NCBI GenBank assembly: GCA_964636085.1
Contig: CAZWPQ010000002.1
Location: 1 to 64,000, forward strand
Direction: 5' to 3'
From: an uncultured Nitrososphaerota archaeon
Lineage (GTDB): Archaea > Asgardarchaeota > Njordarchaeia > Njordarchaeales > Panguiarchaeaceae
DNA length: 64,000 nucleotides
The notes under the pieces were generated by a model, which did not search any database, had not been told where the DNA came from, and saw only the letters and a program-made list of their open reading frames with translations. This document shows positions 1 to 64,000 of the stretch, in pieces (the stretch's first letter is position 1; each line of letters starts with the position of its first letter). The position numbers were made by a program, and so were the translations under genes.

Positions 1-97
1 TAATAGGCTTAGTGCGGAGATGAAGGAGCTTCGTGAGGACTTTAATAGGCTTAGTGCGGAGATGAAGGAGCTTCGTGAGGACTTTAATAGGCTTAGT
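1..97 (+). repeat. Perfect 42-bp tandem repeat (at least 2.3 copies, likely continuing upstream) encoding 14-aa coiled-coil units
   Basis: Unit taataggcttagtgcggagatgaaggagcttcgtgaggactt at 1-42 and 43-84, partial copy at 85-97. Confidence 0.95.
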
Positions 98-493
98 ACA
101 CGATTGGAATTGCGCTTGGAGGCTCTTGGGGCTAGATGGGGTATCTTGTCTGAGAGGGCTTTTAGAGAAGGCATGAAGTATATCATTGAAAAATTTTTTG
201 GTGGGCGTGTAGGTAGGTGGGAATATTATGATGAAAAGGGGTATGTATATGGTGTCCCCTCGGTAGTTGATGTTGACGTTTTGATTAAGGATTCGGAACA
301 TATATTAGTCGAGGTAAAGTCTAGGATTGATCGTCCAGATGTAGCTGTCTTTAAGAAGAAGGCAGAACTTTATGAAAAGGTTGAGGGCGTCAAGGCAAGG
401 CTTGTCATGATCTCGCCATTTGTTACTGATCCTGCTGTAGATCTTGCAACAAAGCTTGATATAAAGATAATAAAAGGTATACCTGGATATTAG
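2..493 (+). CDS. Coiled-coil + PD-(D/E)XK nuclease-like protein (DUF3782/DUF1626 family), 5'-truncated by window edge
   Basis: Frame is open from base 2. Heptad repeat FNRLSAEMKELRED, then ALGARWG..SE.AFREGM, D.DV and LVEVKS motifs typical of archaeal DUF3782-type proteins. Confidence 0.85.
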   Translation, partial: NRLSAEMKELREDFNRLSAEMKELREDFNRLSTRLELRLEALGARWGILSERAFREGMKYIIEKFFGGRVGRWEYYDEKGYVYGVPSVVDVDVLIKDSEHILVEVKSRIDRPDVAVFKKKAELYEKVEGVKARLVMISPFVTDPAVDLATKLDIKIIKGIPGY

Positions 494-764
494 GGGATCC
501 ACTAAATATATGCTTTGTCGAGGTGGGATCCTAAGGATATATCCCTGACATATGTTAACTAAGAAATATGATTGGAATTGTTTATGGTATCGCTCTGTAG
601 CTATAGAACATTTCTATATCTGTACTGGGAATGTTAGTTGGGATACTCTGATAGTAGCTGTGGTATCCCTTTATTCCATTAAAAATATTTTTATGTTTTT
701 GTTTCTTTTAGCGAAAAAAAGAATCACCAAAGATTTTCCTTGTTGGATGGGAAAGGTGTCGAGC

Positions 765-1718
765 ATGAATAAGGAGGAATTAGTAAAAAAGCTTAATGAT
801 GCCGCAAAAAAGCTTGAAGGAAAGGATGATAAGTACTATGTATATGAGAGAGTAATGCCTGGTAGGGGAGAGGGGACATATAGGTTTACCTTTATTGCAA
901 AGAAGAAGAAAAAGCGGGGATTGTTTGGAGCGATCTTAAATATTGCCAAGAAAACCTACTACTATGGTACTCGTGGCGTTACATATGGGATAATGGATGA
1001 AATAACTAGAAGAAGAATGCAGGAACAACTCAATCTAACACCAATAGAGAGAGAATTAATCGGAGCAGAACTAGCGTTAATATTCAAAAGGTGGGCAGAA
1101 ACTATACCCCAAGGATACATAGAGACGATTGGCAACAATTTGTCTCTACCCAACGAAGACAAATGGATCGTAGCAAAAATAAATCCCGACAAGGAAATAA
1201 GAATAACCATAGATTTTGTGTCGCTCAAAAGGGAGGTACCACCAACACAGCCCACTCCAACGCCTACACCCGCGGCTCAGCCAACGCCTGCTCCACAAGC
1301 AGTACCAACCACTCAACCAGTAACAATTCCCGTACCAACACCCTCAACAATTCCAGTCCCTATCCCAGTTGTAGATTTCTCAACATTATATGTGAAGGGT
1401 AGTCTAACAAAGTATGAGGGTGGGGTGTCTTTTGCCATTAAGAATATAGTAAAACCGACAACTATTCATAAACCAATCATTGTCAAGATAGATGGAAAAC
1501 AGATGGATTCCTCAAAAATAAAGATTGTAAGTAATGCAGGAGAGAGATTAAATACCTCCATAAGTGACAGTAATCCGTTGCCCGTCGCACATGGCGAAAC
1601 ACTTTTGATCAAGGTCGAAGGAGTAGATTTATCACCAGGAATGCATAAGATAGATGTAACAGTAAACATAGAAGAGGTTGGGGATATAATAATATCTAAT
1701 GTAGATAAGCTCCAGTAA
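765..1718 (+). CDS. Two-domain hypothetical protein: unknown N-domain, Pro/Thr linker, C-terminal beta-sandwich (LYVKGSL...IKN...KIDG...GxHKIDV family)
   Basis: ORF track 552-1718, but the upstream part looks non-coding. ATG at 765 follows AAGGTG. PTQPTPTP linker; the C-domain resembles, from memory, the small domain fused to some HMG-CoA reductases (DUF6379-like). Confidence 0.7.
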   Translation: MNKEELVKKLNDAAKKLEGKDDKYYVYERVMPGRGEGTYRFTFIAKKKKKRGLFGAILNIAKKTYYYGTRGVTYGIMDEITRRRMQEQLNLTPIERELIGAELALIFKRWAETIPQGYIETIGNNLSLPNEDKWIVAKINPDKEIRITIDFVSLKREVPPTQPTPTPTPAAQPTPAPQAVPTTQPVTIPVPTPSTIPVPIPVVDFSTLYVKGSLTKYEGGVSFAIKNIVKPTTIHKPIIVKIDGKQMDSSKIKIVSNAGERLNTSISDSNPLPVAHGETLLIKVEGVDLSPGMHKIDVTVNIEEVGDIIISNVDKLQ

Positions 1719-1730
1719 TTTTTCTTTTTT
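1719..1730 (+). terminator. Oligo-T archaeal terminator
   Basis: tttttctttttt immediately after the stop codon. Confidence 0.5.
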
Positions 1731-1902
1731 ATTACCCTTATCTATTTTACATCATTGCTGTTTCCAACCCGAAGCATATTATATTCTAGATGTTCATAAT
1801 AAGCATCTATATGGAGGACTCTTCGACTAGTTGGCTAAAATATAAAAATTCCATAAATTTATTGGGGAGACTTTACCATAAGGATTATCAGAGGAGTTGA
1901 CC

Positions 1903-4900
1903 ATGAGATCTGCTGTTATTTTACTTTTTATCCTTATTGGTAGTCTGGGGTACTATAATGTTGATATTGGTTTAAATGGTGTGAAGAATAGTGGAATAAT
2001 TAGATCAAGCCAAGCTACGCACATATACAATTCGGATATGACAACGCGAGACTACTTGAGGTCAAGAAACCCAAAGAGCGAGACATATGCAAGATCCTAC
2101 AGTTTACATAGGGACAACATTCAGGGGGAATGGTTCTACAATGAAACAATAACATTGTGGTCTATGTTTGGAGGTGGAGACATAAAATTTATTGGATATG
2201 CAAACACGTCCACATGGGGCAAAATAATTGTCTTTATACTAGACTACGCTATAGAATTAATAACAATCGAGAACATATCGGATATTATTATGGTTACCTA
2301 CGTTTATCAGAAGATATATGACTTGCCAATAGTTGGTCACTATATAGGAGATATCGATGCTGATGGATGGGATGAGATAGTTATTGCGTATGGCAATACC
2401 ATTGAGATCGTAGGAGAGTATATATCAGAGGGTCTAACTGGTATAGAAAACATTACTGGGATGACCTGTGCCAATATTGATGGTGATGAATATCTTGAGT
2501 ATGTTATAACAACAAGTTTTCCAAGGGCTCGAATCTATGAGCATGATTTTTCATTAATAAGCGTGGAGAGTTTGCCTACTGGTTTTGATGAATTTAAGGT
2601 ATTGGCTACAGATACGGATAATGATGGGTACGACGAAGCAATAATTGTGAGGAATGACCATGATAATATGCGTGTTAATATCCTGAAGCTCGAGTCCAGT
2701 GGAGCAGTGGAGATAAATGAGACAATTGAGAATGCGTTATGCACAGATGCGTATATTGCAAGGACTAGTATGCCAGGCGAATATGTCCGCCTTGTAATGT
2801 CTATAAATACAATAGCTGGATACGAAGTATCTGCATATAATATAACTTATGATACTTTGGATGAGGTCTGGTATCATAGCCATATGGATCCAATAAGCTC
2901 GCTTCTTGTCTTCGACATTACTGCTGGCTATCCAGGTGATGAAGTATTCGTCTCGACAAACAATACAATAATAGGATATCGATCCGACACTGGAGAAGAA
3001 GTATATTACTTGTCTGGCGAGAGCTATAATATTGTCTCCCTATGTGGGTTCTATTTTAATGAGACGAAGAGAGGACTAATATATAGTCTAGATTACAAGG
3101 AGATAGTAATATTGAATGATTCCTTTAACGAGATCAACCGTACTCAGGTCACTGATACATACGTTGATATGATATATTCCACCAACATATTCTTGGGATA
3201 TCCCTATGAGATAATAACATGCGACATATCAAATATAGGGACTGTCGTAACTATCAACGGATCAGCCATAGTTCAAAAGAAAGATTTTCTGGTCGCAGGA
3301 AGTATTGGATATGCTAGGTATCTGAGGGAATATAGCTATTATTTTGTTGCTGGAAAGATACCCTATATAATGGGGATCTCCTGCAATGGAACAATTATAT
3401 GGTCACATAGAATATCTGGAGAGGTCTATAGGGTCGCCTACTGGGATAATGGAGAAACATTCTTCGTTGTGGGTGATGATTCAGGTAATGTCTACCTCGT
3501 TGGGGCCCAAGGGGAGATACTAGGCACATATGACATTCTGAATGTAACCTATGGCATAGCCATATGGGACCTAGATAATGACGGAGACATAGAGACAGCC
3601 TTGGGTACATACCAATACATTATGATCCTAGATGAGGGAGAAATCATAAAGACGACAAATCTAAATGATATTGTCACGTGCATATCCTTGGTGGACTATG
3701 ATGGTGACGAGTATCTAGATATCTGTGCTGGGTTGCATTCAGGAAAGATAGCGATATATGAATATAATGGCTCCTCAATTGTTGAGCAGGATGCGCAGAA
3801 TCTGCCGGAGGGATTCATCCCTATATTCTCAGCAACGGGTGATTATAATGGTGATGGAAGATTCGACTCTGTCCTTGTGGTTGGGAATTTTTCATATACA
3901 AAAATATACACTGTAGATATATCATATGGCGTCGCTAATGTTTTGGATATAGACGGATATTATCCATATTTAGATACGGGCAAAATTGTTCAGCCAATAC
4001 TACTAGTAGATATGAATGGCGATTCCAAGGATGATTTAATAACTGGGCTACAAGGAGATGTGGATGGAAGGATATACTTCATAGACCTCAATGATCTAGA
4101 CAAGGGCGTTAAATACTATACAGTCCCATACGAGAATTCTAATCAGGATAAGATATACTTTATAGGCTCCCAATACATCGACAGATACTACATGATTGAT
4201 GTTGTCGTTGGTACATCAAGAGGGAAAATATTCGTGTTTACCAACAATTTCTTCTCAAATACAATCCCAACAGCATGCATAAAGATAAACGGCTCGGTCA
4301 GGACAATAGCTGCCATGGACATAGACGGGGATGGATTAGCCGAGTTTGCCGTTGGAGGGAGCATGGGTATGAGTCTACTAGACTACTATCATTATCTCAA
4401 TCTATCAGTGATGAGCCCCGAGAACACTGCAGAAATTGCCTATGTTAATAGTAATAATATCACTATCTCATGGTTGGCATATTGTGACATAGGGATAGAG
4501 TCATATTCCATACTTAAGAATGGTACACCTATAATTCCTAATATACCCCCCAACGATACGAGCGTCGAAATAGTGGTTGATGATGGAGTATGGACCATAG
4601 CAATAACGGCTAGGACTCCAACATCCAATCTAAGGGGCAACTGCACATTCCTTCTTGTCGTCGATACGGTTTCTCCAAGCATATGGTTTGAGTCCTCCCC
4701 AGACAAATATTCTAATGAGAGAGAACCACTATTTGTATGGAATGCCTCGGATGATCTCTCGGGAATAGACCACTATGTATTCTTGGTAAATGGTTCACTG
4801 TTAAACAAGACGCTTCCCGCTAAGAATAATTCCTTAAGTTTCAGGGTCAATACTACTGCATTGTATAATATAACAATATGGGCATACGATCGAGCTGGAA

Positions 4901-5928
4901 ACAATGCAAGTATCTCTAAGAAGATATATTTTGACTATGTATCTCCAGACATATTTATTGAGGAGCCACATCGTGACAGCAATTGCAGACACTACATAAA
5001 CGAGGATGGAGTACTCGTGGAGGTATCATGGAATTGCTCTGATAATCTAAACATAAGCACAATACTGGTAATTATTGATAAGAATGGCGAAATAAGCGTT
5101 GTTCCCTTATCTCCATACGAAAGGGAATACTATGTATCTATAAGTGGTGAGGGAGCATACAATGTAACCATTATGGCCATAGATATTGCTGGAAATAGCA
5201 ACAGTGACTATGTCTTAATAATCGCAGATTTTACCCCGCCTATAATTCAGGATGTAAGTCCCACAAACTTATCCGCGATAAATAGGCCGACATTTGAAGT
5301 AACATTTGTCGCTGTGGATATGTTGTCTGGAATTAACCACACATCCGTATATGTTGATAATATATTTGTTGGGCGAATCTATAATAGATCGTTTGGCGGC
5401 ATACCTGTAGATTTGGATTATCTAAACAGGTCTATAGAGGGGACACACAACATAACAATACAAATAGTGGATAATGCGGGAAATATTGCGTCTAGGACAA
5501 TAGTATTTATATATGACACAACAAAACCAGAGGCGAGGATAACGTCCCCCTCACCTGGGGATGTCTATGGAACACAGGTCGAAATAAGCTGGCGTGCAGA
5601 AGACAACCTATCCGGAATAGTGTATGTCGAAGTCTGGATAGACTCCCAACTACTATACTCAAAAACATTCAGTATACCGCAGCAATCAGTATCTGAAACG
5701 AATATAACCATAATCGACTATGGTGAGCACATGATAACTCTCGTTGTTGTGGATAATGCGGGAAACTATGCCATAGATGAGGTCACCATCAATGTAAAGA
5801 GAAAAACCATAAGCACAGGATTAGCCTCTCTTATCCTAGTAATTATAGCAACAACAATAATAACATTTGCAACATTAAGATATTTTATAAAGAAAAAAGC
5901 CAGAAGACTCGAAGAACGGCGAAGCTAA
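1903..5928 (+). CDS. Large type I membrane surface protein: FG-GAP/VCBS beta-propeller region + about 5 Ig-like domains + C-terminal TM
   Basis: Signal peptide; repeated DxDxDG..(E/D) motifs (DIDADGWDE, DTDNDGYDE, DLDNDGDIE, DYNGDGRFD, DMNGDSKDD, DIDGDGLAE); D.AGN Ig repeats; TM followed by KKKARR. ATG 1903 follows GAGGAG (ORF track start is TTG 1897). Confidence 0.85.
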   Translation: MRSAVILLFILIGSLGYYNVDIGLNGVKNSGIIRSSQATHIYNSDMTTRDYLRSRNPKSETYARSYSLHRDNIQGEWFYNETITLWSMFGGGDIKFIGYANTSTWGKIIVFILDYAIELITIENISDIIMVTYVYQKIYDLPIVGHYIGDIDADGWDEIVIAYGNTIEIVGEYISEGLTGIENITGMTCANIDGDEYLEYVITTSFPRARIYEHDFSLISVESLPTGFDEFKVLATDTDNDGYDEAIIVRNDHDNMRVNILKLESSGAVEINETIENALCTDAYIARTSMPGEYVRLVMSINTIAGYEVSAYNITYDTLDEVWYHSHMDPISSLLVFDITAGYPGDEVFVSTNNTIIGYRSDTGEEVYYLSGESYNIVSLCGFYFNETKRGLIYSLDYKEIVILNDSFNEINRTQVTDTYVDMIYSTNIFLGYPYEIITCDISNIGTVVTINGSAIVQKKDFLVAGSIGYARYLREYSYYFVAGKIPYIMGISCNGTIIWSHRISGEVYRVAYWDNGETFFVVGDDSGNVYLVGAQGEILGTYDILNVTYGIAIWDLDNDGDIETALGTYQYIMILDEGEIIKTTNLNDIVTCISLVDYDGDEYLDICAGLHSGKIAIYEYNGSSIVEQDAQNLPEGFIPIFSATGDYNGDGRFDSVLVVGNFSYTKIYTVDISYGVANVLDIDGYYPYLDTGKIVQPILLVDMNGDSKDDLITGLQGDVDGRIYFIDLNDLDKGVKYYTVPYENSNQDKIYFIGSQYIDRYYMIDVVVGTSRGKIFVFTNNFFSNTIPTACIKINGSVRTIAAMDIDGDGLAEFAVGGSMGMSLLDYYHYLNLSVMSPENTAEIAYVNSNNITISWLAYCDIGIESYSILKNGTPIIPNIPPNDTSVEIVVDDGVWTIAITARTPTSNLRGNCTFLLVVDTVSPSIWFESSPDKYSNEREPLFVWNASDDLSGIDHYVFLVNGSLLNKTLPAKNNSLSFRVNTTALYNITIWAYDRAGNNASISKKIYFDYVSPDIFIEEPHRDSNCRHYINEDGVLVEVSWNCSDNLNISTILVIIDKNGEISVVPLSPYEREYYVSISGEGAYNVTIMAIDIAGNSNSDYVLIIADFTPPIIQDVSPTNLSAINRPTFEVTFVAVDMLSGINHTSVYVDNIFVGRIYNRSFGGIPVDLDYLNRSIEGTHNITIQIVDNAGNIASRTIVFIYDTTKPEARITSPSPGDVYGTQVEISWRAEDNLSGIVYVEVWIDSQLLYSKTFSIPQQSVSETNITIIDYGEHMITLVVVDNAGNYAIDEVTINVKRKTISTGLASLILVIIATTIITFATLRYFIKKKARRLEERRS

Positions 5929-6025
5929 GCTGTCCTCACCTAGCCCCATCTCTCAAGTAATTCTATGGAAAATACTTAAATATGTTTTTTTATTAATATA
6001 CTTATTATGATAAGTTGGTGCTTTT

Positions 6026-9000
6026 ATGAGGGCATATACAGCTTTCGTATTATTACTACTATTAACACTACCACTCGTATTTCTACCTGTGGAGATAGCA
6101 CCTCCGGCCCGTGAACATGAACAATACCTACCAAAATACGAGTATCCATTCCACATAAAGGAGACACCCACAGTATTTGAGGAATATCGGCCAACCGTAG
6201 ATATGAGGGGAACAGACGAACTTAAGACATACGATGAAGCTGGTGATTATGTACTGGAATGGACTGTTTCTCCGGGAGGAAAAGTCAAAAGTGCCGCACT
6301 AGCCATCCTTGATACAAGCGGATCATATGGTTATGTTGCAATTGAGGGGGACAAAATCAAGGCATACCAAGGATCAAATCTAGGAAATCCTATCTGGAAT
6401 GTGACCGACCCAAAAGCAATTGCGTTAACTGCTGGAGATATTGATGGCGATGGTTTGGATGAGATAGGAGTTGTCTCTTCGGATAGTCTATACATAATAG
6501 AGTCCGATGGCTCCATATCACCATATGTATGGTCAAACTCTCCTTTCCCTAATGTTATCGCTATAAGATATGTCCCATCCCTAAGAATGTTCGTCTATGT
6601 ATCATCTAGAGAGGTGCTCAAATGGGATACCAAGGGCAACACTACACTCTATGAGGGAATGATTTCGGTTGCCGAGATTTCGGACGATTTCGTCGTTATT
6701 GGCTACGATAATGTCTTCAAGATTGTATACTACAACAATAATACTGTGATTTCGGGAGAAGTAGAAAATGAGATAACTGCGATTTCTGTCGCAAATAATT
6801 CAGATGTGTATTATATAGGTATAGGCACTTCTGAGGGAGACATTTACCTCTTTAAGCATACGGGTCAGAGTATTATAGAGCTCTGGCACACAACGGCTGG
6901 CCCCATAGTAGAGCATATCTCTGTATGCTGGCCCGTTAATCCATCCGGTCTTCCATATATATATGCCGCTAGTAGTGGTAAAATATATAGGCTGTATTAT
7001 GGCTTCATTATTAATACCATAAATATTGGCGACAAGGTCACATATTTCTATGATACAGACCTCGACCTAAATGGCTATATAGACCTTGTAGTGGCGACGG
7101 ATGGTGGGGAGATATATATATTATCCTATGATCTCCTTTACGAGGCATCTGGTCGCGTTGGAGAGGAAATATTATTTGTGTTTGATGGAATAATCAATGG
7201 GAAAGATGCGTCCCTATTGATCTTCAAAGACTTCGAGGTAGTATGGGCAAGGTTTACTGGAAATGGACTCAATGTTCTGGCAAAATACGCCACAGGAAAC
7301 ACATTTTATGCATCTGTAATAATATATGATGAGAATATAGGTTATCAAATAATTGCGGGAGGAGAGGACGGATACTTATATTGGCTATCAACAAGCGGCA
7401 CAGTTATGTCCAGGATGTATATTGGTGGCATAATAAGACAAATATACACATATGGGGACTATATCATAGTGAATAATGGTAGTCTCATAATCATTGACGA
7501 CAGCCTAGGAGTCACCAATAAAATGAACAACATAGAAAAAGTCCTAATCGGCGAGGTTGACGGTGTCTTTAGTTCTCCCGATATTGTCATGCTCACTTTA
7601 AGTGGGGAGATATACGTCTTGACGGAACTATCATCATCACCGATACAAGTTGGCGAGATAACAGTAACATATGAGGATTTCGTTCTGGCCAAATGTTATT
7701 CCAATCGGTCATACTCATTGATAATTGCGAATACCTCCTCTAGCGAAATACATGAGATAGATGTTGTGAATAGTGCTACTGTTGACTACAGTATAGGCTC
7801 AACGATAGTAGATTTCTCTGTGGCTAGTGGATCCCCCGATAGAGCAGTCTTTATTACTGATGATGGATATATCAAGGCCCTGTCGGATGGAGTGATAGAG
7901 TCCAAGTATGTTGGCCCCTCACCTAAGCCAATACGCGTGCTGGGTGCGGATTTGGATGAGGATCATGTAGATGAGATATTGGTGGTATTCTCTAATAGCT
8001 ACTTGGTTGTGTATAGCTATGACCTAGAGGATACTGGCATATCTACAATATTGGATGGTTATGTATACTCAATATACGCCATCAATATTGACCATGACGA
8101 CTCCGACGAGATTATCTATGGGTCGTCGACAGATACTGGTTATCTGGTTATGATTCTTGATAATAGTTTATCAAAGATGTACTCCACAATGTCTTCGGGT
8201 CTTCTATATGGCTTTGGTACATTGGATATTGATGATGATCTATCGGCCGAGATGGCCCTAGCAACTAGTGGGCTTACTTATCTAAATAGGAGAACTGTAT
8301 ACATTAGACTATTAAATCCATCTACAACGTATACTGTAGGTTGGTCTCCCTCCATATATATAATGTGGAGCATCCATAGTGAGGATCCAGTAAGCTCCAT
8401 TGACATATACTTGGGAACAAAGAAAGTAGTATCATTATCAGGAGACGTGGCTGGCTTCAACCTTACCCTAACAGACAAGGGCAATTACACAGTGAAGGTC
8501 GAGGCAACCACTGCCGCTGGGATTAAGTGCTATGTAGCTTTTGTATATTATTACGATCCGAACTTAGAACCCGTTCCGGTTGAAGTAACAATAAATACTC
8601 CAAGCGATGGTGCAGAGATATATGGTCCAGTGATAATATCTGGTGTTGCCAAAGGCCTACCAAATGTTAATGTTACCATACTTATTGATTCGGGAGTAGA
8701 GATCATATATCCTAAGATACAATCTGCTGGTGTTGGTAAATGGTATTGGCAGGCCCAATGGGATCCATTTGGATATACTGGAACCCACACAATAACCGTT
8801 AAGGCATACAATTATACAGTTCTACAAAATGGCACCATAGATATTGGAGATGTAGCCGTCATGACGATTAGTGTGGATATTATAGCCCCTCAGGTCTATA
8901 TATGGGCTAAGTATGATGGTAATCCCGATCCAGAGATTATAGGTACCTTCTTGCCCAATATAACTGTTGTTAACAGGATATATGTTCGGGTAATGTGGCC

Positions 9001-11248
9001 GGTAGATTCTATCTCGGGTGTATATCTCGTATATGATAGCAAACAAATAGCTGCAACATATGATGCCAGCAACAATTATTGGTATGTAGATATAGATATG
9101 GGACAGTTCTCAACGGATACGATGATACGGGTTCTAGTGGTTGGAAAGAATGGAGGAACTCTGGTATCCTCAGTGATTATTGAGATTTTGGAGCTACCGC
9201 TATGGATATTGAAGTTGGTTGAGAGCTATACTAGTGGCATTATCAGTATTAGATGGGATTCTCATGAACGGGCCTATGTTGCCCAGACGGATATTATTAG
9301 CCTAATAGAGTTCCTAGAAAAGACAGGGATACTTGAAAAGATTGGTGTGAACTTCACGATTCCTAAGGAAATCCCAGTATTTGGGGAAAAACTTACAATT
9401 TTGAATCTGGGCGTGGTGATAGGGTTTAAACTATACATAACTAAGTACTCGTCGGTGTGGGTGAAGGCTGATCTTCAGGGACAGATATTTGGTAGGTCTA
9501 TATTTGCCTCGCTATATGTGGATGGACTATTTAACGATGAGTTGGAGCTGATCAGGATACTTATAAACGCAGTATTTGGGGTAATGAACATAATCACATT
9601 TACGTATCAACATATAATACCATTTACTGTGGGTGGTGTTCCAGTTACTGTTAGACTCGGAATAACATTTACAGTAAACGCATTTGTTAGTGGCACCGCC
9701 GTTGTGGGTGGGAATTGGACGATAGACTACTTCATGGTGGACTTTAATCCACAGATAATCGCGGGGGCATGGGCCTATGTAGATGTTGCCCTTGGATTGG
9801 CAAGTGTAGGTGTGATAATATCACCAACAATAGATATACATGGTATATACGAATATGCTAGGGATTACGGTAGTTCATGGTCTGTTTCTGCATCGCTAAC
9901 GATACCATATAAGGTGGTGGTATCCCTATTCTTTGGTTCTATTCAAACTACAGTGCTTAGCGGAACATTAGGGCCATGGACATGGAGTACTGGAAGCAAT
10001 AAATTGGATATATTATCGAGTGAGACAGTTATTGGGGAGGATCCATTTGCAAAGGAGGCACTTCTTCAGCAGGCAGACATAGAGTCCGATGGTACACAGA
10101 CAATGGTTGTATGGGTGCATGGTGAGGAATTAGCATATGCGCTCTTCGATGGATATGAGTGGCACTCATACCTATTAACCTATGACGGCTATCCAAAGAG
10201 CAATCCTACACTTGTAAAGATGAATGATAAGTGGATGGTTATATGGACCCAAACCGATGTTGAGGGAGATCTCAACACATTAAGATTATACTATTCAATC
10301 CTTGACGATGAGGGCTGGACTGTACCTGAACCAGTAACAGACGGGGCGTTTCCAGAGGGATATCCCAAGGCAATATATTATGATGGTAGAGTATATCTTG
10401 TGTTCCTAAGGGATCCAGATGGTGATATCTCGACAAGGGATTGGGAGTTATATTACACAGTATATGATGGGGACTCTTGGAGTGAACCTAGATGTATAAG
10501 TAGTGATGGCCCTATAGTCTCCCCAGATATCGGTGTTGTGAATGGCAGGGTAATGGTTACATTTGTCTCGGATACTGATGGTCTATTTAATACTTCGGAA
10601 AATCAGAGGATTTGGCTTTCGGATCTTAGTGGTAATATGATTCCTCTCAGCAGTGATGCTTTTGTTAAAGACCCAGCAATAATTGAATATGATGGAGAAG
10701 CTAAGGTGGCGTGGGTTGAACTAGTCGGAGATGGAGAAGTAACTTATAAACTAGTTGTTGCGAGTGTTGGCGGCTCTGTAGAGGATATAAGTGTTGTAAC
10801 TACGAGTGATAGTATGATCTCTAGGCCTAGATTTGTTGTTGATGAAAATGAGCTTCGTCTCTTCTGGATTACTGGCGAAGGGGGCCCAGATGGGGATGTT
10901 GACAGTGCTGTGTATAGTGGTGGCGAATGGATAAAGGATCTGGAGCAAAGGGATGATAAGGAGATATGGACAATAGATTATGCAGGCGGAGGGAATGTAT
11001 GGTATGGAGTATTTAGCGAGCCCTATACATATGGGGTACATGTTGTTTCGATTGATAGATCATGGTATATTTTTGCGGATTCTCTTCCAACAGAAAAAGA
11101 ACCCGAGAGATATGTTCCTCCAACGATTCAAAAGGCTCCAGTATCAATAGAGACTGTAGTCATAGGAGTGCCGCTAGGTATACTCCTGGGCGCGATCTTG
11201 GCTATAGTGCCTATGGGGAGAAAAAGAAAATTTGTTCTACTACGCTAA
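6026..11248 (+). CDS. Large type I membrane surface protein: beta-propellers (FG-GAP-like), Ig-like domains, amphipathic beta-sheet domain, second propeller, C-terminal TM
   Basis: 1740-aa ORF; signal peptide; GDIDGDGLDE, DLDLNGYID and DLDEDHVDE motifs; W(S/T).P propeller repeats near the C-terminus; TM followed by RKRK. Confidence 0.85.
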   Translation: MRAYTAFVLLLLLTLPLVFLPVEIAPPAREHEQYLPKYEYPFHIKETPTVFEEYRPTVDMRGTDELKTYDEAGDYVLEWTVSPGGKVKSAALAILDTSGSYGYVAIEGDKIKAYQGSNLGNPIWNVTDPKAIALTAGDIDGDGLDEIGVVSSDSLYIIESDGSISPYVWSNSPFPNVIAIRYVPSLRMFVYVSSREVLKWDTKGNTTLYEGMISVAEISDDFVVIGYDNVFKIVYYNNNTVISGEVENEITAISVANNSDVYYIGIGTSEGDIYLFKHTGQSIIELWHTTAGPIVEHISVCWPVNPSGLPYIYAASSGKIYRLYYGFIINTINIGDKVTYFYDTDLDLNGYIDLVVATDGGEIYILSYDLLYEASGRVGEEILFVFDGIINGKDASLLIFKDFEVVWARFTGNGLNVLAKYATGNTFYASVIIYDENIGYQIIAGGEDGYLYWLSTSGTVMSRMYIGGIIRQIYTYGDYIIVNNGSLIIIDDSLGVTNKMNNIEKVLIGEVDGVFSSPDIVMLTLSGEIYVLTELSSSPIQVGEITVTYEDFVLAKCYSNRSYSLIIANTSSSEIHEIDVVNSATVDYSIGSTIVDFSVASGSPDRAVFITDDGYIKALSDGVIESKYVGPSPKPIRVLGADLDEDHVDEILVVFSNSYLVVYSYDLEDTGISTILDGYVYSIYAINIDHDDSDEIIYGSSTDTGYLVMILDNSLSKMYSTMSSGLLYGFGTLDIDDDLSAEMALATSGLTYLNRRTVYIRLLNPSTTYTVGWSPSIYIMWSIHSEDPVSSIDIYLGTKKVVSLSGDVAGFNLTLTDKGNYTVKVEATTAAGIKCYVAFVYYYDPNLEPVPVEVTINTPSDGAEIYGPVIISGVAKGLPNVNVTILIDSGVEIIYPKIQSAGVGKWYWQAQWDPFGYTGTHTITVKAYNYTVLQNGTIDIGDVAVMTISVDIIAPQVYIWAKYDGNPDPEIIGTFLPNITVVNRIYVRVMWPVDSISGVYLVYDSKQIAATYDASNNYWYVDIDMGQFSTDTMIRVLVVGKNGGTLVSSVIIEILELPLWILKLVESYTSGIISIRWDSHERAYVAQTDIISLIEFLEKTGILEKIGVNFTIPKEIPVFGEKLTILNLGVVIGFKLYITKYSSVWVKADLQGQIFGRSIFASLYVDGLFNDELELIRILINAVFGVMNIITFTYQHIIPFTVGGVPVTVRLGITFTVNAFVSGTAVVGGNWTIDYFMVDFNPQIIAGAWAYVDVALGLASVGVIISPTIDIHGIYEYARDYGSSWSVSASLTIPYKVVVSLFFGSIQTTVLSGTLGPWTWSTGSNKLDILSSETVIGEDPFAKEALLQQADIESDGTQTMVVWVHGEELAYALFDGYEWHSYLLTYDGYPKSNPTLVKMNDKWMVIWTQTDVEGDLNTLRLYYSILDDEGWTVPEPVTDGAFPEGYPKAIYYDGRVYLVFLRDPDGDISTRDWELYYTVYDGDSWSEPRCISSDGPIVSPDIGVVNGRVMVTFVSDTDGLFNTSENQRIWLSDLSGNMIPLSSDAFVKDPAIIEYDGEAKVAWVELVGDGEVTYKLVVASVGGSVEDISVVTTSDSMISRPRFVVDENELRLFWITGEGGPDGDVDSAVYSGGEWIKDLEQRDDKEIWTIDYAGGGNVWYGVFSEPYTYGVHVVSIDRSWYIFADSLPTEKEPERYVPPTIQKAPVSIETVVIGVPLGILLGAILAIVPMGRKRKFVLLR

Positions 11249-11260
11249 TTTCTCTTTTTT
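11249..11260 (+). terminator. Oligo-T terminator
   Basis: tttctctttttt directly after the stop codon. Confidence 0.45.
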
Positions 11261-11394
11261 ATTTATTTATTATTCTTCTAAAGCCCAAGTATTTGCAGAT
11301 CAACTATATTTGTGAGCCAGTTTGGGTAGGGATTTTGTCTCGATTATATTTATGTCTTCTTATTTAGTATTTGGTTTTTTTCTTAGTGGTTTAA

Positions 11395-12312
11395 ATGCTT
11401 GATCTTGAACTCGAATATCGACATATAAGGCGTGTCAGCAAGATTTTTGAGAGGATGGAGCTAAGGAGAGATAAATATGAGGATCCAAGATATTTCCCTC
11501 CTCCTGATTGTGACGTTGAATTACAGTTGGCCTACTATACTGTTATGGTCGGCATAGACCACAGGACTAGTTCTCCCTTCGGCCAGTTCGAGGGATATGT
11601 AGATGGGGAGTTTTTCCATGGGGCAGACCTACTGTATCGTTTGGGAATGAAGATATTTGAGGAGGAACCAGAATTCTTTCTCGCCGAAAATCTTGCCAGA
11701 CTCGCTAGTGAGAGGGCCATGAGGTTGATAAGCTTTAACGGAAAACCGCTTTGGGATTATCATGTAAGGACACTACTCATAAGGGATATAGGGATAAAAG
11801 TAATGGAGTATTATGATGGTAGTTTTCGAAGGCTACTCAACATCAACACCATAGCAGAAATGATAGAAAGATTATCCATTATGAGGGCATATGAGGATCC
11901 AGTCCACAAGAAAATCTATCTACTGGCAAAATTCCTGGATGGTCGTGGATTATTAAGATTTAGGGATCCCGAGAATTTTCATGTCCCCGTCGACAATCAT
12001 CTGGCTAGAATAGCCATCCGGCTGGGGATAGTCATGCTATCAGACTATGAACCCATAATAAAACGCATAGAAGTAACAAGAGATGAAGACATAACGATTC
12101 GAACCAAAATAATGACTGCCTGGAAGGAGGTATCCAAAATATCTGGCTACGACCCATTCACACTGGATGATTTCCTCTGGAGCTTCGGCAGAAAGATATG
12201 TACTAGGGACAATCCAAAATGCCAAAATTGCCCCCTCAATCAGGTATGCATAGCAAGAGAAAATAGGACATACTGGCCAGAGCACAGGCACACATTAACA
12301 TGGTACTACTAG
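11395..12312 (+). CDS. HhH-GPD superfamily glycosylase-like protein (Qng1/DUF2419-related) with C-terminal EndoIII-type [4Fe-4S] motif
   Basis: DPVHKKIYLL, VPVDNHLARIAIRLG, ED..IR and LDDFLW motifs; C-x6-C-x2-C-x5-C (CTRDNPKCQNCPLNQVC). Confidence 0.7.
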   Translation: MLDLELEYRHIRRVSKIFERMELRRDKYEDPRYFPPPDCDVELQLAYYTVMVGIDHRTSSPFGQFEGYVDGEFFHGADLLYRLGMKIFEEEPEFFLAENLARLASERAMRLISFNGKPLWDYHVRTLLIRDIGIKVMEYYDGSFRRLLNINTIAEMIERLSIMRAYEDPVHKKIYLLAKFLDGRGLLRFRDPENFHVPVDNHLARIAIRLGIVMLSDYEPIIKRIEVTRDEDITIRTKIMTAWKEVSKISGYDPFTLDDFLWSFGRKICTRDNPKCQNCPLNQVCIARENRTYWPEHRHTLTWYY

Positions 12313-12601
12313 TCAAAATCATTAAACACTCTAAGAGGAGAACCTTGAAATAAGGACAGCATATAGTGGCCTCTACACTGTTGTTTCTATGGCTATGAAC
12401 CACATAAAAATAATAATAATAATGATTCGTATTCTAGGGCTGTAGTCAATATTAGCTTCTCTTTCCATAGGGCACAATACTTCACAGGTTATGGTTGCTA
12501 TTTTTGGTTCCGGAGATCTCTATAAATCGCTGAGTCAGGAAAAGAAGTCCAAGCGTGCTGATTTTTTATTATTGATTTTTGCATATTTTTTGGTGTCTTG
12601 G

Positions 12602-12880
12602 ATGTATACCATAATTGTGTTTTATAGATTTAAAGAACTAACACCTGAGCAAGAGGAAAAAGTTAGGGCAGAGTGGGAGCAACTTAAAAAGGGGTTTGAA
12701 AAATTTGGGGTGAGATTGGTAAGTAATAATGCCCATGCCTTCGGCACGGACTGGAATGGTTTCGTAATTTTCGAGGCAGATGATTTCGAGAAGTATGTCA
12801 AATTCTGGAAGTGGTTCAAGGACAGGGTCAGGTGGTATATTATTAAAACAATGACAGTAATCGGTGTAAAAAAACCATAG
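12602..12880 (+). CDS. Small dimeric alpha/beta-barrel-like (GYD-like) protein
   Basis: ATG 12602 after GGTG; 92 aa with a ferredoxin-like beta-alpha-beta pattern (GVRLV...FG.DW.GFVIFEADD). Confidence 0.6.
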   Translation: MYTIIVFYRFKELTPEQEEKVRAEWEQLKKGFEKFGVRLVSNNAHAFGTDWNGFVIFEADDFEKYVKFWKWFKDRVRWYIIKTMTVIGVKKP

Positions 12881-13233
12881 TACCCTAATAGGTACCTAAG
12901 TTCCCCCTGTATAAAGATGCCCCATCTTGTACCCAAGATTTAGAGATGTGTCTCTAGGGAAAACATATCTGCCTATCTTTAAATTTTTTGTTTGGTTTGG
13001 AGTCTATATTCATAATACTACGTCTGTAGACACAATTTTTGATTTGTTAGATGGATGTCAACGCTGTTTAGATTTATGTTTTTTATCAAAGATAACAATT
13101 TTTTTATGGAATTTAGCAATATTTATTGGCTGGAAAGATAAGCGACAAAATGTATATTCTTTGTATTTCTATTCCTAAATGGATAGTGGTATTGTCGCTT
13201 TAAAATTAGATTATTAAAGTTATTAATGGGTGA

Positions 13234-13926
13234 ATGGCGATTCATGTGGCGATTGTTGAGATTTTTGATCTTACAAAAACATATGGGAATGGTGTGGAGA
13301 CCGTAGTATTTGAGGATATGGATCTCTCAATTCCAAGCTCGAAGGTTGTAGGTCTTTTTGCGCCATCTGGACTTGGTAAGAGTACATTGATATTTTTGAT
13401 TGCTGGCTTAGAGAGGCCCGATAAGGGAAGGATTATTGTCGCGGGAAAGGAGATAACTAGGATGAGTGAGAAGGAACTTGCATTATTTAGAAGGCATAAT
13501 GTGGGTATTGTGTTTCAATTCTTCAATCTGATCCCTACATTGACCGCCATAGAGAATGTTATGTTGCCAATGAGACTGATAGGTATGCCCTATGATGAGG
13601 CTGGTGAAAGAGCGAAGGAATTACTTAGAAAGGTAGGTCTAGAAGAAGAGCATTATGTAAAATTCCCTGACCAACTGAGCGGTGGCCAGCAGCAGAGAGT
13701 AGCTATTGCACGTGCTCTAGCCAATAATCCTAGTATTATTCTTGCGGATGAACCAACTGGAAATTTGGATGAGGATAATGCTATTAGAATTTTTAAGCTC
13801 TTTAGGGATCTAAACAGGGCTATGGGTGTGTCCATACTTATTGCTACTCATGATGTTGAGCATGCAAAGAATTATGTGGATATATCCCTGACTATAAGGA
13901 ACAGGAAAGTTGTTGTGGTGCAGTAA
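13234..13926 (+). CDS. ABC transporter ATP-binding protein, LolD/MacB family
   Basis: Walker A variant [49 protein letters not shown]. Confidence 0.95.
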
Positions 13927-16279
13927 TGTGTTTGTTTGGAGAGAGATCAAAAGACTAAGATGGAGATCACTCATAATAGTGATCCTTCTTGCATTCTCGA
14001 TGGCTTTTATATCCATAATAGGGAACATGGCTAAAGGCGAGATGCTAACATTAAAGAATATAAATGAGAAGTATTCAGTGGCTGATGTAACAATTTATCT
14101 CAATGATTCATATGGCGTGGGGGATATAGAGTCTAGCGGTATAACTCAAGAGGATTGGCTTGAGAAGATAGAGTATGTGCTCTCGATCTGGGGGAACGCA
14201 TATGTCTCTGGCGAGAAGACACGTATAGCGCTCTGGGGCGTAAAAGACCGGCCGAAAATAAACACGATAAACGCGCCGGAAGAGGTTTGGCATAATTTCC
14301 ACGGGAATGTCGGGGTCATGGATAAAAATCTGGCCGAGACCCTTGGCTTATCGGCAAATGACATAGTATCCATATTTATTGGCAACAAAATAGTTAATGT
14401 TACAATATTGGCGCTTGTCGATATGGCATGGTCAATCTCATTTACGAGGCCAATGACAATATATATTGCTATTCCTCTCGAATTTGCGATGAATATCCTT
14501 GAACTAGACTCTGAAGAATATAACACCATACTTATGGATGTGAAGCCGGGATATGACCTAGAGAATGTGACAAATAGGACTCTGGAATTGCTAGAGGCAA
14601 AAAATATTTCGGTCTCAACATATACAATAGTGAATATCCAGGCCCTAGAGGAATATGTGGAGCGATTTTCCCTGATATTTAGCCTACTGATGGCGCCTCT
14701 ATCAATAATCGCTGCCGTGTTCATAATTATCATATTTATGTTGAAAATTTCCAATGAGGCACGTATAATAGGTGTAAAACGTGCGTTGGGATATACACCG
14801 AGACAGATTTTTGTTGAGATAATGGTTATTGGGATGGCTCTATATATATTATCTCTCCCCGTAGGGTTCCTTTTGGATGTTGGCATGACTTATGCTGTGG
14901 CTGGTTATGTCTATAGCAAGTATTCTGGTATATCAAAGCTAATTGTTATTGTTATTGACCTAGAAGTATTTTTTAGATCCGCTATTATATGTCTATTTGC
15001 AACAATCATAGCTATATACCTCCCGGCAAGGAAGGCCAGTAGAATGAATATTTCGGATGTGATTAGATATGGTATGGAGAAACCTAGGGCCCAATATGGG
15101 AAGGGTCGGGTATATAAGAGACTGTTTATTGGCTATGCTATTAGACATTTAAAGTCGAGAAAAATGAGGAGTATGGCTATTGTACTGGCATTTATTATTG
15201 GATTTGGCATGGCTACAGCAATCATAAATTTTATGGTGTCCCTAAACAAGGAAGGCATGGTCGCAGAAAAATTCTATAAGGCGGATATCATGATAAGCTT
15301 TAACAAGCCCAGGGATAGGGCTTCGATCATGGAAAATATAAGTAGAATTCAAGGTGTTGAGGATGTCGAGGCTATACATTTTATGTATATTGAACAAAAA
15401 AATTTTGAGTTAAATGGACGAAAGAATGGCGAACTATTCGATGTTTCTATACCAATCACAGTAATATTTTGCGAGCCAAAGACAGATCTAATAGATCCAT
15501 TGTTGATCCGTGGGGGTCTCCCTAATAATGCTGACGAGGCCTTCATAAGCTATAGGTTGGCTTTAGTTTATGATGTTGATGTAAATGACATTATTAGCAT
15601 AAAGGATATGGATACTGGAGTTGTGTTGAGGCTTAAAATAACTGGTATAGGCATCACACAGAGATCTGGAGGAAAGACAATAATAGCAATGATAGACATG
15701 GCATATCGACTAGATCTATTACCAAATGGGACAGTAAAAACTCTCCTTATAAAAACCAGCAATGATGTAGAGCCAGAATACATAGCGAAAAAATTGATTG
15801 AATATTTTGGGGATGAAGTTGCTGAGGTCGACATTTTATCATATGGAACAGGGATCGGTGAGATGGTTCAATCTATCCAAGCCTTTTCGATATCCACACT
15901 ATTTGTGATATTAATCATAGTATTTTCAATATATGTTGTTGTGAGCGTTATATCTATTCTAGAGAGAAAATATGAGATCTCTACACTGAAAAGTGTGGGA
16001 ATGACAAACAACGATGTCCTCAAAATCATAGTGCTAGAGAGGACATTACTTTATTTAGTCGCGATCGCCCCTATAGTCATGCTTTCCATAATTCTGTCGC
16101 AGGTGTTATCTGAATATTTCACCTTAGCGAGTAGTATAGAGATATATGTATTTATTGACATGTACTATCTTATAACTACCCTCATGTCCCCCCTAATAGC
16201 GATATATCTTGGTCTGTTCCCTTCCTACTTAATGATAAGAAGAATAAGTCCATCACGTGTATTCCGAGGAGTACTGTAA
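13910..16279 (+). CDS. ABC transporter permease, duplicated MacB/FtsX (type VII) family
   Basis: Two TM + ectodomain + 3TM halves; IGVKRALGYT and ERKYEISTLKSVGMT FtsX motifs; overlaps the ATPase stop. Confidence 0.9.
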   Translation: MLWCSNVFVWREIKRLRWRSLIIVILLAFSMAFISIIGNMAKGEMLTLKNINEKYSVADVTIYLNDSYGVGDIESSGITQEDWLEKIEYVLSIWGNAYVSGEKTRIALWGVKDRPKINTINAPEEVWHNFHGNVGVMDKNLAETLGLSANDIVSIFIGNKIVNVTILALVDMAWSISFTRPMTIYIAIPLEFAMNILELDSEEYNTILMDVKPGYDLENVTNRTLELLEAKNISVSTYTIVNIQALEEYVERFSLIFSLLMAPLSIIAAVFIIIIFMLKISNEARIIGVKRALGYTPRQIFVEIMVIGMALYILSLPVGFLLDVGMTYAVAGYVYSKYSGISKLIVIVIDLEVFFRSAIICLFATIIAIYLPARKASRMNISDVIRYGMEKPRAQYGKGRVYKRLFIGYAIRHLKSRKMRSMAIVLAFIIGFGMATAIINFMVSLNKEGMVAEKFYKADIMISFNKPRDRASIMENISRIQGVEDVEAIHFMYIEQKNFELNGRKNGELFDVSIPITVIFCEPKTDLIDPLLIRGGLPNNADEAFISYRLALVYDVDVNDIISIKDMDTGVVLRLKITGIGITQRSGGKTIIAMIDMAYRLDLLPNGTVKTLLIKTSNDVEPEYIAKKLIEYFGDEVAEVDILSYGTGIGEMVQSIQAFSISTLFVILIIVFSIYVVVSVISILERKYEISTLKSVGMTNNDVLKIIVLERTLLYLVAIAPIVMLSIILSQVLSEYFTLASSIEIYVFIDMYYLITTLMSPLIAIYLGLFPSYLMIRRISPSRVFRGVL

Positions 16280-16286
16280 TGGAGAC

Positions 16287-17933
16287 TTAGGGCCATATGA
16301 CATCCACATTTAATTCTTTCAACTCATTTACCTGTTCCTTTCTGACTCTTGTGCAGCGTCTTAAGTCTATATAAACAAGGCTACCCTCTCTTGCGAGCCT
16401 AATCGCGGGAGATAGATCCACAATATTTGTGCCCGACAGTATGAGTTCTTTAAGTCGCATCAGACCACCGAGAGGCTCAATGCTCTCTACAGGAGTGTTT
16501 GTTAGGTTAAGTTCTTCGAGCTTATGCAGTTTACTAAGTGGTAAGATATCTCTGACGTTAGTGTTCCATAGGCTTAGTTTTCTTAGATTCCTCAGGCTGG
16601 ATAGTGGTGATATATCTGTTACAAGTGTACCGGCGAGAGAAAGGACTCTGAGCTCCCTTAGGTTAGATAGGGGAGAGACATCAGATATATTTGTGTCGTA
16701 TAGATAGAGTTCCTGTAGGTTCTCTAGGTATTGTAAGAATGACAAATCATCTATGTTGCTGTTGCTGAGATTAAGTATCCTCAATTGTTTGAGTGGTGCT
16801 ATGTTAGAGGCGTTGGATATATAGTTTTTGCTGGAGTATAGCTCCTCAAGATTGCTGAGCCATTGTATCTTGCTAAAGTCCACATGGCCTATATGGTTTA
16901 TGTGTAGAATACGGAGACCACTGAGTGCTGTTATGGGGGATAGATCCGTGATTTGAGTCGAGTCTAGATAAAGTACCCTTAATTTTTTCAAATATTTTAA
17001 TGGTGTGAAGTCCATTATGTTTGTTCTCCCAATATTTAATTCTTCGAGATTATCCAGAAATGTGATGGGTCTAAGATCGATAACGGCGGTGCCATCTATA
17101 TGGAGGGATACGATTTCCTTAGATTCTTTGAGTAGATCGAGATCTGAGAAGGCGGTATTGCTTAGGTATAGATGCCTTAGTTTGGTCAAATATTTAAGTA
17201 TTGAGAAGTCAGTGATTTTTGTGTTATCCGCATATAGGGTCCTTAGATTCAATGCACGGCCTATGGGTTTTATGTCGTTTATGGGGGTGGTTCCTATGTC
17301 CAGTACTTTTAACTTGTGGTTGTTTATTAATGGTAGTAGCCTTGTAACTTTTGTCCCACGCATATATAACTCCTTAAGCACTGTATTCTCTTCTAATGGC
17401 GAAATGTCTGAAATCTCGGTATTGCTTATGTCCAGTTTCTCCAGTTTCCATAGGCTTATTAGTGGTTCCAGGTCACTAACTTTTGTATTGTTTAGGTAGA
17501 GCTCTACTATGTTTGTTATATCGGATAGAGGCCCTATATCTGTTATTCTTGTGTAGCTAATATCCAGGATCCTAAGACTATCAAGTCCTATGAGTAGTTC
17601 GAGATCAGAGTTTGAAACATTAGTACCGGATAATATGAGTACCTCAAGAAACTCTATGTCGGCTATAGCTCCAAAGGATAGGAATTTTTTACAACCAGTT
17701 ATATCCAGAAATCTTAGCTTTCTAAACTTCTTAACGAGCTCAAGATCCAATATCTGGACACCATGGAGATGAAGCTCAACTATATGTGATTGCTGGACGA
17801 CATAATAGGGCGTTGTATTAGTCATCTCAGACAATTTTTGGAGGGCTCTTCTTTCCTCGTCAATAGGGACATCCCTAAAGACTTTCTTTCCTCTTGGCCT
17901 GATTTCTGGCGGTATTAGATCCATCAAAATCAC
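16287..17933 (-). CDS. Cytoplasmic leucine-rich repeat protein (internalin/SDS22-like 22-aa repeats)
   Basis: About 20 repeats of LxxLxLxxTxIxDIxPLxxLxxL; no signal peptide or TM. Confidence 0.9.
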   Translation of the reverse strand: MILMDLIPPEIRPRGKKVFRDVPIDEERRALQKLSEMTNTTPYYVVQQSHIVELHLHGVQILDLELVKKFRKLRFLDITGCKKFLSFGAIADIEFLEVLILSGTNVSNSDLELLIGLDSLRILDISYTRITDIGPLSDITNIVELYLNNTKVSDLEPLISLWKLEKLDISNTEISDISPLEENTVLKELYMRGTKVTRLLPLINNHKLKVLDIGTTPINDIKPIGRALNLRTLYADNTKITDFSILKYLTKLRHLYLSNTAFSDLDLLKESKEIVSLHIDGTAVIDLRPITFLDNLEELNIGRTNIMDFTPLKYLKKLRVLYLDSTQITDLSPITALSGLRILHINHIGHVDFSKIQWLSNLEELYSSKNYISNASNIAPLKQLRILNLSNSNIDDLSFLQYLENLQELYLYDTNISDVSPLSNLRELRVLSLAGTLVTDISPLSSLRNLRKLSLWNTNVRDILPLSKLHKLEELNLTNTPVESIEPLGGLMRLKELILSGTNIVDLSPAIRLAREGSLVYIDLRRCTRVRKEQVNELKELNVDVIWP

Positions 17934-18162
17934 TTGAAGACCCTAATACTAAAAACTATATGAAATAAATCTAGACAATATAGACAAACCATTATATAAT
18001 ATATAATTAAAGTCTCTGATTCATACGATCGCTGTTTTGCCCTGTTGAGTAATCAAAAAAGCGTATCTGTTTTTAATTACTAAAACATCGTTGCCACCTG
18101 CATTTTGTGGTTATAAATTGTATTTCCATAATTATTCTAATAGGACATTGTCGAAATTTACT

Positions 18163-18948
18163 ATGGTCTTGCCTATGTTTTGTGCTTTTAAGGAGAGGTT
18201 TTTTGATTACATGGAAGGGAAGGATAGGTCATACGAATGTAGAGAGCGAGCTATTAAGGATGGGCTTTGTCTATTTCACCATGATAAATACTGGATTGAC
18301 CATCCTGAAGAGGTTCTGAATGCGTTCATGGGCAAGCTTGAGGAGTCGATGGATAAGGGGGATAATTTATTGTGTATTGGCTATCATTTGCCTAATGTGG
18401 ATCTGAGTATGAAGGAGATTTCCATACCGATGTATTTTTTATATTCTGTATTCCATGGCAAAGCTGTATTTGCTAGATCCATATTTATGGGTATTGTTGA
18501 TTTTAGCATGGCGAAGTTTGCTAGTGATGTTGTGTTCAATAGCGCAAAATTTATGAGTGATGCATATTTCAGTTTCTCTAATTTTCAGTCAGCTGCCTAC
18601 TTTAGGCTTGTAGAGTTTGGAGGAAAACTGGATTTCACAAATGTAAAGTTTGATGGCGATGCCATATTTTGGAGCTGTAGGTTTATAAAGGATACGGATT
18701 TTAGTGGCTCTGAATTCGGCGGAGTTGCTGATTTCAGGCTGTCGAGGTTTTATATGGAAGCCGATTTTAGCTATGCAAGTTTTAGGTATGCTAGATTCTA
18801 TGATGCAATGTTTGGGGGCTATGTTTCGTTTAGATATGCCAAGTTTATGGAGAATGTAGACTTTAGGAAGGCAAAGTTCAGGGCTGGTAAAGACTTTACA
18901 AATATAGTTTTGCCAAAAGGTAGGGAGAAAATTGGAGCTTTCGTCTAA
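18163..18948 (+). CDS. Pentapeptide-repeat protein with N-terminal Cys/His motif
   Basis: Repeating A.F..A.F units (ADFSYASF, VDFRKAKF); N-terminal C-x18-C-x9-C-LFHH. Start refined to ATG 18163 (track 18091). Confidence 0.8.
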   Translation: MVLPMFCAFKERFFDYMEGKDRSYECRERAIKDGLCLFHHDKYWIDHPEEVLNAFMGKLEESMDKGDNLLCIGYHLPNVDLSMKEISIPMYFLYSVFHGKAVFARSIFMGIVDFSMAKFASDVVFNSAKFMSDAYFSFSNFQSAAYFRLVEFGGKLDFTNVKFDGDAIFWSCRFIKDTDFSGSEFGGVADFRLSRFYMEADFSYASFRYARFYDAMFGGYVSFRYAKFMENVDFRKAKFRAGKDFTNIVLPKGREKIGAFV

Positions 18949-18986
18949 TCTTTGCTCCTAGTGTTCTATGGGAATAAGTTGCCTAT

Positions 18987-19708
18987 ATGGTGAATTCTAT
19001 GTTTAGTATTCCCCGAATTATGCTTGGAACATCCCCTTTTATTGGTGCTGGCCAGTTCGGTCGAAGGTCTCTGGATTACTTATCTAGATTTTATAACAAG
19101 CCTGACAGGATTGTTGAAATTATAGACGCGTGTTGGGAAACCGGTGTGAATGCTATACAGCTTCTGCCAGAGAAATACATAATTGATGCCATCAGTATGT
19201 GGGAAAAGAAGAATGGAGAGATAATAACAGTTATATCCTCCATATTTCGCCTAAGGCAGATAGATGATCTCATAAATAGATTTGAACACTCTGCTATGTT
19301 AGTTCACGCATCTATCGTTGATTACCATGACAAAGATATATTAAATAGATTCCTATCAAAAATAAGAGAGCGGGGCCTCCCAGCTGGGATTGTGTCTCAT
19401 ACTCCATATAGAACATTATCATGGATAAAAAACTGGGAGATAGACATAGATATTGCTATGATTCCAATAAACAAAATCGGATATATGATGGATGCCGACA
19501 TAGAACGCATAGGGCGATTAATAAGAAAGATTGACTGTAAAGTTATTGCAAAAAAGTTCTTGCTGCTGGCAGAATACCACCAAAAGAGGCACTAAAATAC
19601 ATCGCGTCAATCGATTTTGTAGGCTCTGTCGCTATTGGTGTAGCATCCGTTAAAGAAGCCAAAGAAACATTTCCAATCGCGGTAGAACAGCTAGGACAAA
19701 AAGAATGA
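18987..19708 (+). CDS. Aldo/keto reductase-like TIM-barrel protein interrupted by a -1 frameshift at 19550-19556
   Basis: LGTSPFIGAGQFG, H.S..D, G..SH.P and IPINKIGYMMD in frame 0. The expected C-terminus KKVLAAGRIPPKEALKY..AIGVASVKEAKET continues in the -1 frame to TGA 19706-19708. Confidence 0.8.
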
Positions 19709-19753
19709 GATATTTTAGGTTCATAAAAATCTAATGCAAAAAAGATCCAGTCA

Positions 19754-20389
19754 TTATTCTTCAATTCTGCGCCATGATTCCTCAAGGCTATCCACTTCCA
19801 GCCCAGAAGCCTCCATGAAGCGATTGATATCCCTGAGGCTTAGAGCATAAATAGGATCCCTCCCCATATTAGATTTAAGTTCTCGAGCAAACCTGACCAC
19901 TATGTCTTTCTTCCCACTAATGTATATTTCGTCGAGATAGTACTTCTTGTCCTCAAAATAGCGACTCCATGCGAATCCTATCAGAAAGAATACACATAGC
20001 CAGATAACCCAGGAGGGTATGACATTATCAATAATGTTTGTGCTATCTCCTAGATTTATAATTGCATACGCAAGTCCCATCCCAATTATCCACCCCAACC
20101 ACTCTGGTATGGGAGATTCATAATAATAACTTGTGATGAACTCCGAAACTTGCAGTTCATCAGAACTTGGAAATTCAATGATCCTCTTCCCATGCCCCAT
20201 TTTCTTTACCTTAACCTTATCCATGATGCCATTGGGTTCTAGTCCTGTTGTTGCTGCTAGTGTTGGACAACGCGATATCGCGATTGATATATCGGTAATA
20301 GTCTTAGTTTCGGAATCGGACGGGTACTTCACCTTGGGTTGTATTGGAAACGCATAAAGCTTAATGGAATAGGGCTCACCCCCCTCCAT
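19754..20389 (-). CDS. Hypothetical membrane protein (2 TM)
   Basis: ATG 20389 after GGGTGA; two hydrophobic segments (WLGWIIGMGLAYAII, WVIWLCVFFLIGFAW). Confidence 0.7.
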   Translation of the reverse strand: MEGGEPYSIKLYAFPIQPKVKYPSDSETKTITDISIAISRCPTLAATTGLEPNGIMDKVKVKKMGHGKRIIEFPSSDELQVSEFITSYYYESPIPEWLGWIIGMGLAYAIINLGDSTNIIDNVIPSWVIWLCVFFLIGFAWSRYFEDKKYYLDEIYISGKKDIVVRFARELKSNMGRDPIYALSLRDINRFMEASGLEVDSLEESWRRIEE

Positions 20390-20592
20390 TTTCTTCACCC
20401 AGAAAATAACAAAAAATAACACTAAAAATGTGTTGTCGATAATACAAAGAATACATAACATGGATAGTATGTACGTTCAAATGATAATTATAAAAGTTTT
20501 GTCCATTAGGAAGCTCTGTGATGTGGGTTAGGAAAGAGTTTGAGATTATGAAGAGACTCTTGATGACGAAAATACGAATATTATGTTGATGT

Positions 20593-21897
20593 CTATACTT
20601 CTAGGAGGATTTTCCATAAGGGTATATATACTATTCGCTTTCCGTTTACTGTCTTTTGCGTTTGGGTGTCCCATGTGACTATATATCCCTTCTTTATGCC
20701 TAGTTGTTTCATTGCTTTTACTAGTGCTTTCTCCTCTCGCTTTATTGTTTCTTCCTCCATAGGCTCATATGATATCTGATATAGGGCCTTTACCTTTAGA
20801 TTCTGCTCAATTACGATGTCTACCTCTCGGCCTTCGTGATCCCTCCAATATCCTATATTTTCCAATAGTCTCTTCGTCCTTAGCAATGTCAGAAACACTA
20901 AATTTTCAAACATCCTACTTTTGCTTAGTGCCCAGCTTTTACATATTGCTCTTCTTAATCCAGTATCTATGAAGTATATCTTCCTTGGATACTGTAGTCT
21001 GTCTTTTATTTTTGGAGATATTATTTCGAGTTGATATATGAAGTATGCCTTCTCAGCATAGCTCTTATATTTCAAAATTGTGGCTTTTGATGCCCTATAA
21101 CCGATGCTTCTCATTGTTTTTTCCATTTTTGACGCACTAAATAGTGTCGTATCGGCCAAGAGCTTAAGTAGTACCTCTAAGACTTCAGGTTTATCGATGT
21201 TATGTCTTCTTACGATATCTCTATACATTATCGCCGCAAAATACTCTTGTAGTCTCCCAATTTTTTCATATGGGCTACCTCGCAATGTGATCTCAGGAAA
21301 ACCTCCATAAAGCATATATTCCTCTAAGAGTCTCATCACGTCATGTTTCCTCATCGAGAACTCAATATGTTCTTCCACATCTACTTTCCTGAATCTAAGA
21401 AACTCACGAAAGGATAACGGATAAACAATATGGGTTTTTGTTCTCCCTCCTAAAACGCTGGAAATTTGGTCGGGCATGAGTTCTGAGGATGAGCCAGAAA
21501 TTACGAAATATATATCCTTAAGCAAATTTCGTCTCAGCCAACGTTCCCATCCAGGTATCCTATGTATCTCATCTAGGAAGAGATAGATCTTATCACCAAC
21601 ACCAAATTCTTCCCTAATTGCTGGAAGCAACTCGGTAAGAAATTCTGGCCTTGGATCTATGCGTTCATCCTCAAAGTTTATATAGAATATTGTTCTCTCA
21701 TCAATTCCACTCCTCATAAGGTCCATCATTGTCTGGAACATCAGATATGTCTTCCCAGACATTCTGGCCCCAGTTATTATGGTCACCACCCCTCTGTTAG
21801 GTTTTATGCTGATATCCCTTCTAATAAGATCTCTTGGTATACCAAATTCCTTCCATTCGACAAGTATTTGTCTCAGGATATGTCTTTCTTTAACCAA
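20593..21897 (-). CDS. AAA+ ATP-binding protein (AAA_14 + DUF4143)
   Basis: Walker A GARMSGKT, Walker B LFLDEIH, SGSS, YGGFPE, PRKIYFIDTGL, FENLV, EVDIV..YQIS. Confidence 0.9.
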   Translation of the reverse strand: MVKERHILRQILVEWKEFGIPRDLIRRDISIKPNRGVVTIITGARMSGKTYLMFQTMMDLMRSGIDERTIFYINFEDERIDPRPEFLTELLPAIREEFGVGDKIYLFLDEIHRIPGWERWLRRNLLKDIYFVISGSSSELMPDQISSVLGGRTKTHIVYPLSFREFLRFRKVDVEEHIEFSMRKHDVMRLLEEYMLYGGFPEITLRGSPYEKIGRLQEYFAAIMYRDIVRRHNIDKPEVLEVLLKLLADTTLFSASKMEKTMRSIGYRASKATILKYKSYAEKAYFIYQLEIISPKIKDRLQYPRKIYFIDTGLRRAICKSWALSKSRMFENLVFLTLLRTKRLLENIGYWRDHEGREVDIVIEQNLKVKALYQISYEPMEEETIKREEKALVKAMKQLGIKKGYIVTWDTQTQKTVNGKRIVYIPLWKILLEV

Positions 21898-21927
21898 TAT
21901 TGTCCACCCATTAGAACAATTATATGG

Positions 21928-21987
21928 AAAAATTGTTTAAAATAGAAAACAATTTTTTAGAAAAATCGTTTAACATTTTAAACGATT
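21928..21987. promoter_or_regulatory. Two tandem related inverted repeats upstream of the AAA/DUF4143 gene (putative operator)
   Basis: AAAAATTGTTT (21928-38) / AAACAATTTTT (21947-57) and AATCGTTTAA (21964-73) / TTAAACGATT (21978-87). Confidence 0.55.
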
Positions 21988-22457
21988 ATTATCAGTAACC
22001 CCTAACGAATTTGGATATTGAGTTTTAAAACTCTATAGGTGCCAAATAATGGGGCATGTTTTATGTTTGCTTCTAGAAGTAGGTTCATAATGGGTGGTCT
22101 TAATAGTAGATAGTTTTGTTTCGTCTTCTTTTAAGTGGTGATGATCGGTCAATGAGCGAGAACAGAATGATATCTTGGACACATAACAAATATACTTGAC
22201 CTAGAATTAGGAAGATGAAAAATAGGGATTATTATGGCCCCTTTATTCAATATTTAGCATGGGGCTTGTCTCTAGTTTTTTTTGCTGGTTTTTTATTTAA
22301 AGGTTGTTTTGGTTTTGGGGTATGTTGAATTATAGAGCGGTCTCTCCTTTTATTGGTTGAGGCATTTTTTGTGTGTTATTTTTCAAATTATTCTTTCTCT
22401 TGTAGTGCCCTTAGAGAACGAAACTAATTTAAAAGGAATATAAGATATAGTAATTTG

Positions 22458-22496
22458 GTAACCAAAGAAGGAGATTTCTCTCCTTACTTTGGTTAC
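22458..22496. repeat. Intergenic 17-bp stem-loop
   Basis: gtaaccaaagaaggaga-tttc-tctcctt(a)ctttggttac, with a single bulge. Confidence 0.7.
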
Positions 22497-22648
22497 TATT
22501 TTTGGTAAGAGTGGTGGTTGATGATTGTTAGAAATTCCGATAGTTTATTGATTATATCGACAGGGGTGTCAACTGTATTGATCCCTATCTTGCTGATAAA
22601 TAATGGGTTTTCGGGGTTACAGTCTTATGGTCTGATTGGTGGGGAGGA

Positions 22649-24151
22649 ATGAGGAGCCTTCTAGTGTTTTTTGTCGCATCATTAGTGTTGTTTTTTATGT
22701 TAAGTGCATGGTGTAATACGTATAGTAGTAGGATATATATTTATAATGTTGATCCCGTTGGTTTTTCGACTACTGAGGATGGATTTGTTATATCCAACAT
22801 AACCCCTAGCGGTAGTATATCCCTTATCTATATCGACAAAAGTGGAGGCGTCATCAATACCACAAAATTGAAGTCTGATCTGTCCAGATATGGGAGATGT
22901 ACTGGATTTTGCAGATATAATTCAAATTATTACTACCTCGTGAAGAGTAGCGAGTATAAAATAATAACCTTGAGCCATGATGGGGTAATAATTAGTGGTG
23001 CAACAATAAATGCAACATTGGATCCCGACATACTGTTAGACTCTATACTATATGATGGGGAAAAGTTTTGGTTCTCCTATCACAGTACCAGTGTATATAA
23101 AGCCGGGATAATAAGACTTAACAAATCATTAGACTCCATAGAGGTCAAGATAGAATTGGATTCGCAAAGGGTCATGTTCGCCATTATTAACGATACTGTC
23201 TGGATCGTTGATGATAACTATGTTGTCTATAAAACAGATATACCGGGTAATCCTAAAAAAGTGGCAGATATAAAATGCGACATTGAGGATATCGCTGACG
23301 AGTTGAATACTAGTACATACAGGCTTGCTGGAATAGGCTATGATGATAAGATATGGGTAGGTGTTGTTTACTATGTGGGGCCAGTTAATGAATCAATAAC
23401 TGTTTTACTGGGTTATGACCCACAGGATCTTTTGGCATTTGGTAAAGGCAAGCCTTTCCTAGAAACAGTTTTAATTAATCCCAGCACGGGGATTATATGT
23501 GGTTGCGTAACGCTGTTTAGTATATTATATGTAAGCAAAGCCCTAGTGGTTCAACCAATAGTGCAGAAGGAAATGGTAGTGGCAGAGTCTATGGGTGAAG
23601 GGGCGCCGGTTACCCCCGAGGCCCCCAAGCCTCCATCTAAACTCCCGGAGACAACACCTCTAACCCTCGAGATGGTTAAGAAGAAGGAGGATTTATCAAA
23701 GCTGAAGAACTTATTGGGACTCAGAAAATTAAGGCATATACCTGAGAAGGATCGGGCTGAGAAACCAAATTTTGATAAGGCCATGGGATACGCGGTGGCT
23801 ATTGGCCTATTGATAGGCGGAATAATGTATATAAGATCTATAATAGAGAATATCTATACATCAATAGGGATCAATGTTGGGTTGCTCCTATCCTCAAGCG
23901 GTATTTTGGCTGGGGCGATATTATGGAGACTAAAGCGGGGAGGGACAATAATTCTTGGGAGATTATCAACGTTTATAATCATTATATGCATTCCAATAGC
24001 CATATTTGGGATAATCATAAATAGCTGGCTTTTGATTGGTATAAACTGGATCTTTGTTGTTATTGAGGTAATAGTAGCGTTATTGCTGATTATTCATCGA
24101 TACCTAAAATTTGTCTATATTAGGAGAATTGTGGAGCGTGAAAATCTCTAA
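22649..24151 (+). CDS. Membrane protein: signal peptide, beta-propeller-like ectodomain, TM, Pro-rich cytoplasmic loop, 4 C-terminal TMs
   Basis: GGAGG RBS; hydrophobicity pattern; YDGEKFW/INDTVW blade-like repeats. Confidence 0.75.
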   Translation: MRSLLVFFVASLVLFFMLSAWCNTYSSRIYIYNVDPVGFSTTEDGFVISNITPSGSISLIYIDKSGGVINTTKLKSDLSRYGRCTGFCRYNSNYYYLVKSSEYKIITLSHDGVIISGATINATLDPDILLDSILYDGEKFWFSYHSTSVYKAGIIRLNKSLDSIEVKIELDSQRVMFAIINDTVWIVDDNYVVYKTDIPGNPKKVADIKCDIEDIADELNTSTYRLAGIGYDDKIWVGVVYYVGPVNESITVLLGYDPQDLLAFGKGKPFLETVLINPSTGIICGCVTLFSILYVSKALVVQPIVQKEMVVAESMGEGAPVTPEAPKPPSKLPETTPLTLEMVKKKEDLSKLKNLLGLRKLRHIPEKDRAEKPNFDKAMGYAVAIGLLIGGIMYIRSIIENIYTSIGINVGLLLSSSGILAGAILWRLKRGGTIILGRLSTFIIIICIPIAIFGIIINSWLLIGINWIFVVIEVIVALLLIIHRYLKFVYIRRIVERENL

Positions 24152-24321
24152 TCGTAATAATAGGAAGGTTCTACTATTGATCAATTTTTACATGGGGAAG
24201 TTTTTAAATATTTTGTACATCGCTGAAAAAGAGACTCTTTAAAGTGTAAAATTAGTTATATTGTTTAGAGGCATATTTTGACTCGTGGTTTAGGGGGATT
24301 GTGCTCTTGGAGGTTTGATAT

Positions 24322-24587
24322 ATGTTGACGAGAAAAATCATCCAAAAAATCTTAGCCGAATTCATTGAGGCCTGCAAAGGAGTGCCTCTCGGCACGATTA
24401 AAGCAATTTTATTCGGTTCTGTGGCACGGGGCGATTTTGATATTGATAGCGATATAGACATCCTGGTCGTCTCGACAAATATAAAGGAGGCGAAATGTTT
24501 TTTGGTAGGGTTGCTGATGAGTTGTTTTTAAAGACTTCTAATTGCCTAACCATAGTTGTAGGATTACTGTTGCTGGGGTCATTATGA
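24322..24587 (+). pseudogene. Minimal nucleotidyltransferase (MNT-type), frameshifted at T6 24498-24503
   Basis: ILFGSVARGD...SDIDILVV motif. Frame 0 stops at 24531; the -1 frame continues FFGRVADELFLKT..LTIVV to TGA 24585-87. Confidence 0.7.
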
Positions 24588-24653
24588 AGTGTATGGCCTG
24601 CTGATATTTTAAGGACAAAACTTTATAGATATTATTGGGCGGTTAGGTGGGAA

Positions 24654-25907
24654 ATGAGATTGCGTGTGGATGTTGGGAAGATAAGGAGGGATTTTCCTAT
24701 ATTAAGCAGGAAGATAAGGGGCAAAAGGCTCATATATATTGACAATACGGCCACCAGCCAACGCCCAATACAAGTAATAAGGGCCATGGAGGAGTTCTAT
24801 AGAACATATAATGCGAATGTACATAGGGGAATACACACATTAAGCGAGGAGGCGTCAGAGCTCTATGAGGAAGCGCATAAGGTTGTTGCAAGGTTTATTG
24901 GGGCTAAGGGAATGCAGGAAATAATATTCGTAAGAAATACTACGGAGGCATTAAATATTGTTGCTTTATCTTACGGCCTTGGTGTCATTGAGAAGGGGGA
25001 TGAAATAGTCATATCTATCATGGAGCATCACTCTAATATGTTGCCATGGATTTATCTGGCCGAGAGAAAAGGTGCGAGAATTAGGGTAGTCGATATACTG
25101 GACAATCATACCCTCAACTATGACATGCTTGCAGAGATAATAAACGAGAAAACAAAAATTATTGCGATAACACAGGCATCTAATGTGCTCGGCACACTAA
25201 ACGATATCAAGAAGATAGCCAAATTGGCTAGGGAAGTGGATGCCACACTAGTTGTGGACGGTGCACAGTCAGTTCCACACATACCAGTGGATGTGAGAGA
25301 CATAGACTGCGATTTTCTTGCCTTCTCCGGACATAAAATGCTGGGGCCTACTGGGATAGGTGCACTATATGGAAGGGAGGAACTGTTGGAGAAAATGAAT
25401 CCAGTATTCGTAGGGGGCGGGATGATTAGTAGTGTTAGTCTACAGATAGACGGCAGGCATGATGTTGAATGGGGGGTTTTGCCATGGAAATTCGAGGCAG
25501 GAACTCCAAACATTGCGGGAGGGATAGGATTGGCAGAAGCAGTCAGATATCTGGAAAATGTCGGTATGCAAAACATCAAGGAGCATGAATATAAACTCAC
25601 CAAGTATGCGCTGGAGAAATTAAGAGAAGGACTAGGCGATAATATTGATATATATGGCCCTCCCCCTGAAGAGAGGGTGGGTATAATACCTTTTAATATC
25701 AAGGGTATGGATCCTCACGTCGTCGCTTTGTATCTCGATGAATATGGGATATGTGTCAGAAGTGGTTTTCACTGTGCCGAACCTCTCCACCATAGGCTTG
25801 GTCTGGAAAAGGGAACTGTTAGGGCTAGTTTTTATCTATATAACACGTTTGAAGAGATCGATATATTTGTTGATGCACTAGTGGAGATATTCAAGAAACA
25901 AAAATAG
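24654..25907 (+). CDS. sufS: Cysteine desulfurase, class II (SufS/CsdA)
   Basis: IYIDNTATSQRP, ANVHRG, EHHSN, DGAQSVPH, FSGHKMLGPTG, FEAGTP, VRSGFHCA, RASFYLYN. Confidence 0.93.
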   Translation: MRLRVDVGKIRRDFPILSRKIRGKRLIYIDNTATSQRPIQVIRAMEEFYRTYNANVHRGIHTLSEEASELYEEAHKVVARFIGAKGMQEIIFVRNTTEALNIVALSYGLGVIEKGDEIVISIMEHHSNMLPWIYLAERKGARIRVVDILDNHTLNYDMLAEIINEKTKIIAITQASNVLGTLNDIKKIAKLAREVDATLVVDGAQSVPHIPVDVRDIDCDFLAFSGHKMLGPTGIGALYGREELLEKMNPVFVGGGMISSVSLQIDGRHDVEWGVLPWKFEAGTPNIAGGIGLAEAVRYLENVGMQNIKEHEYKLTKYALEKLREGLGDNIDIYGPPPEERVGIIPFNIKGMDPHVVALYLDEYGICVRSGFHCAEPLHHRLGLEKGTVRASFYLYNTFEEIDIFVDALVEIFKKQK

Positions 25908-26032
25908 TGAAGCGCAGCAAGATGACTAATTATCCCTTAATCGATCCTCTAGGTATTTAAGCGACATATTAAGGTTCCCCGAAAATCGTCCCACTATTGG
26001 GGGCTAGAAAGAAAGAAACATAATTAGGGAAA

Positions 26033-26818
26033 CTATAGGTTTTGCTTTTTACTTTCCTCAAGTATCTTCAGTATCCTCTTAAGAACATCTAGGGTTTCTC
26101 TCTGTAACTTTAGCATTTCGTCCTGTCGTCTCAGCATTTCGTCTTGCCGTTTTAGCATTTCGTCCTGTCGTCTCAGCATTTCGTCTTGCCGTTTTAGCAT
26201 TTCGTCCTGTCGTCTCAGCATTTCGTAGTCTCTAAGTGCGGATGCTACTTCTCTAATATTTATTGTCCATAGCATTTCTAGGTTTTCTGCCTTTCTTTTT
26301 TCGTCTAGTAGTTTATTTATTAGTTCGCTGAGTTTACTTGTGGGATATATTCTTAGTATTCTTGGTACGTATATTATTGCGATATAGTAGCGTGATTTTT
26401 TACTTATTATTGCTCTTACGGGGACAAGTGCCAAGAGATCTGTATCTGCTCTCTCATATTTCCATGATTGAACACAATATCTGATCTTCCCGCTTGGCGA
26501 GAATTTTACGCTTAGTTTAACTGTGATCTTCTTATTTTTTATTAGCGTTATATCAGCCTCTCGTGCAGGATGTCTCCCAGGTCTTATGATTATCTCATCA
26601 TAATCTGGAACCCCAAGCTCCCTTCTGACTTTCTCATCCCTAAGTACTCGTGGTAAGTATTCTATTATTTTTACACCCATTTCTGGTTCTGTCTGGTATA
26701 ACGCTATTTTCATGTATGCCTCGGCTCTAGTTTGTATCATCACGAGCTCTGTGCCCTTCTCTCTCACTCTTACTACTTTATCAACTATCTGCATAGTCTG
26801 TATCACTTCATTCCCCAA
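26033..26818 (-). CDS. Hypothetical protein with C-terminal heptad (EML[R/K]RQD) coiled-coil repeat
   Basis: 261-aa ORF with very A-rich codon usage; repeats near the C-terminus. Confidence 0.75.
   Translation of the reverse strand: MGNEVIQTMQIVDKVVRVREKGTELVMIQTRAEAYMKIALYQTEPEMGVKIIEYLPRVLRDEKVRRELGVPDYDEIIIRPGRHPAREADITLIKNKKITVKLSVKFSPSGKIRYCVQSWKYERADTDLLALVPVRAIISKKSRYYIAIIYVPRILRIYPTSKLSELINKLLDEKRKAENLEMLWTINIREVASALRDYEMLRRQDEMLKRQDEMLRRQDEMLKRQDEMLRRQDEMLKLQRETLDVLKRILKILEESKKQNL
26109..26226 (-). repeat. Perfect 42-bp tandem repeat (about 2.8 copies; 21-bp subunits)
   Basis: tttagcatttcgtcctgtcgtctcagcatttcgtcttgccgt at 26109-26150 and 26151-26192, partial to 26226. Confidence 0.95.
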
Positions 26819-26948
26819 ACAATAATAATCTAAATAGCATATATATTATAGAGCATTTTGCACATCTTAAAATAAACAACCTTTTGGCTGGGATTAATTT
26901 GGTGAGTATGAAATTAAACTTTGCTCATATTTATGCCTATATATGGAT

Positions 26949-28160
26949 CTAATGTGGTTTCCAAGAACTTATCTTTCTTAACCTTTTTATGGCCTTGGGG
27001 ATCTGTTCTAAGGCATAGTCTATATCCTCTATTTTGTGGTATCTACATACCTTAAATAGGATACTTCCATGTGCCTCTTCATGTTTTCTACCAATAGCCA
27101 TTAGGACGTGGCTTGGTTGAAGATATCTGCTGGCACAGGCAGATCCGCTGGATGCATATATTCCTCTTAGGCTTAGTTCTACTGTTATTGCTTCTCCCTC
27201 CGCATACAAGAAGCTTATGTTGACGTTGTCTATGACTCTCCTATCGCCTTTAGGACCATTTAGAATTGTATAATCCACGTTTTCGAATATTCCATTCATA
27301 AGTTTGTCTCTCAAGGATCTTACATATGATACATTAGAGTCGAAACTATTGAATGCTAACTCTACTGCTTTTTTGAATCCCGCTATGATCGGTATGTTCT
27401 CGACACTGGGCCAATATTTTTCCGAGCTAATTTGTCCTCTTATTATTGGAACAATGTTTATTCCCTCTCTAACATAGAGAACCCCAATGCCTCTCGGTCC
27501 ATGTATTTTATGACTACTTAATGTCAACATGTCCACACCCAATTTCTTGACGTCTATTCTCATCCTACCGTAGGCATCTACAGCGTCAGTATGGAATACA
27601 ACATCTGGATTTTTATCTTTTGCAATATCAACAAGCTCTCTAATATTTTGTATTGTACCTATCTCATGGTTAACAAGCTGAATGGATACGAACTTGACAT
27701 CCTTATCCATATATGCCCCAAAAACTTCTGGATCTATAAATCCCTCCTCGTCCACTGGTACATATTTTACATTAATTCCCATTGCCTTTTCTAGATAATT
27801 CATCACAAAAAGCACACTTCCATGTTCGATTATGGAAGTGAGAAATTTGTCCTTCTTGTGGGATAGTGCAAACCCCATGATTGCGAGGTTATTTGCTTCA
27901 GTCCCACTATTTGTAAAAATAATCTCATCAGGAGAACTTGCACCTATAGTAGACGCGATGAGGTTCTTAGTACTATAGATGACCTCGTAGGCCTCCCATC
28001 CAGGTTTATGGGTAATTGCAGGATTGCCATAGCCGATTGTATTAAAATAAGGTAGCATAGCCTCAACTACTTCATCTGGCACAAAACCATTATTCTCTAG
28101 ATCAAAATATACCTCCTTTTTGGGCTTGCCATGAACCTTCAGAAGCTCTCTAATCGACAT
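26949..28160 (-). CDS. iscS: Cysteine desulfurase, class I (IscS/NifS-like), divergent
   Basis: YGNP, FTNSGTEANN, IEHGSV, NHEIGTIQ, FHTDAV, SSHKIHGPRGIG (PLP Lys), SSGSACAS (catalytic Cys), PSHVL. Confidence 0.85.
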   Translation of the reverse strand: MSIRELLKVHGKPKKEVYFDLENNGFVPDEVVEAMLPYFNTIGYGNPAITHKPGWEAYEVIYSTKNLIASTIGASSPDEIIFTNSGTEANNLAIMGFALSHKKDKFLTSIIEHGSVLFVMNYLEKAMGINVKYVPVDEEGFIDPEVFGAYMDKDVKFVSIQLVNHEIGTIQNIRELVDIAKDKNPDVVFHTDAVDAYGRMRIDVKKLGVDMLTLSSHKIHGPRGIGVLYVREGINIVPIIRGQISSEKYWPSVENIPIIAGFKKAVELAFNSFDSNVSYVRSLRDKLMNGIFENVDYTILNGPKGDRRVIDNVNISFLYAEGEAITVELSLRGIYASSGSACASRYLQPSHVLMAIGRKHEEAHGSILFKVCRYHKIEDIDYALEQIPKAIKRLRKISSWKPH

Positions 28161-28174
28161 TGCCCCGACCAGTT

Positions 28175-28405
28175 CTATTTAACCTTGATACAACGAATAA
28201 TATAGACCCCATTCTTCGAAACTTTGTCCTCTATTCTCAAGTTTTTCTTTCTAATTATAATCATAATGGCGTCCTCAGGTATTTCGTTGGGGTCAAAAAT
28301 GATCTCCACTTTTTCTCCCGCGCCTACTTCCCTAAGTTTTCTATTCAGACGAATTATTGGGTGGCTCACACATCCAGGCTCCCTCCTAGTCAGATCTATC
28401 CTCAT
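28175..28405 (-). CDS. TusA/SirA-like sulfur carrier protein
   Basis: 76 aa; IDL....GC..HP.I.L...L..VG.GE.VEI..D...Y.I.. pattern of the TusA fold with a variant Cys motif; lies between iscU and iscS. Confidence 0.65.
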   Translation of the reverse strand: MRIDLTRREPGCVSHPIIRLNRKLREVGAGEKVEIIFDPNEIPEDAIMIIIRKKNLRIEDKVSKNGVYIIRCIKVK

Positions 28406-28910
28406 TTTTAGCCACCCCCATAAATATTCTTAGCCTTTCCATCGCTCCCTCCTCATTCAACACATGCTTCTCAACGTTTGTAAGTTCCTCAGGAAGCCAA
28501 TCGGGTTTCCTGCCGATCTTCTCAAAATAGGCCCTAATTCCCCTTCTCAATGCACCAACGGCAAGAATAGAGCAATGATACTTTATGGCTGGAAGCCCAC
28601 CAATCTCATCAGAAACATCCTTCCAAGAAACATTCCAAGCAAATCTTAACGACTTACCCTTAATCATCTCGGTCAATATGGATGTCGCAGCAATGTTGGC
28701 CGCACAGCCATAGCTCTCAAACTTTGCGTCAGAGATAAAATACTCATCATTTACCTTCCTAATCTTCAGATAAATCGTTATCATGTCCCCACATGCCGGA
28801 GAACCAGCTCTAGAAACAATATCGGCATCTTTCATCTCCCCAAAATTCTTCGGGTTCCTAAACAACTCTAGGATCTTTGGAGAATATGGCAACGGAGTCC
28901 TACTAGACAA
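28386..28910 (-). CDS. iscU: Fe-S cluster scaffold IscU/NifU-N (MisU-like) with C-terminal extension
   Basis: YSPKILELFRNPKNFG, GSPACGD, YGCAAN, GGLPAIKYHCS (three Cys). Start refined to TTG 28910 after GGGTG. Confidence 0.9.
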   Translation of the reverse strand: MSSRTPLPYSPKILELFRNPKNFGEMKDADIVSRAGSPACGDMITIYLKIRKVNDEYFISDAKFESYGCAANIAATSILTEMIKGKSLRFAWNVSWKDVSDEIGGLPAIKYHCSILAVGALRRGIRAYFEKIGRKPDWLPEELTNVEKHVLNEEGAMERLRIFMGVAKNEDRSD

Positions 28911-29120
28911 AGCATGGCACCCATACAAGCAATAAAGGCGTATCCTCATAATAAATAATAATCCATAGCGGTTTAATACTATATCTATATAAAAGGAAAG
29001 GATGACCAAAAGAATGTGTATCTCGAACCAAATTACACCGTCTTCAAAAATAGAGACCCATCAATTCTCCCCCTAGGGACACCAATAATGACTTTTTCTA
29101 TGTATATCCCCGTACTGCGC

Positions 29121-29660
29121 TTAACTGTATTTTTTCCATTGACTTTTCTCATCAGTGTGAGGCATACCAAGGGCACAATCTTTTTTAGGAAATCGCCTGG
29201 GAAAAAGCGTTTTTCCGACTTGTTGTAGTACTTGTCTATACCATATAATTAGCTGTAATATCTTCCTCTGGAGTTTTATGCTTTCATCCATCATTTTTAT
29301 CGCATCTTTTAGATTCACATCTTTAAGTCTATCTATTAGACCCAGCACATCGGTTACCCTTTTTTACCTCATAGATTTTCTCTGAAAGTATGTCTGGCGG
29401 CATCTGTAGCTCGTAAAATCCCTTTATATGAAGACAATAATCAAAGCTATAATATTTTTTCCACAAAGTCCTTTTTCCCCGAACTTTTCTTAGCGTTCTT
29501 ATAAAAAATGCTACTCCAAATTCTATGCCCCTAGCCTTCTGTTCAGAAACTCCCATAGCAATTAGTGATGCTTTTCCAGCATTTCAATAGCGCGCCATGC
29601 CTTTCTCAGCAGCATCAAATATTTTTCCTTTTCTAATAATCTTAGGGGGTCCTCATATAT
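29121..29660 (-). pseudogene. Frameshifted PaREP1-family (HEPN-like) gene remnant
   Basis: Joining frames gives KGKIFDAAEK/AWRAIE/..KASLIAMG...DYCLHIKGFYE. DAAEKAW (29581-29616) and LHxxGFYE (~29409-29432) match PaREP1 motifs; multiple frameshifts. Confidence 0.6.
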
Positions 29661-30420
29661 TTGTGGTGTTTGTGATATAAATAATTAATATTTGCTTTCT
29701 ATATATACCTGAAATACAATTCATCTGACTGTTTCCCCCAGAATATACCCTAAATTCTCCCCTGGAAAAATTTCGCCAGAAGAGTCTTTCCAGCTGTGAA
29801 CAGCACGGCATACTTTCTCTTTTCACACCGCGACCCTTGGTTCTGCTTAAGGAAATAGCAGATGTTTTCTCTGGGACGGCCACAAGGTATCCATTGATGG
29901 TAAGCCTAAGCTCGAGGAGACTAGGGTTTGGTTCGTTGTTCTTTTTGGCGATAGTAAGTACTTCTCTGAGGGGTTATCTTGGTGCTTTTGCTTGGAGATA
30001 CATACTGGTGATTGGGCCTCGTAGGGATATGCCGTATGCCGCGAGGCCGAGGCCGTTTATTGTGGCGTATACTGTATTTTCTGGCGCTATTTGTGGTGGA
30101 TCTATAGGCTTCGTGTTGTTGTTGAGTGCGTCTTTGCCTATCTTTCTAAGTGTGGTAAGTTGTTGTCTAGGTCTGTTTCTTCGGCTTGTCGTGAGGTTCT
30201 ATCTTCTGTTCTTGCTAAGAATATTGCTACTCGTGTTTCGCTTGGTGTTTAGGTGAGACCATTGTCGTGCCTTTATGGGTTGTCTTGTTATTTCGAAAGT
30301 TTGCCAGTCCACATGTCGGTGGGCTGTGTCCTAGCTCATTAAAGGGCAAAAGAGACAAAATGTATTCTCTGTAGTCAGATGAAAATATTGAAAATGCTCA
30401 GCCTATCCATAACCTAGGAC
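29660..30420 (-). pseudogene. Degraded unidentified gene remnant(s)
   Basis: Protein-like fragments in shifting minus-strand frames (TRVAIFLARTEDR...; LRKIGKDAL...ENTVYATINGLGLAAYGISLRGP) with internal stops; strongly A/C-rich strand; GGAGGAGGTGA RBS-like sequence near 30436-30446. Confidence 0.4.
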
Positions 30421-30534
30421 TCGGGTGATCCCCTTTCACCTCCTCCTAAGATTATATTTACTCTATATATATGCAATCTGGAGGGTTTCTTTTTTGTTAG
30501 AGATAAGATTGTATCTTGTGTCATTATATTGTTG

Positions 30535-30566
30535 TATGATTAACTTTTTATATGATTAATCATATA
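30535..30566 (+). promoter_or_regulatory. vapBC promoter with perfect 18-bp operator palindrome overlapping the TATA box
   Basis: TATATGATTAATCATATA at 30549-30566 overlaps TTTTATAT (30546-53); extra half-site TATGATTAA at 30535-43; AGGTGA RBS follows. Confidence 0.75.
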
Positions 30567-30586
30567 GTAATTTTAGGTGATGAATT

Positions 30587-30835
30587 ATGTCGAAAAGGAC
30601 AGCGGTGATTCTTGATGATGATGTTTACGAGATTCTAGTAAGAGAGAGTTTGCGTAGGTTTGGGAATACTAGATCTATCTCCAAGGTTCTTAACGATCTT
30701 ATTAGAGAAGCCATAAAACTGAGGGGGTTACTGAGCGTCCTCGAGCTTACTAGAAGGAAGAAGTATGCTTCGATATCCGAGGCGGAGTTCGAGAAATTTA
30801 GAAAAAACCTATCGAGGAGTTTCGAAGATAGGTGA
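30587..30835 (+). CDS. vapB: VapB-type antitoxin (RHH/CopG-like)
   Basis: MSKRTAVILDDDVYEILVRES...SISKVLNDLIRE ribbon-helix-helix pattern; GTGA overlap with the PIN gene. Confidence 0.8.
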   Translation: MSKRTAVILDDDVYEILVRESLRRFGNTRSISKVLNDLIREAIKLRGLLSVLELTRRKKYASISEAEFEKFRKNLSRSFEDR

Positions 30836-31320
30836 AGCATGTGATCGTGCTTGATACAACATATTTTCTGCCTATAGTGGGTATTGGAGTGAAACATGAC
30901 TTTTTTTCAGCTCTAGAAAGAAACGAGATTTTTGTTGACCCGAGAGAGATATATTTGAGTGAAATAACGCTTTTTGAGATTCAGGCGAAAGCTGCGAAGC
31001 TTGGTGTGCCACCTAGGAGAGTTGCCGAAGGCATAGAAGCTATAAAGGAAGCATTCAACGTTATTCCATTTTATGAACCAGAAATAATAAGGATATCATT
31101 CAAATTGAGGAGAATATTCCCCGACTACATAGACTGCATAATACTGGCAACAGCAATTAGTAGGAAATATACCCTACTGACGGAGGATAGTGATATACAC
31201 TCCAACAAACAGGCAATACTCATCGAGATCTCCGACAAAAAAGTAGATATTTTAAATCTGACAAAACTAAAAGAGATGTTTAATAATAGGTTGCCAGATG
31301 GAAAATTTAATTTTTTGTAG
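30832..31320 (+). CDS. vapC: VapC PIN-domain toxin
   Basis: VLDTTYFLP, SEITLFE, DYIDCIILATA, LLTEDSDI acidic PIN motifs. Confidence 0.88.
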   Translation: MKHVIVLDTTYFLPIVGIGVKHDFFSALERNEIFVDPREIYLSEITLFEIQAKAAKLGVPPRRVAEGIEAIKEAFNVIPFYEPEIIRISFKLRRIFPDYIDCIILATAISRKYTLLTEDSDIHSNKQAILIEISDKKVDILNLTKLKEMFNNRLPDGKFNFL

Positions 31321-32102
31321 AGGCTGTTTCTGTCTTTTCTGGGCCTTGATGTTCTCTATTATGTCTGTCCCTATACACATAGGGCCCTATATCGTAAAGT
31401 TCCGACATCTTTTATGTTCCTAGAAACAACATTGATAGATACTTTTAAGCCTCTTAGATATATTAGAAACAGTTTGGAATTTCTACGCTTCTTGATAAAG
31501 CATGGATGTAAATGAAATGCCCAAGTGCTTAATATTAATGCCCCCCTACATTATGAAGCCTAGAAAGTCATAGGACACATATAGGGTAACTATAATTGTC
31601 TTTTGACACTATTGTTTATAGGTAAATAAGCTGCATGCAATATGGCAACAAATATTGATGGTTTTTAGTCCTTTCCCATGTGAAGACATTCACACGAAAC
31701 CTCAGGTGGAAAGCATTTCAGATACCCGACATAAGGTTCATTATGGAGGGTTAGGTTAGATAGGGACACTATCTTCTATACGTCAATTTTAATCACACTA
31801 TGTTTAGTATGCGTTATTACTATTCGCTTGTTGTGTCTTTCGTTGAATGAGATAGTTGATGGTCTTAGCAGAACAAATATTATCGAAGCCCGGATTGAAA
31901 CAGGACAATCTCCATAAAAGACCAAATTTTCTGCATGATACCAAAAATAAATTTCCTGTTAGAAACAATACCAGAGAGATATAGTTGCATCTAAAAAACT
32001 GTAGCGGCTTTGTACTTTGTAGGGTCTATATAAAAATACGATCGGTCAGGATTTTTATATATTATTTTCCAATTTATTATTTATGGTACTCTCGCTTATA
32101 GA

Positions 32103-35100
32103 TTGGGTGAGGGGGCCTTGTCGAAAATTTTGCGTGGTTTATCAATCATATTCCTAATAGTGGCGGCATCAATACCTCTGGCAAAACCCGCCAAAAGCTC
32201 TGACAAAGCTAGGATAGTGTTTATAAAGAATAATGGTGGACTCTCAGAATTCCTATATCAATTCTTCAGATCTAGGGGGGTTCCAGTTGTTCTTGTTGGA
32301 GATAATGGAAGACCTACAAAATCATCCATAATAGACGATACCGTAAAGTCTAGGCTGACTAGGGATGACATATGGGATCTAATAAGGATAGCTAGGGGAG
32401 AGGAAATACCCTCGGTTGAATATCAGGAGCTTAGAACAAAGACCGGACTAGATATAGATCCAGTTTCCGCTGGGCTCATATTAAAATCACTAGATACTAC
32501 AATTGATAGAGATCCAGAAGTAATATTCTTAGGCAAGTATAATATGTACATTAATTTAAGAAACTCATATGCAGCAATGGAGCACTGGCTAGTAAACCTA
32601 GAGAACTACGACTCCGACCACGACAAAATAGCAGATAAATTGGAGGAAATTATCGCTATAGGCACAGAAAAGATAGTGATTCCTGGAAGAAAAGTGATGC
32701 TCGACCTAGGAGACATGATCGTCCCTATTGATGAGATAGGCCCAAAGACAATAGAGATAAGATACAGCAGAGATGACCTCATATTTGTGGATGTTGCAGC
32801 GGCAGACCGAAGATTAGAGGAAGCTATTGCCTATTTCAAAAGTATGGGGGGCACCATAGAAACTGTATATAGGGAAATATGTGCATTCAGCGGATATATA
32901 GAACTCTACAAAGTTCCATTGCTCTCCAGATCACCACTAATAGGGTTCATCGAGCAACATAACGAATATTTCTATCCAATGACTTCCTGGACGGTACTTC
33001 AAATGAGAATAGGAACGCTAAGCACAAAACTAGTACCACCAAATTCATATCCAATGAATAATGAGACTCCTTGGGGCAGAGGCATATTCGGGGATCCCTC
33101 CATAGCTATAGCGATAGTTGACACAGGAATAGATGATACTCACCCTCTCACTAACAAGGTCATATATTGGTATGACTACTCAGGGGACGATGCCACAAGT
33201 CCCGAAGACTATCATGGGCACGGTACCCACTGTGCGAGTATAGCTGCAGGAAACATATGGACCGGCGACTATGTGGAGTGGGGGATAATTGCCAGAAATA
33301 GAACCGATAGTTTTGGTGCCTCGGGCAACTATTATTTGTATATAGACTCGCCGGGATGGTACGGGGTCGCGGCACTTTATTATACATCGTCAGGAACGGC
33401 TGACATATCGTTTGAGGTATACGACCCCAATCATGTTCTTCTAAACACTAGCAGGCAAGTATATGCGTCGTTTTGGGGCACCGTCGAGATAGAGCAGGCA
33501 GTGTTTAATGCCTCCCTGCCAGGTACCTATAATGTATCAGTGACGAACCTTGGAACTACAGGGGGCACTCTGATCGTAACATGGGAAAAACAGTTCCCTT
33601 ATGGTTCATATGGTTCCCAACCTGGAAGACATGCTGGAGTCGCCCCCGAGGTTAAGTTGGTTGGCCTGAAAATATTTGACAGGTCTGGATGGTTTGGCGA
33701 CTATAATTTTGACTCGATAAGATGGCTGATACAGAACGCTAGTGACTATAATATTACTGTTTCCTCGAATTCATGGGGTGGAGGAGATGATGCCACTCTT
33801 AATGAACTCATGAACCAACTGGTGATGAGTGGGGTTGTTACCGTAGTAGCTGCGGGGAATGATGGTGCTGGAGGAAACATCGGATCTCCCGGATCCGCCG
33901 ACTTAGTAATAACTGTTGCCGCGATGAACGACATAAATGAAATCTCAGAGTATAGTACCTCTGGAGACACGACAACTGGGAATACAATAAAGCCAGATGT
34001 ATCTGCGAATGGTGGTACTGGGTATTATAATGGAGACTATATAGATAAGGAGGACTCAGATCTTGATGGTAGCTCTGGAGCTGTTGCAGCTGCGGATTCT
34101 AATGATGCCGATAATGCCCCATCGGGAGGAGGATTGTTGGGGGATGCAATAACCACACTGGATAATTTCTGGGATATTCAGGGAACATCGATGGCAACTC
34201 CACACGTGAGTGGGCTCGCAGCTCTCGTTGTTAGTGCTTTGGGAGGAGCTAGTAGTTGGGTTTGGGATGGAGAACATGCACTAAAGGTAAAGATGTTGAT
34301 CTTGATGACATCTGTGGAGTTTACTAGGGCAGAGACCGGCCAGACCGTACCATCATTGGATAGGGGCGGAAAGGATAATGTGGAGGGATACGGTAGGGTT
34401 AATGGTGATGCGGCAGTCATGGCTGTTTTAAATGAGCTATTCCCTAATAGGACATATAGATATACCTTGGGTTCAAATAATTCAACCGCAATAGCGCAGG
34501 GCATAGCTCCCAGGGTATGGGCGGGCAAAATATACCTAGAGGCAGGATCTAGGTATAGGTTCAATCTGACTGTCCCAAGTGGGGCGGACTTTGACCTATA
34601 TATCTACTATGGAGAGCCAGATGAGTATGGTCAACCAGTCATAGCTGGCAAATCTACTAGTGATTCTATAGGAGGAAACGAAGTGGTCGATATTATAGCA
34701 ACGAAATCTGGATACTACTATGTTGTTGTAAAGTGGGTGGATCGCTCTGCAACAACACCATCCATCCCGGATGAGCAAAATTATGGTGAGTTTACTCTTC
34801 ATATCGATATATTGGACAGAGGCATACCGATCGTGGAGATTATTGAGCCAGAAGAAGGAGATATTATTGAAGGTGTAACTAGGATCTATGTTAATGCAAC
34901 TGATGTGGATGGGACAATAACATATGTCTATCTGAACATAAGTAATTCTACGTGGGGAACTGTTGTTGATATAACATCGAACTATGATGCGTCCCGGGGC
35001 CTATATTACTATGATTGGGACACTAGTACTGTTGCCGATGGATACTATATGATATTTGCTGGTGCTAGAGATAATGAGTCAAAAACAAATAATGATACAA

Positions 35101-38100
35101 TACAGGTACATGTATGGAACAATATCCCGCCAATACTTCTAGTTGATGACGACAAGGGTGATTCTTATGAGACATATTATGAGCAAGCACTCCAAGACCT
35201 TGGGTATCAGAGAGATATTGATTACATCTATTGGGATGTATCGGTGAATGGTACACCCACAAAGTATTTACTTGATAGAGTCGTAATAGTCATATGGTTT
35301 ACTGGTGATGATTTCACCACTACACTTACAACAGAGGAAAGGGATGTGTTAGAATATTATCTATCTAGGTGTGGGCAATTATTCATATCTGGCCAAGATA
35401 TAGGTTTTGATATTGGGGATACAACTTGGTATAGTACATGGCTAAAAGCTAATTATGAACGTGATGATACGAATATTGATTATGTTAGGGGTGTCTCGGG
35501 GACTCTATTTGGTGGAGCCATATACAACCTATCTGGCACAGATAGTGCGAACAATAATGACTTTCCTGACGAAATATCTCCAACTGGTGGCTCAACACAA
35601 ATACTCTATTATGATGATGACACAGGTATTGGGGCTGGAGTCATGTATGACGATGAGTACCGTCTTGTCTATATGTCCTTCCCATTCGAGGCTATTGATG
35701 GTTCAGTAAATAGATCCGACGCTATGCAGAGGGCCACGGACTGGATGAAGGCACCAATAGCTAAGATCTATGACTATAGTTTCTACATCGATAAATATAC
35801 CGAGAATGTATCTCTCGCTATTGCGGCTAGGGCATACCATTATATTCGGAATCTCGAGATACTTATTAATGGAACGGTGGTGTATTCGTTATCTCCGGGA
35901 AGGAGGACTTACATCAATAATATAACCATTGATACTAGCTCGTTTCCCTCTGGGACACTAAATATTACGCTGAGGATTGTAGATAATAACCTTGACGAGG
36001 TAACAGATACTATATTCATAAGTAGGGAACATTTATATCTTGATTTGGTGTTCCCAAATACGTACGATCCTGTATGGTCCACAACTAGGATCCTCGTTAA
36101 TGCATCAACATACTCTGGTGTTAATCTGACAACACTAAATGTTACTATTAGCAATGAGACATGGAGCCAGATCATAGACATTTTATCTAATTATGACTCA
36201 CAAACGGGGTATTACTATTATGACTGGGATACTACGGGCGTCGCCGACGGATCCTATAATATATCTGTGTCAGCGATTACTGATGAGGGATCTTCAAAGA
36301 CGGATAATGTTTATAACATTGGCGTATGGAATGGGATAGTGCCTATATTGCTTGTGGATGATGATAACTGGCATGACTATGAGCAGTATTTCATGGAGGC
36401 CCTCGAAAATCTGAGCTATCATTTCAACAGGGATTATGCATATTGGAATACCACTAGGAGGGGTGCTCCGCCACAAGATTTCCTCGACAGGGTTCAGATA
36501 ATGATATGGGAATGTGGTCTTTCCGCACCTAATAGTGCTGAGAGAAATGCAATATCGGAGTTTCTATCGGATCTTGGCCAACTATTTATAAGTGGACAAG
36601 ACATAGGATACCTAATTGGAGATACTGATTGGTATAAAGATTGGCTAAGAGCTATATATGAGAGGGACGACACCAACATAAATAATGTGAGTGGGGTTGC
36701 TGGTACGATATTTGAGGGAGTAACATATCTACTCTCTGGATCAGATAGCGCCAATAATAATTTCTGGCCAGACGAGATAAGCCCAACAAATGGATCATTC
36801 CTAATGATGTACTATGGAAGGGATCCAAGCATAGGCGCAGCAATTGGTTATGATGGGTATTATCGTCTGGTCTATTTTGCATATCCATTCGAATCAATAA
36901 ATGGTAGTGAATACAGGGCCGATGCCCTTGATAGGATCCTCCAGTGGCTTAGGAAACCCATCGGTGCGATAGTTAGTCCAGAAAACATGACCATAACCAA
37001 TAACGACACGATAGATATAATTGTTCATGCAAAGGCAATTACTGGGCTTGACATTATAAGGATATATGTCAATGGCTCCTTAGTAGTATTTGATGATATA
37101 GATGGAGTTGAACTAATTAAGCATTATGATATTGATGTCTCCGGATATCCGGACTATACAACACTCAACATAACTCTTGTAACGAATAGTGTTACTGGAG
37201 ACATGGACACATTCATGATCTATATTATTAGGGACAAGGTGCCGCCGTATGCTGAGTTTCTATCGCCTGCTAATGGCTCCTATTTCAATGTGACGGATAT
37301 AACATTTGAGTGGAATGGTACTGACAACTTTGGAATGAATCATTATGAGATTAGAATCGATGGCGGTGCATGGATAGATGTCGATCTACAAAACGAATAT
37401 ACATTCGCTGGCCTAGATGAGGGTATCCATACGGTCGACTTAAAGGCTATAGATCTCGCAGGAAACCAATTCACAACATCCTTAACTGTCATTGTTGACC
37501 TAACACCACCAGTCCTAATAGATATATTCCCCGAGAATGATAGCTATGTCCAATCAAAGGTTGTTATTTCATGGAACTTTAGTGACAACTATGAGCTGGA
37601 TTGCTATAAGATTAGACTGGATGGTGGCGCATGGATTATGACAACATCCACAAGCCATGTATATGAATATCTTACAGAGGGAGAGCACAGTGTCTACATT
37701 AGGGCCTATGATAAGGCAGGTAATGTTAAACTAATTACTTTGAGGATAATTGCCGATACAACGGATCCATATATTGAAATAACATACCCTCCTGGGGGAA
37801 CATTCCTAAACACTAGTACGGTATATGTAGAGTGGTATATGAGTGACAACTTTGAGCTTGATCATTGTGAAATAAGGGTGGATGGTGGAGAATGGATTGA
37901 TGTGGGTCTGGCATCAAACTATACAATATCTGGCATGTCTGAGGGCACACATATAATAGATGTGAGAGTCTATGATTCAGCAGGGAACTACGGGGAGGAT
38001 ACAGTAGTGATTTCGATAGATCTAACACCCCCAATTATTGTTGCCGTATATCCAGACTATGAGTTCTACATAAATACTACATCAACAGTAATCTCATGGG

Positions 38101-39497
38101 ATGCTATCGATAATTATGGGATCGATAGATACTATGTAAAGGTTGGAGACGGTGCATGGATCGATGTTGGTCTCTCAAACAACTATACCGTTACTGGTCT
38201 GGTTAATGGAGAAAACACTGTATATATAAAGGCTGTTGATAAGGCTGGCAACGCCGATGTTGAGATAGTGACAATAATTGTTGATACAGAGCCCCCAACT
38301 ATCAATATTGTCTATCCTTCAAATGGGACATACATAAATGTGGACAACATAATAATTTCATGGGAAGCAAACGACAACATGGAGATAGAAAGGTTTGAGA
38401 TAAGTATTAATGGTGGAGATTGGATAGATCTTGGAAAGTCAACAGGATACGCAATGGCGGAGATGGATGAGGGAATATACCTAATAGTTGTTAGATGTTA
38501 CGACATTGCTGGAAATGCGAATAGCGATGCCATAACCTTTATCGTGGATTATACGGCCCCAGAATTTATTATGTACTCCCCACCAGATGGCTCATACTTC
38601 AACTACACCAATATTGAAATCCAGTGGAACGCCACAGATAACTATGGAATCGACCACTATGAAGTATATGTAAACAACGAACTCCTCTACTCGGGAACAA
38701 ATAGCAGCCTAGGAGTAGAACTTTCGGCTGACACACATTCCATTAAGATAATAGCCTATGACTATGCTGGCAATTCAAGATATGTAGCGATTGTTGTTCA
38801 CATAGACCTTCAGACTCCATCCATCATAATAACATCTCCATCAGATGGTGCCTATATTAATGAAGACACAATATCGGTGGCATGGTCTGCCATTGATGAC
38901 TTTGGTATAGATCATTATTGCATTAGGATAGACAATGAGTCATGGATATCCATCACTAATAATAGATATATGTTCTATGGCTTAAGTGAGGGGCTACATG
39001 CAATATATGTAAGGGCATTTGACAAGGCTGGAAATTCAGCAGAGTCTAATGTATCGATTATTGTTGATCTAACAGAACCAGCAATAATAATATTGGAGCC
39101 AAAGAATAATTCGGAGCTAAATGCCACCACGGTAACAATATCATGGAATGCTACCGACAACTTTGACCTCGACCATATAGAGATATCCATAAATAATTCG
39201 GCATGGCAAGACATTGGACTCACGAATAGCATTAAGCTACAACTAGACTATGGCAAATACATAGTGAAACTGAGAGCATATGACAAAGCTGGAAATATGA
39301 AGGAAGTAGCAGTAGTATTCATAATCAAGCAAATACAGGCACCTCCATCCCATCTCAAGTGGCTACCCTTCATTGCTATAGGTGCAGCGATAGCAATAGC
39401 ACTTGTCTTAGTACCCTGGTGGAAGAGAAGAAAGAGTCGCGCGGCTGAGGAATTAGAGATTATTGAAAAGCCTATTGACGAGGAGGAGGCGGAATAA
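32103..39497 (+). CDS. Membrane-anchored S8 (subtilisin-like) serine protease with PPC domain, duplicated Ig + ILLVDDD modules and about 8 Ig-like repeats
   Basis: Catalytic IVDTGID, HGHGTHCASIAAG, VAAGN, GTSMATPHVSG; GYGRVN; ADFDLYIY (PPC); two PILLVDDD modules; D.AGN repeats; TM followed by KRRK. True start may be TTG 32118. Confidence 0.92.
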   Translation: MGEGALSKILRGLSIIFLIVAASIPLAKPAKSSDKARIVFIKNNGGLSEFLYQFFRSRGVPVVLVGDNGRPTKSSIIDDTVKSRLTRDDIWDLIRIARGEEIPSVEYQELRTKTGLDIDPVSAGLILKSLDTTIDRDPEVIFLGKYNMYINLRNSYAAMEHWLVNLENYDSDHDKIADKLEEIIAIGTEKIVIPGRKVMLDLGDMIVPIDEIGPKTIEIRYSRDDLIFVDVAAADRRLEEAIAYFKSMGGTIETVYREICAFSGYIELYKVPLLSRSPLIGFIEQHNEYFYPMTSWTVLQMRIGTLSTKLVPPNSYPMNNETPWGRGIFGDPSIAIAIVDTGIDDTHPLTNKVIYWYDYSGDDATSPEDYHGHGTHCASIAAGNIWTGDYVEWGIIARNRTDSFGASGNYYLYIDSPGWYGVAALYYTSSGTADISFEVYDPNHVLLNTSRQVYASFWGTVEIEQAVFNASLPGTYNVSVTNLGTTGGTLIVTWEKQFPYGSYGSQPGRHAGVAPEVKLVGLKIFDRSGWFGDYNFDSIRWLIQNASDYNITVSSNSWGGGDDATLNELMNQLVMSGVVTVVAAGNDGAGGNIGSPGSADLVITVAAMNDINEISEYSTSGDTTTGNTIKPDVSANGGTGYYNGDYIDKEDSDLDGSSGAVAAADSNDADNAPSGGGLLGDAITTLDNFWDIQGTSMATPHVSGLAALVVSALGGASSWVWDGEHALKVKMLILMTSVEFTRAETGQTVPSLDRGGKDNVEGYGRVNGDAAVMAVLNELFPNRTYRYTLGSNNSTAIAQGIAPRVWAGKIYLEAGSRYRFNLTVPSGADFDLYIYYGEPDEYGQPVIAGKSTSDSIGGNEVVDIIATKSGYYYVVVKWVDRSATTPSIPDEQNYGEFTLHIDILDRGIPIVEIIEPEEGDIIEGVTRIYVNATDVDGTITYVYLNISNSTWGTVVDITSNYDASRGLYYYDWDTSTVADGYYMIFAGARDNESKTNNDTIQVHVWNNIPPILLVDDDKGDSYETYYEQALQDLGYQRDIDYIYWDVSVNGTPTKYLLDRVVIVIWFTGDDFTTTLTTEERDVLEYYLSRCGQLFISGQDIGFDIGDTTWYSTWLKANYERDDTNIDYVRGVSGTLFGGAIYNLSGTDSANNNDFPDEISPTGGSTQILYYDDDTGIGAGVMYDDEYRLVYMSFPFEAIDGSVNRSDAMQRATDWMKAPIAKIYDYSFYIDKYTENVSLAIAARAYHYIRNLEILINGTVVYSLSPGRRTYINNITIDTSSFPSGTLNITLRIVDNNLDEVTDTIFISREHLYLDLVFPNTYDPVWSTTRILVNASTYSGVNLTTLNVTISNETWSQIIDILSNYDSQTGYYYYDWDTTGVADGSYNISVSAITDEGSSKTDNVYNIGVWNGIVPILLVDDDNWHDYEQYFMEALENLSYHFNRDYAYWNTTRRGAPPQDFLDRVQIMIWECGLSAPNSAERNAISEFLSDLGQLFISGQDIGYLIGDTDWYKDWLRAIYERDDTNINNVSGVAGTIFEGVTYLLSGSDSANNNFWPDEISPTNGSFLMMYYGRDPSIGAAIGYDGYYRLVYFAYPFESINGSEYRADALDRILQWLRKPIGAIVSPENMTITNNDTIDIIVHAKAITGLDIIRIYVNGSLVVFDDIDGVELIKHYDIDVSGYPDYTTLNITLVTNSVTGDMDTFMIYIIRDKVPPYAEFLSPANGSYFNVTDITFEWNGTDNFGMNHYEIRIDGGAWIDVDLQNEYTFAGLDEGIHTVDLKAIDLAGNQFTTSLTVIVDLTPPVLIDIFPENDSYVQSKVVISWNFSDNYELDCYKIRLDGGAWIMTTSTSHVYEYLTEGEHSVYIRAYDKAGNVKLITLRIIADTTDPYIEITYPPGGTFLNTSTVYVEWYMSDNFELDHCEIRVDGGEWIDVGLASNYTISGMSEGTHIIDVRVYDSAGNYGEDTVVISIDLTPPIIVAVYPDYEFYINTTSTVISWDAIDNYGIDRYYVKVGDGAWIDVGLSNNYTVTGLVNGENTVYIKAVDKAGNADVEIVTIIVDTEPPTINIVYPSNGTYINVDNIIISWEANDNMEIERFEISINGGDWIDLGKSTGYAMAEMDEGIYLIVVRCYDIAGNANSDAITFIVDYTAPEFIMYSPPDGSYFNYTNIEIQWNATDNYGIDHYEVYVNNELLYSGTNSSLGVELSADTHSIKIIAYDYAGNSRYVAIVVHIDLQTPSIIITSPSDGAYINEDTISVAWSAIDDFGIDHYCIRIDNESWISITNNRYMFYGLSEGLHAIYVRAFDKAGNSAESNVSIIVDLTEPAIIILEPKNNSELNATTVTISWNATDNFDLDHIEISINNSAWQDIGLTNSIKLQLDYGKYIVKLRAYDKAGNMKEVAVVFIIKQIQAPPSHLKWLPFIAIGAAIAIALVLVPWWKRRKSRAAEELEIIEKPIDEEEAE

Positions 39498-39787
39498 ACT
39501 CTTTAATCTTTTTACTTTTCCGCCTCTGTCTTTTAATTCTGCGGCCTATTGCCTATCTATATGTCTATTATATGTCTTATTCTTCCAGTTGATGGCTATG
39601 CTATCAGTGGTGGAGAAATTATTTGAGACCAAAATAATTATGATTGCATAATTTACTTCTTGCTCTTTTGATGCTTGTGCGATAATATATACGGGAGAAT
39701 AGCGAGCATAGAATCTGCTAGAGACGATATGTGTCATGTTCTATATTCGTGTGTGCGTATTTTTATTTACTAATTATTTTTTTATGT

Positions 39788-39816
39788 TGACATGAGTGTC
39801 ATTGACATGAATGTCT
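39788..39816. promoter_or_regulatory. Tandem TGACA-N4-TGTC(A/T) palindromes (putative operator)
   Basis: TGACATGAGTGTCA 39788-39801 and TGACATGAATGTCT 39803-39816; the second overlaps ATG 39807. Confidence 0.5.
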
Positions 39817-39960
39817 ATGACAATTACGTCGATATTATTTATTCAAAATCTGAAAGAAACCTGTTCACGAATAGAGAGGAGACCCTAAAAAAATCTTATG
39901 TTTGCTCTTGATGAGGTAAAGAAGAAGGGCTTTCGAGGCTTTACATTCGAAACTCACTAA
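39807..39960 (+). pseudogene. 5' remnant of an archaeal ATPase (ATPase_2-like)
   Basis: MNVYDNYVDIIYSKSERNLFTNREETLK, frameshift at A7 39887-93, then LMFALDEVKKKG. FxNREEEL is the typical pre-Walker A motif; the rest of the gene is absent. Confidence 0.5.
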
Positions 39961-40044
39961 AAAGCTACTTAAACGCTCATTAGAGGATAACTCGCATACA
40001 TATCCCCCCGTTGTATAGGGCTAAAATAATTATCATGGGCATCG

Positions 40045-40812
40045 CTACTGTAGCTTTTCTACATGGGCTAGAAGTTCGCAGAGCTTATTTATCACATATA
40101 TATTCGTATCATAGAACCGTGTCATGTCTAGTCTTATTCTATATTTATTCCACACATAACTCGTAATATGGGGCGCTAAATCCTTTACAAGATATACCCC
40201 CCTATTGAACATATCTGTTATCCAGTACAGGTTTTTTATACCAGCGTTAAGGGCGCCATACACATCGAAGTAGGGGTGATCCCCCACAAAATAAATTTTA
40301 TCTGCTGGGAGCCCAGAAATAGAGAAAATCTTCTCAAATGCTTTCCTCGACGGTTTTGGCTCCTCCATACGATCATTAGTTATTAGCTCGTCTATAAGAC
40401 CCGCAATACCAACTTTACGTAGTACTGGAAACTGGTACCTATAATACCCATTCGTCAACACATATATGGCTCCACCACTCTTTTTTATTGTCCTCAATAC
40501 ATCGGCAGCACATTCATTGGTGTCTACTAAGCACTTATTTATTCCCTCTAATATAAGTTCTAGAAAGAGCCCCCTCCTATACGTAATACCTATCCTTCTA
40601 CATGAAAACTCTGAAACCTTCTCCCAGTCAAAAGCATCCGTAAACCTCCTCGCTCTAACCAATTCATAATAGGTATCCAAGAAAATCTTCGGAAAAACAT
40701 CACGCTCTTCGTCCAAACCCAATACCTTAGGGAGTTTTTCATATGCATATTTAAAGGCCCTATTTCTAACAAGCGTACCATCTTGATCGAAAACAAATGC
40801 GAAATCCACCAT
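40045..40812 (-). CDS. HAD-superfamily hydrolase (subfamily IA)
   Basis: FVFDQDGTL, LTNG, PKP, FVGDHPYFDVYGALNAG. Confidence 0.9.
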   Translation of the reverse strand: MVDFAFVFDQDGTLVRNRAFKYAYEKLPKVLGLDEERDVFPKIFLDTYYELVRARRFTDAFDWEKVSEFSCRRIGITYRRGLFLELILEGINKCLVDTNECAADVLRTIKKSGGAIYVLTNGYYRYQFPVLRKVGIAGLIDELITNDRMEEPKPSRKAFEKIFSISGLPADKIYFVGDHPYFDVYGALNAGIKNLYWITDMFNRGVYLVKDLAPHITSYVWNKYRIRLDMTRFYDTNIYVINKLCELLAHVEKLQ

Positions 40813-40890
40813 ACTTATGAACCTCCCAACAGTTATTCAAATACAGTCAAGATAAATAATATCAAGGAGTTTTGGATCCCGAAAATTATT

Positions 40891-41583
40891 TTATTTAGTA
40901 GTCATTCTTATGGCGGCCACTATCTCAGCCTTAAGTTTGTTCTCCTCATATTCGTCTAATACTGGTTTACTCCCTACTAATCCCTCGCTAACTCTTTTTA
41001 TGCCTTCTCTGCCACCTACGAACATCCCTTCACTTATCACTCCTAAGATATTTTTTGGCGGCAAAAATGCTAAGGGAAGCACATCGCCCCTTTTTACTGT
41101 TTGATCATTCGTAACAATTTCATATGTCTCCAAGCCATCAGTCACCCATACAATTAATAGGTTCTGGGACTTTGGATGATTCTCAACATTTACGACCTTG
41201 ACATATGACATCGCAACGACGCTCGAAATATCCAATTTTTGCCTCACTAATCTCTCCCTCAGCGTACTGAGGGTCTTTACGAAGAATCTCACCATTTTTC
41301 TAGTCGCGTCGTCTTGTTTATCTAGAACGGGCCATACCAAGTTTTTAAATTCTTTGAGTTCCCTATCAAGATTATCCAATAAGCCCTGCTCCTCCATACA
41401 TTTTGGGCTCACATAGCTCCACTTTATTTTCCTCATTATCTCACATAGGTTGTTGAGTTTTTCTAGGAGGGCATCACGACGGATATGCTGGATCTTTCGC
41501 GACTTAAAATAATCGAGAATATTCCTAGCTACGGCTTCAGCAAAGAGGATCCTAGGATCCTTAGACGTATCATAATACTCCAT
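40891..41583 (-). CDS. Archaeal tRNA-binding protein (helical N-domain + Trbp/CsaA-type OB fold)
   Basis: YDTSKDPRI N-terminus; V..VENHP...NL...IVTND..VK.GD...AFLPP..GVISEGMF. Start refined to ATG 41583. Confidence 0.85.
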   Translation of the reverse strand: MEYYDTSKDPRILFAEAVARNILDYFKSRKIQHIRRDALLEKLNNLCEIMRKIKWSYVSPKCMEEQGLLDNLDRELKEFKNLVWPVLDKQDDATRKMVRFFVKTLSTLRERLVRQKLDISSVVAMSYVKVVNVENHPKSQNLLIVWVTDGLETYEIVTNDQTVKRGDVLPLAFLPPKNILGVISEGMFVGGREGIKRVSEGLVGSKPVLDEYEENKLKAEIVAAIRMTTK

Positions 41584-41867
41584 TATGGGGCACCCAACAT
41601 AAACATACATAATTTACATAATTAAGTAATCTATAAACAAAAAAACATAAGCCTTTAAACCCGAAAACTGCCAAACATAGTAAGAGAGGTGAATACACTA
41701 ATGATATATCTTTTTCGCTCCAGGGAAACATTAATTCTGTAGCAATGATTGTTGAAGTATGCATGAGTGTTATGATATTAGTATTTTTTCCATCCTTATA
41801 TCTATGGAAACAACTTGGCGAGCTGGTTTGTTGCTAGAATAAACATAGGATTGTTTTTGGGCCCAAA

Positions 41868-42758
41868 ATGGACATGGTTGGCGTCAGAGAAATTCCCGCT
41901 AAATCAATATTAAACAAGCATAGAAGGAGAGATAGCTGGTTTTTGGACGATTATTCATTAAATCCATACATAAACTGCCAGTTCGGATGCGTATATTGCT
42001 ACATACATGGAGGGAGATACGGCAAACGCATTGGAGGAATTGCGGTTAAGATAAATGCTCCCTCCCTCTTGGAGAGAGAATTAAGGAATCTCTATAAGGC
42101 CAAAAAGTTTGGATTCATTGCCCTCTCATCATCTACAGAGCCCTGGCAACCCATAGAGAATAGGTACATGATAACTAGAAAATGCCTAGAGATAGTCCTT
42201 AGGTATAGATTTCCGATCCATGTTTTGACGAAGTCCGATCTCGTTCTACGCGATTTCAACATCCTAAAACTGATAAATGAAAACGCAATACTTCCCGTGG
42301 ATCTAAGTGACAAGATAAATTGTGGTCTCTTTCTGACGGTATCTCTATCAACTATTGATGAAGGGATCGCTAGAATCTTTGAACCCCACGCACCTCCTCC
42401 CTCTAGAAGACTGGACATTATAGAGAAGGCAGTCAATAACGGCATTTGTGCCGGCGTGGCATATATCCCAGTGCTACCATATATATCCGACTCCACAGAT
42501 ACTCTCGAAGAAATGGTTCTGGAGGCGAAATCCCATGGGGCTAGATACGTATTTTTCGGGGCGCTAACTCTTGAGGGGAAGGGAAAAAGAGCGTTCTTTA
42601 GTATCATCGAGAGAGAATTTCCTGAACTTCTAAACAAATACCAAAGACTTTATAGAACATCATTTCAGCCCAGTCGGGAATACCAAAACAGATTATATTC
42701 CATCGCTAGATCACTATGTAGAAAATATAATGTAAAGTACTCCCTCTTGGCTACATAG
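41868..42758 (+). CDS. Radical SAM protein, SplB/Rv2578c-like
   Basis: LNPYINCQFGCVYCY (CxxxCxxC), VKINAP, S.TEPWQP.E, LTKSDLVLRD, FEPHAP.PSRRL, PVLPYISD. Confidence 0.88.
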   Translation: MDMVGVREIPAKSILNKHRRRDSWFLDDYSLNPYINCQFGCVYCYIHGGRYGKRIGGIAVKINAPSLLERELRNLYKAKKFGFIALSSSTEPWQPIENRYMITRKCLEIVLRYRFPIHVLTKSDLVLRDFNILKLINENAILPVDLSDKINCGLFLTVSLSTIDEGIARIFEPHAPPPSRRLDIIEKAVNNGICAGVAYIPVLPYISDSTDTLEEMVLEAKSHGARYVFFGALTLEGKGKRAFFSIIEREFPELLNKYQRLYRTSFQPSREYQNRLYSIARSLCRKYNVKYSLLAT

Positions 42759-43031
42759 TTTTCTCAAAATACAAGAATTCTAAGTGGCAGTAGAAAATGA
42801 TGCATCATATTTATAATATTGGAGCCGAGTTTTGTTCATGAATAAACGATGGTGAGAAATAAGTCTAGTATTAATGGTCTCCCACAGATAGGCTGATTGT
42901 CATATAGGTTCTCCCATTATGGCCAGAAAAGTACCTAGGCGTATGGCTCGAGGATAACAAAATATTCTATAGTCATTAAAAAGATTTTCTATACTTTTGT
43001 TTGGAGGCCATAGCTCCTAGTATAGATATGT

Positions 43032-44282
43032 GTGAGTAAATTGAGCTTGATAGATACCCTACTGGGCCTAATACCATCAGGCGAGAATATTATAAGGGAT
43101 TTGCTCTTCGTGAGTTTAACGCGAATTCATGGTGGCGACAAATATATTGGAGAAATAGCAAATCCGCTATTGAGAGCGGAGGCCCTAATACATATCGGAT
43201 CGGGGGAGGATTTAGAGAAGCTTGGATCCGAGTACCTATACAGAATGGTGGATCTTCATCCCATGGGCGTGTTGATCTATTTATCAAAGATTGATCCCAG
43301 TGATATTGGTCTAAGGCTATACACATATGTGATTAAGAAGGCCATGAGATCAATAAATCTTCTGGCTTTGGCTGTTAGCTATACTGGTTCCAGAAGACTC
43401 TACGATATCTTTACGGGCATAATCGAAGGTGAGAAGGACGCTAAAAAAATATTAAACATATCTATATTGCTTGACGCAATAATCTTTAGGTACTCTATAG
43501 ATGAGGTACTTCCATTCGGAATAAACACCATAGAGAATTACATGTCCAACAGTAAATACCCAGACATACTTAGGAGAATGCTATTGTCAACACTTCTAGC
43601 TTGTCATGCCATCCGCGGAGAGGGGGATGTGGACGAGATTTCTTCGGTTCTCATAAGGGGACTAAGATTAAGCACTGATGATCCATTCTATCTCCAGGCG
43701 GCTCCAATAATCGCTAAGAACTTGTATGTGGCAGATAAGATTGATTTGTCAAAAGATATTTTCTACAGACTCAAAGAACTGAAGAATAGGATGCTACAGA
43801 GTTATGGGCCACTTAGTTTTATTACGCCAACATCCCCTGGAAAAATAACTAGGATATTAAATAATATCGCCCTCATAATCAATAGTCTAATACATGTATT
43901 TAATGCCTTCAGCCGGTCTGAAAGACTTATAGATAACAAATTCGCCATAGAATATCTGGGTTCATTGCTCCACGAGTCCATGGATCCCATAATTCTCGCT
44001 GTCCAAACAAAATTCCTAATAAGAGAGAACCCGCATAATGTTGGGGAAACCATAGATAGATATATCTCAAACTCCGATAAGATACTATCAAAGGGAGAGA
44101 AATATGTAACATATAGGAACCTGGGTCAGATATATACTCTAAAAAGCATCACGGATACGGGAAGAGAACATATAGAGAGTATACTTTTACAAAAAGGATT
44201 TGATATCATCCAGCACTTCATATTGGGATTATATGAGGAGTCGCTAAGGCAGTATCCCATCAGCAATAATATTCAAACATAA
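43032..44282 (+). CDS. Hypothetical alpha-helical protein
   Basis: 416-aa ORF with normal codon usage; no recognised motif; 20 bp upstream of the tsaA-like gene. Confidence 0.7.
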   Translation: MSKLSLIDTLLGLIPSGENIIRDLLFVSLTRIHGGDKYIGEIANPLLRAEALIHIGSGEDLEKLGSEYLYRMVDLHPMGVLIYLSKIDPSDIGLRLYTYVIKKAMRSINLLALAVSYTGSRRLYDIFTGIIEGEKDAKKILNISILLDAIIFRYSIDEVLPFGINTIENYMSNSKYPDILRRMLLSTLLACHAIRGEGDVDEISSVLIRGLRLSTDDPFYLQAAPIIAKNLYVADKIDLSKDIFYRLKELKNRMLQSYGPLSFITPTSPGKITRILNNIALIINSLIHVFNAFSRSERLIDNKFAIEYLGSLLHESMDPIILAVQTKFLIRENPHNVGETIDRYISNSDKILSKGEKYVTYRNLGQIYTLKSITDTGREHIESILLQKGFDIIQHFILGLYEESLRQYPISNNIQT

Positions 44283-44302
44283 TATCTTTTTTAAGGAGGG
44301 AG

Positions 44303-45250
44303 GTGGATGTATTGAGGCTTATCGCTATAGGAGAGGTCATCGAAAATAGAGAAGGGAATGCCAAAATTCTAATATATCCAAGGTTTGCCCGTGGATTGAG
44401 GGGGCTGGACGAGTATTCGCATTGCATTATACTCTATTATCTCCACAAGGTGGTTCTCGATATCGAGAAATTTATCGCGGAGATCGATAAAATAAGACCT
44501 ATGCATGCACCATTAGGTGCTAGTTATGGCGTCTTTGCCACTAGGTCACCACACAGACCCAATCAGATAGGAATGACTGTTGTTCGGATAAAAAAGATCG
44601 ATGAGAACATTTTACATGTTGAGGGCTTCGATGGATATGTAGGAAGCCCAATTCTGGATATTAAGCCATATACGACTAGAGATATTGTCCTTAATGCATC
44701 CTTTCCCCAATGGTTCCCACGCAGAGACTACGAGGAAGAAGCCATATTGCTTGTTCATAATCGCATGAATAGTATATGGAATATGGGCAAAAAGGTACGC
44801 GAGTTACTTGTAGAACATGGCTATAATGTCTCCGCAGTATCGTATTCCCACAACAATTATGTGTCTATAAAAAATACATACTACAGACAGGAATATCCCC
44901 TACCATGCCTCACCATTACTAATCTATGTGAGATTATTATACAATTAGACTGTATCTATGCCACTTTTGCGGTCAGAAGGGATTCCATCGACAAAAACTT
45001 TCTAAAGTCCATGATCAATACGTTTGGTTTGGATCTCGAGATATTCGGCGGCGAGGACTACTTGCATACGTTCTATCCTAAAGATGAATTAACAAGCATT
45101 GATGACGTATTCATGGATATTATTCGGAGTGGCGAAAAAATCATACAATTGTCAATAAAGATCAAGTTTGAGAACTATCACCACATAATTGATGTGCTGG
45201 AGAAAATAACAACAATTATTGGCAAGTATGGCACAGTTATTCCCCCCTAA
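44303..45250 (+). CDS. tsaA: TsaA/TrmO tRNA m6t6A37 methyltransferase domain fused to a DUF3201-like C-terminal domain
   Basis: GL.GLDEYSH..ILYYLH, GVFATRSPHRPNQIG, GSPILDIKPY. C-half HNRMN.IW...Y..QEYP.P...EIFGGEDYL..FY resembles DUF3201. Confidence 0.8.
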   Translation: MDVLRLIAIGEVIENREGNAKILIYPRFARGLRGLDEYSHCIILYYLHKVVLDIEKFIAEIDKIRPMHAPLGASYGVFATRSPHRPNQIGMTVVRIKKIDENILHVEGFDGYVGSPILDIKPYTTRDIVLNASFPQWFPRRDYEEEAILLVHNRMNSIWNMGKKVRELLVEHGYNVSAVSYSHNNYVSIKNTYYRQEYPLPCLTITNLCEIIIQLDCIYATFAVRRDSIDKNFLKSMINTFGLDLEIFGGEDYLHTFYPKDELTSIDDVFMDIIRSGEKIIQLSIKIKFENYHHIIDVLEKITTIIGKYGTVIPP

Positions 45251-45317
45251 TATCCAATAGTATGTGACGAATTAATGTATCCATCTTTTATAGCATCAAA
45301 AACAGTAAAATGTTTGG

Positions 45318-45656
45318 GTGCCAAATATGGCCTCATTTAGCATAAAACCCAAGAGAAAAATCGGCGAGATCGAGATTAGTGAGGAATTCATAAACATCTA
45401 TAAGAAGATTCTATTAAGTGGTGCAAAGAAGTACTTCGGGGAATGGGTAGAATTTAATAGCAACACAAAAATCGTAGAGACAATAATCCTCGGCGAACTT
45501 AGGAACATAGTAACATATGGGCATCCTTACTGCCCCTGTAGGCCCGAAAAAATAAGAGATAACATATGCCCATGTGTTCCAGCAAAAAAGGAGCTAGAGA
45601 GGGATGGCATTTGCCACTGCCGTCTCTTTGTAAACCCAGAGAAGTACAGCAGGTAG
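45318..45656 (+). CDS. Ferredoxin:thioredoxin reductase catalytic subunit-like protein
   Basis: YG.PYCPCR...ICPC.....ELE..G.CHC.LFV (CPC/CPC/CHC signature). Confidence 0.9.
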   Translation: MPNMASFSIKPKRKIGEIEISEEFINIYKKILLSGAKKYFGEWVEFNSNTKIVETIILGELRNIVTYGHPYCPCRPEKIRDNICPCVPAKKELERDGICHCRLFVNPEKYSR

Positions 45657-45748
45657 GAATTCTTCCCAAATTTTTAATTTTGATGCATCTGAAAACCCCT
45701 AAGTCCTTTAAGACGCCCCCTGAACTCTTGGTCAGATAGAAAAGCTTA

Positions 45749-46168
45749 GTGGAGATAAATCTCTTGCCGCTGGTTGGATGTGAAAAACTAGAGGAACTAT
45801 GGTTAAGTGGTAATCAGCCTAGGAGAGCTGTTCTTGCACCAATTAAGAGCCTTAAGCTATTAGCTCTAGACAGGAATCGCTTGACAAAAATAGATCTTTC
45901 TCCATTGTCTGGATGCAAAAAACTGGAAAAATTATTCCTATCACATAATCAACTTGAGCATATTGATCTATCTCCGCTTTCAAGCCTTAAAAACCTTAAA
46001 AGTCTGACACTACAACATAACAATTTAAAGAAGATAGATCTATCTCCTGTCGCCCATATTAGGGGACTCGTAATTGAGGCTGATTGTCATGCTAAGCTCT
46101 ATGGTGCGAATGTAGAGCTTGTAATGAGAAATATATTTTTTAGATTTTGTAAATATAGGGTAATCTAA
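45749..46168 (+). CDS. Short IDLSPL-type LRR protein, probably a 5'-truncated remnant
   Basis: Begins mid-repeat (EINLLPL), has one damaged repeat (GNQPRRAVLAP), then L.L..N.L..IDLSPL repeats. Confidence 0.65.
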   Translation: MEINLLPLVGCEKLEELWLSGNQPRRAVLAPIKSLKLLALDRNRLTKIDLSPLSGCKKLEKLFLSHNQLEHIDLSPLSSLKNLKSLTLQHNNLKKIDLSPVAHIRGLVIEADCHAKLYGANVELVMRNIFFRFCKYRVI

Positions 46169-46309
46169 CCGCAGAAAGCAAAAAATTTGTGGCTAGAGTA
46201 TAGGTAGATATTCGGACTACCTTTAACCTTTTAAATAAAAAATATTTTTATTCTAGTTTTGACTACGAAAGCCTTAATTCTTGGGGCTTTTCGTAGTCAA
46301 GAAGATTCG

Positions 46310-49300
46310 ATGGTGAAGAGTTTGAGAAAGTATAATCAATATTTGTGTTCTCTAATAATTGTCGCTATGTTGGCTACGTATGGTGTATATGGTAGTGTGA
46401 TGAGGATCGCGAATGATGCAAATAGTAGGACTACTACTGCTCATGGGTCGAGTGCCAATAACATGGGTATAATGGAGCATAAGCTTGTGATCGGTTATGA
46501 TGCTACCTTCAGAAACTGTATAATAAATGGGACAGTGGAGATTAGAAACGGATCGAGAGTAATGTTCGAAAATGTAACATTCTATGCCGAATCCCTATAC
46601 TATTGGGTTGAGGGGAGAGAAAAGGGCTTTATAGAGGTCTATGACACTGCGGAGGTAATGATCAAAAATTCAAGGATTATAGCTACTTCGTGGTCCCCGC
46701 GAATATATGTCTATAATACATCAGGAATCACAATCGATAACGTGAGTATATACTCAACAATGGGAGGGATCAATATATATGCATATGGGGACTCAAGTGT
46801 AAATATCTATGATTGTAATGCCAGCACAACATTATACATATTCCTTCGTGACTATGCAGCGGCGATTGTGATTAACTCCTCAATATGGCAGATACTCGCA
46901 TACGATAATTCGGGCGTATACCTATACGAGAGCATTAATAACACATATATAGAAACACATGATTCCTCATTACTTTATGTATTCGGAGCAAAAATGGGGT
47001 ATGGCGACTATATAAGTGCGGGGGATAATAGCCATGTAGAAATTATAAACACTGTTTTTTCAAGCGGAGGAATAGCCTGTGATGGACATGCAAGCGTTCA
47101 AGCTACACAATCAGTATTGGACTATATAGTTGCGGAGGACGCGGCTAATGTCTCGCTTGTAAATACAAACGTATCAAATCTCTGGGCATACGATCACGCA
47201 GACCTGCATATCAGTGGTGGATACTTTAATTGGATAGATCTATATCATGTTCCTATGGCCGGAGAAGAAGCAATGCTGGGTCCAGGAGGGGAAATTAAAG
47301 ATGCGACCATCACAACGCTACATACATCCTCTGCAAGGATAATAAGACTTATTAACTGTTATGTCTCATCGCTTTATTATCTCGACATATTTAATGGCTC
47401 TTATGCATATGTATACGTTGGTGGCTATATATACGATAGTGCATACCCGAATTATGAGGCGTTAGGATCAACAATAGTCAATACTTATCATATATCAGGC
47501 GTGGCCGTTGGAAATAATGTAGACCTATTTGTGATCCATAGACCCATGAATCAAATCGTGGCTTTCAATGTAGACAGGCTTGAAATATACAATATTACTG
47601 ACACTGGTAGCGTTATTGCGTTATACACGAACTGCTATATATATAATATAAGTGTTTATGATGTAGAATTTGCCTTTTACGGGAGCAATGTAACAATAAA
47701 TAACCTAACATATAAGACTTCTGGCTTTTATTTCTCGTTTCTGGCCAGGGATTCAAACATAACCATATACGACTCCAACATAGAGTACATGGATATTAGT
47801 ATCTATGATTCGAAGGTATCGTTTAGGTCAGTTTTGATAAACAACTCCTATTTATTGATCGAAAACTCTAGTGGGACACTGGACTGCATAATGGATTCCA
47901 CGATTCCTGATCTCTCAGATAGTGATATAGTTTTCAACAACTCGGTTATTTCTTCGACACTACATATTTATAGGTCTAAGGTAGGTCTAATAAACACGAC
48001 GCTATATGATGTGATAATAGATGAGGTTCGCCTTGCCGACGGCGTTTTCAACATGACTGATGGAGTTATAATTTCCTACACCGTGGATATAATAAGTGGT
48101 CTATATGAAATAGAACCCTCCAATATTTATAGTGGATATATTTCTATTGACTACTTCGTACTTGATAATGCTTCTCTAGAGATAGATACCTATACGATCA
48201 ATGTAATAATGGGGGGATATGTGGATATAGATCTCTATAATTCCTCTAAGTTGTATCTAATAAATGTATCTGCCGTTTATCCAAGAGAGGTATGCATCAA
48301 TGTGTATAATGACTCTGCAATATATCTCTTCGATTCGGATGTCTACACTATATATGCTGAGGGGGATGTCTATATTGAGAACACAGGCGTGAACCAAATT
48401 GATATTCATAACTCGGACATAGAAATTTTCCACTCCCAAATCTCTGAATTGGAGATGGATAGCTCACGCCTCGTTGCGAACTATACCAACTTTTCAGAAA
48501 TAGAGATAATGTCAGGAGAGGTTATGCTTGATTCATGTTATGTTGATGATATGGGTGGTGGCGACTTGTTTGCATTCATGTTAAATGGAACGATCTGTGA
48601 TGCCAACATAACCATATTAAACTCAAATGTCTCTGGATATCATGCACTCCTAGGAGGCAATCTAACGATTAAAAACTCGAATGTTTCCGAGATATTTGCA
48701 GCATATCAATGGGTGGATATATATGACTCAAATATAGGATTCGCCCTAAATGTAAGCCTATTTACATCGGGATCCGCAACCATAAGCAACAACGTGATCA
48801 CGTCAGGGACATATATGGTTCTACTCCATAAGTATGGTACAACAGTCATAGGAAGCATGGGTTATGCTATTTCAATACTGCAAGATCCAGATGAACCACT
48901 TGTGGATTTAAGTATAGAAAATACTTTTGCTTACCCAGTAGTGGTTGCGCTGGGAGGGAGATTAGATATCGACAACTCGATGTTTATGATTGTATTTGTA
49001 AATACAGATACAGATTTTAGAGCCACAAATTCCATCATTAATGCCTCAGAAATGGAGGAAGTCCCAGTAATTTTGGTGGCGAGTACACTCTACATGGATA
49101 ATGTAACAATAATCTCAGAGATGCTTATACTTGCGGCATCGAATGATGCACAAATCCTCAACTCGGGATTTAATGTTGATGGTATATACATATATAATAC
49201 AACAATAACAATCACAAATACCGACGTAACGCCCTTTGCAGATCCAGATGGAACAGTCATTGCGAATTCCTACGTCTCTGTGGAGTATTCGACAATACTT

Positions 49301-50437
49301 GCAGCAACGTTATATGAATCCACACTTCATCTAAACGTAGTGAATGTCATTGACGCCAATGTAGAGGGTATTGTATTGTCCGAGGGATCCGTGCTGGATG
49401 GGGATAGTGTGAATGCATCAAATATACTAGCAGCCTACATGTTCAAGTATTACTTCATGATATTTACGATGGTCTCCACATACGATATCCCGGTAAGAAA
49501 TATAGATGTTCATCTCGTAAACTCTAGGATAATGGAGGGATACATCAAATATTATGTGGTTGATAATCCACTCGGCGCTGAATTTGATAACGAAACAATA
49601 ATGGGTTCATATAGTACTTTAACAAACTACTCAAACTCATACACGACAGGCGCGGTACCATATTTCGTTTTCAGAATCTCTGGGAGTGGACATGCCAACA
49701 TAACTAATTACAGGGGAGGAAATATAATACACTCCATAATGATCATGGCTACCCGGGACATTTCGCCGCCAGAAATAGCTGCACTTAATGCCAGTACGAT
49801 AGAATATGAGTATGGGCTAGAGAGGAAGTTGTGCTATGTGCTGAATGACGAGACGCCAACGAATTATAAGGTCTCTATCAATGATACAATCATCGAAACC
49901 GGCATATATACAAGTGGATATACGCTATGTGTGGACCTTGCCACATACATAACTTCTCCTGGTTATTATGTCGTTAAAGTATATGCCTATGATAGTGACC
50001 TAAATAGTGTATATACAACAACTTATGTTCGTGTACATCCCGCAGAGGCACCACTTATAACACTGGAGCCTAAGGATAATTACACGATTAATGTAGGTGA
50101 AGGAATAATACTTAACTGGTCGGCGACAGATCTTTCCCCCGATTTATATCAAATTATTGTCAATGGATCAAAGGTGGAGGAAAAATCTTGGGCGTCTGGC
50201 GAGGTAATATCGTATGAATATCAGGCAGAAGATGTTGGGAAGGTCAATATAACCATAGTATTCCAAGACCAGCTAGGGCTAAAGTCTACAGATACTGTAA
50301 TTCTAAATGTCACCAAGGCAACAACCACAAAGAAACCTATAACTTATATTGCCATAGGTGCCATAGCTTTTCTTGCTTTGGTAGTCGCCATAATATTACT
50401 AAAGAGGAAAGGAAAACCTATGAAGGAGGAGGAATAG
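46310..50437 (+). CDS. Large type I membrane surface protein with long parallel beta-helix + 2 Ig-like domains + TM
   Basis: Signal peptide; ~1,100 aa of I.NS.I / .YD.S.V beta-helix coils; many NxS/T sequons; TM followed by KRKGK. Start refined to ATG 46310 (track 46259). Confidence 0.85.
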   Translation: MVKSLRKYNQYLCSLIIVAMLATYGVYGSVMRIANDANSRTTTAHGSSANNMGIMEHKLVIGYDATFRNCIINGTVEIRNGSRVMFENVTFYAESLYYWVEGREKGFIEVYDTAEVMIKNSRIIATSWSPRIYVYNTSGITIDNVSIYSTMGGINIYAYGDSSVNIYDCNASTTLYIFLRDYAAAIVINSSIWQILAYDNSGVYLYESINNTYIETHDSSLLYVFGAKMGYGDYISAGDNSHVEIINTVFSSGGIACDGHASVQATQSVLDYIVAEDAANVSLVNTNVSNLWAYDHADLHISGGYFNWIDLYHVPMAGEEAMLGPGGEIKDATITTLHTSSARIIRLINCYVSSLYYLDIFNGSYAYVYVGGYIYDSAYPNYEALGSTIVNTYHISGVAVGNNVDLFVIHRPMNQIVAFNVDRLEIYNITDTGSVIALYTNCYIYNISVYDVEFAFYGSNVTINNLTYKTSGFYFSFLARDSNITIYDSNIEYMDISIYDSKVSFRSVLINNSYLLIENSSGTLDCIMDSTIPDLSDSDIVFNNSVISSTLHIYRSKVGLINTTLYDVIIDEVRLADGVFNMTDGVIISYTVDIISGLYEIEPSNIYSGYISIDYFVLDNASLEIDTYTINVIMGGYVDIDLYNSSKLYLINVSAVYPREVCINVYNDSAIYLFDSDVYTIYAEGDVYIENTGVNQIDIHNSDIEIFHSQISELEMDSSRLVANYTNFSEIEIMSGEVMLDSCYVDDMGGGDLFAFMLNGTICDANITILNSNVSGYHALLGGNLTIKNSNVSEIFAAYQWVDIYDSNIGFALNVSLFTSGSATISNNVITSGTYMVLLHKYGTTVIGSMGYAISILQDPDEPLVDLSIENTFAYPVVVALGGRLDIDNSMFMIVFVNTDTDFRATNSIINASEMEEVPVILVASTLYMDNVTIISEMLILAASNDAQILNSGFNVDGIYIYNTTITITNTDVTPFADPDGTVIANSYVSVEYSTILAATLYESTLHLNVVNVIDANVEGIVLSEGSVLDGDSVNASNILAAYMFKYYFMIFTMVSTYDIPVRNIDVHLVNSRIMEGYIKYYVVDNPLGAEFDNETIMGSYSTLTNYSNSYTTGAVPYFVFRISGSGHANITNYRGGNIIHSIMIMATRDISPPEIAALNASTIEYEYGLERKLCYVLNDETPTNYKVSINDTIIETGIYTSGYTLCVDLATYITSPGYYVVKVYAYDSDLNSVYTTTYVRVHPAEAPLITLEPKDNYTINVGEGIILNWSATDLSPDLYQIIVNGSKVEEKSWASGEVISYEYQAEDVGKVNITIVFQDQLGLKSTDTVILNVTKATTTKKPITYIAIGAIAFLALVVAIILLKRKGKPMKEEE

Positions 50438-50649
50438 ACATATAAATATTCCTTTTTTATTCAAATTCTTGTCTCTAATATCACTAAATAACCCAATATT
50501 TTCTAATGAATTCTAATTATCTGTGGATAAACTAATTATATCTTAGAGCGTGTATGTAAAGGAGTCAATATATCTTTTTTTTTAAAAGAATATCATTATA
50601 TATACATGCTAAATCTATCAAAATATGTATGCGTCTTAAGGGGAGCTAG

Positions 50650-51972
50650 ATGCGTGGGAGTCGAAAGTATTTTCTCATTCTCTTATTCGGCATTATATTA
50701 GTCTCGATAACATATGTTGAGGCCGCTAACGGCTATCCTGACTGGATAAAAAAAGGCACCTATGCCAAGTACTCAGGCACTATATATGGTGGTGGTGAAG
50801 TAGAGGAAGAAGTAGAATTTATAAGTGACGTCTATGGCAGTAAGGTATTGGTTAAATACTACGTGAAAGAGGTTCTTGGTGGCATGACATGGTCAAATAC
50901 CTCAATACTAGAGGTAGATGTCAATACGCGAGAAACAAATGTTACGATATTTGATCCATTTAGCGGTACAAATAAAACAGTATACTTCAACTTGTGGATA
51001 GAGCTGGATGTCGATGTAGGAGATTATGTCAATATCTCTATATGGACACTGAAGGTATCGTCTATTGGGGATAGGATAAAAGTTAAGGCATATTCATATA
51101 AAAGACAGACAATAAGGGTTTATGGTTCAGTTTATACATATTCTGGGTATAGTGTATATTGGGAACTATACTATGACAAAGACACGCATCTCCTCCTATA
51201 CATTCATACTTGGTTCGAGTATGGCTCACAATCTGTTGATACTCTTGAAGTAGAACTTGTGGACACAAATGTACCTCTTCCTCCCCTTCAAATTAGTCAA
51301 ACCGAATTGTCATGGTCAGCTATTAGCATGACGCTTGGTATAATTAGTGTTGCAGTAGTTATATATATGGGCACATTAATTGGGGCTGTGGGATACGGAG
51401 CTATACCTGCTTATGGGGCGGGTTGTCCTAGGGAAGGTATGGAGGGAGGAGGCCCTGCGGTATCTGTGGATCCAGAGAGGGCCAGTAGGTTATCTGGTCT
51501 GAAAAAATTTGGTGATGACATTCTCGACAAATTATTTAGATTCGCAGCGAAAAAGGCAATAGAGCGAGGGTCAGAAGTCAGAGAGCCTGATTCAAAGAAA
51601 GTTACAGCATTTTTAGTTGTCTTGGCTGCGGTTATCGGAGGGCTACTTGGTGTATACTTTGGTTTTAAAGAAATCCGTAGTTTTATCTCACTCATAATGC
51701 CCTCCATAGGAGTAACACTTGGCATGCTTGGTTTTATTGTCATGATCCTACTATTTCTAGGATGCGCCCTTGGAGTATTTAGGTTCTGGAAACTCTACGT
51801 GCCAATACTATTGCTAATACTCACAGTACTGGAACTGATAGGCCTATTCTTCTCAACAATGACCCTTGTAAATATGTTGGGTATAATAGCTGTGGCAATC
51901 ATCCTGCCACTGTATACTGTTGCCTTTCTTGCGGGGATAATGCTATTCTCAACAGTAATTCCCACACTATAA
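50650..51972 (+). CDS. Membrane protein: signal peptide, beta-rich ectodomain (WIKKG.YAKY...YYDKDT.LLL), TM, Gly/Pro loop, 4 C-terminal TMs
   Basis: GGGGAG RBS; hydrophobicity pattern; architecture parallels 22649-24151. Confidence 0.8.
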   Translation: MRGSRKYFLILLFGIILVSITYVEAANGYPDWIKKGTYAKYSGTIYGGGEVEEEVEFISDVYGSKVLVKYYVKEVLGGMTWSNTSILEVDVNTRETNVTIFDPFSGTNKTVYFNLWIELDVDVGDYVNISIWTLKVSSIGDRIKVKAYSYKRQTIRVYGSVYTYSGYSVYWELYYDKDTHLLLYIHTWFEYGSQSVDTLEVELVDTNVPLPPLQISQTELSWSAISMTLGIISVAVVIYMGTLIGAVGYGAIPAYGAGCPREGMEGGGPAVSVDPERASRLSGLKKFGDDILDKLFRFAAKKAIERGSEVREPDSKKVTAFLVVLAAVIGGLLGVYFGFKEIRSFISLIMPSIGVTLGMLGFIVMILLFLGCALGVFRFWKLYVPILLLILTVLELIGLFFSTMTLVNMLGIIAVAIILPLYTVAFLAGIMLFSTVIPTL

Positions 51973-51976
51973 CCAA

Positions 51977-51989
51977 TTTTTCTTTTTTT
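51977..51989 (+). terminator. Oligo-T terminator
   Basis: tttttctttttt four bases after the stop codon. Confidence 0.45.
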
Positions 51990-52579
51990 AACCTAATCCC
52001 TAGTATTCCTTATATTACCACTAAGAGAAGTTTATGTAGTGGGTTTGGGGTTCTTCTATTTGAGAAGAGATTCTTGGGTTGGCTTGTGTTATTTCAATTG
52101 TCGCTACGGCCTGTAGAAATTCTTCTGGTCTAAGTATTCTTACATATTTTGTACGTACTCTGAGTAGCTTTTCTTTGTATCTTTTCATGATATATAACAT
52201 ATAAGTTGCAATAAATTACGAAGACATTCAATCTTAGGATTCTGTATGAGCTAGAACAATAGACGATTCTGTAGCCCTACTCATAAATACGGCAATAAGA
52301 ATCCATGATGTGCTCTTAGAAGTGCCGAAAACATACAGACGGATACATATGGTCCGTGTAAAACAATAAATTGATATTACATAAATTTCTAGGATCGTCG
52401 ATGCTAAATAATTCGCGAAAAGTTTTACTGTATTAACACCAACATAGCTCGTCTATATATTCAATTTTTTCCTTTATATATTCTTTTTGTATCTTAATCA
52501 AAACGCCCAATTAGAAATCGATCGCATAATGTCGGTTTCTAATTGGGTCCTAAACATAAAAACTGTGTGGGTGTAACTA

Positions 52580-55500
52580 TTGGTAAGGGGGAAGCTGGCC
52601 TGTCTATTATTAATATTGGCGATTTTGACGCCCAGACTAGTCGTTTTTAACGATTTTGATGGGGTTTCTAGTGTTGAGTCTAAAGGAACAGAGGACGATT
52701 TTGTTGACATATGTTTGTTCTACAGCGAGTATAATTCTCTACTTGGGAGATCATCCGAGAGACTGTACTTCAATATAAGGTACATATATCCACATGTTGA
52801 CTTGTGTGGTGTGCGTAGTATTTATGATATAACGCTGAAAGCCGATGATTACGACATACTTATCTTGATGTTCAATACTACACGGGACTCCGTTATCGTA
52901 GGTAATACACCACTATCATGGGGCGAATTTGTGGATTTTCTACGCATGTATCCTGATAAGGAAATCATACTCTTACTGGGCAACTCCTACATGCTGAATG
53001 AGACAAGCGATAATTGGCATTTTGAAAGCGTAGAATATGATAGTATCTATGCATATGAGACCTATGGCGTCTGGAAGGTTGCCAAGATATTCGAATCCCT
53101 AGGCCCAGAATATAAATGGTACGCATTAAAGTTGAAGGAGAGCGCGCTCAGCTATTACTTCGATAACATAGACAGAATATTCGAATCAAAAATTACGCCA
53201 TCACAAGTAATTGGAAGCAGGGATGAGGAGTATAGAAAGGCAAAAATAGAGGAATACCTAAGAGAACATCCCTCCTCCCTTAGGGTCAGGGTAGCCGATG
53301 AGAAAAACCCCAATGGCCCAATAATATACATTAGAAATTTTGCTAAGAATTCAGATGGATATGACTACTTACCATTCCCCAAGATGTCCGGGATTGCAAG
53401 TTCTATCGGGGATTTCATTGACGAGGTGCTGGGCTTCTTATCTGGCAATGGTTGTGATTTTCTAACAATAAATTTCTCGGTGATAGATCAAATCGTAGAT
53501 GCATTTAAATCCGTATATGATTTTATTGGCGACCCCGCAAAAATGGGGGAGGGATCGCTGCTCAAGGGGTTCCTAGGCTCGCTGATGCAAGAGTTTCCAT
53601 ACATTGAGAACTATACAAAATACTTGGATCTTTTTATGGACGGCTTCTATGCCCTCAAGGGCGACATAAGTTCCATACTGGACTTCCTAATGGGGGCCAT
53701 CGATCTAGTCTTTCCTTCGGGAACGGGAGTGGATGAGTATATAGAGCAATTAAAATCCATAGCGGGGGAGATATTATCCATAACTGACCAAGTAATGAAT
53801 CTTTACCAGAGAATCACCAGCAACAAAATTAGCATGGTTCTCCAGTATATAATGGGGAAAATCACCAATATTACGATCCAAGAATTCCTAAAAAACATGA
53901 CTGGAATAACAGATTTTGACTCGCTATATAACAGATTGAGCTCACTGTTCTCCATTGGCATGCAGATATTTACACTCCAAAACATAACAGATTTCGCCTC
54001 AAAATTGTTCAAATTTATAACGGAGGACTTGAATATCTTTGATTATCCCGACATTGGCGACATAGCAGGAAAAATAAAGTCTATAATATCCCTAGCATTA
54101 TCGTTTCTAGAGAAAGAAAAATCATCTCTATCGCAACTACTGAGGGACGCCATAACCTCATTCATAGGCGAGTCATATATATCGGACATAGAGAAAATGG
54201 TTGATGATATACTGGATGAAGTTGATGATGCCATAAAAGAGGCAGAATCTGATATAGAGGGCTTTAGGTCACGCATAGAGGACATCATAAACACTTATGT
54301 CTCTAATTTCCCCGATCTGGAAGAGGTAAGAGAGATACTAAGAGAAGTAATAACACTGATAACTGCGATCTCAAACCCCGGATTTGATATCTCAGAGGCT
54401 ACTAGCCTCATAGAAATATTTGAGGATATACTAGAGACCTATCTTTCTGGATATGAGGATGATATCAATCGTTTATTCTTAATATTGAACTCCACTGTAA
54501 TCCCAATAGGGCTTCTAAATGCTCCATCAAGACTACAGAAGGCATTTCTAAAACAATTAAACCCATTATTGGACATGCGGCAAAATGTCCTAAGATACCT
54601 AATAGAAACGGTAAAGAGAATAATAATGGATACGGAGGAGTACGTTCAGATAGAAGATGTGCTGAAGTACATAGAGAATGGAACAACAATAATCAGCGCA
54701 ATACTTAACATAATCTCGGAGGTTAGGGAGAGACCATTCGATGGGATAACGTCGGCCCTAATGTTTGCTGCGTCCATCACACAGACCCAGTTATTTGGCA
54801 ATATGACTATAGGAAATCTGACGACATTTCTAATGGCATTATTACCGGATCTAATGGGGCTAGATAGGGTACCATCTTTGGAGGAATGTAAGAATATGAT
54901 AATCAATGCTCTAAGTGGATTTAGTTCTCAAATAAAAACCACGGTTATTACGCTATTCGAGTTCCTGTATGACATTAGAGAGGTTATGAGGAATGGAGTA
55001 AAATGGTTTACAACAAAGATACTCGATTGGGTGGCTGGATATGTAGCGGACTTTGTTTCAGATCTTGTTGGGGAGATAGAGGATATAATAGACCAGTATA
55101 CGTTTCTTAATCTAGAGGGAGATATGAATTTTGGTTTTGCTGGGCTTGATGCTATTACATTTTCATACAAGATAGTTATAAGCGCTGGGGTCGACATTGA
55201 TGAGTCTGGACTAACTAATGATATTAAGGACATGATATTGAGGGGTAAGTATTTAGACTTCTTGAACCCGATAAAGGTTTTCGAAACGTTGATAGGCCAT
55301 GTAACAATAACGCCCATAATAGAGGCACAGATAAAGATGTCATCGATGGCTACGAATACAGATCTTCTAGGCGAAATTATAGGTCTTCTAGGAGCGGATA
55401 TAAGTATAGAAGGAGAGGCCAGATTTAAACTGGTATTGTTCTCATTCAAATCTGGTACCTTCGATATGAGCGAATTCCTAGACTTGAAGGAGTGGTATCT

Positions 55501-58500
55501 AATGTTCTCAATGTCCATATCAAAGACATTTTCAATATTTGACATAATCGGGGCGCCAGAATTGGCATCGGTAGCTGAGGATCTGGGTCTGGACCTGATA
55601 ACTGTTACTCTTACAATTGGATTCAAACTAGAAATAAACCTTGGATCTGAGAGTGAGGATAGTGGGGCACATTCCATATTGTCGCTAGAGATTACCGTGG
55701 CTGGAACACTCCACATAGGTATCGATGTAGTGATAGCTGAGGTCTCCATAGACTTCACACTATCTATATCCTTCACATTTACCATAGACACGTCAAAGCC
55801 AGACCCATTACTATTTGAGATATCAGTGAAATACAAACTCAAGATACATGCAGAATTCCTATTTGTAGGAAAGACATGGAAATTTGGTGGCACTATATTC
55901 ACATATCAATTCCCAGAGAACGAGTCGGATACCCCAGATAAGCATGCAGGAGGATTTGATGAGGATGCTGACGGCCTCCCAGATAACTTCGAGAAAGAAA
56001 ACTTTGGATTCTCACCCACAAGAGCAGACACAGATGAAGACGGTCTAGGCGATAATGAAGAGTTAAATGCGTATGGCACAGATCCACTGGATCCAGATAC
56101 TGATGGGGATGGATTGACAGACTATGATGAGATAAAGGTATATGACACTAATCCATTCATAAGAGACACTGATAATGATGGCCTGACGGATTATGAGGAA
56201 ACCATAATATATGCTACGGATCCCCACGAGGTGGATACCGATGGGGATGGATTAGATGACTATTTTGAAGTACACTATACATGGGACATTAGTAATGTGA
56301 CTATAAGCATTTCTGGAGTATCGATTGGTGGAGAAATATACTATGATCACACAGATCCTCTGAATCCTGATACTGATGGCGATGGGCTTCTTGATGGCCA
56401 AGAAGGGCCTCTAGGTGGCTATTATCTCCCATTTGCGTACGATTTTGGCGAAAACCCAATAATATTTAATTATGGCTATACGCATCCATTAGACAATGAT
56501 ACTGATGATGATTCATACATGCAGGAACCCGATGGATCTATTAGGGAGCCAAAATATTTCTTAAGATCTATGACCGATAAAGAAGAGATAGATGGCATTA
56601 CAGTAGTCTATATAGATCCCGAAGAGGGGCCGGTGCTAAGAACATTTAGGACAAATCCGATATGTCCAGACTCTGACCAAGACACTGGCAGTTCTACAAT
56701 ACTGTTGAGTGATGGATACGAGTTATCCCGAAATCCACCCTCAAATCCATTAAACGGAGATAGTGATGGCGATGGGATTATAGATGGTAATGAAGGTACG
56801 TCATCACCATATTCAAATAAGACAGATCGTCTAAACCCAGATACAGATGGAGATGGTCTTGGGGATATGCAGGAAATAGTTTTGGGTCTTGATCCAGGTG
56901 AGCCTGATACTGATGGTGATATGGTGTCCGATGGGGATGAGTTTATTAAATATGGCACGAACCCAAGGCTTTTTGATAGTGATAATGATAGACTTAGTGA
57001 CGGTGAGGAATTATTCTATTGGCACTCTAACCCAATGTTAAAAGATAGTGATAATGATGGTATAATAGATGGTGATGAGGTACTCATATACTTTACAGAC
57101 CCCATGGACGAGGATTCAGACAACGACAATCTTACAGATCCGATGGAGATATTTGTATACCATACAAATCCATTGGAGGCCGACAGTGATTATGATGGTC
57201 TTGTTGATGGAGACGAGATTTTCCTATACAATACAAGTCCACTGAACTGGGATAGTGATGGTGACTCCATACTATATCCAAACGAGACGGGAGATATAAC
57301 ATGGCCCATGAGTGATTATAGAGAAATATTCGTCTTTGGCACAGACCCACTAGACTCTGACACGGATAATGATGGCTTATCAGATGCGATAGAGACATAC
57401 TTGGCTAGCGGGAAAATACCCAACTTTGAACCAATAATGCTTGATGCAAATAATAACGATACTGATGGCGATGGGCTGATCGATGGCCATGAAATCCATA
57501 TTAGGAATATAAGCGATATCGTCTATCCCTACGTGAGCTTTATCATATATTATCCACTCAATTCATCGCCACTCCTAGTAGATACCGATGGTGACGGTCT
57601 CACTGACTATAGAGAAATAATGATATATGCAAGCAAAGCAAACTGTAATGATAGTGATGGTGATGGTCTCAGTGATTATGATGAGGTGGTCATCTATAAT
57701 ACCAGTCCAATATACTGGGACACAGATAAGGATAATATATCTGACTATGACGAGGTTAATGGTTTTGTTGCGTCGCTTGGCTATAAATTCCCAGATTTAA
57801 TGACGGTGTTCTATACAGATCCTGCTGATCCAGACACTGATGATGACTACTTGCCGGATGGATATGAGGCACAAGTACTCAGATCAAACCCCACAATAAA
57901 GGACGAGGATAATAATGGAATTGAAGATGGATTGGACTTTGATACAGATGGCGACATGTTGAGTGACGGATTGGAATTCTATGTATACAATACCTCATAC
58001 TATCCTGGTGGTGGTCCATTAAATCCTGATTCGGATCAGGACGGGCTTAGCGATGGATCAGAAGTATATGTCTATGGTACTGATCCAGCTGATCCCGATA
58101 CAGATGATGATGGTATATTGGATGGGGCCGAGGTAGCGGCTGGGACAGATCCACTATCATTTACATCGTGGGAAGAATATGTTGATGCTCTCAACATTTT
58201 GCTTGGGGGTAACTATATAAAGATACTGAGTCCTAGAGGCACCATTATTGATAAGTATACGAATGTTAGGGTGATTAACGGTACTACATTCACTGAGATG
58301 TGGTTTAGATATAAAAAGATTGGGGACGACTTTTCGAGTAATTACTCACTGGTCTATGATCCAGATTCGCTTCAATGGGTATATAGCGACATTGTCTGGG
58401 AAGAAGGAAACTATACCATAGAGGTATTTGGAAGAACTCCTGGAGGAGAAGTATTTAAAGCAACTGAGGAGTTCGGGTTCATCTCGGTCGAGAAGAAGAT

Positions 58501-64000: not shown

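Follow-up and report, generated by a model that had tools for sequence, protein, structure and literature searches.

The two overlapping giant genes at the end of the window (the whole stretch of 64,000 nucleotides that we analysed, from an Asgard archaeon of the Njordarchaeum order) are, as judged from sequence comparison, one copy of a conserved two-gene Asgard module, and their products probably make up an undescribed two-part surface complex. Indirect but strong evidence from the comparison of loci suggests that the two products act jointly and in fixed stoichiometry. In particular, we give slightly better than even chances to the reading in which they form a 1:1 two-subunit surface complex, likeliest for Ca-dependent recognition or adhesion. 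The lengths of the two open frames, 2025 and 2568 codons, and the conservation of their orthologues lie far outside what chance would produce.

Gene 1 encodes a hydrophobic leader, followed by an unclassified head of about 1100 aa, an array of thrombospondin type 3 (TSP3) repeats and a transmembrane (TM) anchor, with the following features.

52580 to 58657, + strand: gene 1, a giant type I membrane surface protein of 2025 aa (open reading frame and translation)
52580 to 52651, + strand: N-terminal leader, residues 1 to 24, signal peptide or signal anchor
52709 to 53269, + strand: N-domain, residues 44 to 230, three-layer alpha/beta and flavodoxin-like (AF2 pLDDT >90)
53402 to 55093, + strand: helical region, residues 275 to 838, about 25 helices (AF2 secondary structure)
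55100 to 55900, + strand: amphipathic beta domain, residues 841 to 1107 (AF2 models)
55958 to 58159, + strand: TSP3 array, residues ~1127 to 1860, 24 to 26 Ca-binding motifs of the DxDxDG type
58217 to 58489, + strand: membrane-proximal domain of about 90 aa, residues ~1880 to 1970 (from sequence only)
58523 to 58654, + strand: TM helix (residues 1982 to 2000; hydropathy 2.85) and basic cytoplasmic tail (...NEGGEESA)

The leader, whose hydropathy peaks at residues 6 to 24, is modelled as a helix and then a low-confidence linker, and the helical region (about 560 aa) closes with a helix of 56 aa. The match to the Pfam family TSP3_bac (PF18884; E = 1.8e-40, 136.8 bits, cut-off 25) agrees with the preliminary description of this locus, which had recognized in gene 1 a TM-anchored protein with about 26 TSP3 repeats and an unclassified head. 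The motifs fall between residues 1127 and 1845; with their period of about 23 aa, they are shared with the bacterial TSP3_bac proteins and with the thrombospondin type 3 "wire"; different from these, the array of gene 1 is a stalk of about 730 aa joining a novel head to a TM anchor. No Pfam match was found for the membrane-proximal domain, whereas the TM helix and tail are kept in the orthologues, which measure 2040 to 2260 aa across Asgard genomes. An ATG17-like match, which at 17.6 bits stays under the cut-off of 43, was discarded as coiled-coil noise.

Gene 2 starts inside the last codons of gene 1 and runs past the end of the window.

58637 to 58644, + strand: Shine-Dalgarno (SD) sequence GGAGGTGA of gene 2, within the final codons of gene 1, where it codes for Gly-Gly in the tail
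58650 to 64000, + strand: first 1783 of the 2562 codons of gene 2 (read through in the genome, onward to position 66338 of contig C2)
58902 to 59774, + strand: most conserved block of gene 2, residues ~85 to 375, first FG-GAP blades (WEPW.TKAA...GGGYLYDNEIHIYRW...)
59802 to 60359, + strand: insert, residues ~385 to 570, possibly a galactose-binding-like jelly roll
62517 to 63749, + strand: BNR/Asp-box-like region, residues ~1290 to 1700, with two canonical Asp-boxes

As had been noticed before, the GTG start at 58650, 5 nt past GGAGGTGA, overlaps the end of gene 1, and its strong ribosome-binding site lies within gene 1; the stop codon TAG of the latter occupies 58655 to 58657, which gives an overlap of 8 nt. 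An alternative start, the ATG at 58632, was rejected because the SD sequence lies downstream of it and the N termini of the orthologues fit the GTG at 58650. It follows from the predicted translation of gene 2 from an SD sequence within the final codons of gene 1 that both proteins would be made from one mRNA.

The window ends within a codon that had been thought possibly to be TGA, which would leave gene 2 unanchored, but the bases past 64000 give TGG, and the reading frame extends for 773 further codons. The C terminus (...LLLITAIPPIAVAIYVKKKE) consists of a TM anchor and a basic tail, with the TM helix within the final 25 residues (2546 to 2564 of the 2568-aa open reading frame), and most of its complete orthologues likewise end in a TM helix and a basic tail. 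Gene 2 encodes a type I membrane protein with several propellers and a TM anchor of its own at the C terminus, the very feature that the preliminary description had named as speaking against its proposal of a secreted subunit, which we have abandoned.

Of the other features first ascribed to this protein, a signal peptide and many FG-GAP blades were confirmed. The N terminus is signal-peptide-like, 19 Ca-binding loops of the type DxDxDGxxD/E are spread, with inserts, across 2400 aa, and the protein passes the Pfam thresholds of both FG-GAP_3 (PF13517; E = 6.6e-33, 113.6 bits, cut-off 26.9, in five stretches) and FG-GAP (PF01839; 28.6 against 22.1). The most conserved block shows 32 invariant columns and 30 to 62% identity in an alignment of 19 orthologues (A4), with Ca motifs at residues 154, 210, 269 and 333. 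Passing the threshold of PF13517 is a property shared with the VCBS/FG-GAP surface proteins of bacteria and archaea, from which gene 2 differs in its length of 2562 aa, its family-specific N-terminal block, its TM anchor and its obligatory partner gene. We read the Pfam matches to BBS7, BBS2 and Itfg2 as FG-GAP cross-matches, no stretch of which passes alone, and not as support for a kinship with the BBSome or KICSTOR; a sequence search of the PDB returned kaptin with an uninformative E of 0.005.

The distribution of the two genes was followed in a sample of 400 Asgard genomes, with a profile of the gene 1 head and a profile of the gene 2 N terminus as queries. The former matched in 101 genomes and the latter in 90, in the same families; tallies for gene 1 and gene 2, respectively, are 10/31 and 10/31 in family f7, 10/12 and 10/12 in f16, 14/22 and 12/22 in f24, and 0/135 and 0/135 in f12. 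The pair thus occurs in about one-quarter of the sampled genomes, in Loki-, Heimdall-, Hod- and Njord-type lineages, and is missing also from several close relatives (genomes 66 to 91% complete), a patchy distribution which indicates that it is not essential. In all of the approximately 55 loci that could be judged, from at least nine Asgard families, the two genes adjoin on the same contig and strand, in line with the adjacency that had been put forward for checking across archaeal genomes. Neither gene was seen alone where the contigs permit judgement, and seeming separations fall at contig ends. The spacing ranges from -12 to +7 nt. Stop and start overlap or abut in 15 of 17 loci, with a GGAGG(T)-like SD sequence inside gene 1 or at its end, 6 to 12 nt before the start of gene 2. 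Since the neighbours flanking the pair vary among loci, the conserved unit is the pair alone.

Furthermore, natural fusions of gene 1 and gene 2 into one open reading frame of 4300 to 4900 aa were found in two lineages, one comprising single frames of 4836 to 4897 aa in three congeneric species (L032, L033 and L036), and the other, only about 30% identical, two frames, of 4348 aa and 4360 aa, in two assemblies. All the fusion junctions retain the TM helix of gene 1, a K/S-rich linker of 60 to 80 aa and the leader of gene 2, which points to a hairpin topology with both ectodomains outside. The trees of the two genes are congruent (r = 0.93 for patristic distances), and three paralogue classes, as well as the paralogues within genomes, recur in both; genes that are linked have a common history anyway, however, so that this congruence adds little beyond linkage. 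Together with adjacency, the conserved SD overlap and the fusions, it is nevertheless consistent with the stoichiometric two-subunit complex of the preliminary description, with the difference that a second anchored subunit replaces the secreted one.

Both products combine a signal peptide and a very large ectodomain with a single C-terminal TM helix and a cytoplasmic tail that is short and basic. We propose that they would be made in roughly equal amounts from the one mRNA with its embedded SD sequence, and would stand next to each other in the only membrane of the cell as a predicted 1:1 complex. Gene 1 would hold its head, made up of the flavodoxin-like domain, the helices and an extensive amphipathic beta sheet, on a Ca-loaded TSP3 stalk, and gene 2 would add a column of Ca-binding FG-GAP propellers with a lectin-like insert and the Asp-box region. 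The likeliest role would be Ca-dependent recognition and adhesion, with partner cells, particles or glycans as examples of targets; it is suggested by the domain types only (FG-GAP, TSP3 and the possible lectin-like insert), which occur also in enzymes and other surface proteins. A complex prediction with residues 40 to 340 of gene 1 and 60 to 720 of gene 2 scored 0.00, which speaks neither for nor against an interaction. The TSP3 array is unlikely as a specific docking site, being generic in this genome, where the repeat is present in 47 open reading frames. The cytoplasmic tails are short or of low complexity, with no recognisable signalling or cytoskeleton-binding motif.

The same abundance of TSP3 stalks, and the crowding of the region with giant surface proteins (1343, 1740, 2464, 1392 and 1916 aa), could be taken to mean that genes 1 and 2 encode surface proteins that act alone, for example each as a separate adhesin, and have no more than a transcript in common, the pairing reflecting shared regulation. 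We regard this as unlikely, though the least so of the alternatives, because co-regulation alone rarely holds adjacency over at least nine families while all flanking genes change. Moreover, it would leave unexplained two independent fusions that keep the side-by-side membrane topology, no unpaired gene 1 or gene 2 was found where contigs permit judgement, and the N-terminal 300 aa of gene 2 are more conserved than would be usual for the tip of a free adhesin.

The head of gene 1 represents a protein family without a Pfam model and is without an informative homologue. A PDB sequence search with the head gave designed helical repeats only, the ESM Atlas yielded nothing usable, and a search with a three-sequence alignment matched two loci. 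The N-domain has no Pfam match; its fold compares best with SAVED-CHAT (VIA Z 9.9) and then with the AdiA wing, receiver and lumazine-synthase folds (Z 8.7 to 8.2). A reading as a peptidase of the caspase/CHAT fold was rejected for want of a conserved His-Cys dyad, as no His or Cys is found among the invariant or near-invariant columns of the N-domain (alignment A1).

The beta domain, with about 10 antiparallel strands of 13 to 20 aa each and short hydrophobic helices, brings up a membrane-engaging or lipid-handling device, in which the head of gene 1 would bind lipid or insert into another cell's membrane; we consider this improbable, and equally so its further parts, namely target recognition by gene 2 and a function in cell-cell contact, lipid exchange or fusion. 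All of the top 50 VIA matches of this domain are outer-membrane beta-barrels (Z 8.6 to 11.6), and Foldseek returned outer-membrane barrels again. Its long antiparallel amphipathic strands and barrel-like curvature are shared with CymA, OmpG, autotransporters and TonB-dependent transporters, but the host is single-membraned and the domain lies distally in the ectodomain, so that a sheet resembling a barrel wall is found in an organism without an outer membrane. Each strand is hydrophobic on one face and polar on the other, the hydrophobic faces (KD +1.4 to +3.5) are conserved in 23 orthologues, and a conserved Gly-rich loop, TGGxGGGAL, lies inside the domain. For the whole head, the top Foldseek matches are large lipid-transfer proteins, namely MTP (E = 4e-5, probability 0.97), lipovitellin and vitellogenin; MTP and vitellogenin combine an N-terminal beta-barrel and a helical solenoid with A and C sheets that enclose a cavity for lipid, and the succession of a helical region and amphipathic sheets is common to gene 1 and to MTP and lipovitellin. 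However, the superpositions are poor, with rmsd of 4 to 9 Å and Foldseek TM-scores of 0.3 to 0.4 for the barrels and TM-scores of about 0.1 for the lipid-transfer proteins, and there is no sequence similarity to either group. In addition, the top 50 VIA matches of the head include no large lipid-transfer protein, the hydrophobic face may pack on the helical region as an ordinary core, and the inter-domain confidence of the head model is low (pTM 0.49).

It is possible to hypothesize, with a small chance of being right, a heterodimeric, Asgard-specific cell-contact machine in which gene 2 would recognise the surface of the partner through its propellers and lectin-like insert, and the large hydrophobic sheet of gene 1 would then bind lipid or insert into the partner's membrane. 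If true, such a machine would be analogous in function to an integrin-like receptor joined to a membrane-engaging module, and it would bear on syntrophic contact, on surface crawling and on how an archaeal host engaged bacteria in eukaryogenesis.

Other elements of gene 2 could suggest a membrane-anchored glycan-processing complex, with gene 2 as a sialidase- or lyase-like propeller enzyme bearing a carbohydrate-binding insert and gene 1 as an accessory, an explanation that we hold to be very unlikely. The nested Asp-box propeller reported earlier is weakly supported by two canonical Asp-boxes, SDDGGKTW (1368) and SMNGGQTW (1599), but the match to BNR_2, a sialidase propeller family with a catalytic Arg triad and Tyr/Glu (PF13088; E = 6.8e-5, 22.8 bits), falls under the cut-off of 31.4, and that to the lambda-carrageenase propeller family is weak. 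Similarly, the insert first described as a jelly roll has no Pfam match, and its possible likeness to CBM32 or F5_F8_type_C, for which the Atlas scores of 0.79 to 0.80 are below the 0.9 mark, is a lead and not a finding. No catalytic family passes its Pfam cut-off on a single matched stretch of gene 2, no conserved catalytic residues were identified, and no glycoside-hydrolase or transporter genes are conserved beside the pair; the best conservation lies in the FG-GAP N terminus and not in the BNR-like region.

Returning to the two-subunit adhesion complex, its layout can be compared with that of the alpha/beta integrins, heterodimers held together non-covalently through the propeller and the betaI domain. 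Both systems have two type I membrane subunits with short cytoplasmic tails and a role, here proposed, in adhesion, one subunit being built on Ca-binding FG-GAP blades and the other carrying an alpha/beta tip domain above a long repetitive stalk. However, the pair has no sequence homology to integrins past the widespread FG-GAP repeat. The FG-GAP blades of integrin alpha form one seven-bladed propeller, to which Ig-like legs (thigh and calf) are joined, whereas gene 2 has about three propellers with inserts and no thigh or calf domains, and Pfam detects no integrin_alpha2 leg domains in it. Integrin beta has a betaI domain of the vWA fold with the MIDAS motif DxSxS, plus PSI, hybrid and I-EGF domains; different from it, the tip domain of gene 1 matches flavodoxin/CHAT-like folds and not vWA/betaI, and TSP3 repeats make up the stalk. 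Gene 1 showed neither a MIDAS motif nor a PSI, hybrid or I-EGF domain; it has no Pfam match to integrin_beta, VWA, PSI or EGF and lacks DxSxS in its first strand; absence from the fold list does not by itself exclude the integrin beta family. The resemblance is at most an analogy of layout and not family membership.

Tandem giant genes in Asgard genomes are also known as Otus and Ephialtes, the 3000- to 6000-aa giants of the aloposon of Heimdallarchaeum, which has four upstream genes including a MinD/ParA ATPase and integrates at a tRNA gene downstream of the giants (PMC8813620). That our pair is cargo of such a mobile element has an almost negligible probability and is largely refuted by the smaller proteins (2025 and 2562 aa), the lack upstream of a ParA/MinD-like gene and of a four-gene block, the housekeeping chromosomal neighbours (TrmO, a tRNA-binding protein, HAD and radical-SAM near the pair, the other upstream frames having no Pfam match), the failure of ARAGORN to find a tRNA in positions 40000 to 64000 or in the next 14 kb, the even G+C across the window, and the single locus per query in two closed Heimdallarchaeum genomes, where no similarity was detectable beyond one orthologous locus, so that the aloposon giants are not detected as relatives.

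Asgard archaea are S-layer-less, carry large surface assemblies on the membrane and depend on partner cells, and we know of no adhesion molecule named in them so far. The pair, which is conserved, strictly co-inherited, sometimes fused and annotated as "hypothetical," is a concrete candidate for such a molecule. Cultured Asgard cells have a single membrane, and "Candidatus Lokiarchaeum ossiferum" has no S-layer but does have unidentified complex surface proteins (PMC9834061), among which we suggest that the pair may be counted; this organism crawls while adhered, through adhesion molecules not yet identified (PMC13716822). A literature search retrieved no paper describing the pair, none joining FG-GAP with Asgard terms, and none citing the locus tags NEF87_004126/7, K9W45_00320 or K9W46_01380. 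Public copies of both genes are annotated only as "hypothetical protein" or "VCBS repeat-containing" (the UniRef name of the gene 2 orthologues is "VCBS repeat-containing protein"), which places the pair outside the characterised S-layer and adhesin families and accords with the initial view of it as a candidate undescribed system. Carriers of the pair include Harpocratesius repetitus, Heimdallarchaeum aukensis and Heimdallarchaeum endolithica, as well as the cultured "Ca. Lokiarchaeum ossiferum," for which proteomics, cryo-ET and antibody tools exist.

On their sequence, gene 1, encoding the giant TSP3-stalk surface protein, and gene 2, the overlapping FG-GAP multi-propeller gene, are two real genes predicted to be translationally coupled.

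52580-58657, forward strand: gene 1, 2025 aa
58650 to contig position 66338 (past the window), forward strand: gene 2, 2562 aa counted from GTG

The stop codon of gene 1, TAG (58655-58657), falls within gene 2, whose start GTG 58650 has GGAGGTGA (58637-58644) 5 nt upstream; a start at ATG 58632 was rejected, because the N-termini of the orthologues align with GTG 58650. It follows that the gene calls, the overlap, and the ribosome-binding site of the preliminary description were right. The suggestion that gene 2 would lack its own anchor, had the codon split by the window edge been TGA, did not hold: the contig is 116.8 kb long, its first 64 kb making up the window, the bases past 64000 give TGG, and the C terminus (...LLLITAIPPIAVAIYVKKKE) consists of a TM helix and a basic tail, so that the product would be anchored rather than secreted. 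Both products are predicted to be type-I membrane proteins.

Gene 1 begins with a hydrophobic leader, followed by a ~1,100-aa stretch for which Pfam holds no family. The ~26 TSP3-like repeats reported earlier were recovered as 24 to 26 DxDxDG-type motifs with a period of ~23 aa at residues 1127 to 1845 (Pfam TSP3_bac, E 1.8e-40), downstream of which lie a ~90-aa unclassified domain, a TM helix (residues 1982 to 2000), and a basic tail. In gene 2, we counted 19 FG-GAP-type calcium motifs (Pfam FG-GAP_3, E 6.6e-33). As for the two further elements proposed in it, two Asp-boxes and a BNR_2 match below threshold hint at the nested Asp-box propeller; the putative jelly-roll insert (residues ~385 to 570) yielded weak language-model leads to CBM32 / F5_F8_type_C only, with no Pfam match.

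The source is an Asgard archaeon, its order being that of a genome labeled "Candidatus Njordarchaeum guaymaensis." In its 2.4-Mb genome, TSP3 calcium-binding repeats occur in 47 ORFs (e.g., C14:14840-20176, C44:56-5638, and C2:73086-78836); in the ORFs inspected, they fall within the C-terminal half. This makes the gene 1 stalk a generic building block, and TSP3 arrays seem to serve as a common stalk module among the surface proteins of this archaeon. The genome search found no paralogue of the gene 1 head (the N-terminal ~1,100 aa) and, for gene 2, only one weak match at the FG-GAP level (E 1.8e-6).

The adjacency of gene 1 and gene 2 is strictly conserved. Profiles of the gene 1 head and of the gene 2 N terminus matched 101 and 90 of the 400 sampled Asgard genomes, respectively (27 and 25 of the 90 high-quality ones), with nearly the same tallies per family, including 0/135 for both in one large family. 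When the coordinates of the two search tables were compared by eye, with two candidates scored per genome, the genes were neighbors on the same contig and strand in all judgeable loci (about 55); cases of separate contigs coincide with ORFs cut by contig ends. At orthologous loci the intergenic gap ranges from -12 to +7 nt, and 15 of 17 loci carry a GGAGG(T) site 6 to 12 nt upstream of the gene 2 start, which is why Gly-Gly is kept near the gene 1 C terminus. The genes flanking the pair vary from family to family.

Carriers of the pair include "Ca. Lokiarchaeum ossiferum" (gene 2 orthologue NEF87_004126), "Ca. Harpocratesius repetitus," "Ca. Heimdallarchaeum aukensis," and "Ca. H. endolithica," together with MAGs labeled Hodarchaeales, Kariarchaeaceae, and Heimdallarchaeota; all copies are annotated as "hypothetical protein" or "VCBS repeat-containing." Among 1.84 billion representatives, the head profile retrieved only 190 proteins at E <= 1e-3; the head family is therefore small. 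It is likely restricted to Asgard archaea. A Guaymas Basin contig binned as "Candidatus Coatesbacteria" (L030, QMNJ01000170.1, 3,714 nt) encodes a fragment that matches gene 1 residues 713 to 1107 at 80% identity; this contig is probably Asgard DNA mis-binned into a bacterial MAG.

Three paralogue classes of the pair could be distinguished, namely standard, short (~1,550 + ~1,900 aa), and reversed order with extra genes, each mirrored in the gene 1 and gene 2 trees (patristic distances, r = 0.93). Since the genes are linked, this congruence indicates inheritance as a unit without partner swapping and is not proof of binding. In the reversed class (L024, L028, and L038, i.e., G027:C23, G046:C229, and G113:C1:1633501-1653500), a gene 2-like gene precedes a gene 1-like one, and one or two more overlapping genes downstream (~650 to 950 aa) are kept within the class. 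Other proteins of 1,500 to 2,500 aa (profile matches P0088-P0125; e.g., G002:C40:13835-14359), many of them of the short class, likewise start with the flavodoxin-like N-domain found in gene 1 (profile positions ~45 to 230).

Fusion of gene 1 with gene 2 happened at least twice. Single-ORF fusions of 4,836 to 4,897 aa occur in three species of one genus (L032, G353:C38; L033, G370:C28; L036, G352:C144), where they rank among the largest ORFs of their genomes, and a second lineage, ~30% identical to the first, comprises proteins of 4,348 and 4,360 aa in two assemblies. Every junction keeps the gene 1 TM helix, a 60- to 80-aa K/S-rich linker, and the gene 2 leader, and the predicted topology is therefore a membrane hairpin that places both ectodomains outside, as would fit two side-by-side subunits. 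If signal peptidase cleaves behind the internal leader, the fusion would become two proteins again.

The AF2 model of the head (36 sequences, mean pLDDT 75.9, pTM 0.49) comprises three parts.

Gene 1 residues 44-230: flavodoxin-like alpha/beta domain (pLDDT >90)
Gene 1 residues 275-838: ~25 helices
Gene 1 residues 841-1107: sheet of ~10 strands of 13-20 aa (beta domain)

The N-domain matched CHAT, flavodoxin, and receiver folds (Z 8 to 10), with no conserved His/Cys in the orthologue alignment. For the beta domain, modeled separately (pLDDT 73.6, pTM 0.60), the best 50 structural matches were all outer-membrane barrels (Z 8.6 to 11.6, rmsd 4 to 9 Å), as were those of Foldseek, at low TM-score. 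Across 23 orthologues, each strand is strongly hydrophobic on one face and polar on the other; on a conservative reading of the model, the hydrophobic face would pack onto the helices. It is also possible that the head is lipid binding or membrane engaging: Foldseek on the whole head ranked large lipid-transfer proteins best (MTP, E 4e-5), with TM-scores of only about 0.1.

We infer that the two products assemble 1:1 into a two-subunit surface complex, whose most likely role is calcium-dependent adhesion or recognition. The relevance of such a complex is supported by reports that L. ossiferum has no S-layer and bears unidentified "complex surface proteins," some joining protrusions (PMC9834061), and that it crawls while adhered, by adhesion molecules as yet unnamed (PMC13716822). 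The likeness to integrin is an analogy of layout only: neither Pfam nor the N-domain fold matches revealed the defining domains of the integrin beta subunit in gene 1, and gene 2 differs in architecture from integrin alpha. An aloposon (PMC8813620) was rejected, given no ParA block upstream, no tRNA gene (ARAGORN) between 40000 and 14 kb past the window, housekeeping neighbors, and smaller proteins.

Other giant ORFs share the window.

1897-5928, forward strand: 1343-aa FG-GAP + Ig protein (Pfam)
6026-11248, forward strand: 1740-aa ORF, few or no Pfam matches
32103-39497, forward strand: 2464-aa subtilase carrying many Big_7 Ig domains (Pfam)
46259-50437, forward strand: 1392-aa ORF, few or no Pfam matches

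Past the window, on the stretch L001 of the same contig (C2), a ~100-nt noncoding element, present in only two copies in the source genome, recurs in the same orientation 6,437 nt apart (31-nt core 90% identical, wider element ~75%): the first copy (L001:8365-8465, C2:66365-66465) lies 27 nt past the gene 2 stop, and the second (L001:14802-14902, C2:72802-72902) ~250 nt 5' of the next giant gene. Also downstream of the pair, both on the forward strand, are a fusion of GGACT/AIG2-like and N-formylglutamate amidohydrolase-like domains (L001:10922-12268) and an AAA_14/DUF4143 ATPase (L001:13102-14517).
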